Program-made: the position numbers and the translations under genes
The notes under the pieces: model-generated
Told to the model about the DNA's origin: nothing
The model's database searches: none
The model's input: only the letters and a program-made list of their open reading frames with translations
Shown: positions 1-42,665 of the stretch, piece by piece
Numbering within the stretch: position 1 is the first letter of the stretch
Layout of the letters: the number at the start of each line of letters is the position of its first letter
Origin: a virus
Length of the DNA: 42,665 nt
IMG/VR virus record: IMGVR_UViG_3300047441_000014
Span: 1-42,665 of that record
Direction: 5' to 3' (one strand)

Positions 1-127
1 CCCGACCGCCTTCGTGTTCAACCCGGTCGACAACGAGCGGATCGACCTGCTCAAGAACAACAACCTCGACTTCTACTTCGGCGGCCCCACGTCCAACCCG
101 AGCGCTCCCCTGTGGGGCCTGCCCCGG
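1..127. repeat. Terminal overlap copy 1, identical to 42539..42665
   Basis: Manual base-by-base comparison: all 127 nt are identical. The overlap lies inside the capsid ORF and preserves its frame, so the window closes into a 42,538-bp circle. The length is typical of an assembler k-mer overlap. Confidence 0.97.
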
Positions 128-343
128 GTGGAGTCGGAGGCCATGCCCGAGGGCACCGGCATGGTGGCCGACTGGCGGATGGCCATCCTGTGGGACCGTG
201 AGCAGGCTGCCATCCAGGTGTCCGACTCCCACGCCGACTTCTTCATCCGCAACCTCGTCGCCATCCTCGCGGAGCTGAGGGCAGCGTTTGGCATCCTGCG
301 CCCCAAGGCCTTCGTCGAGATCGACCTGACGGCCGGCTCGTAA
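1..343 (+). CDS. Major capsid protein (HK97 fold), C-terminal part; continuation of 41586..42665 through the circular junction (codon phase starts at nt 2)
   Basis: Frame is open to TAA 341-343. WRMAILWDREQAAIQVSDSHADFFIRNLVAILAELRAAFGI is a typical C-terminal end of HK97-like capsid proteins. nt 14 equals nt 42552, which is in frame with the ATG at 41586. Confidence 0.9.
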   Translation, partial: PTAFVFNPVDNERIDLLKNNNLDFYFGGPTSNPSAPLWGLPRVESEAMPEGTGMVADWRMAILWDREQAAIQVSDSHADFFIRNLVAILAELRAAFGILRPKAFVEIDLTAGS

Positions 344-425
344 GCACTCACACAAGAGAGGCGGGTCCGTTGCCCGCCAACGTTCCGTGGGAACCGGCAC
401 GGTACCGGCGACGCGGCGAGTTCGG

Positions 426-447
426 CCCGGGGGCTTCGGTCCCCGGG
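426..447 (+). terminator. Strong stem-loop after the capsid gene: CCCGGGGGC-UUCG-GUCCCCGGG (9-bp stem incl. one G-U, UUCG tetraloop)
   Basis: Pairing checked by hand (426-434 with 439-447). Flanked by two further hairpins, 360-378 (GGCGGG/CCCGCC) and 461-476 (GUAGGA/UCCUAC). The position after the most highly expressed late gene fits a terminator/attenuator. There is no clear U-tract. Confidence 0.45.
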
Positions 448-487
448 TCGTTCCGCGTCTGTAGGAAAACTCCTACCTTGTGAACCG

Positions 488-1819
488 ATGAACGTCGCCA
501 TCCTCGTTCCCCGCCGCCGCGGCCGCCCCGACCGCGATCGCCTGTGGTCCTTCGCCCGCTCGTGGTGGGCCAACGACTTCCCCGACTGGCCCATCGTCGA
601 GGGCCACCACGAGGCGACGGAGGGCCCGTTCAACCGGGGCCAGGCCCTCAACCGGGCCGTCGCCGCGGCCGGTGATTGGGACGTGGCCGTGCTCATCGAC
701 GCCGACGTGATCATCGGTCCGGACCAGGTCCGCACCGCGGTCGAAGTGGCGTGGTCGACGGCTCGGCCCGTGCTCGCCTACCACGAGCGGATCCACCTGA
801 CCGAGCGCGGCACGAAGCGGATCGTGGACGGCTACCGCGGCGACTGGCGGGCGTCGGGCATGGTCCAGAAGGTGCTCCTCGACGCGTGCTCGGGCGCCGT
901 CGTGGTGAGCCGCCCGCTATGGGATTCGGTCGGCGGCTTCGACGAGTTGTTCTCCGGCTGGGGCTGGGAAGACGTGGCCTTCCGGGTCGCGGCCGAGACG
1001 CTGACCGGCGCCCCGCTGATCCAGTTGGCGGGCAACATCTGGCACCTCCACCACATCGTCAACCACGAGAACAACCCGGCCGAGCCCACGTTCGTGGCCA
1101 ACCGGGCCCGGGGTGAGCGGTACCGGGCGGCCCGGTGGAACGTGTCGGCCGTCACACAACTGCTCGACGAGGCCGGCGCCGCCCGCTCCCCGCTCCCACC
1201 CGCCGACCCTCTTTCGCCCACCCGCATCCCTCGGATCCTGCACCGGACGGTCCCGGCCGAGACGACCGCCGAGGTCGAGCGATGGTGGGCCCGGTTCGGT
1301 GAGTTGCATCCCGGCTGGACCCTGCTCACCCACCGCGACCCGCTCGACCCCGCCGACTGGCCAGAGACGTCGGACCTGTGGCCCTTGTGCACGTCGGGCG
1401 CGCAGAAGGCCGGGCTCATCCGATTGGAGGCCCTCCACCGGTGGGGCGGCGTCTACGTCGACTCCGACGTGCAGCCCTTCCGGCCGTTCGACTCCCTGCT
1501 CCACCTTCCCGCCTTCGCCGCGTGGGAGGACGCCAAGGTGGTCCCCGACGCCGTCCTCGGGTCCATGCCCGGTCATCCTGCCTTCGCCGCCATGTTGGAG
1601 ATGGCGCGGCGCGAGGTGTGCGCACGTCGCGGGGCATGGCATTCCGGGCCCGGCGTGACCACCGCCATCCTGCCCGGCCGCCCCGACGTGCTCCTCCTCC
1701 CGCCGGGCGCGTTCTACCCCGTGCACTACACGGAAAAGGCCGACCTCGACGCGCACGTCCCCGAGCCGTGGGGCTTCGCCATGCACCGGTGGCACGCGTC
1801 ATGGCTACCATCGCGGTAA
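488..1819 (+). CDS. Two-domain glycosyltransferase (N-terminal GT-A/beta-4-GalT-like + C-terminal GT32/Gly_transf_sug-like)
   Basis: 443-aa ATG ORF. N-half motifs: FNRGQALNRA, DAD, GWGWEDVAF. C-half motifs: PRILHRTVP, AQKAGLIRLEALHRWGGVYVDSDV (DXD). Confidence 0.8.
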   Translation: MNVAILVPRRRGRPDRDRLWSFARSWWANDFPDWPIVEGHHEATEGPFNRGQALNRAVAAAGDWDVAVLIDADVIIGPDQVRTAVEVAWSTARPVLAYHERIHLTERGTKRIVDGYRGDWRASGMVQKVLLDACSGAVVVSRPLWDSVGGFDELFSGWGWEDVAFRVAAETLTGAPLIQLAGNIWHLHHIVNHENNPAEPTFVANRARGERYRAARWNVSAVTQLLDEAGAARSPLPPADPLSPTRIPRILHRTVPAETTAEVERWWARFGELHPGWTLLTHRDPLDPADWPETSDLWPLCTSGAQKAGLIRLEALHRWGGVYVDSDVQPFRPFDSLLHLPAFAAWEDAKVVPDAVLGSMPGHPAFAAMLEMARREVCARRGAWHSGPGVTTAILPGRPDVLLLPPGAFYPVHYTEKADLDAHVPEPWGFAMHRWHASWLPSR

Positions 1820-1875
1820 GGCCCGGCCGATGCGTAAACACCGACCGGGCGACGACGCCTGTTAGGAGGCCCCGC

Positions 1876-2373
1876 ATGGACGACGCTACCCCGCTCGACC
1901 TCACCGACATCGAAGCAAGGGTGCAGGATCCCAACCTGACCCCGGGGCCATGGTGGGTATGGTCATCACCGGGCGACCACCGCGGCGGTGGCGTCGTCCT
2001 CCACGACAGGAATGAGTTCGAGTGCCTCGATACCCTGATCTACGACGAGGGTGGTCACACGAGGGCCGACGCCGAGTTCATCGCCCACGCCCGCACCGAC
2101 ATACCCGCCCTGCTGGCCGAGGTCCGCCGGTGCTGGGAGGCGGCGACTGTGACTGCGCCCGACCCCGCGAAGTGGGAGCGTGGCGACTTGGCCGTCGGCA
2201 CGATACGGAGTGGCTCTCCTGTCGTCGGGACGGCACAGGGTGAGCGCATAGCTGTTCGGTGGGGCACCAGCAATCTCGGCCCCATGGGCAAAGGGTGGGA
2301 AATAGTCGAGGGTGACTACTTCGGTTGGATACCCGAGAAGGATTTGGTCGACGTCGTCCGAATCCGAGGGTGA
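1876..2373 (+). CDS. Ead/Ea22-like protein with small beta-rich C-terminal domain
   Basis: ATG 1876 preceded by AGGAGG (1865-1870). TPGPWW ... AEFIAHARTDIPALLAEV is the Ead/Ea22-type signature. Paralogue of 26697..27137. The longer 1378 start in the ORF track is Arg-rich out-of-context sequence. Confidence 0.75.
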   Translation: MDDATPLDLTDIEARVQDPNLTPGPWWVWSSPGDHRGGGVVLHDRNEFECLDTLIYDEGGHTRADAEFIAHARTDIPALLAEVRRCWEAATVTAPDPAKWERGDLAVGTIRSGSPVVGTAQGERIAVRWGTSNLGPMGKGWEIVEGDYFGWIPEKDLVDVVRIRG

Positions 2374-3734
2374 TCGACTTCCTCGCCACCCGCCCCCACT
2401 ACGCCGACCACCTCCGGCCGGTGTGGGCCGCGATCCCGGTCGAGCATCGCGGGGTGCTCAGTGACCAGGCCACGGTCGGCGACGGCCCCCTCGTCGTGGC
2501 CAGCTCGACCGACCTGGCCTGGGCCCTCCGTTGTCGTCGGCCCGTCGTCCTCATGGAGCACGGCGCGGGCCAGTCCTACAGCAACCGCCACTCGTCCTAC
2601 GCCGGTGGTCGCGGTCGCGACGGCGTGGCCATGTTCCTCGTCCCATCCGGGGCCGTGGCTGACCGCAACCGCCAGAAGTACCCGCGCATCCCCAACGTCG
2701 TCGTCGGCTCGCCGCGGGTGGACGCGCTCCTAGGCGTTTCCGGTTTCTCGACCGAACCGGCCGGTGTTAAAACCGGAAACCCCGGCTGCCGGACCGTCGC
2801 CGTCTCCTTCCATTGGCGTTGCACCGTCGCCCCCGAGGCCGGGTCCGCCATCGACGACTTCTTCCCCGAGATGCTGGCGACGGCCTGGCAACTCCGCAGG
2901 GAAGGGGTCGACCTCATCGGCCACGCCCACCCGCGGATCGCCGACGAGGCCGAGGCCATGTTCCGAGCCGCGGGCATCGAGTTCATCCCCACCTTCGACG
3001 AGGTCGTGGCCCGGGCCGACCTCTACGCCGTCGACAACTCGTCCACCCTGTTCGAGTTCGCCGCGCTCGACCGGCCGGTCGTCGTCCTCAATGCCCGCGC
3101 CTACCGCCGCAACGTCCACCACGGCCTCCGTTTCTGGTCCGAGGCCGACGTGGGACTACACGCGGAGCCCGGTGAGCTCGCGGCCACGATCCTCGCCGCG
3201 CTGGCCGACCCACCCGACGTGGCCCGGTCCCGCCGTGCGGCCGTCTCCCGGGTTTACGCTGTCCTCGATGGAACGTCCGCCGCTCGGGCCGCCGACGCGA
3301 TCATGAGCCTCCTCGACTCGCGTGCGATCAACGTCCGCCACGGTCGGCGGGTGTGCCTGATCTGCGGCGTGGCGAATCACACGTGCGGGCCCGCCACCAC
3401 CGTCACGGCCGTGGACCTCCCGACCGACGCCCCGAAGGAGTCAGGCATGCTCAAGCGGTACCCGAACCCCGACAGGCCCGGGGCCTTCGTCAAGCTCACC
3501 GAGTCGACCGCCCGCCGGATGGGCCTGGAACCACCCGTGAGCGCCCCAGGATGGCCCGAGACGGTCCCCGGGGCACCGGAAGGGCCCGACCCCCGGGTAT
3601 CGGCCCAGGACGGCCCGTCTGGCGGGCTCCTGGCCGACGGTGAGAAGGACCAGCCCCCGCCCGAACCCAAGGACGACCCGAAGGACAAGGCCCGCCCCGC
3701 CCCCGCCCGGCGCCGTCGAGCGGTGTCGCCGTAG
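2370..3734 (+). CDS. GT-B fold glycosyl-/glycerophosphotransferase-like enzyme (TagF-like signature) with Cys cluster and Pro/Lys-rich tail
   Basis: GTG 2370 overlaps the upstream stop (GTGA). ADLYAVDNSSTLFEFAALDRPVVVLNA resembles the D-x-SS...E...P motif of TagB/TagF-type and other GT-B enzymes. C-terminal CLICGVANHTC is followed by a low-complexity PPPEPKDDPKDKARPAPARRRR tail. Confidence 0.65.
   Translation: MIDFLATRPHYADHLRPVWAAIPVEHRGVLSDQATVGDGPLVVASSTDLAWALRCRRPVVLMEHGAGQSYSNRHSSYAGGRGRDGVAMFLVPSGAVADRNRQKYPRIPNVVVGSPRVDALLGVSGFSTEPAGVKTGNPGCRTVAVSFHWRCTVAPEAGSAIDDFFPEMLATAWQLRREGVDLIGHAHPRIADEAEAMFRAAGIEFIPTFDEVVARADLYAVDNSSTLFEFAALDRPVVVLNARAYRRNVHHGLRFWSEADVGLHAEPGELAATILAALADPPDVARSRRAAVSRVYAVLDGTSAARAADAIMSLLDSRAINVRHGRRVCLICGVANHTCGPATTVTAVDLPTDAPKESGMLKRYPNPDRPGAFVKLTESTARRMGLEPPVSAPGWPETVPGAPEGPDPRVSAQDGPSGGLLADGEKDQPPPEPKDDPKDKARPAPARRRRAVSP
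2736..2780. repeat. 45-bp imperfect palindrome inside the GT-B gene (11-bp perfect arms GTTTCCGGTTT / AAACCGGAAAC, centre CCGGCCGG)
   Basis: Arms 2736-2746 and 2770-2780 are exact reverse complements. The centre is AACCGG|CCGGT at about 2755-2765. The segment is locally A/T-richer than the flanks. Confidence 0.8.
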
Positions 3735-4339
3735 TGCCTGACCTCCTCGCCACGGTCGACGAGCTGCGGCTGTTCATGGACGACCCGACGCTCGACGAGG
3801 AACGGTCGGCGCTCCTGCTGCGCCTGGCCGGGGGTGAGGTCCGGGCCTACACCGGCAACCTGTTCGACTACGTCGAGGGCGAGGTCCGGATCCTCAACGG
3901 CACCGGGACGACGGTGCTCCTCCTCCCCGAGGTTCCCGTCACCGACGTGACCGCCCTGTTCGAGGCCGCGGGCCGCTCGGACGAGGTCGAGCTGGCCGGC
4001 CCCCTCGACACATCGCCCGTGTGGGAATGGGACGAGGACGGCGTCATCGTCCGCATCGACGGGGGCGTCTTCGCCCGTCGCCGACGGTGGTACTCCGTGA
4101 CCAACGACCACGGCTTCGAGGTCAGTCCCGACGAGGTCAAGGCGGTCGTGCTGCGCATGGCGGCCGGCGTCTTCGACAACCCCGACGGCATCCGGCAGGA
4201 GACGCTCGGCAAGTACAGCTACACCGTCGCCGGCGACTCGGCCGGGCTCGGCCTGACCGCCGCCGACCGGCGCCTGCTCGACCCCTACTTCATCTCGTCC
4301 CGGATGCGTGGCGGGACCGCGGTGGGCTCCGGATCGTGA
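3734..4339 (+). CDS. Head-tail adaptor (gp6-like head-tail connector family)
   Basis: GTG 3734 overlaps the upstream TAG. The N-terminus ATVDELRLFMDDPTLDEERSALLLRLAGGEVRAYTGN matches the gp6-like connector pattern. It is placed downstream of the capsid module. Confidence 0.7.
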   Translation: MPDLLATVDELRLFMDDPTLDEERSALLLRLAGGEVRAYTGNLFDYVEGEVRILNGTGTTVLLLPEVPVTDVTALFEAAGRSDEVELAGPLDTSPVWEWDEDGVIVRIDGGVFARRRRWYSVTNDHGFEVSPDEVKAVVLRMAAGVFDNPDGIRQETLGKYSYTVAGDSAGLGLTAADRRLLDPYFISSRMRGGTAVGSGS

Positions 4340-4689
4340 GCTTCCGTCGGCTCCTCGAGCGAACCATCACGATCGTGCCCCGCCTCGTCACCGGCCAGGA
4401 CGCCCGCAACAACGACCTCGTCACCGACGGCACGCCGATCGGCCCCCTCCCCGCCGCCCGCGACCAGTTGGAGGCGTCCGAGAGCGTCGACACCGAGGAC
4501 GCTCAGACCCGGGTGTTCGTCTACATGCTCCCCTGCGTCTTCGGTGGCCAGTCCCTCGTGATCAGCGGCCACGACCGGATCATCGACAACGGCGAGCCGT
4601 TCGAGGTCCGGGGTACGCCCGAGGTGATCAGGCGCCGGCGCGGCGGTCGACCTCACCACATCGAGGCGATCGCCTACCGCCAGGACTGA
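4336..4689 (+). CDS. Head closure / head-tail joining protein
   Basis: GTG 4336 in a GTGA overlap. 117 aa. The RTITIV...TRVFVYMLP...ISGHDRIIDNGEPFEVRG pattern resembles Phage_H_T_join/stopper proteins. Synteny is directly after the adaptor. Confidence 0.6.
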   Translation: MSFRRLLERTITIVPRLVTGQDARNNDLVTDGTPIGPLPAARDQLEASESVDTEDAQTRVFVYMLPCVFGGQSLVISGHDRIIDNGEPFEVRGTPEVIRRRRGGRPHHIEAIAYRQD

Positions 4690-4707
4690 CGGGCGTAGCA
4701 TTCCGGC

Positions 4708-4983
4708 ATGACGATTCGCCACGGAACGACGGCGGCTGCCACCCTCGCCTCGGTCGACCTGCCCGCCGACTACGGCTCCGTCGCCGTGCTCCACTACTCG
4801 GGGACGACCGACCTGCTCGTACGGGTCGACGGCGGCGTGCCCGCCCTCACTGGCGACGGGTCCAACGTGACCCGCGTGGTCCCGCCCGGGTCGCGCCGAA
4901 TCATCGACCGGTCCAACCTCGACGGCCCGACCCAAGTCCGGCTCCTCTCCACCGGCGTCGTCGGCTTCGAGATCGAGGTCTGA
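4708..4983 (+). CDS. Hypothetical small beta-rich protein
   Basis: 91-aa ATG ORF in coding-like composition, immediately upstream of the large fibre gene. No recognisable motif. Confidence 0.55.
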   Translation: MTIRHGTTAAATLASVDLPADYGSVAVLHYSGTTDLLVRVDGGVPALTGDGSNVTRVVPPGSRRIIDRSNLDGPTQVRLLSTGVVGFEIEV

Positions 4984-4987
4984 GCGG

Positions 4988-7984
4988 GTGGACAAGTTCG
5001 AGCGGATCGCCATCGTCACCCAGGCGGACGTCGACGCCGACGTGGCCGCGCTGGAGGCGCAGATCGCGGCCGAGGCCGCCACCGCCCGCAATGCCACCAA
5101 CCTCACGTCGGGGACGGTGGCGTTGGCTCGGTTGGCGGGCATCACCGACGGGCAGATCGCCGCGGCCAACAAGGACGGGACCGCCGGCACGCCGAGCCTC
5201 CGCACGCTGGGGACCGGGGCGGCCCAGGCGGCCCAGGGCTCGGCGCTGGCCGCTGAAATCGTCACCGCCCGCAATGCAACCAACCTCACGTCGGGGATCG
5301 TGGCCGACGCCCGGATCGCCTCGACGATCGTACGGGTCGGGGCAGAAAAGGTATTCAGCGAGGACTACCGGCTCGACTCCCTTGGTGCAACTCGGAGCGA
5401 CGACGACACCATTTCGGCTGCCATCGCAGCCGCCTTCCCCTCGGCTGCCAGCGGGATGGTCAAGCGGCTTCTCCTAGGGACAGCGGGCGGTGTGCCAGTT
5501 CCTTATTCGCTGACGACGAACCATGTAATCGGCGCGGCCGGAAGGCGTTACTACGGCGCCCACCTGGCAGGGTTCGGTCGGGGCCTATCGCGTATCGACT
5601 GGAATGGTGATCCGGCATCCGGCCCTTTCACCTTCTTGAACGTCCACATGCCGACCGTGGAAGAATTCTCGATGGGGCCGTTCCCATCGGCGGCGACGGT
5701 GCGGCCAGCCTTCTGGATCAAGTTCGATGTCGAAAACGGCCAGTCCGGGTTCCGAATTCGTACGAAGAACCTGGACTTCTACGATGCCGTCGTCGGCATG
5801 CAGTTGGGCACGGGTCACGCATCGGCGCAGATGAACCAAGGGCTCCATGAGGGACTCGGGTTCCTGGCTTGCGATACGCCCGTCGACTTCAATGCTCCCT
5901 CCGGAGAGATCCAGACTTTCGAGGGTTTCGACATCGACCAGCGCGTGGCCGGTTCGACCTGTTTCCGTGTGCATGCGTCCAAGGGCCTGCACCTGAAGGG
6001 CGGTGAGGTTACTTACCACGCAGCGGGTGACAACTACCTTGTTCGTGCCACGGGGAACTGTTATGGCGGTGGGTTCAAGATAGAAGATGTCCGGCTTGAA
6101 GAAGCATGGTGTATCGCTTCTTTCCTGAATGCTGATGCCGACTATACGAATGGTATCCAATTCCCTCTGGATATCGAAGTCAATAACGTGGTCGTCCAAC
6201 GGTCCAACTACACGCTGACCGATCCGTGCGACGTTGTGCAAACCGCTTATCAGGGAACCGTCTCTTTCAACGAGTGTGAATTCCCGCAACCCAATAGCCG
6301 AGCACGGGTCATCGGTCTAACGAACACGCGGGTGGCCGTCACGGCCTTCAGAGAGTGCAAGATAAACAACGCTGCTGCGTTGACCGATCCGAGCGCACTC
6401 TTCAAGGTGGAGGCCTCGGGCTCGGCGTTCGCCAATGGCGGCCACCTTGGCATCGTCGAGGGATGTGTCGGGATGACCACGACCATTCCCCACACGGTTC
6501 CAGCCAACGGGGCGATCCCCTCGCAGTGGATACACCAGGACCAATCACAGGTGGGGTCCGGCGCCGTGACTCGACTCGTGAACATCGACACCATTGCTCG
6601 CGGTGTCACGATCAAGCCCGTCACGGTCACCTCCGCTGCTCGGCCTGATCCGACGTCCGTCGCGTCCGGTGCGCTCCTGTACGACTCGGACCTGAAGGCT
6701 CCCATTACGACCACCGGCACGGGGTGGCGGGACGCTATCGGTCGTCGTCGGTTCCTTGCCGTGCGGGCGGTGGCCATCGCCGCTCTCCCTGCGGCCACCT
6801 ACGTCAACGGCACCGCCGGCGTAGGGGCGACTCTGACCGCTACCGCCAATGGGGCGCTACCGGCGCAGGACGGCATCACCTTGGTTGTCGCTGACCGGGT
6901 GCTGGTTGCGTCACAAGCGGCGGCTCCACAGAACGGCATCTACGTGGTGACGGCCGTGGGCGACGCGTCGAACCCTTGGGTCCTGACTCGGGCCACGGAT
7001 GCCGACAGTGCGGCCGAGGTCGTGTACGAGGCGCTCGTCCCCGTGACTGCCGGCACCGTCAACGCCGGGAAGCTGTGGCAGTTGTCCACCACCGGAACGA
7101 TCACGATTGGTACGACGGGTCAGGCGTGGCAAGTCGCAGACCCCGTGTCGGGGTCGCAGAAGTCCCGGCCCGATACCTTTGCGGTGGGTAGTTCTACTGT
7201 CACGAAACCCTCGTGGGCGCTTACCGCTGAGATGGCAGTCCAGGGGGCGAGTGGTGGCGGCGGCGGCGGCCGCCGTGGCGCCGCTGGCACGGCGCGCGTC
7301 GGCGGCGGCCCCGGAGCCGCGGGCGGTATGTCTCGACGGCTGGTGAGTGCGGCCGATCTGCCGGGCACCTTCAACGTCACGGTCGGTGCTGGTGGGTCGG
7401 CTGGGGCTGCCGCCACCACCGATGACACGAATGGTGGGAACGGTGGGAACGGTGGAGCGTCCTTCTTCGGTCCCACCATTGGCAGCAACTACGTCGCCGC
7501 CAATGGTGGGACGGGCGGCGTAGGAGGCGGGGCGGGAGCGGGCGGCACGGTAGGTACCGCCGGGGCGGGAATGTTCACTGGCGGGATAGGCGTGGCGGCT
7601 CCGTTGACGGGCGCAGCGGCTGGTGGTCCCGGGACGGGCATCGCCTCGGGCGGCGGGCCAGGCGGCGGAATTACGACTGCTGACGTCGCTAGCGTGGGCG
7701 GGACATCTACCGCCCCGTCGGCTCGTCCCGGAGGTTCCGGCGCTGCGGGTGGCGCTGTCCCCGGCGGGGCCGGTGCGGCTGGGTTCGGGCCAGGGACTAC
7801 CGCCCCAGGGCAAGGCATGGGGGGTGGCGGTGGGGCGGGAAGTGTTGTCGGTACGGGCGGTGCGGGCGGTGCGGGTCATCTGGGCGGTGGCGGCGGCGGT
7901 GGCGGTGCATCTCAGAATGGCAACAACTCGGGACCTGGCGCCGTCGGTGGCGATGGCATCGCAGCGATCACGTGGTTCGGGTGA
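4988..7984 (+). CDS. Large fibre/tailspike-like protein: N-terminal fibre repeats, pectate-lyase-like beta-helix core, glycine-rich C-terminal domain
   Basis: 998 aa, GTG start. The ARNATNLTSG(T/I)VA motif occurs twice. LDSLGATRSDDDTISAAIAAAF resembles the start of Pectate_lyase_3-type tailspikes and is followed by an Asn/Cys/Gly-rich strand-turn pattern. The C-terminus (GGGGGGRRGAAG...GGNGGNGGASFFG...GGGGGGGGAS...ITWFG) is like actinophage glycine-rich minor tail proteins. Confidence 0.8.
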   Translation: MDKFERIAIVTQADVDADVAALEAQIAAEAATARNATNLTSGTVALARLAGITDGQIAAANKDGTAGTPSLRTLGTGAAQAAQGSALAAEIVTARNATNLTSGIVADARIASTIVRVGAEKVFSEDYRLDSLGATRSDDDTISAAIAAAFPSAASGMVKRLLLGTAGGVPVPYSLTTNHVIGAAGRRYYGAHLAGFGRGLSRIDWNGDPASGPFTFLNVHMPTVEEFSMGPFPSAATVRPAFWIKFDVENGQSGFRIRTKNLDFYDAVVGMQLGTGHASAQMNQGLHEGLGFLACDTPVDFNAPSGEIQTFEGFDIDQRVAGSTCFRVHASKGLHLKGGEVTYHAAGDNYLVRATGNCYGGGFKIEDVRLEEAWCIASFLNADADYTNGIQFPLDIEVNNVVVQRSNYTLTDPCDVVQTAYQGTVSFNECEFPQPNSRARVIGLTNTRVAVTAFRECKINNAAALTDPSALFKVEASGSAFANGGHLGIVEGCVGMTTTIPHTVPANGAIPSQWIHQDQSQVGSGAVTRLVNIDTIARGVTIKPVTVTSAARPDPTSVASGALLYDSDLKAPITTTGTGWRDAIGRRRFLAVRAVAIAALPAATYVNGTAGVGATLTATANGALPAQDGITLVVADRVLVASQAAAPQNGIYVVTAVGDASNPWVLTRATDADSAAEVVYEALVPVTAGTVNAGKLWQLSTTGTITIGTTGQAWQVADPVSGSQKSRPDTFAVGSSTVTKPSWALTAEMAVQGASGGGGGGRRGAAGTARVGGGPGAAGGMSRRLVSAADLPGTFNVTVGAGGSAGAAATTDDTNGGNGGNGGASFFGPTIGSNYVAANGGTGGVGGGAGAGGTVGTAGAGMFTGGIGVAAPLTGAAAGGPGTGIASGGGPGGGITTADVASVGGTSTAPSARPGGSGAAGGAVPGGAGAAGFGPGTTAPGQGMGGGGGAGSVVGTGGAGGAGHLGGGGGGGGASQNGNNSGPGAVGGDGIAAITWFG
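5081..5297 (+). repeat. 34-bp direct repeat pair (5081-5114 and 5264-5297, 33/34 identical) encoding the ARNATNLTSG fibre motif, period 183 bp
   Basis: ACCGCCCGCAATGC(C/A)ACCAACCTCACGTCGGGGA was read at both positions. Confidence 0.9.
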
Positions 7985-7990
7985 CCTGCC

Positions 7991-8302
7991 GTGCTCTACA
8001 TCCCTGACCCCGACTACGAGCGCGAGCTCCTCCGCACGTCCGAGGTGGTCGACCTCCTCAAGGGGCTCACGACGGATGGGGCCAATCTCTACGCCGACTC
8101 CGTCCCGGTCGACCAGGGCGACCTCAAGGAGTCCGTCTTCGGCGACGTGGCCATGACCGCGGAAGGGGCCATGGGCCGGGTCGGCGCCACCGATTGGAAG
8201 GCGGCTCTGGTGGAACTCGGCACGTCCAAGCGTTCCCCCGACGGCTCACTGCGCCGCTCCGTCGAGACGCTCGGCCTCACGATCGAAGAAGGTGGTCGGT
8301 GA
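7991..8302 (+). CDS. HK97 gp10-like neck/tail-completion protein
   Basis: GTG start, 103 aa. ADSVPVDQGDLKESV...GRVGATDWKAALVELGTSK matches the gp10-family pattern (aPvdtG.L..si ... y...vE.Gt). Confidence 0.65.
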   Translation: MLYIPDPDYERELLRTSEVVDLLKGLTTDGANLYADSVPVDQGDLKESVFGDVAMTAEGAMGRVGATDWKAALVELGTSKRSPDGSLRRSVETLGLTIEEGGR

Positions 8303-8712
8303 CCCAAGTCGACGCCGAGACGCTCACCGTGCAACACCTTCAGTCCGCCACCACCGTCACCGGCCTCGCCCCCGCCACCGACATCTCGACGAAGCTGCGC
8401 CGCGGATGGGTCGCCGGGGATCCCGCCGTGCGCGTCCGGCGCATCGGTGGGCTGACGACCGAGGACGTGGCCGCCCACCTGGGCCGCTACCGCCTACAGG
8501 TGGAGGCCTTTGCCGGGACGGAGTTGGCCGCCTTCACCCTCGCCTCGGCCGCCTTCGACGCGCTCCGGGCCCTGGCCGGGCAGGCGAACGACTTCGGCGT
8601 GGTCACCGCGGTGGGCAACGACCTCGGCCTGACCAACTCGCCGGACCCCGACTCGGACTCGGCGCGCTACCTGTTCGGCGTGGTCCTCTACGCCCACGCT
8701 CCCATCGCGTAG
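8299..8712 (+). CDS. Tail terminator-like protein
   Basis: GTG 8299 in a GTGA overlap. 137 aa. Sits between the gp10-like gene and a tail-tube gene. The overall pattern (…PAVRVRRIGG…YRLQVEAFAG…ARYLFGVVLY) resembles DUF3168-type terminators. Confidence 0.55.
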   Translation: MTQVDAETLTVQHLQSATTVTGLAPATDISTKLRRGWVAGDPAVRVRRIGGLTTEDVAAHLGRYRLQVEAFAGTELAAFTLASAAFDALRALAGQANDFGVVTAVGNDLGLTNSPDPDSDSARYLFGVVLYAHAPIA

Positions 8713-8722
8713 CCTCTCGCTC

Positions 8723-9349
8723 GTGGACCCACGCGAGATCGTCGTTCCCGGGACCGGCGCTATCTACCTGGCCAACCCGGGCTCGCTCGTCCCCGACGTC
8801 GTCACCACCGCCCTGGGCGCGGAATGGCTCGAGTTGGGCTACGCCACCGAAGACGGCGTGAAGTGGACGGAGACGGCCGACAACGGCGGCGAGTGGGCCT
8901 GGCAGAACCGCCGTCGCCTCCGTGACACCTACGGCCGCCAGTCGGGCGAGGTCGTCTTCACCCTGCTCCAGTGGTCCTCGTTCAACCTCGTGGCGGCCTT
9001 CGGCGGCGGCCACGTCGAGGAGGTCGCGCCGGGCCTGTTCACCTTCACCCCGCCCCGGGGCAACGACCCGAAGATGCTGGCCGTCGAGTGGGCCGACGGC
9101 GCCCGCCACTACCGAGTCGTCTTTCTCCGTGGCTCCGTGTCGCAGGCGGTGGAGGTCAACCTCGTTCGCACCGCGGCGGCCCTCCTGCCCATGACCTTCG
9201 TCGTCTTCGCCGCCGACGAGGATGCGGACCCGTTCCTCTTCCAGACGGACGACCCCGCCTTCGCCCCGGTCGACGTGGGGCTGCTGACCGAAGACGGCAA
9301 GTTCGTCGACACCGAGGCCGACGAGCCCCTTCTGCTGGAGGTCGTGTGA
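8723..9349 (+). CDS. Major tail (tube) protein paralogue 1, with acidic C-terminal extension
   Basis: 208 aa. Shares the blocks WLELGYATEDGVKWT, MLAVEW.DGA and RTAA.LLP.TF with 11417..11986. It carries an extra tail, FQTDDPAFAPVDVGLLTEDGKFVDTEADEPLLLEVV. Confidence 0.75.
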   Translation: MDPREIVVPGTGAIYLANPGSLVPDVVTTALGAEWLELGYATEDGVKWTETADNGGEWAWQNRRRLRDTYGRQSGEVVFTLLQWSSFNLVAAFGGGHVEEVAPGLFTFTPPRGNDPKMLAVEWADGARHYRVVFLRGSVSQAVEVNLVRTAAALLPMTFVVFAADEDADPFLFQTDDPAFAPVDVGLLTEDGKFVDTEADEPLLLEVV

Positions 9350-10860
9350 CCCTCATCGGGGAGCGCATCTCGCAGCTCGGCCCCGCTGGAACGCTCACCG
9401 GCGCCGAGAAGATCCCGATCGTCCAGGCGGGGGTCACCTACCGGTCGACGGTCGGCGCGGTCATCGCCCTCGCCGCGGTCACCCTCGCCCCCATCGCCAA
9501 CCCCACCTTCACCGGCACCGTCACCGGCACGTTCAACATGCCGTCGGGCTCGGCCCTGTCCTACGCCACCACCCCCATCCTCGCCCTGCCCGGCGGGCTG
9601 GCAGCGAACAACATCCGGCTCGGCCAGAACGCCCTCAGCGACCCCGGCTTCACCGGCACCGACACGCTCGCCCTCGCCACCGACGCCCTTCAGTACGTCA
9701 CCGGGGCCACCAGCTTCAACACGGCCGGCGGCAGCCAGAGCCAGAAGAACAACATCGACGGTGAGCGGAATGCCTCCTGGGGCTTCCACTCCCTCCTGCT
9801 CAACCAGCACGGCGACAACAACTGGGCCGGCGGCGTCGGGGCGGGCCGGTCCTTCCTCGGGAGCGAGGGCACCTTCACCGGCCAGGTCTCGAACTACTAC
9901 AACCAGACCGGCCTGTTCCCCGCCACCTACGGCTCGCAGTCGGCGACGAATTGCACGGGCGACTACGTCAACGCCTTCGGCGCCTATGCCGCCTACGGCG
10001 TGAGCCCCGGCGGATCGACCGCCAGCCGTGTCGCCGTGGTGGGGACGTACACGGCCTACACCATCTCCTCCGCGGTGGCGACGGCCGCCCTCGGCGTCGA
10101 GAGCTTCCGGTCCCTCACCACCGGTTCCTACAACTCCGGGCTCGGCGACGGTGCCGGCTACACCGAGACTCCGGCCAACGCCGTCACCACCGCCAGCTTC
10201 TGCACCTACGTGGGCGCTCAGTCGGGGCCGGGCTCCGTGACCCCCAGGGACTACGCCGGTGGCTTCGGATGGCGCAGCCACACGGGCGGCGTGGGAGCCC
10301 TGGCCTTCGGTGCCTTCACCAGCGCCGGTCACAACTACTCCGTGGCCATCGGTACCGCCGACCTCGGCGCGGGGCCTGTCGGCGCCACCACCACGGCCGA
10401 CAACCAAATCCGCCTGGGCACCCCGGCGCACACCACGAGCATCCCCGGTGCCCTGGCCGTCACCGGAGCGGTGTCGACGGGCGTGCTCACCATCCCGGCC
10501 GGGTCCGCCGGCGCGCCGGGCCTAGGCCTGGCCGGGTCGCCGACGACGGGGCTCTACGCGGTGGGCACGGACCGGCTCGGCATCGCCGTGGCCGGAACGC
10601 TGGTGGCCGACTTCCAATCGACGAACATCGCCCTGCGCCAGAACATCCAGTTCACCGACGGGGTCCAGGTCGCGCTCGGCTCGGCCTCCGGGACGATATG
10701 GGGCTCGGCCAACACGCAGAAGCAGGGTTGGTGGGGAGCCGCCGCCGTCGTCCAGCCGAGCGGGATGCCCGCTGCCGCCGGCAACCTGGCCACGGCGGTC
10801 GACCTGGTCAACTACATCCGCGACAACGTCCTGCTCGCCACCGGGCTGGCGACCGTATGA
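9346..10860 (+). CDS. Fibre-like protein (phage fibre N-terminal anchor motif; YadA/Hep_Hag-like Gly/Ala/Thr-rich repeats)
   Basis: GTG 9346 with GGAGG at 9337-9341, overlapping the upstream stop. ISQLGPAGTLTGAEKIPIVQAG and PIANPTFTGTVTG are common tail-fibre N-terminal motifs. NYSVAIGTADLGAG and ADNQIRLGTP resemble adhesin head repeats. Confidence 0.7.
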   Translation: MTLIGERISQLGPAGTLTGAEKIPIVQAGVTYRSTVGAVIALAAVTLAPIANPTFTGTVTGTFNMPSGSALSYATTPILALPGGLAANNIRLGQNALSDPGFTGTDTLALATDALQYVTGATSFNTAGGSQSQKNNIDGERNASWGFHSLLLNQHGDNNWAGGVGAGRSFLGSEGTFTGQVSNYYNQTGLFPATYGSQSATNCTGDYVNAFGAYAAYGVSPGGSTASRVAVVGTYTAYTISSAVATAALGVESFRSLTTGSYNSGLGDGAGYTETPANAVTTASFCTYVGAQSGPGSVTPRDYAGGFGWRSHTGGVGALAFGAFTSAGHNYSVAIGTADLGAGPVGATTTADNQIRLGTPAHTTSIPGALAVTGAVSTGVLTIPAGSAGAPGLGLAGSPTTGLYAVGTDRLGIAVAGTLVADFQSTNIALRQNIQFTDGVQVALGSASGTIWGSANTQKQGWWGAAAVVQPSGMPAAAGNLATAVDLVNYIRDNVLLATGLATV

Positions 10861-10871
10861 GGGGGGCCTGA

Positions 10872-10982
10872 ATGGCCAGGAAGAACGACGGTCACACGCC
10901 CGACGAGACGGGGGTCTGCACCGGCTGCCTGCACGACGAGACGGTGTGGGTCAACCCGTGCCCGGCCAAGAAGGCCAAGTGA
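10872..10982 (+). CDS. Small Cys-containing peptide (36 aa), hypothetical
   Basis: ATG 10872 preceded by GAGGGG. MARKNDGHTPDETGVCTGCLHDETVWVNPCPAKKAK. Stop overlaps the next GTG (GTGA). Below the ORF-track size cut-off. Confidence 0.4.
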   Translation: MARKNDGHTPDETGVCTGCLHDETVWVNPCPAKKAK

Positions 10983-11365
10983 GCCTTCGCCGCGACCACT
11001 CCGAGGTCGTCCTCGATTTCGACGGGAAGCCGATCCCCAACAACATCGGGACCGAAGAGGCGCCGGAGATCGTAGACCTGACCTTCAAGCACCTGGCCAA
11101 CATCTGCCTGTACGGCCTCGACCGGGACGAGCGTCTCGGCCCGGAGAAGAAGTCGAAGCTGTTCCGCCTCGCCCTCAAGTTCCACCGGGGCAAGGTGGCC
11201 AGGATCACCGAGGTCGAGCGCGACCTGCTCAAGGAGCGCGCCGGTGTCCTCCTCGGGCAGATGACCTACGGCCGCTTCTGCGACTGGATCGAAGGCAAGC
11301 CGCAGGTCGTCGGCGACGATGGCGGGTCCGGTGACGATGACGAGGATGACGATGGGTCCGACTAG
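10979..11365 (+). CDS. Hypothetical protein with poly-acidic C-terminus (possible fibre/tail assembly helper)
   Basis: GTG 10979 coupled to the upstream peptide (an alternative GTG at 10946, the ORF-track start, is possible). Ends GDDGGSGDDDEDDDGSD. Lies between a fibre gene and tail-tube paralogue 2. Confidence 0.55.
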   Translation: MSLRRDHSEVVLDFDGKPIPNNIGTEEAPEIVDLTFKHLANICLYGLDRDERLGPEKKSKLFRLALKFHRGKVARITEVERDLLKERAGVLLGQMTYGRFCDWIEGKPQVVGDDGGSGDDDEDDDGSD

Positions 11366-11416
11366 TCCCGCCGCCGTGGTCCTAACCTCGCGGCTACCAG
11401 ACCTCAGGAGGTCACA

Positions 11417-11986
11417 GTGACGAAGACGGCCGACGAGCTAGTCGTCGGAGCCAACGGCTCGATTTACACGGCGCCGGTCGGCTCCACCGTGCCCGCTTCC
11501 ATCGCCACCGCGCTCAACGCCTCGTGGCTCGAACTCGGCTACGCCACGGAGGACGGCGTCAAGTGGACGGACGGCAAGACGGTCCAGCCCATCCGGGCCT
11601 GGCAGTCCTTCTACGACCTGCGCCGGATCATCACCGAGCGCATGGGCTCGCTCGTGTTCAGCCTCATGCAGTGGAACGGCGAGACGGTGAAGCTGGCCTA
11701 CGGCGGCGGCGAGATCACCGAGCCCACGTCGGGCGCCTTCCGCTACACCCCGCCTGCGCCCGAGGAGGTCGACGAGCGCATGCTCGCGGTCGAGTGGGTC
11801 GACGGCGCGTACGACTTCCGCCTGATCTTCCCGAAGGGGATGGTGAGCGAGAACGTCGAGACGACTGTCACCCGAACCGCCGCCGGCCTGCTCCCCATCA
11901 CCTTCGCCCTGCTGGGCGAGGAGGGCGAGGAGCCGTTCATCCTCGACACCAACCACCCCGCGTTCGCGGCCTCGGTCGGCTCGTGA
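11417..11986 (+). CDS. Major tail (tube) protein paralogue 2 (canonical position upstream of chaperones)
   Basis: GTG 11417 preceded by AGGAGG. 189 aa. Conserved blocks shared with 8723..9349. Followed directly by the G/G-T chaperone genes and the tape measure. Confidence 0.8.
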   Translation: MTKTADELVVGANGSIYTAPVGSTVPASIATALNASWLELGYATEDGVKWTDGKTVQPIRAWQSFYDLRRIITERMGSLVFSLMQWNGETVKLAYGGGEITEPTSGAFRYTPPAPEEVDERMLAVEWVDGAYDFRLIFPKGMVSENVETTVTRTAAGLLPITFALLGEEGEEPFILDTNHPAFAASVGS

Positions 11987-12354
11987 GCGACGCGGCGAAG
12001 GACACCAACGTGGTGGAGATCCGCCAGTCCATCGACCTCGACGCCGCCCGGGCCGCCCGCCGGTCCAAGCGCGGCCCTCGGCCTTCCATTCGCTTCCTGG
12101 GCTCGGACCGGCCGCTCCCCTACGAGCTGCCGGCCGAGGTCATCGATATGGTCGGCCAGATCAAGGCGGGCGACTTCACCGCCGTCACCGGGGCGATCCA
12201 CGTGCTCCTCGGCGGGCCGGTCTACGACGCCATCGTCGCCGACGCCAAAGCGGCCAACGACCCGCTCGCGCTCGACGACGTCACGTTCCTGCTGGAGCAG
12301 GCGTTGGAGGTCTACGGGGTGACCCTCCCGGAATCCGCGGCCTCGGAGAGCTAG
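11983..12354 (+). CDS. Tail assembly chaperone (G-type)
   Basis: GTG 11983 in a GTGA overlap. 123 aa. Canonical position between the tube and tape measure genes. Confidence 0.75.
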   Translation: MSDAAKDTNVVEIRQSIDLDAARAARRSKRGPRPSIRFLGSDRPLPYELPAEVIDMVGQIKAGDFTAVTGAIHVLLGGPVYDAIVADAKAANDPLALDDVTFLLEQALEVYGVTLPESAASES

Positions 12355-12785
12355 TCCTAGGACGCTGGGCACTCGTCGAGGCCGACTTCCGCCGCTTCTA
12401 CTCGATCGACCTGGCCGAGGCCGTGTGGGGCGCGGACCCCATCTCCTTCCGGGTGCTCAAGAACCTGACCGTGGGACTGCCGCACGAGAGCCGCACCCTT
12501 CGTGCCCTGGGCGCACCCACGCCGGGAGCGTGGGGCAACGTCGAGGAGCTGTTGGCGGGGATCATCGACGAGCAGCGCGTGAGCAACTTCTACTTCGTGT
12601 CGGCCCACGTCAAGCAGGGCACGCAAGTGCCTGAGCCCAAGCTGGTCAAGCGTCCCACCCTGGTCCCCCGGACCGACGAACCGGGCGGGCAGGATAGGCC
12701 CCGACCCCTCAATGCCGAGGGGCTCGCAACCGCACTCGGAAAGGGCCGCGGAGTCGTGCGCTACACGCCGAAGGCAGGGGACTAG
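11983..12785 (+). CDS. Tail assembly chaperone G-T fusion via -1 programmed frameshift (site near 12300-12352, not pinpointed)
   Basis: The -1 frame is open through the G stop to TAG 12783-12785. It encodes RWALVEADFRRFYSIDLAEAVWGADPISFRVLKNLTVGLPHES. This T-type conserved block starts at about 12363, yet there is no ATG/GTG/TTG in that frame before 12423. Confidence 0.6.
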
Positions 12786-15041
12786 ATGGCGGGCGAACTG
12801 GCGGCCGGGCTTAGGGCTGGCCGCGCCTTCGTCGACATCCTGCCGCGCCTCGCCCCCGGGGCGGCGGCCGCCACCGAGGCGCAGCTCGGCGGCATGTTCT
12901 CCGGGCTCGGGGGCAAGGCCAAGTTGGCTGGCGCCGCCATCGGCGTGGGACTCGCGGCCGGCGCCATCGGGATCGGGGTGGCCGCCTTCAAGATCGGCGA
13001 GAGCTTCGACTCGGCCTTCGACACGATCCGCATCGGCACCGGCAAGACGGGCGCCGCCCTCGATGGCCTACAGGGCTCGTTCAAGAACGTGCTCCGCGCC
13101 GTGCCCGACGACATGGGCCGGGTGTCGACCGCGATCAGTGAGCTGAACCAACGCACCGGCCTGACCGGCCCCGCCCTCGAAGGCCTGTCCACGCAGGTGC
13201 TCACCCTCTCCCGCCTGACCGGCGACGACCTGAGCACGACCATCGAGAAGTCGACCCGTCTCTTCGGCGACTGGGGTATCTCCGTCGACAAGCAGGCGGG
13301 GACGCTCGACTACCTCTTCCGGGTGAGCCAGGCGACCGGCATCGGCGTCGACGACCTGTCGGGCAAGCTGGTGCAGTTCGGCGCCCCCTTGCGCGAACTC
13401 GGCTTCTCGATGGAGCAGAGCGCCGGCCTGCTCGGCAAGTTCGAAGAGGAGGGCGTGAACAGTGAACTGGTGATGGGCTCACTGCGCATCGCGCTGGGCA
13501 AGATGGCCAAGGCGGGGGAGCCGGCTGTCGAGACGCTGGCCCGCACGGTCGACGAGATCAAGAACGCTGGGTCGGCCAGCGAGGCCAACGCGATAGCACT
13601 CGAACTCTTCGGCGCCCGGGCCGGGCCCGATATGGCCGCAGCCATCCGCGAGGGCCGCTTCGAGGTGTCCGACCTGGTCGACACGCTCTCTTCCGGCGGC
13701 GACACTATCATGGGCGTGGCCGGTCAGACCGACGACGTGGCCGAGTCGTTCAAGCGGCTCAAGAACATCCTTCTGGTGGCGGTCGAGCCCATCGCGACCA
13801 AGGTGTTCGACGCCTTCGGCAAGCTGGCCGGGATCGCCACCCAGGTCATCTCGGTCCTCTTCGCAGGGGACTTCACCGGCGGCCCCTTCCAAGAGGACTC
13901 GCCCTTCATCGCCGGGGTGTTCAAGGTCCGCGACGTCTTCCTGAATGACATCCTGCCCGTGCTCAAGCGGGTCGGTGAGTTCCTGTCCGCCAACCTCAAG
14001 CCGATCCTTATCGGGCTCGGCGCAGCCTTCCTGGCCATCACCTCGCCGGTGTCCCTGGTGGTAGCGGTCCTCGTGTGGCTCTACGCCCACTTTGAGGGGA
14101 TCCGTGATGTCGTCAACGCCGTCGTCGGGTTCCTGCTGACCGTGGTGGTTCCGGCCATCATCGCCTTCGCCGGATACGTCGCCGAGCAGTTCGGCCACCT
14201 CGTCGAGTGGGTGCGGGAACACTGGGATGCCATCTCCGAGGCGATAGGCCATGTGGTCGCCGTTATCTCGGCGATCATCTCAGCCTTTGTCGAGGTAGTG
14301 ATGTTTATATGGGACCACTTTGGTCAGACGATTCTTTCGGTGATACGGGCCGTGTGGGAGAACATCATCGCAGTTATCCGATTCGCTGTAGACCTGGTGT
14401 CCGGGATAATCAAGTTTGTGCTCGCGATCATCAATGGGGACTGGGGAGCGGCATGGGACGCTATAGTCGGCATCCTTAGAGGGGCGTGGGAGCTAGTTAA
14501 AACGGTTTTGGGGAATGCCCTCGAAATCGTAAAGTCCTTGGTAAGCGACGCATTTAACGGAGTGAAGAACTTTATCTCCGGTGCCCTCGACGACATCGTA
14601 GGGTTTTTCACCGGGCTTCCGGGCCGGCTGCGTGACGTAGCTGGTGACGTGTTCGGGTTCTTGAAAGAGGCGTTTCGCAAGGCCGTCAACTTCATCATCC
14701 GCGGGTGGAACGCTCTCCAGTTCAAGATCCCCGGCTTCGACCCGCCGGGACCCGGCCCCAAGTTCGGCGGCTTCACCCTCGGGCTGCCCCACATCGACGA
14801 GCTCGCGCTCGGCGGCGACATCACCCGGGCGGGCCTGGCCATCGTCGGTGAGAAGGGGCCCGAGCTGGTCGACCTCGACGCCGGGGCCCGGGTGCTCCCG
14901 CTCGACGTTGCCGCCATGCTGGCCAAGGCCGCCGGCAGTGGAGGCGACGGCCGCAAGTACGAGGTCCACAACACCTTCGAGAGGGCGGGCGAAGTAGACC
15001 CTCTCCTGCTCGCTCGCCAGCTCGCGTGGGTGCTCCCGTAG
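12786..15041 (+). CDS. Tape measure protein
   Basis: 751 aa, directly after the chaperones. Ala/Gly-rich helical N-terminus, a hydrophobic W/I/V-rich repeat region (…WDAISEAIGHVVAVISAIISAF…) and a C-terminal GFDPPGPGPKFGGFTLGLPH segment. Confidence 0.9.
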   Translation: MAGELAAGLRAGRAFVDILPRLAPGAAAATEAQLGGMFSGLGGKAKLAGAAIGVGLAAGAIGIGVAAFKIGESFDSAFDTIRIGTGKTGAALDGLQGSFKNVLRAVPDDMGRVSTAISELNQRTGLTGPALEGLSTQVLTLSRLTGDDLSTTIEKSTRLFGDWGISVDKQAGTLDYLFRVSQATGIGVDDLSGKLVQFGAPLRELGFSMEQSAGLLGKFEEEGVNSELVMGSLRIALGKMAKAGEPAVETLARTVDEIKNAGSASEANAIALELFGARAGPDMAAAIREGRFEVSDLVDTLSSGGDTIMGVAGQTDDVAESFKRLKNILLVAVEPIATKVFDAFGKLAGIATQVISVLFAGDFTGGPFQEDSPFIAGVFKVRDVFLNDILPVLKRVGEFLSANLKPILIGLGAAFLAITSPVSLVVAVLVWLYAHFEGIRDVVNAVVGFLLTVVVPAIIAFAGYVAEQFGHLVEWVREHWDAISEAIGHVVAVISAIISAFVEVVMFIWDHFGQTILSVIRAVWENIIAVIRFAVDLVSGIIKFVLAIINGDWGAAWDAIVGILRGAWELVKTVLGNALEIVKSLVSDAFNGVKNFISGALDDIVGFFTGLPGRLRDVAGDVFGFLKEAFRKAVNFIIRGWNALQFKIPGFDPPGPGPKFGGFTLGLPHIDELALGGDITRAGLAIVGEKGPELVDLDAGARVLPLDVAAMLAKAAGSGGDGRKYEVHNTFERAGEVDPLLLARQLAWVLP

Positions 15042-15845
15042 ATGGCCGCTCCGCTCGTCGTCACGCTCGGGGGGATCACCTTCAACAACGACGCGGCCGA
15101 CACCAACGGCGCCTACTGGTACTGCGGCGAGATCGACGGGTGGGACTCGCCCGCCATGCGGATCAGCCAGCTGGAGCCCACCGGCTACCACGGCGTCGTC
15201 ATCGGCGAGATGCTCTACGGCCCCCGGGCGCTCGTCCTCGGCGGCCCCTCGGGGTCAGCGGGCGAGGGCTCGTGCGTGCTCGGGACCGTGTCGGCGGCGA
15301 ACTACTGGGCCAGCTACTACCGGCTCATGGCGGCTACGCAGACCGTCCCCCTCCTCGGCGCCCGCCCCGCCACCATCGCCCTGGCCGTGGCCGAGCCCAC
15401 GCCCAAGCAGGCGAACGTGCTGCGCGCCGGCCCCGTCCGCATCCGCGAGTTTCGCGGCGCCATCGGGTTCAACTTCGAAGTGCCCCTCATCGCCGCCGAC
15501 CCGCGGAAGCACGCGTTGACGGCCAGCACCTTGGCCGGCGCCGCAGGGTCGGCCGTCAACGGCGGCATCGTCGAGGTCTGGCCGACCCTGACCGTCGTGG
15601 GGCCTGGATCGGCCGACGTGATCGTGACGAACACCACCACCGGCAAGCTCGTGCGGATCCCCGTCACCCTCTCGGGCGGGCAGACCCTCGTGGTCGACTT
15701 CGAGCAGGCCACGGCCACCGTCAACGGCACGCCGGTGGCCGTGCACTCCTCGACGCGCTGGTGGACCCTCCCGCCGGGGACCAGCACGATCACCTACTCC
15801 GGCGGCGGGACGGCGGTCCTGTCGTGGCGCAACGGCTGGGTGTGA
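15042..15845 (+). CDS. Distal tail protein (Dit-like minor tail protein)
   Basis: ATG abuts the tape-measure stop. 267 aa. N-terminus LGGITFNNDA...YWYCGEIDGWDSPAMR is typical of the siphovirus phage-tail-family (Dit). Confidence 0.7.
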   Translation: MAAPLVVTLGGITFNNDAADTNGAYWYCGEIDGWDSPAMRISQLEPTGYHGVVIGEMLYGPRALVLGGPSGSAGEGSCVLGTVSAANYWASYYRLMAATQTVPLLGARPATIALAVAEPTPKQANVLRAGPVRIREFRGAIGFNFEVPLIAADPRKHALTASTLAGAAGSAVNGGIVEVWPTLTVVGPGSADVIVTNTTTGKLVRIPVTLSGGQTLVVDFEQATATVNGTPVAVHSSTRWWTLPPGTSTITYSGGGTAVLSWRNGWV

Positions 15846-15846
15846 C

Positions 15847-17400
15847 GTGAAGACGAGACTGGTGGTCGTCGACTTCGACGGCGGCAACCCGGTAGAGCTT
15901 CCCCGCTACCGGGTCACGAACATCCGGTGGAGGTTGAACGCGGCCGAAGCCTGGACCTTCACCATCAACCCGAGGGATCCGAAGGTGGCCGAGATCCCCC
16001 TCGGGCCTCGGGCTCTACGTCAGGTGCAGCTTTGGGTGGACGACCGGTGCGTCGGGTGGGGACACCCGTGGCGCCGGGATCGCACGACCGTGCAGTGCCT
16101 GGGCGACCTGGAGCACTTCAACCACCGCTTCCTCGGGCCGGTCTTCTCGTTCATCGACTCCTACGACGGCTCCTTCGAGCTGAGTCCGGGGCCCCTTCCG
16201 ACGGGGTGGGTCGACGGCGGGCTCGACAACCGAGGGATCACGGCCGACTTCGGGCTGTCCGGCAACCACGCATTCGTGGCCGGGTGCGCCATCACCCCCG
16301 CGGCCGACCAGTGGATCGCCCCCTTCTTCCACATCGACCGCTCCTACCCCTTCCGGCTGTCCGTCGTGGCCTACTACCACATCGGGTGGAACACGGGCTA
16401 CGGCGAGACGCACAAGGACCGGGGCGTCTACCTGGTGCTCCACGACTACGCCACCGGAGACGTGCTGGATCAGACGAACGGCGCCCTCGACCTCAAGGAG
16501 GAGCCCCTCGGGGTCTGGCGACGCACGGAGGCGAGCATCAACATCCCCGCCGGGGAGTTCGAGCTCGAGGTCCGCCTCTACGGGCCCGCTGGCGCGACGC
16601 TGCATTGGGATCAGGTCGACGTCGTGCTCGAGCAACGGACGCACTCCACCGAGGACGAGGACGCGTCGGCCCTGATCCGCCGGCTCGTCGACTACTGCGT
16701 GGGCAATGCCCTGGGCGGCGGCCCCTCGGGCCGGGACAGCGACTACGTCCTGAAGGGCGACCTCGTCATCTATTGGGACCCGGCCAACTCGACCAGCGTC
16801 GGACGGATCGGGGCCCGCTCGTACGACCACGGCGACGGCGCCAGCTTCTGGTCCTGCCTCAAGGAGTTCTTCGAGCGCGACCTGTGCGACTTCGAGATCA
16901 CCTACAACGCCGGGGGCACACAGAAGAAGTTCAGCCTCTTCGCTCCCCGCAAGGGCACCCCCCGCCCGACGTGGACCTTCACGAAGGATGCCGGCGCGGG
17001 CAACATCGTCGACTACGACTACCTCGTCGACGGCATGCAGGTAGCCACGCAGCCCCGGGTCCGGGGCCGGGGCAAGGGTGGAGCGGAGAACGGCCTGGCT
17101 CCGTGGGACAGTGGCGACGGCAACTACGTCGAGGCGATGATCTCGCCCACCGGGGACGAGGACATCAACGCCCTCAATGGCCTGGCCGCGGCCGAGAAGG
17201 CCCGCCGGGGCGACGGTGTGCAGATCACGTGGATCGAGGTACGGGGAGCGACCGCCCTGCTGGCCGCCGGGCTCACCACCGGCGACACCATCGCCCTGCG
17301 CATCGTCGACGACTGGATCGACGTGGCCGCCACCTTCCGTGTGGTCGAGATCGAGGTCGCCAACCCGGACGCCGACACCATGAAGCTCACCCTCAACTAG
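15847..17400 (+). CDS. Tal-like minor tail protein with central jelly-roll/CBM-like insertion
   Basis: GTG 15847. 517 aa. The position after Dit and the N-terminus VVDFDGGNPVELPRYRVTNIRWRLN fit the tail-tip (prophage tail endopeptidase-like) family. Confidence 0.6.
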   Translation: MKTRLVVVDFDGGNPVELPRYRVTNIRWRLNAAEAWTFTINPRDPKVAEIPLGPRALRQVQLWVDDRCVGWGHPWRRDRTTVQCLGDLEHFNHRFLGPVFSFIDSYDGSFELSPGPLPTGWVDGGLDNRGITADFGLSGNHAFVAGCAITPAADQWIAPFFHIDRSYPFRLSVVAYYHIGWNTGYGETHKDRGVYLVLHDYATGDVLDQTNGALDLKEEPLGVWRRTEASINIPAGEFELEVRLYGPAGATLHWDQVDVVLEQRTHSTEDEDASALIRRLVDYCVGNALGGGPSGRDSDYVLKGDLVIYWDPANSTSVGRIGARSYDHGDGASFWSCLKEFFERDLCDFEITYNAGGTQKKFSLFAPRKGTPRPTWTFTKDAGAGNIVDYDYLVDGMQVATQPRVRGRGKGGAENGLAPWDSGDGNYVEAMISPTGDEDINALNGLAAAEKARRGDGVQITWIEVRGATALLAAGLTTGDTIALRIVDDWIDVAATFRVVEIEVANPDADTMKLTLN

Positions 17401-17919
17401 ATGGCCGACAACTCTCTACCGCCGATCCAGTCCCGCGACCTCGAGGCCCTCGACCGTCGGCTGAAGCAGCTCGAACGGAGGCCGCGGTCGGGCGAGTCGT
17501 CGTCGGTCGAAGTGCCACTCGGCGGGGTCCTCCTCTGGCTCGACGACACGGCCCCGGGCGGGTTCCTGATCCTCGATGGCGGGTCACTGGTCGGATACCC
17601 CCGGCTGGCGCAGTGGTTCGGCGACCGGGGGATGTCGACGACGGTCCTACCCGACTGGCGGGGCCGCATGCCGATCGGGGCCGATGGGACGTTCGGGCTC
17701 GGCTCCACCGGCGGGGCCGCCGACGGCCACCACCACGCCATCCCCACGGGCGCCAACGTGGTCACCGACGGAGCGGGCGGGCCCGGGGCGGACATCACCA
17801 CCGGCGGGGCGGGCTACGTCCTGCAATCCACGGTCGGCACAGGCTCGGCCGACGGCGACGCGGCAGGGTCGAACATGGGGCCTTGGGTCGGCGTGAACTG
17901 GATCATCCGCCACGACTGA
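17401..17919 (+). CDS. Tail fibre protein with phage Tail Collar domain
   Basis: PLGGVLLWLDDTAPGGFLILDGGSLVGYPRLAQWFG...VLPDWRGRMPIGAD and the C-terminal GPWVGVNWIIR fit the collar-domain consensus (G.i...aP.GWl.cdG..l....yp.L...LPDlRGR). Confidence 0.75.
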   Translation: MADNSLPPIQSRDLEALDRRLKQLERRPRSGESSSVEVPLGGVLLWLDDTAPGGFLILDGGSLVGYPRLAQWFGDRGMSTTVLPDWRGRMPIGADGTFGLGSTGGAADGHHHAIPTGANVVTDGAGGPGADITTGGAGYVLQSTVGTGSADGDAAGSNMGPWVGVNWIIRHD

Positions 17920-17941
17920 CCGAGGCTCTACGCTTGGACCC

Positions 17942-18067
17942 GTGGCCTACCTCCTGCCCATGACCTTCGCTGTCTTCGCCGACGAGGACGCGACCGCCGC
18001 CCCCGACGACGAGGACGAGGCGCCCGTCGTCTTCCCCGTGCCGACCCCGCCACCTCCCCGCCGATGA
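17942..18067 (+). pseudogene. Relic of a tail-tube gene 3' end (about 45 bp similar to 9181-9228) in the tail/lysis intergenic gap
   Basis: 17950-17994 (CCTCCTGCCCATGACCTTCGCTGTCTTCGCCGACGAGGACGCGAC) aligns with 9181-9228 (CCTCCTGCCCATGACCTTCGTCGTCTTCGCCGCCGACGAGGATGCGGA). In frame it reads LLPMTFAVFADEDA versus LLPMTFVVFAADEDA. No RBS; the rest is low-complexity. Confidence 0.6.
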
Positions 18068-18104
18068 TCATCTCCCGGGACGTCCGCACCGAAGGAGTCG
18101 CACC

Positions 18105-18686
18105 GTGAACATCGCCAACATCCGGGGCGGGTTCGTTGTTCTGCCCCACGTCCAGGCCTTCGCTGACGCAGTCGAGGAGGCAACCGGGGCCGACTCATTC
18201 GGCACCTACGCCGGGCATGACCCCACGCCTGAGCGGGCCCTCGACATCTTCGTGCCGACGACCAGTCAAGAGCTGGGCGACGCCATCGCAGCGTTCGCCA
18301 TCGCCAACCTCGACCGCTTCGGGATCTGGTACCTGATCTACCGCCAGCGCATCTACAACCCGAGCATCGTTGACCACTGGCGGGATATGGCCGATCGAGG
18401 CAGCCTGACGCAAAACCATTTCGACCACGTCCACGTCAGCTTCAACGAGGCCGTGGCGTCCAACGTGGCGGACGACCAAGAGAACCTGACGAGAGGAACC
18501 AACGTGGACCACCTGCGCATCTACGCACTCCCCAACGGCAACGGTTGGCTCACCGACGGCATCTGCCGCTGGCGGATCCCCGGCCCGGCCGAGTACGCGA
18601 TCCTCACGAATCCGAAGATCAACATCAAGCGCGAGGACTCGTGGGCGGGCCTGCACGACCGGCTCCGCGACGTCACTGAGTTGTGA
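18105..18686 (+). CDS. Putative endolysin catalytic subunit (LAS/M15-like Zn-peptidase signature)
   Basis: GTG 18105 preceded by GAAGGAG. AGHDPTPERALD (H..D) plus NHFDHVHVS (HxH) resemble LAS metallopeptidase ligands. First gene of the lysis cassette. Fold assignment is unverified. Confidence 0.5.
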   Translation: MNIANIRGGFVVLPHVQAFADAVEEATGADSFGTYAGHDPTPERALDIFVPTTSQELGDAIAAFAIANLDRFGIWYLIYRQRIYNPSIVDHWRDMADRGSLTQNHFDHVHVSFNEAVASNVADDQENLTRGTNVDHLRIYALPNGNGWLTDGICRWRIPGPAEYAILTNPKINIKREDSWAGLHDRLRDVTEL

Positions 18687-18901
18687 ACGGCTACCCCGGG
18701 CACCTCCACTACCAGTACTCCGAGTACATGGACCACGTGCTCTCGATCCAGTCGGTGCTCCGCAACGTGTGGGGCTACCTCTTCCTCGTGGTCGACGGCG
18801 TCTTCGGCCCGAACACCGCCTATGCCGTGAGGGAGCACCAGCGGCGCAAGGGACTGGCTCAGGACGGTGTCGTAGGTCCGGCCACGTGGGCGGCGCTGTG
18901 A
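18683..18901 (+). CDS. Stand-alone peptidoglycan-binding domain protein (PG_binding_1-like)
   Basis: GTG 18683 in a GTGA overlap with the peptidase ORF. SIQSVLRNVWGY...VDGVFGPNTAYAVREHQRRKGLAQDGVVGPATWAAL matches the PG_binding_1 consensus. Confidence 0.7.
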   Translation: MNGYPGHLHYQYSEYMDHVLSIQSVLRNVWGYLFLVVDGVFGPNTAYAVREHQRRKGLAQDGVVGPATWAAL

Positions 18902-18944
18902 CCATCGGCGTCCTGGGGGGCGACCTGAGAACCAGGGAACCTCT

Positions 18945-19472
18945 GTGGACTACGTCGAGCCCTTCCATCCGTCGCACCGCCTAGTTTGGTGCGGCCGGCT
19001 GCTGCTGGTGGTGTGCGGGATCAGCGGGCTCATCCTGGGCCTGCGCCCCGAGGAGCATGTGCCCGTGCCACCGACGACCACCACCCTGACCACGGAGGCG
19101 CCGGTGTTGCGACTGACCTCGACCGGCTACGGCCCCGTGACGATCGGCATGGCCTGGTCCTGGGCGACGCTGGCAGGCATGGAGGTTGTGCAGGACGCCG
19201 CCGGCTGCCAGATCGGCCGGTTCTTCGACCTGACCGTGTACGGCAAGGATGGGACGGTGACGGCGCTCATCGCCCAGGACGAGGGCGTTCGCACCCTTCG
19301 GGGCATCGGTGTGGGCTCATCCCGGTTCGAGGTCGCATCCCTCTACCCGACGGCGACGGGCGAGGGCGACCGGCTCACGGTGATGGAGGGGCAACACCGC
19401 CTCGTGTTCGGGTTCCGAGATGACCTCGTCGTGTATATCTCGGCAGAGGGGATCGACGGTGCCGGGTGTTGA
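18945..19472 (+). CDS. Membrane-anchored protein (N-terminal TM, Thr/Pro linker, globular C-domain)
   Basis: GTG start. WCGRLLLVVCGISGLILGL hydrophobic segment followed by PVPPTTTTLTTEAP. Confidence 0.55.
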   Translation: MDYVEPFHPSHRLVWCGRLLLVVCGISGLILGLRPEEHVPVPPTTTTLTTEAPVLRLTSTGYGPVTIGMAWSWATLAGMEVVQDAAGCQIGRFFDLTVYGKDGTVTALIAQDEGVRTLRGIGVGSSRFEVASLYPTATGEGDRLTVMEGQHRLVFGFRDDLVVYISAEGIDGAGC

Positions 19473-19711
19473 GCCCGTTGGCGCTGCTCTTCGTGTTCTC
19501 CGGAGGGCTCGGCGCGGGGCTGCTGGCCATCGCCTTCCGATGGAAGCCCAAGTGGACGCGAGACGGCGTGATCTTCGCCATATCGGTGGCCACCCTCATC
19601 CGTGGGCTGGTCGACTCCGACCCCGCCCTGATCTATGCCGGGATCGCCATCACCGGTTCGGTGCCGCTCATCCGTGGGACGGTAGACAAGGTGAAGGACT
19701 CCACGTCGTGA
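19466..19711 (+). CDS. Holin-like membrane protein (2-3 TM segments)
   Basis: 81 aa. Hydrophobic stretches LALLFVFSGGLGAGLLAIAF, VIFAISVATLIRGLV and LIYAGIAITGSVPLI. Charged C-terminus. In the lysis cassette. Confidence 0.55.
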   Translation: MLSPLALLFVFSGGLGAGLLAIAFRWKPKWTRDGVIFAISVATLIRGLVDSDPALIYAGIAITGSVPLIRGTVDKVKDSTS

Positions 19712-19797
19712 CCTTGCGCCGATGGACGCCGGTCGCGCTCTATGCCGTGTCCAACGCCGTGGTCGTTCTGCTGTTGCGCCGAGTGTTGGGAGGCTGA
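19708..19797 (+). CDS. Very small single-TM peptide (29 aa), hypothetical
   Basis: GTG 19708 in a GTGA overlap. VTLRRWTPVALYAVSNAVVVLLLRRVLGG. Fills the gap exactly up to the next gene. Confidence 0.35.
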   Translation: MTLRRWTPVALYAVSNAVVVLLLRRVLGG

Positions 19798-19800
19798 GGA

Positions 19801-20145
19801 ATGTCGAGATACGACCGGCCGGTGACGGTGACGGTGCGCATGGTCCTGCTCGTCATGGTGGCGTGGCTGATCGTCGTGTCGGGGTCGGTGGCCGGGTTCG
19901 TCGGCCTCACCAGGATCGCCCAACAGAACCGGGCCAACGGGGCGCTGCTCATCGACTGCACCACGCCGTCGACCCCCGACAAGACCCACGTGTGCTGGGA
20001 CCGGCTCCGCGCCGGCGACTCGGGTACGTCCGACGCCGTCCGTCGGCTGTACTGCATCCCCCTGGTGCTGGCTGGCTACCGGCCCGCCGGTGAGCCGCTC
20101 GACTGCTCCGACGTCGCCGCCCTCATCGAGACGTTGCCCCGATGA
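19801..20145 (+). CDS. Membrane-anchored Cys-containing protein
   Basis: 114 aa. N-terminal TM MVLLVMVAWLIVVSGSVAGFVGL. Four Cys in the predicted extracytoplasmic part. Confidence 0.55.
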   Translation: MSRYDRPVTVTVRMVLLVMVAWLIVVSGSVAGFVGLTRIAQQNRANGALLIDCTTPSTPDKTHVCWDRLRAGDSGTSDAVRRLYCIPLVLAGYRPAGEPLDCSDVAALIETLPR

Positions 20146-20375
20146 TCACCCGGGGCCGGGAGTGGCTGGCGGCCCACGGGTCGAACTACGCGAAGGCGTG
20201 GCTGCCCATCGGCGCCGCCGTCTACCACGTGTACACGGCTTGGCAGCCCCACGGCGCGGTCGACGGGTCCGTCTGGCGTGGGGCCCTCGGCTACGTGCTC
20301 CTGGGCTACGGGGTGGCCCTGGTGCCCAACACGCCGCAGGCCCGGGCGATGGTCGAGCGACCCAAGGGGCTCTAG
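20142..20375 (+). CDS. Small membrane protein (2 TM)
   Basis: ATG in an ATGA overlap. AWLPIGAAVYHVYTAW and ALGYVLLGYGVALVP. Last gene of the late operon. Confidence 0.5.
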   Translation: MITRGREWLAAHGSNYAKAWLPIGAAVYHVYTAWQPHGAVDGSVWRGALGYVLLGYGVALVPNTPQARAMVERPKGL

Positions 20376-20578
20376 CCTCCGGTCAGGCGGCGGCCCATCT
20401 CGTTGTATCGCAACCACAAGGCGTCCCTCTCGGGCTCCTTCGCTGGTCGGGGCGCAGCTATGAACCCCGACCGCTTCCGCTTCCTGTAGTCCGCCTGGTA
20501 GGCGGCGCGGGCAGTCCGGCATCCGTCACAGGCCTTCTCGGAGTACGTGTGGCGGTCGCAGGTCTGACGCGGGATCAT
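20372..20578 (-). CDS. Small basic Cys/His-rich protein, putative zinc-binding DNA-binding regulator
   Basis: Minus strand. ATG at 20578 gives MIPRQTCDRHTYSEKACDGCRTARAAYQADYRKRKR... (68 aa). The C-x2-H...C-x2-C-x3-A-x3-Y motif recurs in small actinophage proteins. The longer 20704 start would run across the A/T-rich promoter region. Confidence 0.55.
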   Translation of the reverse strand: MIPRQTCDRHTYSEKACDGCRTARAAYQADYRKRKRSGFIAAPRPAKEPERDALWLRYNEMGRRLTGG

Positions 20579-20621
20579 GGCGACGGACGGTAGTGCCCCC
20601 GGCAGAAATTGTAAATGCCGC

Positions 20622-20651
20622 TTGCAACCCGCCCGAGGGTGGGTGCATACT
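20622..20651 (+). promoter_or_regulatory. Candidate early promoter: TTGCAA (20622-27), 18-nt spacer, CATACT (20646-51)
   Basis: Lies in the only A/T-enriched gap between the divergent genes. The predicted start site is a few nt before GTG 20661 (near-leaderless). A TACAAT on the minus strand (20608-13) may serve the divergent gene. Confidence 0.4.
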
Positions 20652-20660
20652 CCCCCTTGC

Positions 20661-20960
20661 GTGATTGACCCTGACGATCTGACGACCCTTCCCCGGCGGC
20701 TCACCCTCGGCCAGATCTTCGAGGCCTACACCTCGAACCCGGCCGAGCGGCTCCGTCTGCTCCGTGCCTACGAGGCCCGGCTCACCGTCGATGCCGACGA
20801 GACGCTGGACGAGATTCGGGCTGCCTACCGGGTGGCCATCCTCGAGCTGCGTGGTCGTACGCCGCGGCCGACGTGGGCCGAGATAGGCGATTTGCTCGGC
20901 GTGACGGGGCAACGCGCCCAACAACTATCCGAACCCGACAAGGAGTCCCCGCGTGGGTGA
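20661..20960 (+). CDS. HTH DNA-binding protein (sigma-region-4-like/Cro-like)
   Basis: GTG 20661; alternative starts at 20643 and 20577 are not excluded. C-terminal PTWAEIGDLLGVTGQRAQQL is a classic helix-turn-helix. First gene of the early operon. Confidence 0.55.
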   Translation: MIDPDDLTTLPRRLTLGQIFEAYTSNPAERLRLLRAYEARLTVDADETLDEIRAAYRVAILELRGRTPRPTWAEIGDLLGVTGQRAQQLSEPDKESPRG

Positions 20961-21381
20961 CAAGACGGAGTGGGGCCCTGGCCCTTGGCAGACCGAGCCC
21001 GACCGCGTCGAATGGCGACACGCCGGTCTGCCATGCCTGGCCCGGAGAGGCCCCTTGGGCAACTGGTGCGGGTATGTCGCAGTGCCGCCGAGCCACCCCG
21101 ACCACGATGCCGACTACAGCGATGTCCCGGTCGATGTCCACGGCGGGCTGACCTACGGCGCACGCTGCGACGGGGATGAAGAGGACGGAATCTGCCACGT
21201 GCCCCACGGGGGTGAGCCGGCTGACGTGTTCTGGCTGGGCTTCGACTGCGCCCACTACAGCGACCTGGTCCCCGAGGTAGAGGCGTACGGAGTTAAGGAC
21301 CCGACTGCGACCTACAGGGATCTCGACTACGTCCGCGCCGAAACCAATGGCCTGGCCGAGCAGTTGGCGGTCCCGGCATGA
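20953..21381 (+). CDS. Conserved phage protein of unknown function
   Basis: GTG 20953 preceded by AAGGAG. GNWCGYVAVPPSHP...VDVHGGLTYG...FWLGFDCAHYSDL is a recurrent phage family pattern with no assigned function. Confidence 0.65.
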   Translation: MGDKTEWGPGPWQTEPDRVEWRHAGLPCLARRGPLGNWCGYVAVPPSHPDHDADYSDVPVDVHGGLTYGARCDGDEEDGICHVPHGGEPADVFWLGFDCAHYSDLVPEVEAYGVKDPTATYRDLDYVRAETNGLAEQLAVPA

Positions 21382-22493
21382 GCGACGCCGAGGTCACCCG
21401 AGAGCCGACCCTGCCCGGGTTGGAACTACCCGAGTACCACGGGCGGCCCGCCGAGGGGATGAAGTCGTCCCTGACGGGGGCGGGCAACCGCATCGTGGCG
21501 GCCCACGACATCGGCCAGCGCGGAGTCGCCGTGGTCGAGTTCGAGGTCACCGGCAGCGGGCACAAGGCCATCGCCAAGAGGCTCTACTACGTCGAGAGCC
21601 TGACCGTGCTCGACGTGTTCGAGGTCCAGGGCGCGGCCGGCGCCCGCCTGCTCTCGGCCATGCGCGAGTCCTACCGGACCGACGAGGACACGCGCCTGGG
21701 TCGCACGGCCCTGCCCATGGGCGACGAGAAGCACGCCGACGAGTCGGGCAACCTGCTCGCCCCGCCCGACCTCGCCGCCCTCCGTGGCGACCCCGTGGCG
21801 GCCATGCTCGACGAGCGTGTGGCGCCGGTGGTCGTCGTCTACTCCGACGGGGCCCGTGAGGTGTGGCCCGACGAGTTCGGCAAGGACTCGCCCCGGCCCG
21901 CGCCCGGCGACCAGTTCGAGGTCGAGGACGGCGCCCCCGTCTACGTGGCGCAGCTCCTCAACACCGAGACGGGCGAGACGCTGGGCGAGTGGACGGTGGC
22001 TCAAGAAGACGAGCGCCTGCTGGCGATGGAGCAGGCGGCCATAGCGTCCGAGGCGGCGGGCTCCGCTCCCGTCCCCTCGGATGACGGGGTGGTCGACCCG
22101 GGACCGCAAGGCGTCGACCCGCCGGCGGTCCCGGGTGCCTCGTCGCCCGACCCCGACACGGCATGGCTCGACGGTGAGCCCCTGTCGGACCGCCCCTACG
22201 CGGGGGAGACGGATGTCGAGTACCTCGAAGGGCTGGCGGACATCGCGGACGCGGAGGTCGTGCCCATCGGGATCAAGGCCGAGATGGAGGCGCAGCCCGG
22301 ACCGGCCGACTTCGAGTTCGTCGACCGTGGCGTCCGCGACATCGTCCTCGCCCTGCCGAACGTCCACTCCCTCGATGTCGCCCGCCGGCTGTTGGAGGCC
22401 GAGAAGCAAGGCCGCGGCCGCAACCTCAAGCCCCGGGCCAGCGCCATCGAGGTCATCACCCACCGCATCACGATCCTGGAGGGCAGGGCATGA
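21378..22493 (+). CDS. Hypothetical acidic protein (371 aa)
   Basis: ATGA-coupled ATG ORF with coding-like composition. No recognisable motif. Confidence 0.65.
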   Translation: MSDAEVTREPTLPGLELPEYHGRPAEGMKSSLTGAGNRIVAAHDIGQRGVAVVEFEVTGSGHKAIAKRLYYVESLTVLDVFEVQGAAGARLLSAMRESYRTDEDTRLGRTALPMGDEKHADESGNLLAPPDLAALRGDPVAAMLDERVAPVVVVYSDGAREVWPDEFGKDSPRPAPGDQFEVEDGAPVYVAQLLNTETGETLGEWTVAQEDERLLAMEQAAIASEAAGSAPVPSDDGVVDPGPQGVDPPAVPGASSPDPDTAWLDGEPLSDRPYAGETDVEYLEGLADIADAEVVPIGIKAEMEAQPGPADFEFVDRGVRDIVLALPNVHSLDVARRLLEAEKQGRGRNLKPRASAIEVITHRITILEGRA

Positions 22494-22654
22494 AGCCGCC
22501 TCACACGTGGGACACGTGCCCCGCCGCTTGGCCGGTCGACGGGACAACCGATGACTACCCGGAGTTGGTCTTCTGCGTCTGCCTGACGCCCGAGCAGGTC
22601 CGCGACTACGTCACCGGCGGCGATAACTCCCGCTGGCTCCGGAGGGCGGCATGA
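22490..22654 (+). CDS. Small hypothetical protein (54 aa)
   Basis: ATG 22490 and stop 22652-54 are both in ATGA overlaps with the neighbours. MKPPHTWDTCPAAWPVDGTTDDYPELVFCVCL... Below the ORF-track size cut-off. Confidence 0.5.
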   Translation: MKPPHTWDTCPAAWPVDGTTDDYPELVFCVCLTPEQVRDYVTGGDNSRWLRRAA

Positions 22655-23562
22655 GCCCCCGTCGACCAGCCCCGCCCACCCGGATCCAGCGTTCCGGCAA
22701 CGGCCACTCCTACTACCTCGACGGCGAGAAGGTGCCCGGGGTCACCACCATCCTGGGCAACGGCGTGCCGAAACCCGCCCTCGTGGCATGGGGGGCCCGC
22801 TGCGCAGCCGAGGCTGTAGCCAACGCCCTGACCACCGCCGAGGGCAAGGACGGCCAGACGCACATCGTGGCCGACCAGCTCATCACCGAGCTGCTGGCGT
22901 GGAACGAGACGAGGGGCTACCGCGCCGAGAAGGTGAACCGGGGCGATCCGCTCCCCCGCCTGGCCGTGGCCAAGATCCTGGAGAACATCCGCTACCGCGA
23001 CCTCGACGCTGCGTCGAACAGGGGCACCGAGGTCCACGCCCTGGCTGCCCGCCTAGCCCGCGGCGAGGAGGTCGACGTTCCTGACGTGCTCACCGGCCAC
23101 GTCGACAGCTACCTCCGGTTCCTGGCCGAATGGGATCCGACGCAGGCCCTGTTGGAGCGCGTCATCATCAACCGCAAGTGGCGCTACATGGGCAAGTTCG
23201 ACCTGCTCGCCCACTTCCCCGACTACGGCGTCGGCCTGCTCGACGTGAAGACCTCGCGGTCCGGCGTCTTCGCCGAGACGGCCCTACAGCTCGCCGGGTA
23301 CCGCTACGGCGAGACGATGCTCGACGGGGTCGACGACGCCGGCAACATCGTCGAGGTTCCGATGCCCGAGGTCGACTGGTGCGGGGCCGTGTGGGTCCGG
23401 GCCGACGGCTACGACGTGTACCGCTTCGACGTGACCCCGAAGACGCACCGCATCTTCCTCTACGCCAAGCACCTGGGCGAGTGGCTGGACTGGAAAGAGG
23501 GCGCAGCCGCCACCGTGAAGTCCGACGCCCTCGACCCGCCCCGGAAGGACGACGCAGCATGA
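22651..23562 (+). CDS. PD-(D/E)XK (RecB/Cas4-like) recombination exonuclease
   Basis: GTEVHALA, GKFDLL, GLLDVKTS (D...D-x-K) and ALQLAGYRY (QxxxY) occur in the canonical order. Directly upstream of RecT. Confidence 0.75.
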   Translation: MSPRRPAPPTRIQRSGNGHSYYLDGEKVPGVTTILGNGVPKPALVAWGARCAAEAVANALTTAEGKDGQTHIVADQLITELLAWNETRGYRAEKVNRGDPLPRLAVAKILENIRYRDLDAASNRGTEVHALAARLARGEEVDVPDVLTGHVDSYLRFLAEWDPTQALLERVIINRKWRYMGKFDLLAHFPDYGVGLLDVKTSRSGVFAETALQLAGYRYGETMLDGVDDAGNIVEVPMPEVDWCGAVWVRADGYDVYRFDVTPKTHRIFLYAKHLGEWLDWKEGAAATVKSDALDPPRKDDAA

Positions 23563-24842
23563 CCGGCACCGCCCTCGCTCGGGTTGAGCACACGAGCAGC
23601 TTCGACCTCGCCCCCCAGGCCTGGAGCCTGGCCCAACGCATCTGCAATACCGAGTTCGTGCCCCAGGAGATGAGGGGCAAGCCGGAGAAGGTGCTGGCCT
23701 CGTTCCTCAAGGGACACGAGGTCGGGTTCGCCCCAATGGCGTCTCTCGCCCTGATCCACGTGATCAACGGGCGCGCCGGCATGTACGCCGAGGGCATGCG
23801 GGCGCTCGTCCTCCAGGCCGGTCACGACTTCTGGATCGAGGAGCAGTCCATCACCCGCTGCACGGTGGGCGGGCAGCGCCGAGGGTCCGAGCGCCAGACG
23901 AAGATGACGTGGACGGCCGACGACTCCAAGCGGGCAGGGCTGGCCGGGAACCACCAGAAGTACCCGCAGGCGATGTACCTGGCCCGGGCCACGGCCGCAC
24001 TCTGCCGGGCCATCTTCCCCGACGTGCTCTCCGGGCTGTCCTACTCCGTCGAGGAGTTGACCGACGGGTTCGACGACGCGCCGACCACGATCGGCGGCCC
24101 CGCCACCACGTCGCCGGCGGGCCAGCGCCGTCAGGCGCCCCGTCAGGCGACGAGGGGCTCCGTCGCCCCCGCTCAGACCGAGCCGGCGCCCGCCCTGCCC
24201 CGAGCGGCCAGGGAGGCGCCCCTGCCGGGCGAGGAGGACGACGAGGCCATCGACGGTGAGGTGGTCGACGAGTACGAGGGCCCGGATCAGGACTTGGCCG
24301 CTCGCTCCTACTCCGGGCCGCAGATCATCGCCATGCGGTGCCAGGAAGTCGGGCTCGACCGCGACGACAAGCTCGCCTACGTGTCGGACGTGCTCGGCCG
24401 CGAGGTCACGACGACGAAGGATCTGTCGCCGGCCGAGATCACGATGGTGCTGAAGCACCTCGACACGTTCGCACCGATCGCCGGGGAGGCCGACGGGCAG
24501 GGTGAGCCGCCCGACGAAGGGGTCGCTGCCCCTTCGCAGACCACGCCGGAGGTGGTACCCCCGCCTTCGGCGCCTCCCCGGCGACGTGCGGCCCCGGCTA
24601 CGGCCGCCGCCGCCTCGTCGGTCACGCCCGCGCCGTCCCTCGACCAGTGGACGGGCGACAACTGGCGGGCGTTCCTCAAGGCCCGGAGCGTGAAGGTCAC
24701 GGAGCTGCTCAAGGAAGCGTCTCGGCTCGGCAAGGAGCGGGGCGTGTCGGCCCCGGCCACCCTGGACGATGTCACCGCCTCGGGCATGGCCGACGACCTC
24801 GTCGGCTTCGTCGAGGACTTGGCCATGGGGAGGAAGGGATGA
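23559..24842 (+). CDS. recT: RecT-family single-strand annealing protein with long C-terminal extension
   Basis: ATG 23559 in an ATGA overlap. N-terminal about 190 aa: LAQRICNTEFVPQEMRGKPEKVLASFLKGHEVGFAPMASL...INGRAGMYAEGMRAL are RecT-like. The extension carries Pro/Ala-rich linkers and two small helical modules. Confidence 0.75.
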   Translation: MTGTALARVEHTSSFDLAPQAWSLAQRICNTEFVPQEMRGKPEKVLASFLKGHEVGFAPMASLALIHVINGRAGMYAEGMRALVLQAGHDFWIEEQSITRCTVGGQRRGSERQTKMTWTADDSKRAGLAGNHQKYPQAMYLARATAALCRAIFPDVLSGLSYSVEELTDGFDDAPTTIGGPATTSPAGQRRQAPRQATRGSVAPAQTEPAPALPRAAREAPLPGEEDDEAIDGEVVDEYEGPDQDLAARSYSGPQIIAMRCQEVGLDRDDKLAYVSDVLGREVTTTKDLSPAEITMVLKHLDTFAPIAGEADGQGEPPDEGVAAPSQTTPEVVPPPSAPPRRRAAPATAAAASSVTPAPSLDQWTGDNWRAFLKARSVKVTELLKEASRLGKERGVSAPATLDDVTASGMADDLVGFVEDLAMGRKG

Positions 24843-25081
24843 GCGGCCTACCGCCGTCCGTGGTCACGATCAGGGCCGAGATCCGAGAGCGACTCGGCAC
24901 CGGGCGGTGCTTCACCTGGCGCCGGTCGGCCGACGAGAGTCTCGGGGTGCTGGCCTACGACGTGTGCGGCCTCAAGCATGGGGACGCTGGCCCCCACCAG
25001 TCGGGATGGTCTGGCACCGGGCAGATGTGGGACCAGCCGCACCAGGACCCGTCGCCCGGTGAGTTCGGGCACTTGTCGTGA
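24839..25081 (+). CDS. Hypothetical protein (80 aa)
   Basis: ATGA-coupled ATG 24839. No motif. Confidence 0.5.
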   Translation: MSGLPPSVVTIRAEIRERLGTGRCFTWRRSADESLGVLAYDVCGLKHGDAGPHQSGWSGTGQMWDQPHQDPSPGEFGHLS

Positions 25082-25605
25082 TCACCCTGACCCCCGACCA
25101 GGCCCGGGCCCTGCTCTACAACGTCCGCTGGCCCATGTACGAGTCGGCCGTCTCCGACGCCTTGGCCGCACTCATCAAGGGGTTGAGGGAGGACCGGCCT
25201 ACAAGCCCTCCCGATCCTGACTTCTTCTCAGTCGCGGGCATCCAGCGCGCTGCCAGACGCTCGATGCTCCCGGGCCCGACAACCCCCGACCCCCGACCCA
25301 AGCCTCAATGGGCCAACGTCGGACGGGCGACCGCGATTGTCCGCACTCTCCTCCACGCCGACCCGGCCAACGTGGCCCACGCCGACGCCCTCGGCGCCTA
25401 TATCCGGGACACGTTCGACGCCCTCGGGTTGAGCCTGCACGACGAAGAGACGGTCTACACGGCCGTGACCATGGTCGGGCTCATGGTCGAGATGGCGTCC
25501 AACGGGGCCAAGAAGGGCAACGTCGAGCCGTCCGTGGTGGCGGGTATCGCCCACATCGCTCAGTCAGTCACGGCCTCGATCCTCGACTACATCCCGACGC
25601 CATGA
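25078..25605 (+). CDS. Hypothetical protein (175 aa)
   Basis: GTGA-coupled GTG. Helical composition, no motif. Confidence 0.55.
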   Translation: MITLTPDQARALLYNVRWPMYESAVSDALAALIKGLREDRPTSPPDPDFFSVAGIQRAARRSMLPGPTTPDPRPKPQWANVGRATAIVRTLLHADPANVAHADALGAYIRDTFDALGLSLHDEETVYTAVTMVGLMVEMASNGAKKGNVEPSVVAGIAHIAQSVTASILDYIPTP

Positions 25606-25760
25606 GCAGAGTTCGCCGCCTTCTCGTCCTGTATGCCCGCGCGTTCCTTGTCCTGTGGGCCTGTGGGGTCCTTCAACACAACGAGGCGCGGAGCACGGGG
25701 GGGGCGCTGCTGCTGGTCATCGCCTTCTTCCTGACCGACGCGTTGGGCGACGACCGGTGA
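25602..25760 (+). CDS. Small membrane protein (52 aa)
   Basis: ATGA-coupled ATG 25602. LLVLYARAFLVLWACGVL and ALLLVIAFFLTDAL are hydrophobic segments. Confidence 0.45.
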   Translation: MSRVRRLLVLYARAFLVLWACGVLQHNEARSTGGALLLVIAFFLTDALGDDR

Positions 25761-26011
25761 CCCCCCTCACCACCGCCGTCCTCAACGAGATTGCCGACGA
25801 GGTCGAAGTCCTCCGCGAGTTGCGGTTCCAACCCGACGAGCGGTTCGAGGCCATCGAGGACCAGGCCCTCACCAATGCCGCCCGTTGGCTACGCGCCGCG
25901 TCGTACTCCGCGTTGGAGGGGGCAAGGAAGCTCGAACGCATCGTGCGGGCACGCCACGCCGACCTCCCGCCGTTGTCGGTGGCGGCGAACGAGTCGGGGG
26001 AGGCGTTCTAG
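25757..26011 (+). CDS. Hypothetical protein (84 aa)
   Basis: GTGA-coupled GTG 25757. Helical. Confidence 0.5.
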   Translation: MTPLTTAVLNEIADEVEVLRELRFQPDERFEAIEDQALTNAARWLRAASYSALEGARKLERIVRARHADLPPLSVAANESGEAF

Positions 26012-26176
26012 ATGCGGATATGCGAATCCTGCGGGGATGCGGCGACGGTCCGACTTCAAGACGGCTCCTTCTGGTGCGACGCCTGCAATGGGCAGGCGCT
26101 AGGGCACGGGTATGACCGGGAAGCGGGTACTCCGATGGTCCTTCGTGGCCCCGCGATTCGGGATGGCGCCTCGTGA
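26012..26176 (+). CDS. Small zinc-ribbon protein (54 aa)
   Basis: ATG 26012 abuts the upstream stop. MRICESCGDAATVRLQDGSFWCDACNG has CxxC...CxxC. Stop overlaps the next GTG. Confidence 0.5.
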   Translation: MRICESCGDAATVRLQDGSFWCDACNGQALGHGYDREAGTPMVLRGPAIRDGAS

Positions 26177-26700
26177 CCGCCATCGCCGGCATCGACGGGG
26201 CCACGAAGGACTTCGGGCTCGCCTGTCCCGACGGCGTGCTCTTGACGCTCAACGCCCGGGCCGGGAGCGACCAGCCCATCCGCCGACTGGCGCAGCTCGA
26301 GGATGCCCTCTACATGGCGCTCGTTCATCATCCGCCGAGGGCCACGTTGTTCGTCGTCGAGGGCTACCTCCTCCACGGCCCCGGCGCCTTGGCCTTGGCC
26401 CGCCTGGGCGAGGTCGGCGGCATGGTGCGCACGATGGCCTTCCGCCTGGGGGCGCACGTCGTCGAGGTCGGGCCGACGCAGCTCAAGCGGTTCGCCACCG
26501 GCAACGGGGCGGCCCGCAAGCCGGCGATGGTGGCCCGGGCGAACGAGCTGGGCGCCGACACCGACGATCACAACCAGGCCGACGCCTTCCTCCTGCGCTA
26601 CCTCGGGCGGATGGGGTGCGGCGACATCGCCCCGACCTTTCCGCACGAGGCCGAGGTCGTGGCCGCCTTGACGTGGCCCGTTCTAGGGAGGGTGGCATGA
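26173..26700 (+). CDS. RuvC-like Holliday junction resolvase
   Basis: IAGIDGAT (Asp), FVVEGY (Glu), QLKRFATGNGAARK and HNQADAFLL (Asp) match the phage RuvC-type resolvase layout. Confidence 0.75.
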   Translation: MTAIAGIDGATKDFGLACPDGVLLTLNARAGSDQPIRRLAQLEDALYMALVHHPPRATLFVVEGYLLHGPGALALARLGEVGGMVRTMAFRLGAHVVEVGPTQLKRFATGNGAARKPAMVARANELGADTDDHNQADAFLLRYLGRMGCGDIAPTFPHEAEVVAALTWPVLGRVA

Positions 26701-27137
26701 GCGAGTTCGACAGGGAAGCGGCTAGGGCGCGGTGCGAGGCGGCAACGCCGGGGCCGTGGGTGCGGGCTGCACACCACGGGCTGAGGTCGACGCACCCCGC
26801 CATGAGCCGTGCGGGCTCGGTTGGTTCTCTGCAATACACCGATGGCAGCGGATGGGAGCACGAGGGCGACCTCGACTTCATCGCCCACGCCCGGACCGAC
26901 CTCCCCGCCGCCCTCGACGACATCGACCGGCTGAAGGCCGAACTAGATGAGGCGCGGGACGCCTACGCCTGGCGCTTGGATGCGTCGGACCAGCAAGCGC
27001 GAGACCTCCGGACACTCACCGCCGAGCGTGACGCCCTCCAAGCCCGCCTCGATGAGGCCACCGCCACGATCGACGACCTCCACGAGCGGGTGGCCGACCT
27101 TGAGCGACGGACGGGCGAGAGGTCGGGTGGCGTGTGA
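26697..27137 (+). CDS. Ead/Ea22-like protein with C-terminal coiled coil
   Basis: ATG 26697 (ATGA overlap). ATPGPWV ... DLDFIAHARTDLPAALDDIDRL, then a heptad-like LKAELDEARD...LQARLDEATATIDDLHERVADLE. Paralogue of 1876..2373. Confidence 0.7.
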   Translation: MSEFDREAARARCEAATPGPWVRAAHHGLRSTHPAMSRAGSVGSLQYTDGSGWEHEGDLDFIAHARTDLPAALDDIDRLKAELDEARDAYAWRLDASDQQARDLRTLTAERDALQARLDEATATIDDLHERVADLERRTGERSGGV

Positions 27138-27913
27138 TGGGCGTCGATACCGCCATCGGGTGGACCGATCACACGTTTAATCCCTGGTGGGGCTGCACCC
27201 GCGTGTCCGAGGGGTGCAAGTTCTGCTACGCCGAGACGTTCGCCAAGCGGACGGGCAACATCGTGTGGGGCAAAGGCCAGCCCCGCCGTTTCTTCGCCGA
27301 CAAGCATTGGGACGAGCCCAGGAAGTGGGACGACGCGGCCAAGGCCGCCGGTAGCCCGGCGCTCGTCTTCTGCGCCAGCATGGCCGACGTGTTCGAGGAC
27401 CGGGCCGACCTCGTCTCCCACCGCGCCCGCCTCTTCGACCTGATCCTCGACACGCCCCATCTCCAGTGGCAGCTCCTCACCAAGCGCCCGGAGAACGTCA
27501 TGCGGCTCGTCCCTGCAGCGTGGTCGTCGGACTGGCCGCCGAACGCGTGGATCGGCTGCACCATGGAGAACCAGTCCGCGGCCGACGACCGCGGGCCGGT
27601 ACTTGTAGAGATCCCGGCGCCCGTCCTCTTCGTCTCGGCCGAGCCACTTCTCGGTCAGGTCGACCTCTGGCCATGGCTCGGCTGCACGTGGATCCCCAAC
27701 GTCATGGGCATCGACTGGATCATCATCGGCGGGGAGTCGGGGCCGCACCACCGTCCGCTCGACCTGGCCCACGCTCGGTACCTCGTCGGACAGGCCAATG
27801 CCTTCGGCGTGCCCGTCTTCTTCAAGCAGGTCGGCGGCCAGTACCCGACCTCCGGTGGCGACGAACTCGACGGAGTCCGCTACAAGCAGTTCCCCGCGGC
27901 GGCTGGTCGATGA
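27137..27913 (+). CDS. Phage Gp37/Gp68 family protein (DUF5131, three-Cys radical-SAM-like motif)
   Basis: IGWTDHTFNPWWGCTRVSEGCKFCYAE, LLTKRP and IIGGESGP are family hallmarks. Start is ATG 27137 (TGATG overlap) or GTG 27134. Confidence 0.85.
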   Translation: MGVDTAIGWTDHTFNPWWGCTRVSEGCKFCYAETFAKRTGNIVWGKGQPRRFFADKHWDEPRKWDDAAKAAGSPALVFCASMADVFEDRADLVSHRARLFDLILDTPHLQWQLLTKRPENVMRLVPAAWSSDWPPNAWIGCTMENQSAADDRGPVLVEIPAPVLFVSAEPLLGQVDLWPWLGCTWIPNVMGIDWIIIGGESGPHHRPLDLAHARYLVGQANAFGVPVFFKQVGGQYPTSGGDELDGVRYKQFPAAAGR

Positions 27914-28227
27914 AGGTCATCGAGTTGCGGGCCATCCTTGACCATCTTCCTGATGACCTCGACGTTTGCGTGTCCGGCCACGGGATGCTGGCCCATCTGC
28001 GCCACGTCCTGCGGACCCCAGCGCACAAGCACCGATGGGCAGGCAGCCCACTCGATGGCACCCCTGTGCCCGGCCAGGTCCGGCTCCTGTCGTTCGGCTA
28101 CTCGGTCTTCACTGAGCCTGACGTCGGCTGGTGGCTTCCGGCACCGTCAGTCCGTCTCTCCGGGCCGTTCCGTCGCCAGGCCGCCCTGGACGCTCGACTC
28201 GATGGCCTGCGCATGGTCGGGCCATGA
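27910..28227 (+). CDS. Hypothetical protein (105 aa)
   Basis: ATGA-coupled ATG 27910. No motif. Confidence 0.5.
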   Translation: MKVIELRAILDHLPDDLDVCVSGHGMLAHLRHVLRTPAHKHRWAGSPLDGTPVPGQVRLLSFGYSVFTEPDVGWWLPAPSVRLSGPFRRQAALDARLDGLRMVGP

Positions 28228-28481
28228 TCCCCGACTGGCTCACCGTCCTCATCGCCGTGGCGTTGTTCGTGTCGCCCGCCTTCATCCTCGTCGCGCCGCG
28301 CAAGCGCGAACGCTCTATGACCTTCGATCGCTACTGCCCGTTCCTGACGTGCCTGGAGCCGACCCCGCACACCCAAGCCGTGTGTCGGGACTGTGGAGCC
28401 GTGAGATACGGAAACCCCTTCAACTGCGGCCGATGCGCCACCGAGTACCGCCGTCAATGGCCTAACGAAGACGACTCCTAG
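28224..28481 (+). CDS. Small TM + Cys-rich protein (85 aa)
   Basis: ATGA-coupled ATG 28224. N-terminal TM WLTVLIAVALFVSPAFILVA, then CPFLTC...CRDCG...CGRC. Confidence 0.5.
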   Translation: MIPDWLTVLIAVALFVSPAFILVAPRKRERSMTFDRYCPFLTCLEPTPHTQAVCRDCGAVRYGNPFNCGRCATEYRRQWPNEDDS

Positions 28482-28593
28482 CCGTGGGCGAACCCTCGGC
28501 GCTCACGGCGGGCGAGTTGGACGGCTGCTCCTCCACGAGCAACGCCCGCCGGCCCGAGGGCGCAGCGGGCGTTGACCCGGCGTGTGACCAGCG

Positions 28594-30165
28594 GTGACCA
28601 CATCCGAGGGCCGCTCCCGCAAGGATAGCGCCGCTCGCGTCCCGCCGCACTCCCTGCAAGCCGAAGAGAGCCTCCTGGGCGCCGCCCTGTTGAGCGCGGC
28701 GGCCGCAGGGGTGTTGGCCACGCAGACGAGGCCCGAGGACTTCTACAAGCCCGCCCACGGACACATCGCGGCCAGCCTGACCCGGGCCTACGAGCAGGGA
28801 TGGCCGGCGGACCCGGTAACGGTGGCCGCCGACCTCGAGCGGGAGGGCCACCTGGCCGAGGTCGGCGGGCCCGCGGTCCTCATCTCCCTACAAGCGGGTT
28901 GCCCGTCGACGACCAACGCCGAGCGCTACGCCCTCATCGTCCACGACCACGCCACCCTTCGGCGCCTCGGCTCGGCCGCCAGCCGGATCGGTGACCTGTC
29001 CTACGACGGTGGGGATGCCCACGAGGCGGTCGAGGCGGCCCACGCCCTGCTCACCGACGTGGCCGCCAACAACGGCCAGCGCGAGTACTCGACCCTGACC
29101 ACGGCCGACGTGGGGGCCATCCTCGACGGGACGTTGGAGCCGGACGAGCCCACGATCCTGCGCCGCAACGACGGCCAGGCCCTCTTCTACGCGGGCAAGG
29201 TGCACGTGCTGCAGGCCGAGCCTACGTCGTACAAGGGGTGGATCGCGCTGGCCGTCTGCGTGGAGATACTGGCCATGGGCGGGTCGGTGGCCTACTACGA
29301 CTGGGAGGACACGGCCCGAGGCGTAGTCCGTCGTCTGATCCAGCTCGGCGCCGACCCCGCCGCCGTCCGGGACCGCTTCCGCCACGTCAAGCCCGAGGGC
29401 CCGATGGGCTCGGCCGAGCTGACCGAGGTACGGGCGCTCATGGCCGAGGTCAACCCCGACGTCGTCGTGTTCGACTCAATGGCCGAGGGGATGACGGCCG
29501 ATTCCCTGAAAGAGAACGACCCCGACGACTGCATTTTGTGGATATCGAAGCTGCCCCGCATGTGCGCCCGCCTCGGGGCCTGCTCGATCATCATTGATCA
29601 CGTCATCAAGGACAAGGAGACGCGGGGCCGGTGGGGCCGCGGCTCCGGCTCCAAGCTCGGCGCCATCGACGGCGTGGCCTACACCGTCGACGTGCTCATC
29701 CCCGGCGATCGGCACAAGGCGGGGAAGGGCAAGATGACGATCGCCAAGGACCGCGAGAGCGGGGTCGGGGCGCAGCGGGAGACGGCGGCCGTGTTCTACG
29801 TCGAGCCCAAGGCCAACGGTGAGGTCGTGCGGCTCCGCTTCGAGCGGGACACGGGTGGCATCTCGGCCGGCGACGGGTTCAAGCCCACGATCCTCATGGC
29901 ACGGTGCTCGGAGATGGTCGAGACGGCGATGGCGCCGCTCACGGCCTCCACCCTCAAGAACCTCATCGGCGGCAAGCCGGACATCGTCACCCAGGCCATC
30001 GCCCGACTGCTCGCGGAGGGCTTCCTGGTCGAGTACAAGATGGGCCGGCGGATGTTCCTCCGGTCGGTGAAGCCCTACGCCGGCGACGGGACGAACGTGG
30101 CGCCACCGCCCGCCGAGCCCGACCCGACGCTCATGGACGACCCCTACGAGGATGGAGATTTCTAG
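28594..30165 (+). CDS. DnaB N-terminal domain fused to RepA/AAA_25-like RecA-fold domain with degenerate Walker A
   Basis: PPHSLQAEESLLGAALL is the DnaB N-domain signature. The central region aligns to the AAA_25 pattern, but the P-loop reads AEPTSYKG instead of GxxGxGK(S/T). Walker B-like VVVFDSM. C-terminal winged-helix-like segment. Confidence 0.7.
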   Translation: MTTSEGRSRKDSAARVPPHSLQAEESLLGAALLSAAAAGVLATQTRPEDFYKPAHGHIAASLTRAYEQGWPADPVTVAADLEREGHLAEVGGPAVLISLQAGCPSTTNAERYALIVHDHATLRRLGSAASRIGDLSYDGGDAHEAVEAAHALLTDVAANNGQREYSTLTTADVGAILDGTLEPDEPTILRRNDGQALFYAGKVHVLQAEPTSYKGWIALAVCVEILAMGGSVAYYDWEDTARGVVRRLIQLGADPAAVRDRFRHVKPEGPMGSAELTEVRALMAEVNPDVVVFDSMAEGMTADSLKENDPDDCILWISKLPRMCARLGACSIIIDHVIKDKETRGRWGRGSGSKLGAIDGVAYTVDVLIPGDRHKAGKGKMTIAKDRESGVGAQRETAAVFYVEPKANGEVVRLRFERDTGGISAGDGFKPTILMARCSEMVETAMAPLTASTLKNLIGGKPDIVTQAIARLLAEGFLVEYKMGRRMFLRSVKPYAGDGTNVAPPPAEPDPTLMDDPYEDGDF

Positions 30166-30166
30166 C

Positions 30167-31606
30167 GTGACCGGTTCGGCCCTGATCCTGCGCGGCGACG
30201 CGCTCCACTTACCCTTGGCCGACGAGTCGGTCGACCTCATCGTGACCAGCCCGCCCTACTTCGCCCTGCGCTCGTATCGGGACGGGGACGAGCACTACGG
30301 GGGCCAGTTGGGCAGCGAACCGACGCCGCAGGCGTTCCTCGAGGCACTGTGGGCCGTCATAGGCGAGTGCTGGCGGGTGCTCAAGCCCTCGGGCTCGTGC
30401 TTCGTCAACCTGGGCGACAAGCGGTCGGGGTCGGGTGGGCACAACAACTCGGGACTCGCCCCGGCTCGGACGGGCGAGTTCGGGACGAGGAAGCACAACG
30501 GTGAGGCACCGAGGTCGCTCCGGACCGCATCCACCCGGCGCAACGCTCCCGACCGGTACAACCAGGCGGCGTTCGGGCGGCGGAAGTCGAAGATGCTCCT
30601 GCCCCACCGATTCGCCATCGGGTGTGAGGATGGGCTGGCTGACCCGGACGGAATCGGGTGGATCGTGCGGGGGGATTACGTGTGGCAGAAGCTCAATGGG
30701 CTGCCCGAGAGCGTGACGGATAGGTGTCGGGATAGTCACGAGTACTTGTTCCATTTGGTCAAATCGGAGCAGTACTTCTCGGCTATTGACGAGGTGCGGG
30801 AAGGCTACGCACCGGGGACCGCCGCCCGGTACGCGGCAGGCTTCAATAGTCGCGATCTTGATACAGAGCGGTGCAGCGTCAACACCAAGCTCGGCGGGGA
30901 CACCTATGGGGAGAACCCCCTCGGTAAGCTGCCCGGGTCGGTGTGGGCGCTCCCGTCCGAGCCGCTACGCACTCCGGACCTCTTCGTGTTGATGCCCGAG
31001 GGCCGAGACGTCGCCTTGTGGGAGGACCGCAAATCGACGCCCCCATGGCGCAAGGCGATGAAGTGGCTGTTCGCAGAGATGTTCCGGAGGCAAGCGCTCG
31101 GACTGGACCAGCCCAGGGTCATCGAGATTAATCACTTCGCGGCCTTTCCGACTGAGTTGGTGAGGAGGGTGATCCTCGGGTGGTCGCCGTCGGGCGTGTG
31201 CGTGGCGTGTGGGGAGGGAAGGCGGCCGGTGGTCGACCGCCAGTATGAGCAGATCGGCAAGAGCACCACAGGGAGCGCCAGCCGGAAGGACGGCCGGGAG
31301 CCCTTCGGACGGACAGACGGCACGGGGATGAACGGCAAGCCCGCCCTTCGGGACGTGTCTACCATCACCGGCTACGCCTGCGCCTGCCCCTTCGACACGG
31401 CGCCCACCCGTCCGAGCGTGATCCTCGATCCGTTCCTCGGGTCGGGTACGACGACCATGGTGGCGCGGGCGCTCGGGAGGGCCGGGATCGGAACGGAGTT
31501 GAGCGCCGACTACTGCCGGCTGGCGAAGTGGCGGACGTTTGACTCGGGCGGTGGGGCGAAGGCCGTGGCGAGGACGAACCGAGAGGCTCAGGGGTCGATG
31601 CTGTAG
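30167..31606 (+). CDS. DNA methyltransferase, beta-class N6_N4 family (SPPY motif IV, suggestive of N4-cytosine specificity), orphan
   Basis: DLIVTSPPY near the N-terminus and ILDPFLGSGTT near the C-terminus (order IV...I). GTG 30167 has GGAG 9 nt upstream; ATG 30152 is an alternative start. Long insertion between motifs. No adjacent restriction enzyme. Confidence 0.85.
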   Translation: MTGSALILRGDALHLPLADESVDLIVTSPPYFALRSYRDGDEHYGGQLGSEPTPQAFLEALWAVIGECWRVLKPSGSCFVNLGDKRSGSGGHNNSGLAPARTGEFGTRKHNGEAPRSLRTASTRRNAPDRYNQAAFGRRKSKMLLPHRFAIGCEDGLADPDGIGWIVRGDYVWQKLNGLPESVTDRCRDSHEYLFHLVKSEQYFSAIDEVREGYAPGTAARYAAGFNSRDLDTERCSVNTKLGGDTYGENPLGKLPGSVWALPSEPLRTPDLFVLMPEGRDVALWEDRKSTPPWRKAMKWLFAEMFRRQALGLDQPRVIEINHFAAFPTELVRRVILGWSPSGVCVACGEGRRPVVDRQYEQIGKSTTGSASRKDGREPFGRTDGTGMNGKPALRDVSTITGYACACPFDTAPTRPSVILDPFLGSGTTTMVARALGRAGIGTELSADYCRLAKWRTFDSGGGAKAVARTNREAQGSML

Positions 31607-31971
31607 GCGTAGCCGTGGGCTGCGTCTTCGCCGGCGTACATGCGCTCGACGGCCTCTTCGAGCTGGTCGAGCTGGTCGATTTTGGGCAACGCCTGGCCGT
31701 GGACCCAGGCCAGGCCGAGCACCGTCACGATGGCGAACCGGTCACGGCCGCGCTGGGCGAGACGAAGGGCACCGAAGGCGACGAGCTCGCGGATGGTGTT
31801 CTCCACCGTCTTGGCCGACCACAACGTCTCCCCCGGCCGCTTTTGGTTGGGGATCGAGGCGCCGTGGGCGATGAGGTCGGGAAGGCGGGACTCCTGGTTC
31901 TCAGAGCCCTGGATTTCCTCGAGGAGGAAGGCGATCAGGAACCGGGAGCGCCGCCAGATCTCACCCTGCAT
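31588..31971 (-). CDS. Winged-helix-like DNA-binding protein (antisense cassette gene 2)
   Basis: Minus strand. Start at the internal ATG 31971 (MQGEIWRRSRF...); 32007 is an alternative. TLWSAKTVENTIRELVAFGALRLAQRGRDRFAIV looks like a wHTH recognition helix plus wing. The 3' end overlaps the methylase 3' end by 19 nt. Confidence 0.55.
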   Translation of the reverse strand: MQGEIWRRSRFLIAFLLEEIQGSENQESRLPDLIAHGASIPNQKRPGETLWSAKTVENTIRELVAFGALRLAQRGRDRFAIVTVLGLAWVHGQALPKIDQLDQLEEAVERMYAGEDAAHGYAYSIDP

Positions 31972-32203
31972 GGGGGTTCCGCAGTGCCCGCTCGGACGCC
32001 GACACATAGGGGTGTGGCGCCCGCTCAGAGCGTTCCACCCGTGCCCGCTCGGCCAACTCCATCGCCAAGCCGACCTGCACGTCGGCCACGTCCTGGGCGG
32101 TCAACCCATGCGCTGGCTGTACGTGGACCTCTTGAACGAGTTGCTCGGCGATGCGGTCGAGGGTGTCGGCGCGCACGAGGGAGAGTGCTGCCTGATCGGG
32201 CAT
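31961..32203 (-). CDS. Small helical protein (antisense cassette gene 1, 80 aa)
   Basis: Minus strand. ATG 32203 has GGAG about 8 nt upstream. MPDQAALSLVRADTLDRIAEQLVQEV... The upstream extension of the ORF track (to 32335) crosses non-coding-like sequence. Confidence 0.5.
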   Translation of the reverse strand: MPDQAALSLVRADTLDRIAEQLVQEVHVQPAHGLTAQDVADVQVGLAMELAERARVERSERAPHPYVSASERALRNPHAG

Positions 32204-32228
32204 TCGGCGTCTCCACTTCTGTGGATAA

Positions 32229-32246
32229 TTCGATCTTCTGATCGAA
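32229..32246. promoter_or_regulatory. Perfect palindrome TTCGATC-TTCT-GATCGAA (operator-like) beside TGGATAAT
   Basis: 7-bp arms 32229-35 and 32240-46 verified. Lies 26 nt upstream of the minus-strand ATG 32203, in an A/T-enriched patch containing a GATAAT/-10-like hexamer. Confidence 0.4.
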
Positions 32247-32314
32247 CCCAAGGGGATGACTCGGGTGGCTGGGCCTGACCTCCCCCGCACCCCCCGGCGA
32301 GGAACGAGCCTAGG

Positions 32315-32356
32315 GGGTAGAGGGGAGGCTGTCAAGAGGCCCTGCTACCTCTACCC
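32315..32356. repeat. Inverted repeat GGGTAGAGG (32315-23) / CCTCTACCC (32348-56), 24-nt loop
   Basis: Arms are exact reverse complements. Embedded in a 218-nt non-coding stretch rich in G- and C-runs, upstream of the HNH gene. Confidence 0.7.
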
Positions 32357-32421
32357 TTCATCCCCTTGCCCACCCCCGGGTTGGCTGGGGAAAACCTGCC
32401 CCCCCTATACCCTGGGTAGCC

Positions 32422-32901
32422 ATGCCCCCCCGCAACCCACGGCCGTGCTCTAGTTGGCCATGCGACGAGATGAGGCCGTGCCCGGTGCATGACCGGCGAG
32501 ATGTGGACGTGGACCGCAAGCGGAATGAGAAGAGGTCGACGTCGTTGGCCATCTATCGGTCGACGAGGTGGAGGAAGCTGAGGGTGGCCTACTTGAGGGA
32601 CCACCCCTGGTGCGTGGGGTACAGGGGTAGGTGTTGGGCACAGGCAAGGCAGGTCGACCACGTGGTGACCATCGAGGACGGTGGGGATCCTTGGGACGAG
32701 GCGAACATGCAGGCGTTGTGCGCGCCGTGCCACTCACGGAAGACGGCCGACGACGTGATGGGGAGGAAGGGGGGTCGCGATCGCGAGAATCCTGGCGTCA
32801 GGGACCGCCGGGGGAGTCCGGCGCGAACCCCGGCACGTCCCACCGCCCTTTCGCCGCCCCCGGTAGGCTTCGAGCCATCCCGGCGTAGGAGGCCAGCGTG
32901 A
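32422..32901 (+). CDS. HNH endonuclease (terminase-associated type)
   Basis: YRSTRWRKLRVAYLRDHPWC...QVDHVVTIEDGGDPWDEANMQALCAPCHSRKT is a canonical phage HNH (DH...N...CxxCH). Lies upstream of the terminase genes. Confidence 0.85.
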   Translation: MPPRNPRPCSSWPCDEMRPCPVHDRRDVDVDRKRNEKRSTSLAIYRSTRWRKLRVAYLRDHPWCVGYRGRCWAQARQVDHVVTIEDGGDPWDEANMQALCAPCHSRKTADDVMGRKGGRDRENPGVRDRRGSPARTPARPTALSPPPVGFEPSRRRRPA

Positions 32902-33095
32902 CCAAGGTGAAGGACCGCAGGGTGTGTTTCCACCGGCTGCGGCGTTGTGGCTTCTGCGGCATCCCCCGCCCCGCCCTACGTGCCCGTCTCCGGTGCCCCG
33001 CCTGCGGCCGCTTCACCCCCGGCCACCACGTAGGCGAGTGCGCCCGGTGCCGCTCCCGAGGCTTCGTCGCCCTCCGCTTGTTCGAGGCCGCCTGA
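32898..33095 (+). CDS. Small Cys-rich zinc-ribbon-like protein (65 aa)
   Basis: GTG 32898 has TAGGAGG 5 nt upstream and is in a GTGA overlap. Three CxxC pairs (CGFC, CPAC, CARC) plus an extra Cys. Confidence 0.55.
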   Translation: MTKVKDRRVCFHRLRRCGFCGIPRPALRARLRCPACGRFTPGHHVGECARCRSRGFVALRLFEAA

Positions 33096-33096
33096 C

Positions 33097-33309
33097 GTGG
33101 GCGGCTACGCCGGCGACATCCCCGACCTCCCTGGCCCCACCGTCCAGATCGCCCCCGCCCACCGCGGGCGGGTCACGGGCTACTCCGTCGCCTGCACCGA
33201 CCACGGCGCCATGCCTGTGCTCGCCCCGTCGAAGCCTGCCGCCCGCCTGGCAGCGACGCGCCACATCGACGCCGAGCACCTCGGCCAAGGAAGGCTGGTG
33301 GAGCGATGA
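33097..33309 (+). CDS. Hypothetical protein (70 aa)
   Basis: GTG one nt after the upstream stop. No motif. Confidence 0.45.
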   Translation: MGGYAGDIPDLPGPTVQIAPAHRGRVTGYSVACTDHGAMPVLAPSKPAARLAATRHIDAEHLGQGRLVER

Positions 33310-33452
33310 TCGGCCGTACCTACCTGGAGAAGGGCCGCCCGGTCGTGGTCCTCTGCCGGTGGACGGGCGCCGGCCTACGCAACGTCCTGATCCGACGGGC
33401 CGACGGCGCGCTCGTTGTCCGCCCGTTCCGTGGACTGCGCAAGGTCGTCTGA
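33306..33452 (+). CDS. Small hypothetical protein (48 aa)
   Basis: ATG 33306 in an ATGA overlap. MIGRTYLEKGRPVVVLCRWTGAGLRNVLIRRADGALVVRPFRGLRKVV. Ends 2 nt before terS. Below the ORF-track cut-off. Confidence 0.4.
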   Translation: MIGRTYLEKGRPVVVLCRWTGAGLRNVLIRRADGALVVRPFRGLRKVV

Positions 33453-33454
33453 CC

Positions 33455-34003
33455 ATGCCCCGCCGCCCGGGCCCCAACCGCCAGCCAGCCGAGGTCATCG
33501 AGCTGCACGGCAATCCGGCGGGTCTGACGAAGGCCGAGATCGAGGACCGCCGGCAGAACGACGTGAAGGCCCGGCCGCTCCGGCCGACGGTGCCCAACTA
33601 CCTCTCCCCCTACGCCCGCGAGTGTTGGAACATGCTCGCCCCCGAGTTGGAGTCGCTCGGCCTGCTCTCCGTGCTCGACGCCCCCGGCTTCATCCTGTGC
33701 TGCGAGACGTGGGCAATCGCCCGCTACGCCCTCGACGACCTCCGGCCCCGCAAGGCCGACGGCACCCCCGACGGCCGCACCCGTCGGCCGCAACTCGTCG
33801 ACCGCGACGAGTCCCACGCCGGCAACTCCAAGAAGCACCCCGCCGCCGCCATCTACTTCCAAGCGGCGGCCCTGTTCAACCGCTACTGCGTCGAGTTCGG
33901 CCTCAGCCCGTCGGCGCGCGTCGCCCTTCGCCCCGGCGCCCGGCCGACGGTGCCCGGCGGTACGCCCGGCGAGGATGAAGACCGAGAGTTCTTCGGCACG
34001 TAG
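33455..34003 (+). CDS. terS: Terminase small subunit (P27 family-like)
   Basis: ATG 33455 within the long 32924 ORF. PNYLSPYARECWNMLAPELESLGLLSVLDAPGFILCCETWA...NRYCVEFGLSPSARVAL fits the P27 small-terminase pattern. Confidence 0.75.
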   Translation: MPRRPGPNRQPAEVIELHGNPAGLTKAEIEDRRQNDVKARPLRPTVPNYLSPYARECWNMLAPELESLGLLSVLDAPGFILCCETWAIARYALDDLRPRKADGTPDGRTRRPQLVDRDESHAGNSKKHPAAAIYFQAAALFNRYCVEFGLSPSARVALRPGARPTVPGGTPGEDEDREFFGT

Positions 34004-34477
34004 GTGGAAACCCTCACCCTCGACGGGATCGACCCCCGGCCCGAGATGCCCTGGCAGCATCGCGGCCGGTCTGACCGCGATGGGGCCGCCCTGGCTGACC
34101 GGCACTACAGCCGCAAGACCCCAGGCACCCCGCAGTGGATGCCCTCCGGCAGAGCGCTGGTCTTCGTCACGCCATGCGGTCGGGCCACGTGGGGGACTTC
34201 GTACTCGGTCCACCCGGACGACGGGCTGGACAGTTGGCGCTGCACCATCTTCCGCAACGAGGGAGCCGGCCTCTCCTCCGACCTGATTCTCCACGCCATG
34301 GCGCTGACCGCCGAGCTGTGGGGCGAACCTCCCGCCGACGGCTGGCTCACCTACGTCAAGCCCGACGAGGTGCGATCGACCAACCCCGGGTTTTGCTTCC
34401 TCAAGGCGGGATGGTGGCGAGATCACTCCTACGTCCCCGATCGTCGCAGGGGGAACCTGATCCGTCTGCGGGCCTAG
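34004..34477 (+). CDS. Conserved-looking protein of unknown function inserted between terS and terL
   Basis: GTG abuts the terS stop, and its TAG overlaps the terL GTG. ADRHYSRKTPG...WRCTIFRNEGAGLSSDLILHAM...STNPGFCFLKAGWW looks globular/enzymatic (possibly acyltransferase-like), but the family is not recognised with confidence. Confidence 0.6.
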   Translation: METLTLDGIDPRPEMPWQHRGRSDRDGAALADRHYSRKTPGTPQWMPSGRALVFVTPCGRATWGTSYSVHPDDGLDSWRCTIFRNEGAGLSSDLILHAMALTAELWGEPPADGWLTYVKPDEVRSTNPGFCFLKAGWWRDHSYVPDRRRGNLIRLRA

Positions 34478-36291
34478 TGGCCCCCGGCGTCATCCTCGAC
34501 CCGGCCGAGCGCCGGGCCCGGGTGGAGGCGGACATGGCCGCCATGCCCGGTCTGCGCAAGGCCATCGAGGGCATGGGGTTGTACGCCGACCTGGACGCCG
34601 AGATTGGCCGGTGCATCCCGCCGATGTACGTCTCGCCGGTCCCGAACCGTGAGTGCCGTCGCCGGTACGGGATCTTCTTCTCGACCGACGAGGTCGTGCG
34701 CCTGCTGGCGTTCTCCCGCCGCCTGCGCCACGTCAAGGGCAGCCAGTGGGCCGGGCACGCCTTCGTTCCCGACCTGTGGCAGGTCATCTACGTCCTCGGG
34801 CCCGTCTTCGGCTGGCGCCAGAAGGACGGGAACCGCTACTTCCGCGAGCTGTTCCTGGAAGTCCCCCGCAAGAACGGCAAGTCGTCGCTCTCGGCCGTGC
34901 TCGCCCTCTACCTGCTCATGGCCGACTCGAACCTGCTCGCCGGCCGCCTCTACGAGCCCGGCGCCGAGGTCTACGCCGCGGCCACGACAACCAAGCAGGC
35001 CCGCAACGTGTTCTCCCCGGCCGAACAGATGGCGCGGCGCTCGCCCTCCATCTCCCGGCGGCTCGGCATGCGGGCCAACGAGTCCCTCGTCTACGAGCGG
35101 ACCCTGTCGCGCTTCGAGGTCATCTCCGGCGACCCGTCCAAGGCCGAGGAGAAGATGGGCGGCAACGTGTCGGGCGCCATCATCGACGAGACGCACGTCC
35201 ACCGCGACGCCCGCCTCATCGAGACGATCGAGTCGGGCACCGTCGGCCGAGCGCAGCCCCTCGTCGCCCACCTGACCACCGCCGGCAGCGACACCGAGGG
35301 CACGATCTACGCCGAGAAGCACGACCTGGCCCTGGCCATCGCCAAAGGCGAGGTCACCGACATCCGCACCTGGGCCGTGGTCTACACCGTCCCCGACGAC
35401 CTGCTCGACCGGTGGGACGACCCCGAGGTGTGGCAGGCGGCCAACCCCGGCCTGCGCATCTCCGTCTCGGTCGAGTACCTGGAGGACTCAGCGGCCAAGG
35501 CCCGCCGGTCCGAGCGCAAGCGGCTCGCCTTCCTGCGCCTGCATCTCAATGTCCGCACGTCGACCGTCTCGCGGTGGGTCGACCTCGACCTCTACGACCG
35601 GGGCTGCGCCTACATCGCCGCCCCGTGGCCGACGGTGAAGGGCAAGGTCGGCTACGGCGGCCTGGACCTGTCCAGCTCGCTCGACCTGTCGGCCCTGGCC
35701 GTCGTCGTGCCCATGTGGGTGCCCGACCCCGCCGACCCCGCCTTCGAGATCGAGATCCTCGAGGTCATCCTGCGGGCATGGACCCCCCGCGACCGCCTCG
35801 CCTCCCGCCCCCCCCGCGAGCGCGAGCTCTTCGGTCGGTGGGCCCAGGCCGGGTGGCTGCGCCTGTGCCCGGGGGAGACGATCGACTACGACGAGATAGA
35901 GGCCGAGGCCATCCTGTTGGCCGACGAGCTCGAGTTGGAGCGCTTGTCCTTCGACCGGTGGGGCAGCAAGCAGCTCGTGAATCATATGCGCGACGGCGGC
36001 TTGCGGGTGGCCGAGGTGGGCCAGGGCTTCGCCGGGATCAGCCCGGCCATGAAGGAAACCGAGAAGATCATCGCCGAGGGCCGGTTCCGCACCGGCGGGA
36101 ACCCGCTCCTGCGCTACGCCTTCGAGAACCTCGCCGTCGAGATGGACGCGGCCGGCAACATCAAGCCCAACCGGGCCAAGTCGTCGGGCCACGTGGACCC
36201 CGCCGTCGCCGTCGTCATGGCCATCGACGGCTACGCCCGGGCCATGTTCACCGAGTCGGTCTACGAAGAGCGCGGCATGGCGTCGGCCTAA
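34477..36291 (+). CDS. terL: Terminase large subunit (Terminase_1/HK97-like)
   Basis: Walker A: EVPRKNGKSSLSAVLALYLL. Walker B: GAIIDETH. C-terminal nuclease region. GTG 34477 start (ATG 34534 alternative). Confidence 0.9.
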   Translation: MAPGVILDPAERRARVEADMAAMPGLRKAIEGMGLYADLDAEIGRCIPPMYVSPVPNRECRRRYGIFFSTDEVVRLLAFSRRLRHVKGSQWAGHAFVPDLWQVIYVLGPVFGWRQKDGNRYFRELFLEVPRKNGKSSLSAVLALYLLMADSNLLAGRLYEPGAEVYAAATTTKQARNVFSPAEQMARRSPSISRRLGMRANESLVYERTLSRFEVISGDPSKAEEKMGGNVSGAIIDETHVHRDARLIETIESGTVGRAQPLVAHLTTAGSDTEGTIYAEKHDLALAIAKGEVTDIRTWAVVYTVPDDLLDRWDDPEVWQAANPGLRISVSVEYLEDSAAKARRSERKRLAFLRLHLNVRTSTVSRWVDLDLYDRGCAYIAAPWPTVKGKVGYGGLDLSSSLDLSALAVVVPMWVPDPADPAFEIEILEVILRAWTPRDRLASRPPRERELFGRWAQAGWLRLCPGETIDYDEIEAEAILLADELELERLSFDRWGSKQLVNHMRDGGLRVAEVGQGFAGISPAMKETEKIIAEGRFRTGGNPLLRYAFENLAVEMDAAGNIKPNRAKSSGHVDPAVAVVMAIDGYARAMFTESVYEERGMASA

Positions 36292-36355
36292 CCCCTTGAC
36301 GAACCGGGCCGGACGTGGTTAGTTCGTGCTGCGTATTGACCAGTAAGGGAGCATG

Positions 36356-36385
36356 CCGATGCCCGATACCCCGATGCCCGATATC
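36356..36385 (+). repeat. 15-bp tandem duplication CCGATGCCCGATA(C/T)C x2 at the 5' end of a small gene
   Basis: 36356-70 and 36371-85 differ at one base. Encodes PMPDT-PMPDI and creates three in-frame ATGs (36353, 36359, 36374). Confidence 0.9.
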
Positions 36386-36661
36386 CCTGGGCTCCCCAGC
36401 GAACCGTTCTTCCGCCGTGACCTCACCGACGACATCCGCGTCATGGGCGTCAGCGCTGGGGTCCACCTCTCGCACGGCGGCCGACGGCTCGGCTACTACG
36501 AGTCGTCGTCCCTCGTCTTCGAGCCCTCCCAGGCTCGCCAGTTGGCCGCCCTTCTGGTGGAGGTTGCCGACCCGATCGACCCCGATGTCGGCGCCGCCCC
36601 GCTACCGGCGGTGATCTACGACCCCAACCGCGTCAGTGTCACGGTCGAGTCCGATGTCTGA
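36359..36661 (+). CDS. Hypothetical protein (about 100 aa)
   Basis: AAGGGAG (36345-51) is 7 nt from ATG 36359. ATG 36353 is too close to the SD but cannot be excluded. Confidence 0.55.
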   Translation: MPDTPMPDIPGLPSEPFFRRDLTDDIRVMGVSAGVHLSHGGRRLGYYESSSLVFEPSQARQLAALLVEVADPIDPDVGAAPLPAVIYDPNRVSVTVESDV

Positions 36662-37148
36662 CCCCCTCGCCCACCTGTACGCCGACCTCGGCATGGACGA
36701 CCCGCCCCCGCCCGTGGCCACGTCCCTCGAAGCGCTCACCGAGGAGACGGGCGGCGAAGAGACGCTCTCCGACCACGACCTCGACGAACTCACGCTCATC
36801 GTCGCGACCCGCATCGTCGCCGGGAAGTGGTCGTGGACCAGTCGACAGGTCGAAGAGCTGGGCCTGGGAAAGATCGTCCTCGATGGCGGCCTACCCCTCA
36901 TGGGTGGAGGCTACGGGCCCGACAGCCTCCGGTTCGTCCCCAACGCCGCTGGCGTCGAGGTTGTCCGCAGGCTTCACGTGGGGAGCTTCTCCCTCCTCCC
37001 CTCCCCTGCTGGCCGCCCCACCCTCCACGCCGTCATCAAGCGGTGCCTCATGGAGATCGAGCCCCAAGAGTGCGGCGTCGACTCCAAGGTGCGCCACATC
37101 GTCCACGCCATCCGCCGGTGGTTCCCCGATGGGCGCTTCGACGTATGA
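36654..37148 (+). CDS. Hypothetical protein (164 aa), acidic N-terminus
   Basis: ATG 36654 overlaps the upstream end by 8 nt. No motif. Confidence 0.55.
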   Translation: MSDPLAHLYADLGMDDPPPPVATSLEALTEETGGEETLSDHDLDELTLIVATRIVAGKWSWTSRQVEELGLGKIVLDGGLPLMGGGYGPDSLRFVPNAAGVEVVRRLHVGSFSLLPSPAGRPTLHAVIKRCLMEIEPQECGVDSKVRHIVHAIRRWFPDGRFDV

Positions 37149-37354
37149 ACGGCTACGAGCGCCGCAAGCTCCGGGCCCTTGCCGCCACGGCCAGCGAGGA
37201 AAGAGAACGGGCCGAGATGCGGGCGCTGTATGAAAGGCTCCGAGGCGTGGCCGGGATGCTTGCCGTCGGGTTCGGCGCGGTTGTCCCCGCGGCAACCAAG
37301 ACGACGGCTTCGCTCCGGGCGCTGGGCGAGGCCCTCGACTCACCGACGCCATGA
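37145..37354 (+). CDS. Small hypothetical protein (69 aa)
   Basis: ATGA-coupled ATG 37145. Helical; hydrophobic MLAVGFGAVVPAA segment. Confidence 0.5.
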   Translation: MNGYERRKLRALAATASEERERAEMRALYERLRGVAGMLAVGFGAVVPAATKTTASLRALGEALDSPTP

Positions 37355-37671
37355 GCCACAAGACCGCCGGCCCCCGCACGTTCATGGACGGTGGCGCGAC
37401 GTGGCGCGACGATGCCGCCTGCCAGACGATCGCCACGGACCTCTTCTTCCCCTCGCTCGCCTGGGCCGGCCACGTGAGCCGCCCCGGCCACGGTCACGGG
37501 CCCGTCGCCGACGCTCAGTTGGCCGCGGCCAAGGCCGTCTGCCAGACCTGCCCCGTCCGTGACGAGTGCCTCGCCTACGCCATCGACAACAACGAGCCCG
37601 AGGGCGTGTGGGGCGGCACCGACCCGATCGACCGCGTGGCCATCCGCAAGGCCCGCCGGATGGCGTCGTGA
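37351..37671 (+). CDS. whiB: WhiB-like Fe-S transcriptional regulator
   Basis: Four Cys in WhiB spacing (C...C-x2-C-x5-C: AVCQTCPVRDEC) followed by GVWGG and a basic tail. The Cys1-Cys2 spacer is unusually long (39 aa, His/Gly-rich). Confidence 0.8.
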   Translation: MSHKTAGPRTFMDGGATWRDDAACQTIATDLFFPSLAWAGHVSRPGHGHGPVADAQLAAAKAVCQTCPVRDECLAYAIDNNEPEGVWGGTDPIDRVAIRKARRMAS

Positions 37672-37898
37672 CGGACGGGTCGAAGGTGAGGGTCGGGTTC
37701 TGGTGGGTGATGCCAGAGAACACCCGTATATCCGAGTCCGTAGCTGCCTCCCTCATCGGGCAGACTGGACCGGTCAATTCCCAGGGTGTGCACATGGGCG
37801 AAATGGTTGTCGTCGATGCGCAACTGCCCACGGATGGCGAACTGGCCGACAAGGTTTGGCTCATCGGCGAGATTGTGGGAACGCTGCCAGATCCCTGA
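37668..37898 (+). CDS. Small hypothetical protein (76 aa)
   Basis: GTGA-coupled GTG 37668. Locally lower-GC codons. No motif. Confidence 0.45.
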   Translation: MTDGSKVRVGFWWVMPENTRISESVAASLIGQTGPVNSQGVHMGEMVVVDAQLPTDGELADKVWLIGEIVGTLPDP

Positions 37899-37937
37899 TC
37901 CATCTCGTCGCGCCGGTCGCGGCGTAGCCTGACGGTC

Positions 37938-38162
37938 ATGCTCGCATGGCGCCGGACGGCGCTCAACCGACGGGTGCTCGTCAACCTCAAGACGGACAAG
38001 GCCGTGCGCGGCGTGCTAGTCGCCCAACGCGGTCCGATCCTGATCCTCAAGGACGCCGAGCTGTTGGAGGCGGGCCGCGACCCGGTGCGCCTCGACGGCG
38101 ACGTGATCATCGAGCGGTCCAACATGGACTTCGCCCAGGCCCTCACCTCACCCGAGGGCTGA
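37938..38162 (+). CDS. Small beta-rich hypothetical protein (74 aa)
   Basis: ATG ORF immediately upstream of the portal. VLVNLKTDKAVRGVLVAQRGPILILKDAELL... No assigned family. Confidence 0.55.
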   Translation: MLAWRRTALNRRVLVNLKTDKAVRGVLVAQRGPILILKDAELLEAGRDPVRLDGDVIIERSNMDFAQALTSPEG

Positions 38163-38164
38163 GG

Positions 38165-40207
38165 GTGGCGATCGTCGAGTCGTCCGGCGCTCTGCTTTCC
38201 ACGCACCGCGAGAGCCTGCGCCCGTCGATTCATCGCTCGATCGAGCTGTACTCCGGCCGGGCCCAGGACTACGCCGAACTGTACCGGCTACAGCCGAACC
38301 TCCGACTCGTCATCCGCTTCCTCGCCCGCAACATCGCCCAACTCGGGCTCAAGCCCTACCGCCGGATCTCGGCCACCGAGCGCGAGGAGCTTGACCCCCG
38401 CCATCCCCTACGTGCGTTCCTGCGCAACCCGACGCCGGCCCTGCCCCGCCCGACATCCCGTCACGCGTGGATCCGCTCTGCCGTCGAGGACTTGGCCCTG
38501 TACGACTCGCTCTACGTGCTCAAGCAGCGCAACGAGGCCTCGGGCGAGCTGAACGGGATCCGCATCCCGCCGACGATGATCGGCCCCGCCGGCGAATCCT
38601 GGCTCTGGCCGGACTACTTCCTGACCACGGGCAACGGCACGCCCCGGCGCTACGAGAACGACGCCGTCATGTACATGCACGGCCACAACCCGGCCGACCC
38701 CCGCCTGGGCTCGCCGCCCGCCGAGTCCCTCCGGCGCATCCTGGCCGAGGAGGTCGCCTCGGGCGAGTGGCGGGAGCAGTACTGGCGGGGAGCGGCGCGC
38801 ATCCCCGGTGTGATCACGCGGCCAGTAGAGGCGCCGAAGTGGTCGGACACCGCCCGCAACCGATGGGTGTCGGACTGGCAGGCGGCCTACTCGGGCAACG
38901 GGGCCAGGGCCGGTGAGACCCCCGTCCTCGAAGAGGGCATGGAGTTCAAGAACACAGCGTTTTCAGCCAAGGAGTCGGAGTACCTGGGCGCCCGCCGCCT
39001 CACCCGCGAAGAGACGGCCGCCGCCTACTTCATCCCGCCGGTGTTCGTCGGCATCCTCGAGTTCGCCAACTTCTCGAACATCAACGAGCAGCACAAGAGC
39101 CTCTACTCGGACACGCTCGGGCCGTGGCTCGACTGGCTCACCGAGGAGATGGAGCTTCAGCTCGTCCCCGAGTTCTCCGACGTCGAGGACGTCTACCTTG
39201 AGTTCAACATCCGCGAGAAGCTCCGCGGCCGGTTCGAGGAGGAGGCGTCCGCCACGCAGACGGCGACCGGCGCCCCGTGGCTCACCCGCAACGAGGCCCG
39301 GGCCCTGTCCAACCTGCCCCGCGTCGACGGTGGCGACGACCTGGTGGTCCCGCTCAACGTGCTCGTCGGCGGCCAGGCCTCCCCCACCGATTCGGCCCCC
39401 CCGACCGGCGCCCTGTCGAGGGTGACGGGAAAGAAGGCCCGCAACGGAGCGATGCCCCACTACCTCGTCGGGTGGGAGACGCAACATCGCAACGTCGTGT
39501 CCCGGTTCTTCGGCCGCCAGCGTGACTCCCTCCTCTCCAAGCTCGGCGCCGGCCACGACCTCGCGTCGGCCTTCGACGCCAACCGGTGGAACGACGAGCT
39601 ACGCAACGACCTGTTCGGGCTGGCCCTGTCGATGTCGGCCGAGGTCGGCGGCGCCGTGGCGTCGGACTTCGGCGCGGAGTTCGACTCCGCTCGGACCGAG
39701 GCCTGGCTCGGCCAGAACGCACGCATCGCGGCCGAGGGGATCAACGCAGCCACCCTGGCCGAACTGACCGCGGCCACCACCGGTGTACCGCGAACGGGCA
39801 CCGCCCGCCGCCGGGGCCGGTGCGCCGTCATCGACGACGCCCTCGCCGAACTCGGGCTCGACCTGGCCGAGGACGACACCGAGGACGACCCGGTGAGCGG
39901 CTCGGCCCTCCTCGACCCCGTCCGCGACGTGTTCACCGCCGCCATCGGCGTGCGCTCACTCGTCATCGCCGCCAGCCGGGCGACGAGCGTCGGCCAGTGG
40001 TCGCGCCGCGAAGGGGCCAGCCAGGCGGGGGCCCGCCAGAAGGTGTGGGTATCGTCCGGCGCGTCCAACTCCCGCCACGGTGACCTCGACGGCGAGACGG
40101 TCGGCCTAGGCGAGGCCTTCAGCAACGGCGGCCAGTACCCGGGCGATCCCGCTCTCGGCGTCGACGAGACAGCGAACTGCCTCTGTAGCCTCGACTTCAC
40201 GAACTAG
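38165..40207 (+). CDS. Portal protein (HK97-type) fused to a MuF/SPP1 gp7-like minor head domain
   Basis: GTG 38165. The N-terminal about 420 aa have portal motifs (…DSLYVLKQRN…, …LTREETAAAYFIPPVFVGI…, …APWLTRNEARALSNLP…). The C-terminal about 250 aa end KVWVSSGASNSRHGDLDGETVGLGEAFSNGGQYPGDP...ANCLCSL, typical of Phage_Mu_F. Confidence 0.85.
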   Translation: MAIVESSGALLSTHRESLRPSIHRSIELYSGRAQDYAELYRLQPNLRLVIRFLARNIAQLGLKPYRRISATEREELDPRHPLRAFLRNPTPALPRPTSRHAWIRSAVEDLALYDSLYVLKQRNEASGELNGIRIPPTMIGPAGESWLWPDYFLTTGNGTPRRYENDAVMYMHGHNPADPRLGSPPAESLRRILAEEVASGEWREQYWRGAARIPGVITRPVEAPKWSDTARNRWVSDWQAAYSGNGARAGETPVLEEGMEFKNTAFSAKESEYLGARRLTREETAAAYFIPPVFVGILEFANFSNINEQHKSLYSDTLGPWLDWLTEEMELQLVPEFSDVEDVYLEFNIREKLRGRFEEEASATQTATGAPWLTRNEARALSNLPRVDGGDDLVVPLNVLVGGQASPTDSAPPTGALSRVTGKKARNGAMPHYLVGWETQHRNVVSRFFGRQRDSLLSKLGAGHDLASAFDANRWNDELRNDLFGLALSMSAEVGGAVASDFGAEFDSARTEAWLGQNARIAAEGINAATLAELTAATTGVPRTGTARRRGRCAVIDDALAELGLDLAEDDTEDDPVSGSALLDPVRDVFTAAIGVRSLVIAASRATSVGQWSRREGASQAGARQKVWVSSGASNSRHGDLDGETVGLGEAFSNGGQYPGDPALGVDETANCLCSLDFTN

Positions 40208-40218
40208 GAGGACCCAAA

Positions 40219-40392
40219 ATGCCAACCATCGAGAGCGAAGCCGTCGAAAGGGATGCCGCCGAGAAACTGAGTCACGCCATCCTCCAGGCGGTTGTTGACT
40301 TCGCCAACATCTCGAAGCCCTACTACGAAACCCACGCGGCGCTCGCCGCGAAGATTCGGCGCTTCGTAGACCGAATCCGAGCAGGAGTGTGA
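40219..40392 (+). CDS. Small hypothetical helical protein (57 aa)
   Basis: ATG 40219 has AGGAGG (40206-11) upstream. Lower-GC codons. Below the ORF-track cut-off. Confidence 0.55.
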   Translation: MPTIESEAVERDAAEKLSHAILQAVVDFANISKPYYETHAALAAKIRRFVDRIRAGV

Positions 40393-40394
40393 CG

Positions 40395-41558
40395 ATGAAG
40401 ACAGCGATCCGTAAGGGCCATCTGACGGCCAAGGCGTACGGGCTCAAGGCCGTGGACGGAGAGCCGGGCGTGCACGAGGCCATCGTCTCCGTGTTCGGAA
40501 ACATCGACTACGCCGGCGACCGGGTTCAGCTCGGCGCCTTCACCGACACCCTGGCCGCGTGGAAGTCGTCGGGCGACCCCATCCCGGTCGTGTTCTCCCA
40601 CCAGTGGGACACCCTGGCTGCCCACATCGGTGAGGTGCTCGACGCCAAGGAACTGGCCCCCGGCGACCCGATGCTCCCGCCTGAGCTCGCGGCGAACGGC
40701 GGCCTCTGGACACGGTTCAAGCTCGACCTCGGCGACCCGATGACCTACGCCGACACGGTCGACCGGCTCCTCACCGGCCGCCGCCTGAAGGAGTTCTCCT
40801 TCGCCTACGACGTGATCGCCGAGGCCAAGGCCACCGACGGCGCCAACGACCTCACCACGCTCGACCTCATCGAGGTCGGCCCCACGCTCAAGGGCATGAA
40901 CCCCTCGACGCAATTGCTCAAGGCGTTCGGGATGGAGGCGGATGCCTTCGGCGGCGGGCTCATGGCGCTCATCGCGGCCGGGGCCAAGACCGTCGCCCAC
41001 GCCTTCGCGCCGGGCGATGACGACCCGACGCGCTGCGTCCTGTGCAACCTGACCCGCAACACCGTGGCCCACAACGCCAACGCCACCACCGCGTCGACCA
41101 AGGCCCACGTGCAGGTCGACTTCGAGGGCGCCATCGAGACGGAGTTGGAGGCCATCTACGTGGCCGGGGTCACATGGGCCCGGGGCCTCGACGTCGGCGA
41201 GGGCGGCTTCTACGCCCTCCACCAGGAGGCGACCTACCCCGCCGACCTGCGCGCCATCGTCCAGGTCGAGGGCTGGGAGGACGGCTACGGCGAGGGCACG
41301 TTCTACGAGCTGAGCTTCGAGCGCGCCGACGATGGAACTCTCACCGTCAAGGACGCAGCCGAGATCGAGGTGAGCGTCACGCTGGCCCGCAAGATGCGGT
41401 CCATGAAGCACCGCGCCTCGGGCGGTATCGTCATGGCCAAAGAACCGCCGAGCGGCAAGTCGGGGGCGTCGGGGACGCCGAAGACGAGGACCGGGTCGGA
41501 GGGGACCGGGGGCGACCCCCTGCTGGCAGAGCTGGAGCTGTTCAAGGCTCTGGCCTGA
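40395..41558 (+). CDS. Prohead protease (HK97/S78 family) with about 190-aa C-terminal extension
   Basis: ATG 40395 after GCAGGAG. VFGNIDYAGDRVQLGAFTDTL, PVVFSHQWD and LKEFSFAYDV match the S78 layout. The extension contains CVLCN and ends DPLLAELELFKALA. Confidence 0.8.
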   Translation: MKTAIRKGHLTAKAYGLKAVDGEPGVHEAIVSVFGNIDYAGDRVQLGAFTDTLAAWKSSGDPIPVVFSHQWDTLAAHIGEVLDAKELAPGDPMLPPELAANGGLWTRFKLDLGDPMTYADTVDRLLTGRRLKEFSFAYDVIAEAKATDGANDLTTLDLIEVGPTLKGMNPSTQLLKAFGMEADAFGGGLMALIAAGAKTVAHAFAPGDDDPTRCVLCNLTRNTVAHNANATTASTKAHVQVDFEGAIETELEAIYVAGVTWARGLDVGEGGFYALHQEATYPADLRAIVQVEGWEDGYGEGTFYELSFERADDGTLTVKDAAEIEVSVTLARKMRSMKHRASGGIVMAKEPPSGKSGASGTPKTRTGSEGTGGDPLLAELELFKALA

Positions 41559-41585
41559 TCCCACTCGACAAAAAGGACCCGACCC

Positions 41586-42665
41586 ATGAAGCAGACGAAG
41601 TCCGACCTCCACGCCGAGATGATGGCCGCGGTCGCCGCAGGCGGCGCCATCGCCACCAAGGCCGACGGCGAAGGCCGCGACCTGACCCCCGAAGAGCGCC
41701 AGGACATCACGACCGAGCTGGAGAAGGCCCGGGCGGCGAAGTCCGCCATCCTCGCCCTCGACGGCGACACCGCCCTGCGCGACGAGTTGAACGTGCTCGG
41801 CCGCCCCGTCGGTGAGTTGGCCAAGGGCGGCGGCCACCAGCCCGGCTCGGGCCTGACGCTCGGCACCAAGTTCACCGACGCCCCCGAGTTCAAGAACTGG
41901 CTGTCCAGCCTCTCCGGCGGCTCCGGGCGCATCCCCGAGTCGGCCAAGGGCCTGCACTCCCCGGCCATCGCCTTCGGCATGAAGGATCTCGTGACCGGCC
42001 TGTCCCCGACCTCGGCCGGCGCGCTGGTGACCAACGACTGGCGGGGCCTGCTCGACGGCCTGTCGCAGTTCCAGCGGCCGCTCACGATCATGGACCTGAT
42101 CACCCGCGGCAACACCACGTCGGACACCGTCGAGTACGCCCGGGTGACCGGCTTCACCAACAACGCCGCGCCGGTGCCCGAGGCCACCACCGCCGGGACC
42201 ATCCCGAGCCCGGACGCGTCCAACACCGCGGGCCTCAAGCCGCAGTCGGGCCTCGCCCTGGAGAAGGTCACCGCCGTCGTCAAGACGATCGCCCACTGGC
42301 TCCCCGCCACCAAGCGGGCCCTGTCGGACGCCGCTCAGATCCGGACCCTCATCGACCAGTTCCTCCGCTACGGACTGGACGAGGAGATGGAAGACCAGGT
42401 CATGGTCGGCGACGACGTCGGGGAGAACTTCCCGGGCATCCTCAACACGTCCGGCACCCAGGCCATGCCGTGGGATACCGACCTGCTCACCACCACCCGC
42501 AAGGCGCGGACCCTGGTCCGCACCGTCGGGCGGGCCCGCCCGACCGCCTTCGTGTTCAACCCGGTCGACAACGAGCGGATCGACCTGCTCAAGAACAACA
42601 ACCTCGACTTCTACTTCGGCGGCCCCACGTCCAACCCGAGCGCTCCCCTGTGGGGCCTGCCCCGG
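41586..42665 (+). CDS. Major capsid protein (HK97 fold) with N-terminal coiled-coil delta domain; open at the window end, continues at 1..343 (431 aa in total)
   Basis: ATG 41586. No stop before the window end (which is why it is absent from the ORF track). The N-terminal about 70 aa are helical/charged (ERQDITTELEKARAAKSAILALDGDTALRDEL). The body contains TIAHWLPATKRALSDA and similar HK97-like blocks. Confidence 0.9.
   Translation, partial: MKQTKSDLHAEMMAAVAAGGAIATKADGEGRDLTPEERQDITTELEKARAAKSAILALDGDTALRDELNVLGRPVGELAKGGGHQPGSGLTLGTKFTDAPEFKNWLSSLSGGSGRIPESAKGLHSPAIAFGMKDLVTGLSPTSAGALVTNDWRGLLDGLSQFQRPLTIMDLITRGNTTSDTVEYARVTGFTNNAAPVPEATTAGTIPSPDASNTAGLKPQSGLALEKVTAVVKTIAHWLPATKRALSDAAQIRTLIDQFLRYGLDEEMEDQVMVGDDVGENFPGILNTSGTQAMPWDTDLLTTTRKARTLVRTVGRARPTAFVFNPVDNERIDLLKNNNLDFYFGGPTSNPSAPLWGLPR
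42539..42665. repeat. Terminal overlap copy 2, identical to 1..127
   Basis: See copy 1. Confidence 0.97.

Follow-up and report, generated by a model that had tools for sequence, protein, structure and literature searches.

Putative virion glycosylation cassette between the capsid and head-tail adaptor genes of an uncultivated actinobacterial phage

The window analyzed here, the whole 42,665-nt stretch IMGVR_UViG_3300047441_000014, is a circular assembly (its two ends share an identical 127-nt sequence) from an uncultivated actinobacterial phage. Joining the two parts of the major capsid protein (MCP) gene that lie at its ends gives a product of 431 aa. Three ORFs occupy the interval between this gene and the head-tail adaptor gene (Table 1); they share one orientation and a strong third-position GC bias (0.87 to 0.92), and the matches of the flanking genes to PF05065/phrog_10 and phrog_442 confirmed the arrangement proposed in the sequence-only reading. 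ORF2 and ORF3 overlap by GTGA, and the start of the adaptor gene overlaps the stop of ORF3 (TAGTG), consistent with the translational coupling that had been suggested for these two genes. Two tube paralogues had also been proposed; the second was not seen among the window ORFs scanned. The nearest cultured relatives of the capsid protein infect Arthrobacter and Gordonia, whereas mycobacteriophages Che8 and Corndog infect Mycobacterium, which is not the host here.

A terminator had been assigned to the end of the capsid gene. The intergenic region that follows it folds into a 12-bp GC stem with a UUCG loop and flanking hairpins, and is very stable in comparison with shuffled sequences, but a simple scan called no canonical U-tract terminator on its + strand. 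The RNA structure may act as an attenuator or mRNA stabilizer, lowering enzyme expression relative to that of the capsid protein.

Table 1. Positions of the cassette, its domains, and the proposed acceptor genes in the window
Feature	Coordinates	Strand	Description
MCP gene, 5' part	41586..42665	+	PF05065, phrog_10; gene resumes at 128-343
MCP gene, 3' part	1..343	+	product ends ...FVEIDLTAGS; Gly-Ser codons 335-340; stop 341-343; proposed acceptor tail
Structured intergenic region after capsid gene	344..487	+	fold energy -77.2 kcal/mol, z = -4.0
ORF1	488-1819	+	443 aa
ORF1 N-terminal domain, aa 1-235	488..1192	+	beta-1,4-galactosyltransferase-like GT-A; invariant D71-x-D73, GWGWE161D162
ORF1 C-terminal domain, aa 236-443	1193..1819	+	GT32/Och1-like GT-A; invariant D325-x-D327
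ORF2	1876..2373	+	165 aa; ATG after AGGAGG
ORF3	2370-3734	+	454 aa; GTG start
ORF3 catalytic core, aa 1-330	2370..3359	+	GT-B fold, TagF-like (PF04464)
ORF3 C-terminal extension, aa 331-454	3360..3734	+	zinc-knuckle-like motif
Head-tail adaptor gene	3734..4339	+	phrog_442; product ends ...GTAVGSGS; proposed third acceptor
Major tail (tube) protein (TTP) gene	11417..11986	+	PF25681, phrog_117; product ends ...HPAFAASVGS; Gly-Ser codons 11978-11983; proposed second acceptor

Both glycosyltransferase signatures claimed for ORF1 were recovered. phrog_1721 (galactosyl transferase) matched aa 1 to 220 (E value, 2e-24) and PF02709 scored 21.0 bits, below its cutoff of 23, while PF04488/GT32 matched aa 300 to 338 with 25.9 bits (gathering cutoff, 23). 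The AlphaFold model (pLDDT 93) consists of two GT-A domains, with K4 chondroitin polymerase, beta4GalT1/7, Och1, LARGE1, and Mimivirus R699 as the best PDB matches in Foldseek. Across 41 ORF1 homologues D71xD73, E161-D162, and D325xD327 are invariant; in the GT-A fold of the N-terminal domain (GT7/GT2-like) the first two represent the DXD motif and the catalytic acidic pair, and the third is the DXD motif of the GT32-like domain. The N-terminal domain is homologous to Che8 gp109 (28% identity; E value, 6e-11 in a 14-protein database), Corndog gp37 (E value, 5e-15), and Phrappuccino gp143/144 (38% identity for gp143), and the stand-alone proteins gp142 of Phrappuccino and gp73 of prophiGD91-2 share 47 to 48% identity with the C-terminal domain. 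Directly after the MCP gene at loci L026 to L031, L035, and L060, domains resembling the ORF1 N terminus and ORF3 occur in one protein (Rosetta-stone fusions). An ORF1 homologue was also found in the nucleotide-metabolism module of locus L006.

The description of ORF3 as a TagF-like GT-B enzyme likewise stood. PF04464 covers its nucleotide-binding half (29.2 bits; gathering cutoff, 22.1) and is matched by 43 of 45 family members, compared with only 4 for the epimerase family. The model has a GT-B fold, and its top structural matches include TagF and TarL, although the match to them is no better than that to UDP-GlcNAc 2-epimerases; a profile search against PDB sequences gave no significant match. 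Residues H14, H64 (EHGAGQ), H148, H185/H187 (GHAHPR), D222-N-S-S, E229, R246, and R254 are invariant in the family, H64 and H185/H187 being candidates for a catalytic histidine pair like H444/H548 of TagF. We take the D-x-S-S, E/D-F, and R-P-V motifs to resemble the TagF signature. Glycerol-phosphate (polyol-phosphate) chemistry by ORF3 is only suggested. Neither a TagD gene nor an HxGH cytidylyltransferase motif was found in the window, and the donor could be supplied by the host; TagD/RfaE-like nucleotidyltransferases of ambiguous specificity lie beside ORF3 homologues at five other loci. The C-terminal extension of ∼120 aa carries a C-x2-C-x4-H-x-C zinc-knuckle-like motif and a confidently modeled beta-hairpin and helix (aa 361 to 385), the remainder being a disordered Pro/acidic linker with a basic RRRR end. 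It has no Pfam match and may serve as a substrate-docking module. At 66 nonredundant viral loci, members of the ORF3 family are preceded by genes for MCPs, GalT-like glycosyltransferases, proteases, and methyltransferases and followed by those for adaptor, head-closure, and neck proteins. ORF3-type enzymes are the element that most constantly adjoins capsid and adaptor genes in other phages.

An Ead/Ea22-like identity had been given to ORF2. This found no backing, as no Pfam or NCBIfam match was obtained even at an E value of ≤1 and the sole hit was phrog_722, of unknown function. Homologues cover just the N-terminal ∼80 aa and, in other phages, belong to early or lysogeny gene regions. The gene is missing from L007, L008, and other related cassettes and is therefore probably an inserted accessory gene rather than a conserved part of the cassette. 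Thus, the three ORFs of the proposed three-gene cassette are real, but functionally it comprises two genes.

Among the ∼50 ORFs of the window, only the MCP (...DLTAGS), the adaptor (...AVGSGS), and the TTP (...AASVGS) end in Gly-Ser (GS). The same GS ending is found in Che8 (MCP, ...NKTGS; TTP, ...YSDGS) and in the MCPs of Corndog (...PLVGS) and prophiGD91-2 (...ESSGS); Corndog gp49 ends in ...IKGDS. Freeman et al. described the virion O-glycosylation system of Che8 and Corndog in Cell Host Microbe in 2023, the Che8 glycans reportedly sitting at C termini. At loci with ORF1- or ORF3-like genes, all MCP (28/28) and TTP (14/14) homologues are Ser terminated, mostly as GS, and the tails extend to other capsid families, as in L004 (MCP, ...FTGAGS; TTP, ...LGATGS) and Rctr41k (capsid, ...VAEGS; tail, ...DLPGS). 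Homologous MCPs from loci with no island of genes after the capsid gene end in ...FVEIDLTA, without GS. Adaptors are GS ended in the closest island-bearing relatives and mostly not where the island is absent. There are exceptions. The MCP of Phrappuccino, the cultured phage with the nearest ORF1-like genes, ends in ...IRKAA, and only the neighboring gp54 ends in GGS; L100 has an island with a methyltransferase and a GT4 enzyme, yet its MCP ends in ...DLTA. GS tails accompany very different sets of glycosyltransferases. They may simply expose a Ser in a general way and not be recognized as a specific tag.

The relationship between tail and island was surveyed at 83 capsid-homologue loci, 45 of which had both MCP and adaptor identified. 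All eight loci whose MCP ends in [GA]S had a gap of 2.4 to 5.5 kb between the MCP and adaptor genes, whereas the gap was <1.3 kb at 36 of the 37 loci whose MCP lacks such a tail (mostly ...FVEIDLTA) (Fisher P = 4e-8; 45 loci, uncorrected for shared ancestry). Glycosyltransferase genes (GT4, GT8, and GT-A Nucleotid_trans) lie downstream of the MCP gene in all nine tailed loci scanned, some of which add TylF-like methyltransferases and a radical SAM enzyme. The TTP was Ser terminated at none of 14 loci with a tailless MCP, compared with 16 of 16 with an MCP tail or an ORF1/ORF3-like gene, and GS-ended ORFs made up 2.0% of those at island-free loci, compared with 13.4% and 9.1% in two island-bearing sets. 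In the cultured phages Renna12, Galaxy, and Lton, whose MCPs are 45% identical, no island follows the capsid gene and MCP, adaptor, and TTP are without GS; the full annotation of Renna12 includes no glycosyltransferase.

Taken from these gene-level features, it appears likely that the cassette encodes a virion-protein glycosylation system expressed with the late structural genes. That it builds a glycan with several enzymes, as first proposed, agrees with the catalytic folds recovered for both ORF1 domains and for ORF3 in profile and structure searches. Virion proteins, one of the targets then considered, are favored by the homology to gp109/gp37, the shared GS endings, the co-variation of tail and island, and the finding of neither predicted membrane segments in the enzymes nor DNA-hydroxymethylation genes in the genome. 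ORF1 and ORF3 would be soluble cytoplasmic enzymes whose substrates are short, flexible C-terminal ends (...Gly-Ser-COOH), those of the MCP and TTP and, within this clade, also of the adaptor. The last Ser would receive an O-linked glycan. ORF1 could make two successive sugar additions, through its beta4GalT-like GT-A domain (by analogy inverting) and its GT32/Och1-like GT-A domain (by analogy retaining). ORF3 would either start the chain or use a nucleotide-activated donor to attach a polyol- or sugar-phosphate through a phosphodiester bond. The folded RNA that follows the MCP gene would probably limit the enzymes to the amounts needed for catalysis, below those of structural proteins, with ORF2 as a presumed passenger gene. 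We infer in this way the GS tails of the three proteins as acceptors, the sugars, the order of steps, the phosphodiester chemistry, and a benefit in surface shielding or stability.

A more specific proposal, unlikely on present evidence though conceivable, is that the ORF3 family are phage-specific enzymes that modify the last Ser of GS-tagged capsid, tube, and adaptor proteins with polyol-phosphate or sugar-phosphate units or with a short chain resembling teichoic acid, ORF1 supplying the sugars. If true, the particles would wear a phosphodiester-linked, teichoic-acid-like coat anchored to a C-terminal tag of two residues that is universal, and glycosylated phages of many phyla could be predicted from this tag by sequence alone.

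Prophage glycosyltransferases alter wall teichoic acid or O-antigen, and the enzymes could instead target teichoic-acid-like or other polymers of the host envelope in the infected cell, so that superinfection is blocked or new particles do not adhere to debris. The characterized members of the TagF family, to which ORF3 belongs, act on wall teichoic acid, and the TagD/RfaE-like genes beside its homologues at five loci also fit this explanation. It is nevertheless improbable: no membrane-spanning or strongly hydrophobic segment was predicted in ORF1 to ORF3, the genes lie within the late head module, coupled to the adaptor gene and not near lysogeny genes, and no integrase was found in the window scans done. 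It also leaves unexplained why MCP, TTP, and adaptor gain GS exactly alongside the island. The island could also be selfish or accessory cargo at a permissive capsid-adaptor site, its genes having no common target and the GS tails being an unrelated feature of the lineage. Its highly variable content (GT4, GT8, GT-A, TagF-like, methyltransferase, and radical SAM) and the evident insertion of ORF2 would suit such a site, but this too has little likelihood, given that two or three unrelated structural proteins carry GS tails, that these are found with unrelated capsid families too, and also in Che8 and Corndog with glycosyltransferase genes that do not all adjoin the capsid gene, that nearly all island genes are carbohydrate related, and that catalytic motifs are unchanged over hundreds of homologues. 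T4 glucosyltransferases act on modified bases of phage DNA. Glycosylation or phospho-glycosylation of modified bases by the present enzymes is very improbable, since the cassette sits in the head module, the scanned window ORFs include no thymidylate-synthase/hydroxymethylase homologue, dCMP deaminase, or DNA polymerase, no base-hydroxymethylating or hypermodifying enzyme was found in the complete circular genome, and the co-variation of GS tails would be unexplained, even though the ORF1 homologue of L006 (P0033) lies among genes for thymidylate synthase, dCMP deaminase, a Stealth protein, PolA, GT4, and an SNF2 helicase and such a role has been proposed for the TagF-like CDP-glycerol glycerophosphotransferase gene in the DNA-hypermodification cluster of Bacillus phage SP-15 (PMC5977210).

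Glycosylation of virion proteins has characterized counterparts, and individual enzymes of the cassette resemble others. E. coli K4 chondroitin polymerase (K4CP), LARGE1, chondroitin synthases, and Mimivirus R699 likewise carry two different GT-A domains per chain and were top structural matches of ORF1; the likeness is one of architecture only (for K4CP and R699, 10 to 14% identity and an rmsd of ∼20 Å over both domains) and does not point to polymerization of a repeating disaccharide by ORF1. The CDP-glycerol/ribitol polyol-phosphate transferases TagF and TarL (PF04464; PDB 3L7I-3L7M and 8VA1) share the GT-B fold with ORF3, in which both halves contain invariant histidines, whereas ORF3 has a core of just ∼330 aa, no membrane-association domain, a phage head-module context, and no TagD in its genome.

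Among cultured phages, the nearest homologues of both ORF1 domains are gp142 to gp144 of Phrappuccino/Settecandela and gp73 to gp75 of prophiGD91-2, encoded side by side in glycosyltransferase gene clusters with SAM methyltransferases. In these phages the domains are separate genes in reverse order (GT32-like and then GalT-like), outside the head module and without a TagF-like partner, and the Phrappuccino MCP has no GS ending.

A proven counterpart is the virion O-glycosylation system of Che8 (gp108 to gp110) and Corndog (gp35 to gp38), in which phage-encoded glycosyltransferases modify the capsid and the tail tube (PMC12363180 and PMC11600133), the GT25-family enzyme (Che8 gp110 and Corndog gp38) being reported as essential for capsid glycosylation. 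Shared with the present locus are phage-encoded glycosyltransferases, the genes for which in Corndog lie among the head genes and immediately precede the MCP gene; one homologous enzyme (the ORF1 N-terminal domain and gp109/gp37); and, at the sequence level, the C-terminal tails (GS on the MCP of each of the three phages and on the TTP of Che8 and of the present phage, ...KGDS on Corndog gp49). The window has neither GT25 nor a methyltransferase: gp110 and gp38 match PF01755, to which no scanned window protein does, and show no similarity to ORF1 or ORF3 by BLASTP or hhalign. Here, a GT32-like domain is instead fused to the GalT-like domain and joined by a TagF-like GT-B enzyme, and the adaptor also bears the tail. 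The cassette appears to be a different enzyme set of an already known virion O-glycosylation system, with the GT32-like fusion and the TagF-like enzyme present instead of GT25.

Of the three genes between the major capsid protein (MCP) and head-tail adaptor genes, here ORF1 to ORF3, ORF1 and ORF3 probably form a system that glycosylates virion proteins. The first and last 127 nt of the window are identical (1-127 = 42539-42665), which identifies it as a circularly assembled complete phage genome of about 42.5 kb, with a GC content of ~70%. The host is probably an actinobacterium, as judged from an encoded WhiB-like regulator, and no near-identical DNA was found among cultured phages. All three genes are co-oriented and show strong third-position GC bias, and no membrane segment was identified in their products. 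The sequence-only reading placed a terminator after the capsid gene; a stable fold does occupy this region, but no canonical U-tract terminator was called there.

Coordinates of the cassette, its surroundings and nucleotidyltransferase genes accompanying ORF3 homologues (window positions unless a contig is named)
Feature	Coordinates	Length	Remarks
MCP gene	41586-42665 then 128-343, across circle junction	431 aa	PF05065
Intergenic region	344-487	144 nt	3′ of MCP gene; folding energy −77 kcal/mol, z = −4.0
ORF1	488-1819	443 aa	Co-oriented with ORF2 and ORF3
ORF2	1876-2373	165 aa	ATG preceded by AGGAGG
ORF3	2370-3734	454 aa	GTG start; overlaps ORF2 stop as GTGA
ORF3 C-terminal extension	3360-3734		aa 331-454; conserved
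Head-tail adaptor gene	3734-4339		phrog_442; GTG start overlaps ORF3 stop as TAGTG
First fibre-like gene	4988-7984	998 aa	Last ~250 residues extremely Gly-rich
Second fibre-like gene	8971-10860	up to 629 aa	Fibre-like sequence
DUF5131 gene	27134-27913		Phage Gp37/Gp68 family; very strong match, E = 1e−65
Nucleotidyltransferase gene	L048:3015-3449	~145 aa
Nucleotidyltransferase gene	L056:7355-7834	~145 aa	Directly downstream of ORF3 homologue
Nucleotidyltransferase gene	L058:3490-3915	~145 aa
Nucleotidyltransferase gene	L063:3143-3595	~145 aa
Nucleotidyltransferase gene	L078:7923-8351	~145 aa	Directly downstream of ORF3 homologue

Elsewhere in the window, the head-tail connector module is interrupted by two large fibre-like genes, both missing from the close relatives L007 and L008. 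Residues ~596 to 715 of the first product match PHROG head-decoration and tail-fibre families, and the two could encode neck or head fibres. The DUF5131 gene lies near genes for a DnaB helicase and a 484-aa N6/N4 DNA methyltransferase.

ORF1 had been read as a fusion of two different glycosyltransferase domains, and profile and structure comparisons bear this out. Residues 1 to 220 match phrog_1721 ("galactosyl transferase"; E = 2e−24), residues 300 to 338 match PF04488 (GT32) above the gathering score, and a match to PF02709 is weak. The AlphaFold model (pLDDT 93; 41-homologue alignment) contains two GT-A domains and a disordered linker at residues 236 to 241. Using Foldseek, it was matched to two-GT-A enzymes (K4 chondroitin polymerase, LARGE1, and Mimivirus R699), to beta4GalT1/7, and to the GT32 enzyme Och1. 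The motifs D71xD73, E161-D162, and D325xD327 are invariant across the 41 homologues. The same fused architecture proved abundant in metagenomes (758 matches), and the best-scoring 120 of these all cover 94 to 100% of ORF1. Iterative HMM searches for the two domains were discarded because of drift, both domains being pulled in by fused proteins, and domain relatives were taken from first-round phmmer matches. At the protein level, the C-terminal domain is closest to Phrappuccino gp142 and prophiGD91-2 gp73 (47 to 48% identity) and the N-terminal domain to Phrappuccino gp143/144, prophiGD91-2 gp74, Corndog gp37, and Che8 gp109. Unlike in ORF1, the Mycobacterium phage homologues are separate adjacent genes in the reverse domain order. 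A full-length homologue (59% identity) is also present in L006 (logan SRR11006471_17565; 1-11806), where its neighbors encode thymidylate-kinase-like, thymidylate synthase, dCMP deaminase, Stealth_CR2, DNA polymerase A, GT4, and SNF2 helicase proteins; this context hints that in another phage an ORF1-type fusion may serve DNA hypermodification.

The assignment of ORF3 as a TagF-like GT-B enzyme was likewise upheld. It matches PF04464 (TagF-type) above threshold, as do 43 of 45 family members (4 of the 45 match an epimerase family), and its model has a GT-B core at residues 1 to 320, mostly with pLDDT above 90, whose best matches by structure are TagF, TarL, and UDP-GlcNAc 2-epimerases. Residues H64 (EHGAGQ), H185/H187 (GHAHPR), and D222-N-S-S...E-F...R-P-V are invariant, a pattern that we take to resemble the TagF signature. 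More than 1200 relatives were identified, yet Rctr41k_32, a "hypothetical protein" adjoining capsid and adaptor genes, was the only one in a deposited phage record, and a Foldseek search of the BFVD viral models matched only remote GT-B proteins. The C-terminal extension carries a C-x2-C-x4-H-x-C (CCHC-like) or CCCC knuckle, a confidently modelled small beta-hairpin plus helix (YPNPxRPGxFxKL...ARRxGL), and a disordered Pro/acidic linker followed by a basic RRRR end. It is found only in long family members, including those of L007 and L008, both located between MCP and adaptor genes, and may be a module for docking onto capsid proteins. Searches of PDB chains gave no significant sequence match for ORF1, ORF2, ORF3, or the ORF3 family profile, and NCBIfam gave no useful name for any of the three.

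Five loci with ORF3 homologues also encode small nucleotidyltransferases that bear HxGH and RTxGxS motifs. Their specificity is ambiguous, with about equal scores against TagD (glycerol-3-P cytidylyltransferase) and RfaE domain II, and none is encoded in the window; polyol-phosphate chemistry is only suggested.

The slot between MCP and adaptor genes is kept in related contigs, with varied content. L007 has the order MCP, ORF1-like, ORF3-like, adaptor, and L008 has MCP, an unknown 520-aa gene, a methyltransferase, ORF3-like, adaptor. Across 66 nonredundant IMG/VR loci, the two genes upstream of ORF3 relatives mostly encode MCPs, GalT-like glycosyltransferases, proteases, and methyltransferases, and the two downstream mostly adaptor, head-closure, and neck proteins. 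In phages of ~50% GC, a GalT-like GT-A domain is fused to an ORF3-like GT-B domain in proteins of 670 to 900 aa encoded directly after the MCP (L026-L031, L035, and L060; e.g., L027:6311-8422), and these MCPs end in ...APTAGS or ...APAEAS. The synteny and the fusions together imply that the three catalytic modules are a functionally linked set tied to head genes. The proposed Ead/Ea22-like identity of ORF2 was not supported, as no match was obtained in Pfam or NCBIfam. Its homologues cover only the N-terminal half and, in the other phages that have them, are found in early or lysogeny regions, and related cassettes lack ORF2; ORF2 is treated here as an inserted passenger gene.

A two-residue C-terminal Gly-Ser tail on the MCP and tail tube protein (TTP) tracks the presence of glycosyltransferase islands across unrelated phages with GC contents of 31 to 73%. 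Among ~50 window ORFs, only the MCP (...FVEIDLTAGS), adaptor (...GTAVGSGS), and TTP (...HPAFAASVGS) end in Gly-Ser. Corresponding termini were found in Che8 (MCP, ...NKTGS; TTP, ...YSDGS), Corndog (MCP, ...PLVGS; gp49, ...IKGDS), and prophiGD91-2 (MCP, ...ESSGS), and in other capsid families represented by L004 (MCP, ...FTGAGS; TTP, ...LGATGS) and Rctr41k (capsid, ...VAEGS; tail, ...DLPGS). At loci with ORF1- or ORF3-like genes, a terminal Ser, mostly as GS, was present in 28/28 MCP and 14/14 TTP homologues. A natural experiment was provided by 83 viral loci with MCP homologues, 45 of which had both MCP and adaptor identified. The adaptor lay <1.3 kb downstream in 36 of the 37 loci whose MCP ends in ...FVEIDLTA or similar, whereas the gap was 2.4 to 5.5 kb in all eight with a [GA]S-ending MCP (Fisher p = 4e−8, shared ancestry ignored). 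A glycosyltransferase gene (GT4, GT8, or GT-A Nucleotid_trans) was located downstream of the MCP in all nine tailed loci scanned; in some of them, TylF-like methyltransferases or a radical SAM enzyme are encoded as well. The TTP ended in Ser in none of 14 loci with a tailless MCP and in both of the tailed loci where a TTP was detected. GS-ending ORFs made up 2.0% in island-free loci versus 13.4% and 9.1% in two island-bearing sets. The cultured relatives Renna12, Galaxy, and Lton (MCPs 45% identical) have no island 3′ of the capsid gene and no GS tail on MCP, adaptor, or TTP, and the full Renna12 annotation lists no glycosyltransferase. Two exceptions were identified. L100 has a methyltransferase and GT4 island, yet its MCP lacks the GS tail, and in Phrappuccino (L181 36656-38227) the MCP gp55, predicted to end in GS, ends in ...IIRKAA. 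The modified protein of Phrappuccino might instead be the 178-aa gp54, which is encoded just upstream and ends in ...ALAGGS. Separately, a radical SAM/SPASM gene within the MCP-adaptor glycosyltransferase island of L162 (9760-10536) suggests that the glycan or tail peptide undergoes further chemistry.

Under virion glycosylation, the favoured reading, soluble enzymes made alongside the late proteins would assemble an O-linked glycan at the exposed Ser that ends the MCP, TTP, and adaptor, with two successive sugar additions from ORF1 and either chain initiation or addition of a phosphodiester-linked unit by ORF3. Modification of the host envelope is unlikely, given that the enzymes are soluble, the genes lie in the late module, and the tails co-vary with the islands; it is similarly doubtful that a permissive insertion site has collected cargo genes that are unrelated. 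Glycosylation of DNA is very improbable: an ORF1 homologue lies within the nucleotide-metabolism module of L006, and a TagF-like gene is proposed to act in the DNA hypermodification of phage SP-15 (PMC5977210), but no base-modifying enzyme was found among the window ORFs scanned, and this reading was therefore rejected for the window genome.

If the tail is the acceptor in virion glycosylation, glycosylated phages would be predictable from sequence, and tail and enzymes could be transplanted to give therapeutic phages a glycan coat; such glycans lower neutralising-antibody responses in mice (PMC10568470). On the same condition, the TagF-like family would represent a novel type of protein-modifying enzyme.

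Glycosylation of virions by enzymes of the phage itself is known from only a few mycobacteriophages and had been considered rare elsewhere. Freeman et al. reportedly found in 2023 that the glycans are O-linked at C-termini; a literature search identified no published description of C-terminal attachment sites. In Che8 and Corndog, capsid and tail-tube proteins are modified by the phages' own glycosyltransferases (PMC12363180, PMC11600133). Both have a GT25 enzyme and a methyltransferase, whereas the window system lacks both, and hhalign detected no relationship between the ORF1 family and Che8 gp110 or between the ORF3 family and Che8 gp108. The kind of system is already known; this enzyme combination, the phage-specific TagF-like family, and the breadth of the capsid-adaptor glycosyltransferase island appear, as far as checked, to be new. 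The predictive Gly-Ser tail also appears new on the same basis and may already be described for mycobacteriophages. The logic of virion glycosylation would extend to a lineage of uncultivated actinobacterial phages whose enzyme set differs and whose glycosyltransferases occupy a hypervariable island between capsid and adaptor genes.

Follow-up and report, generated by a model that had tools for sequence, protein, structure and literature searches.

The stretch of DNA analysed here, hereafter the window, is 42,665 nt long (positions 1 to 42,665 of IMG/VR record IMGVR_UViG_3300047441_000014) and encodes two related tail-tube proteins, P1 and P2, with a fibre gene and two small genes lying between them (Table 1), which raises the question of what the second tube protein is for. 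The explanation favoured here, at a probability of roughly 0.55, is that P1 is a specialised tube subunit, present in low copy, through which the fibre, fib504, is plugged onto the tail.

Table 1. Features of the tube and fibre locus and of the partial tube copy further downstream, in window coordinates.
Feature	Coordinates	Strand	Basis
Tail terminator gene	8299..8712	+	PHROG 123 (tail terminator) match, E 8.9e-14
P1, tail-tube paralogue, 208 aa	8723-9349	+	PF25681 match
fib504, fibre, 504 aa	9346..10860	+	adhesin-like composition, N-terminal motif
36-aa ORF (pep36)	10872..10982	+	ATG start with Shine-Dalgarno, three Cys
128-aa protein, acidic C-terminal tail	10979..11365	+	GTG start, GTGA overlap
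Ancestral leader of tube gene	11366..11416	+	alignment with terminator-to-tube intergenic regions of L016, L018, L020
P2, canonical major tail-tube protein, 189 aa	11417..11986	+	PF25681; conserved in relatives
Tail assembly chaperone genes (G 11983-12354; frameshift-extension ORF 12423-12785)	11983..12785	+	
Tape measure gene	12786-15041		
Remnant of P1-type tube gene 3' end (..LLPMTFAVFADED..)	17940..18067	+	nucleotide match to P1

Both P1 and P2 belong to the tail-tube family Phage_TTP_17 (Bxb1 gp19 type). They score 98.8 and 135.9 bits against PF25681 (cut-off 27), the profile of that family matches Bxb1 gp19 in the PDB (E 8e-9), and the PHROGs matched were 117 (major tail protein, hit by both proteins) and 476. 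BLASTP aligned them with 85 of 179 residues identical (47%, E 3e-54), which upholds the paralogy proposed in an earlier sequence-only reading and exceeds its rough estimate of 40%. The shared blocks on which that reading had relied, WLELGYATEDGVKWT (15 residues), MLAVEW.DGA and RTAA.LLP.TF, are all present in both proteins; across the family as a whole, however, no motif is more conserved than the 15-residue block (W[TV][ED]LGY[AV]TEDGV[TS]WT), and it is not particular to this pair. Five of its 15 codons differ synonymously, a rate equal to that of the rest of the gene, so that gene conversion has not occurred recently.

P2 supplies the bulk of the tube. With the single tube proteins of the related contigs L016, L018 and L020 it shares 70-76% identity, no other protein of the structural module being as well conserved in comparison with these three, and it occupies the canonical place ahead of the chaperones that had been claimed for it: gene G follows directly, then the extension ORF, which matches the tail assembly chaperone PHROGs 3656, 393 and 5813, and chaperone homologues come after the tube gene in the relatives as well. 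P1 is a lone long branch with no protein more than 49% identical to it, it is equally distant (~44%) from the whole P2 clade, and no P2-specific residues are shared by P1 beyond chance.

The comparison with relatives covered ~20 related phage contigs (loci L002-L014 and L016-L022) and 9 isolated phage records, and this search for genomes lacking the block 8723-11365 found that P1, the fibre and both small genes are absent from every one of them. Each of these contigs and records has one tube gene, always P2-like, directly between terminator and chaperones, and therefore the block from 8723 to ~11383 is an insertion, as had been supposed. Read from these alignments, P1, fib504, the 36-aa peptide and the 128-aa acidic protein are a four-gene cassette inserted in the leader between terminator and tube gene. 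The terminator gene itself is 50-54% identical to the gene preceding the single tube gene in L016, L018 and L020. P1 follows the terminator and lies four genes apart from the chaperones, while P2 precedes the chaperones without adjoining the terminator; the relatives' single gene does both. The terminator stop TAG (8710-8712) was read at the junction 10 nt upstream of the P1 start, and the first 13 nt of the ancestral leader occur a second time upstream of P1. In the leader ahead of P2 a relic of the terminator-stop context, TAACCTCGCGGCT (11384-11396), survives along with a strong Shine-Dalgarno sequence, AGGAGGT (11406-11412). The "duplicated" half of the former description, an inserted duplicated module, fared less well, since P1, with its equal distance from the whole P2 clade and its lack of shared P2-specific residues, gives no sign of a local duplication of P2. 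The GC3 of P1 (0.93) equals the genome value, and the cassette, matching the genome in composition, is therefore not recent. Only one genome is known to have P1 and fib504; its three assemblies are 100% identical, so that neither gene offers a population or comparative signal of selection.

P1 is followed by the three coupled genes that the sequence-only reading had listed. The fib504 start (9346) overlaps the P1 stop by GTGA and has its own Shine-Dalgarno site. The 36-aa ORF has three cysteines (CxxC...C) and gave no family match. The 128-aa gene most likely starts at GTG 10979, in a GTGA overlap with the stop of the 36-aa ORF; its product ends in an acidic tail, DDGGSGDDDEDDDGSD, matched no family in Pfam, PHROGs or NCBIfam and, by tblastn, nothing in the relatives, and is possibly a candidate fibre assembly factor. 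An independent gene call on an identical Logan contig (L023) returned the same 36-aa and 128-aa genes.

P1 has a GTG start without a Shine-Dalgarno sequence, and its anti-SD duplex of +0.6 kcal/mol was the weakest of 24 starts scored, compared with -11.2 for the 36-aa ORF, -11.0 for P2, -10.0 for fib504 and -8.9 kcal/mol for the terminator. The missing site is no proof of low P1 expression, because re-initiation can be efficient.

An AlphaFold2 model of the P1 core (residues 1-182, 8723..9268) showed a complete tail-tube fold (pLDDT 90, pTM 0.80), with strands 41-58 and 65-81 forming the beta2-beta3 hairpin and a helix at 86-92; P1 was the only one of the two proteins modelled. Foldseek searches with this model returned the tail tubes Bxb1 gp19 and Douge gp13 as top matches, and also Mycofy1 and lambda gpV, at E values down to 2.5e-9. 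The family-invariant residues are all kept in P1 and large indels are absent. Among 64 conserved family positions, however, 15 are altered in P1 versus 2 in P2, and the changes in P1 are concentrated in the N-loop, the tip of the beta2-beta3 hairpin (WQSFY to WQNRR) and the loop 110-116. The beta2-beta3 loop and the N-loop make the main inter-ring contacts of tail tubes (PMC8718954). Judged by these substitutions, the inter-ring loops of P1 are remodelled and P1 is no redundant copy; the remodelling could alternatively mean that P1 no longer stacks in the tube.

Beyond the core, P1 carries an acidic C-terminal extension, as had been noted, but of ~26 aa past the family C-terminus and not 35-45 aa (residues 183-208, nt 9269..9349 including the stop; VDVGLLTEDGKFVDTEADEPLLLEVV; net charge of about -7). 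It consists of three pseudo-repeats, LLTEDG, FVDTEA and LLLEVV, and ends in LLTEDGKFVDTEADEPLLLEVV, which fits the tail pattern of the survey described below (two to four hydrophobic-hydrophobic-x-acidic repeats). P1 is the sole real ORF in the window with such a tail, and none was seen in the other PF25681 tube proteins among the 120 listed of 284 matches. The extension had a pLDDT of 60-72 in the isolated-chain model, a low confidence that would fit a peptide folding on binding. I propose that it is a putative fibre-docking motif.

The candidate partner is the N-terminus of fib504, an attachment mini-domain at residues ~8-46 with the motif LTGAEKIPIVQAG at residues 17-29 (nt 9394-9432), modelled as a small hairpin-plus-helix at pLDDT 64-83. 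This N-terminus is common to the proteins P0208, P0263 and P0138. The middle of the fibre is Gly/Ala/Thr/Ser-rich and adhesin-like, and is followed by a conserved beta module at ~380-425 and a helix module at the C-terminus; the model was confident only at residues 15-45, 380-425 and 480-500. No close homologue of fib504 was found. An exhaustive search gave 515 partial matches, mostly to residues 365-502, and a YadA_head-positive fibre of L011 is similar to residues 304-360.

The proposed docking pair was then defined as a C-terminal tail of the type 'LLxEDG..LLxE' and a fibre N-terminal domain of the type 'LTGxExxPxVQxG', which is a definition made here and corresponds to no curated family; the tail motif was set by eye before counting. 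Scanning IMG/VR for the fibre motif yielded 60 loci, in all of which (60/60) it lies at residue 6-18 of its ORF. An upstream ORF could be scored at 53 loci, and at 14 of these it ended in a tail of this type, as opposed to 3 of 2128 other open frames (0.14%; Fisher p 3e-21). Counted by independent fibre lineages, 11 of 30 have the tail on the upstream gene and 19 of 30 do not, and the pairing is therefore frequent and not obligatory. It recurs at loci L024 and L025, which were reached separately by way of fibre homology, and tail type and fibre N-domain thus occur together in unrelated phages. Among the proteins bearing the tail are a tail terminator (PHROG 4204, E 4e-13) and a gpJ-like hub, and since they are of such differing kinds, the tail is a portable add-on to virion scaffold proteins.

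Under the favoured explanation, P1 would be made at about the level of the terminator, by re-initiation 10 nt past the terminator stop, and would form one or a few rings, or contribute a few subunits. The absent Shine-Dalgarno sequence and the altered inter-ring loops are indirect hints at a single ring at one level of the tail. P1 keeps the full tube fold and therefore could sit in a tube built of P2. Its tail and fib504 would bind each other physically, and each three-repeat tail may hold one fibre trimer, which would give ~6 P1 and 18 fibre chains per ring. Gene order weakly favours a P1 ring adjoining the terminator, and a distal or scattered position would be possible as well.

Next in order comes a mixed tube, which I consider unlikely, where P1 and P2 polymerise together over the full length of the tail in mixed hexamers or interspersed rings and fibres stand all along it as on a bottle brush. 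The whole tube fold, the invariant residues and the lack of large indels suit such a tube, no sequence feature marks P1 as an end-of-tube ring, and the actinophage clusters considered below, whose major tail protein genes number two or three, could work in this way. A bulk component, however, needs roughly a hundred or more copies, which sits badly with a P1 start that has no Shine-Dalgarno sequence next to a P2 site that is near-perfect, and the changed inter-ring contact elements argue against free interchange with P2. Of the two arrangements that the sequence-only reading had offered, the fibre-displaying tube ring is backed by the co-occurrence of tail and N-domain, and the bulk hetero-oligomeric tube has become the less likely one on account of the same start site and loops.

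Rather more doubtful still is that the locus is recombination debris, that is a cassette from a phage whose sole tube protein bore the fibre tail, leaving P1 poorly expressed and dispensable or decaying, and the fibre inert or attached otherwise. Here P1 would lack a Shine-Dalgarno sequence because it sits at the recombination junction, and its position as a singleton long branch without a close relative would follow the same line. The genome moreover contains, downstream of the last tail gene and ahead of the lysis genes, the dead 3' fragment of a P1-type tube gene (Table 1), a third, partial tube copy which had been missed before: 30 of 32 bases at 17950-17981 match P1 9181-9212 (reached by 0 of 100 shuffles), the fragment is 84% identical to 9171-9219 and only 67% to the P2 equivalent, and it is not present in the relatives. 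The window also has a second, clearly foreign fibre insertion at 4708-7984 (GC3 0.74), which can be counted on the same side. Against decay, the P1 ORF is intact with the GC3 of the genome, P1 retains the residues invariant in the family and its fold is predicted with confidence, the four genes are tightly coupled (GTGA overlaps, good Shine-Dalgarno sites for fib504 and the 36-aa ORF), and the composition of the cassette, being that of the genome, points away from a recent arrival. A role of P1 outside the tail, as a decoy or substitute against tube-sensing host defences or as a fibre-assembly scaffold ring absent from the particle, is very improbable: tube proteins can trigger defence, the Foldseek neighbours of P1 include the DSR2-bound SPR tube protein (8ygc, 8ygo) and the cassette holds two small orphan genes, yet such a role leaves the docking-type tail and the translational coupling to the fibre gene unexplained, and nothing ties the changes in P1, which affect surface loops and not the core, to a defence system.

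Known systems offer several parallels to a low-copy, fibre-bearing P1. In T5, the tube-gene duplicate p140 makes up a single ring and holds the side-fibre collar by its C-terminus, and T4 gp54 is, according to the T5 authors, likewise an extra ring of a tube-like protein (PMC10038345). T5 p140, with its p132 collar and L-shaped side fibres pb1, resembles P1 in being a tube paralogue beside the major tube protein, and the counterpart in P1 of its fibre-anchoring C-terminus would be the putative docking tail. The two differ in that the identity between p140 and pb6 is 9%, as opposed to 47% between P1 and P2, that the p140 gene is one of the baseplate genes and its product adjoins the distal tail protein whereas P1 is encoded beside the terminator, and that T5 places a separate Ig-like collar protein between ring and fibre whereas the docking peptide of the window seems to be part of P1 itself. 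The p140 system and P1/fib504 are unrelated in sequence.

A close analogue is likewise offered by the actinophage clusters AM, AU, AW, BI, CC, DJ and EL, which have multiple major tail protein genes, e.g., gp17, gp19 and gp20 of Microbacterium phage Damascus (PMC11080557, PMC10652937, bioRxiv 10.1101/2020.01.10.891226). Like the window, these clusters encode several tube paralogues (two or three, at 42-51% identity) in the interval from terminator to tape measure with other genes between them. Damascus gp19 (609 aa) has a 400-aa C-terminal appendage fused to its tube domain where the window has a separate fibre and a docking tail, and a Gly-rich fibre-like protein comes next in Damascus as the fibre does here. 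The tube family of the clusters, however, is PHROG 2645 without a PF25681 match, unlike P1 and P2, and their capsid-protease gene is fused, whereas the window has a separate protease (40389-41558) and capsid (41559-end plus 14-343). Given the separate capsid and protease and the other tube PHROGs, the window is analogous to these clusters and no member of them. Their arrangement is conserved cluster-wide, in contrast to that of the window, which is unique among ~20 relatives, and no function of the extra tube copies in these clusters is described in the accessible literature.

SPP1 (gp17.1/gp17.1*; Auzat et al. 2008, cited in PMC8718954) and Listeria phage PSA (Tsh/Tsh-L) also mix a plain major tube subunit with a less abundant one that bears a C-terminal addition. 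In both phages a single gene gives rise to the pair through programmed frameshifting, with an Ig/FN3 domain as the addition, whereas the window has two genes 2.7 kb apart. P1 as a frameshift product of the gp17.1* type was ruled out, the genes being separate and the P1 stretch 8926-9346, where the fibre frame is open, containing no slippery heptamer of the form X XXY YYZ. As for the docking itself, the trimeric fibre gp22 of PhicrAss001 sits with its extreme N-terminus on a docking element (THA/THB) of the tail barrel (PMC10172136). Residues 27-58 of gp22 matched the fibre N-domain profile built here at E 0.25, which is below significance, and the docking hub of this podovirus-like crassvirus is a separate A2B trimer, as opposed to a tail on the tube protein. 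If the favoured explanation is true, the phage would have additional fibres mounted on its tail through an extra tube copy.

P1 (208 aa) and P2 (189 aa), the two tube-type genes of the window, are related as the sequence-only reading had claimed: they are 47% identical across 179 residues (E 3e-54), Pfam PF25681 (Phage_TTP_17) includes both, and the sequence blocks cited in that reading were found in both. A profile of the P1/P2 family recovered the solved Bxb1 gp19 tail tube, and the AlphaFold2 model of P1 (pLDDT 90, pTM 0.80) had the tail tubes of Bxb1, Douge and Mycofy1 as its nearest structures. The identical 15-residue block is not peculiar to the pair and turned out to be the most conserved motif of the family. 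Synonymous differences within it are as frequent as in the rest of the gene, so the block has been kept by selection, and recent gene conversion was rejected. Likewise, the C-terminal extension of P1 measures ~26 residues and not the 35-45 aa first estimated.

The tube proteins of its nearest relatives share 70-76% identity with P2, the top conservation within the module. The closest match listed for P1 reached 49% identity, with means of 44% for the P2 clade and 39% for the remaining family members listed; P1 formed a long branch near the P2 clade in a neighbour-joining tree (bootstrap ≤32%). Judged by these comparisons, P2 is the apparent resident tube protein and P1 the odd one. At the highly conserved sites of the family members listed, P1 carried changes at 15/64 positions and P2 at 2/64. 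The P1 changes cluster at the N-loop, the tip of the beta2-beta3 hairpin (WQSFY to WQNRR), loop 110-116 (a two-residue deletion) and residues 162-170. The core strands are conserved, and a review (PMC8718954) gives the beta2-beta3 loop and the N-loop as the chief contacts from ring to ring; P1 thus seems to have kept a ring-forming core and altered its stacking surfaces.

An exact 127-nt terminal direct repeat (1-127 = 42539-42665) identifies the window as a circularly assembled, complete phage genome of ~42.5 kb and 69% G+C, with all structural genes on the + strand and the major capsid gene split over both ends. Two other assemblies (Logan assembly SRR26077934 and a short JGI contig) were 100% identical to it, which made an estimate of dN/dS impossible. 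A megablast of 7900-12800 against phages gave zero matches, hence no isolated phage close at the DNA level, and a promoter/terminator scan yielded nothing above chance level. Two glycosyltransferase genes of the window stand between capsid and head-tail adaptor, where relatives L016-L022 have glycosyltransferase or methyltransferase genes, and this suggests possible virion glycosylation in the phage group of the window.

Features of the window around the head, tail and fibre genes
Feature	Position	Strand	Remark
Terminase	34135-36291	+	
Portal	37946-40207	+	
Protease	40389-41558	+	
Capsid	41559-end plus 14-343	+	
Two glycosyltransferases (Gly_transf_sug/GT2-like; Glyphos_transf)	488-1819, 2325-3734	+	
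Head-tail adaptor	3734-4339	+	
Head-closure-like gene	4336-4689	+	
91-aa ORF and 998-aa fibre-like protein	4708-7984	+	
gp10-like gene	7991-8302	+	
Tail terminator	8299-8712	+	
P1	8723-9349	+	
fib504 (504-aa fibre)	9346-10860	+	
36-aa ORF	10872-10982	+	
128-aa acidic protein	10979-11365	+	
P2	11417-11986	+	
Chaperones	11983-12785	+	
Tape measure	12786-15041	+	
Dit	15042-15845	+	
Tal-like protein	15847-17400	+	
Collar-domain protein	17401-17919	+	then lysis genes

Relatives were gathered through IMG/VR and metagenome pattern scans, tblastn against isolated phages, contig look-ups, and a profile search over 5.8 billion proteins that returned 284 family members. Every relative (~20 distinct contigs) had a single tube gene directly between terminator and chaperones, and homologues of the P1 tail, of fib504, of the acidic protein and of the 36-aa ORF were absent from all of them, which bears out the earlier view of an inserted module. 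The metagenome scan contributed 4 loci, each with one tube gene, 0/109 matches from a pattern scan of genome contigs were confirmed, and a single-protein scan of IMG/VR returned zero relatives. The nearest backbones (L016, L018 and L020) are 45-76% identical to the window over the shared structural genes, namely portal, protease, capsid, glycosyltransferase, adaptor, connector, terminator, tube, chaperone and tape-measure genes. The intergenic leader of the relatives, with its strong Shine-Dalgarno site, was found 5' of P2 and still shows a relic of the sequence around the terminator stop (TAACCTCGCGGCT vs TAGCCTCGCGCTC in relatives), while the gap from the terminator stop to the P1 start contains no more of that leader than its first 13 nt; the insert thus spans 8723 to ~11383. 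These junctions agree with an insertion, whose GC3 of 0.91-0.95 matches genome composition. Co-evolution of the terminator with P1 left no signal, the terminator being 50-54% identical to relatives, equal to the adjacent connector genes.

Another insertion, judged by the backbone of the nearest relatives, lies at 4708-7984, after the head-closure gene and before the gp10-like connector gene. Its GC3 is 0.74 vs ~0.93 elsewhere and local GC falls to 0.58, which marks this DNA as foreign and recently acquired. Among the PHROG matches in this region are 'head decoration' and 'tail fiber' families; the 998-aa fibre-like protein has a Gly-rich C-terminus, and its core matched nothing significant in Pfam, PHROGs or NCBIfam.

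The module had also been called duplicated; in the sense of a local duplication of P2, with a special tie between P1 and P2, this was unsupported. A recent local duplication has a single shared rare residue in its favour; P1 shows the P2-specific state at 2/10 sites and is equally distant from every member of the P2 clade, and tests for a special relationship were negative or underpowered. P1 may instead stem from an old duplication followed by acceleration, or may have been captured from a phage not yet sampled. A 3' remnant of a P1-type tube gene (..LLPMTFAVFADED..) was observed at 17940-18067, between the collar-domain gene and the lysis genes. It is 84% identical to P1 vs 67% to P2, with 30/32 bases matching between 17950-17981 and P1 9181-9212 (0 in 100 shuffles), and it forms a 41-codon ORF of GC3 0.88 without a good ribosome-binding site.

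The N-terminus of fib504 recurred in a few search matches, and in two of them (L024 and L025) the gene directly 5' of the fibre ends in a peptide (...LVAVATEDKKLLVDDIGAFLIEE and ...YYLQENGTDKYLLEDGTGYYTL, respectively) that resembles the end of P1 (...GLLTEDGKFVDTEADEPLLLEVV). The alignment of the fibre N-domain is very diverse, and IMG/VR was scanned with a degenerate DNA pattern for LTGxExxPxVQxG. This returned 60 loci, all 60 with the motif at residue 6-18 of an ORF, and those ORFs not cut by a contig end ranged from ~120 to ~1200 aa. A constant place in ORFs of variable size is the sequence signature of a putative attachment domain, conserved at the N-terminus of fibres that otherwise vary; the domain, ISxLPxAxxLTGxExxPxVQxG, is widespread in IMG/VR (L029-L088). 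Locus L065 offers a further example near 1691-1728.

A tail-type ending was present in 14/53 scorable upstream ORFs by a fixed pattern (a further 3 by eye) and in 3/2128 of the remaining open frames at these loci (Fisher p 3e-21), for a motif that was first recognised by eye and counted afterwards. After clustering, the tail was found upstream of its cognate fibre N-domain in 11/30 independent lineages, which favours the tube unit displaying fibres that the sequence-only reading had proposed. One carrier is a tail terminator (L079, near 2230-2267; PHROG 4204, E 4e-13), another a gpJ-like hub (L035, near 8209-8246; Phage-tail_3), and small proteins of 50-260 aa are also among the carriers. The terminator carrier shows that predicted neck-level fibres of this kind exist, and the hub carrier shows the same for predicted distal fibres. 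Most tails have two to four short repeats. P1, the sole real ORF of the window with such an ending, has three, and its tail was modelled at low confidence. A literature search with the tail motif gave unrelated papers only, and the pairing of tail and fibre domain was not found described in the papers searched. In L028, three tandem ~600-aa fibre genes (6385-11791) each open with the same N-terminal attachment motif, downstream of a 211-aa gene without a docking-type tail; these fibres look like alternative or stacked ones with one kind of socket in common.

The simplest reading of this pairing is that the tail would serve as a peptide for docking, with the fibre N-domain as its socket. P1 would then be a tube subunit with an acquired plug that sits in the tail and presents fib504, and gene order together with coupling to the terminator weakly favours a P1 level next to the terminator. 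In its general form, to which I assign a probability of about 0.4, the LLxEDG..LLxE peptide and the ISxLPxAxxLTGxExxPxVQxG domain would make up a portable plug-and-socket, and the phage of the window would have gained an extra set of fibres via a plug-bearing second tube gene. Any virion scaffold protein that is exposed could receive the peptide, which is seen here on a tail terminator, a gpJ-like hub, small adaptor proteins and, in the window, a duplicated tube protein; each added peptide would create a new site for a fibre trimer, in which every chain might bind one repeat.

Expression signals were scored as anti-Shine-Dalgarno energies. The GTG start of P1 lies 10 nt past the terminator stop, and the region upstream has nil complementarity (+0.6 kcal/mol), the weakest of 24 starts scored; values were -11.0 kcal/mol for P2, -10.0 for fib504, -11.2 for the 36-aa ORF and -8.9 for the terminator. 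From this I infer that P1 is probably made through re-initiation at about the level of the terminator; fib504 and P2 would be efficiently translated. The predicted pattern fits P1 as a minority subunit with several fibre chains each. A P1-fibre fusion through frameshifting was rejected, the fibre frame being open from 8926 with no canonical slippery heptamer there. The window thereby differs from SPP1, which obtains a decorated minority tube protein by such frameshifting.

For fib504 itself, tblastn against phages gave no match, and no close homologue was found. An exhaustive search gave 515 partial matches, chiefly to the repeat-rich residues 365-450 and the C-terminal module 432-502, and the middle segment resembles a YadA_head-positive fibre located after the Tal gene in L011, which makes the earlier label of adhesin-like fibre reasonable. 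The fib504 model had a mean pLDDT of 50 and just three short usable segments, with residues 15-45 forming a small hairpin-plus-helix domain. Two orphan genes are tightly coupled to fib504: a 36-aa peptide with a CxxC...C pattern and a strong ribosome-binding site, and the 128-aa protein, which ends in DDGGSGDDDEDDDGSD. All three proteins matched nothing significant in Pfam, PHROGs and NCBIfam, and the two small ones had no homologue in the libraries or relatives searched.

A mechanistic precedent for P1 as a fibre-anchoring tube paralogue exists in T5, where a single ring is built from p140, a duplicate of the tube gene, and the side fibres are anchored by a collar that the p140 C-terminus holds (PMC10038345). 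PhicrAss001 fibre gp22 docks through its N-terminus (PMC10172136), and its match to the fibre N-domain profile is weak (E 0.25) and serves as a lead only. Two major tail protein genes have been reported in clusters AM, AU, AW, BI, CC, DJ and EL (PMC11080557; PMC10652937; bioRxiv 10.1101/2020.01.10.891226). The Microbacterium phage Damascus (OQ995438, 5785-11250) has three tube paralogues, gp17, gp19 and gp20, which are 42-51% identical and all in PHROG 2645; gp19 has a 400-aa C-terminal extension, and the three are followed by gp21, a Gly_rich_2 fibre-like protein. The Damascus genome announcement mentions two of the three paralogues only. The actinophage clusters use another tube family and have a capsid-protease fusion that is absent in the window, which by these sequence features is analogous to them and not a member.

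The place and mode of mounting accessory fibres decide adsorption targets of siphophages and are a lever for host-range engineering. If P1 acts in the way proposed, a new fibre set can be gained with the baseplate untouched, a second tube gene with a 26-residue docking peptide on it being sufficient; the pairing, which recurs in unrelated phages, would be a simple sequence rule that predicts from the genome alone which virion protein holds a given fibre, and the peptide would be a small transferable tag to fix fibres or other cargo on tails. By analogy, plug logic could also be the reason for the multiple major tail protein genes in several actinophage clusters, which would offer a testable explanation for such genes as annotated in many actinobacteriophage clusters.
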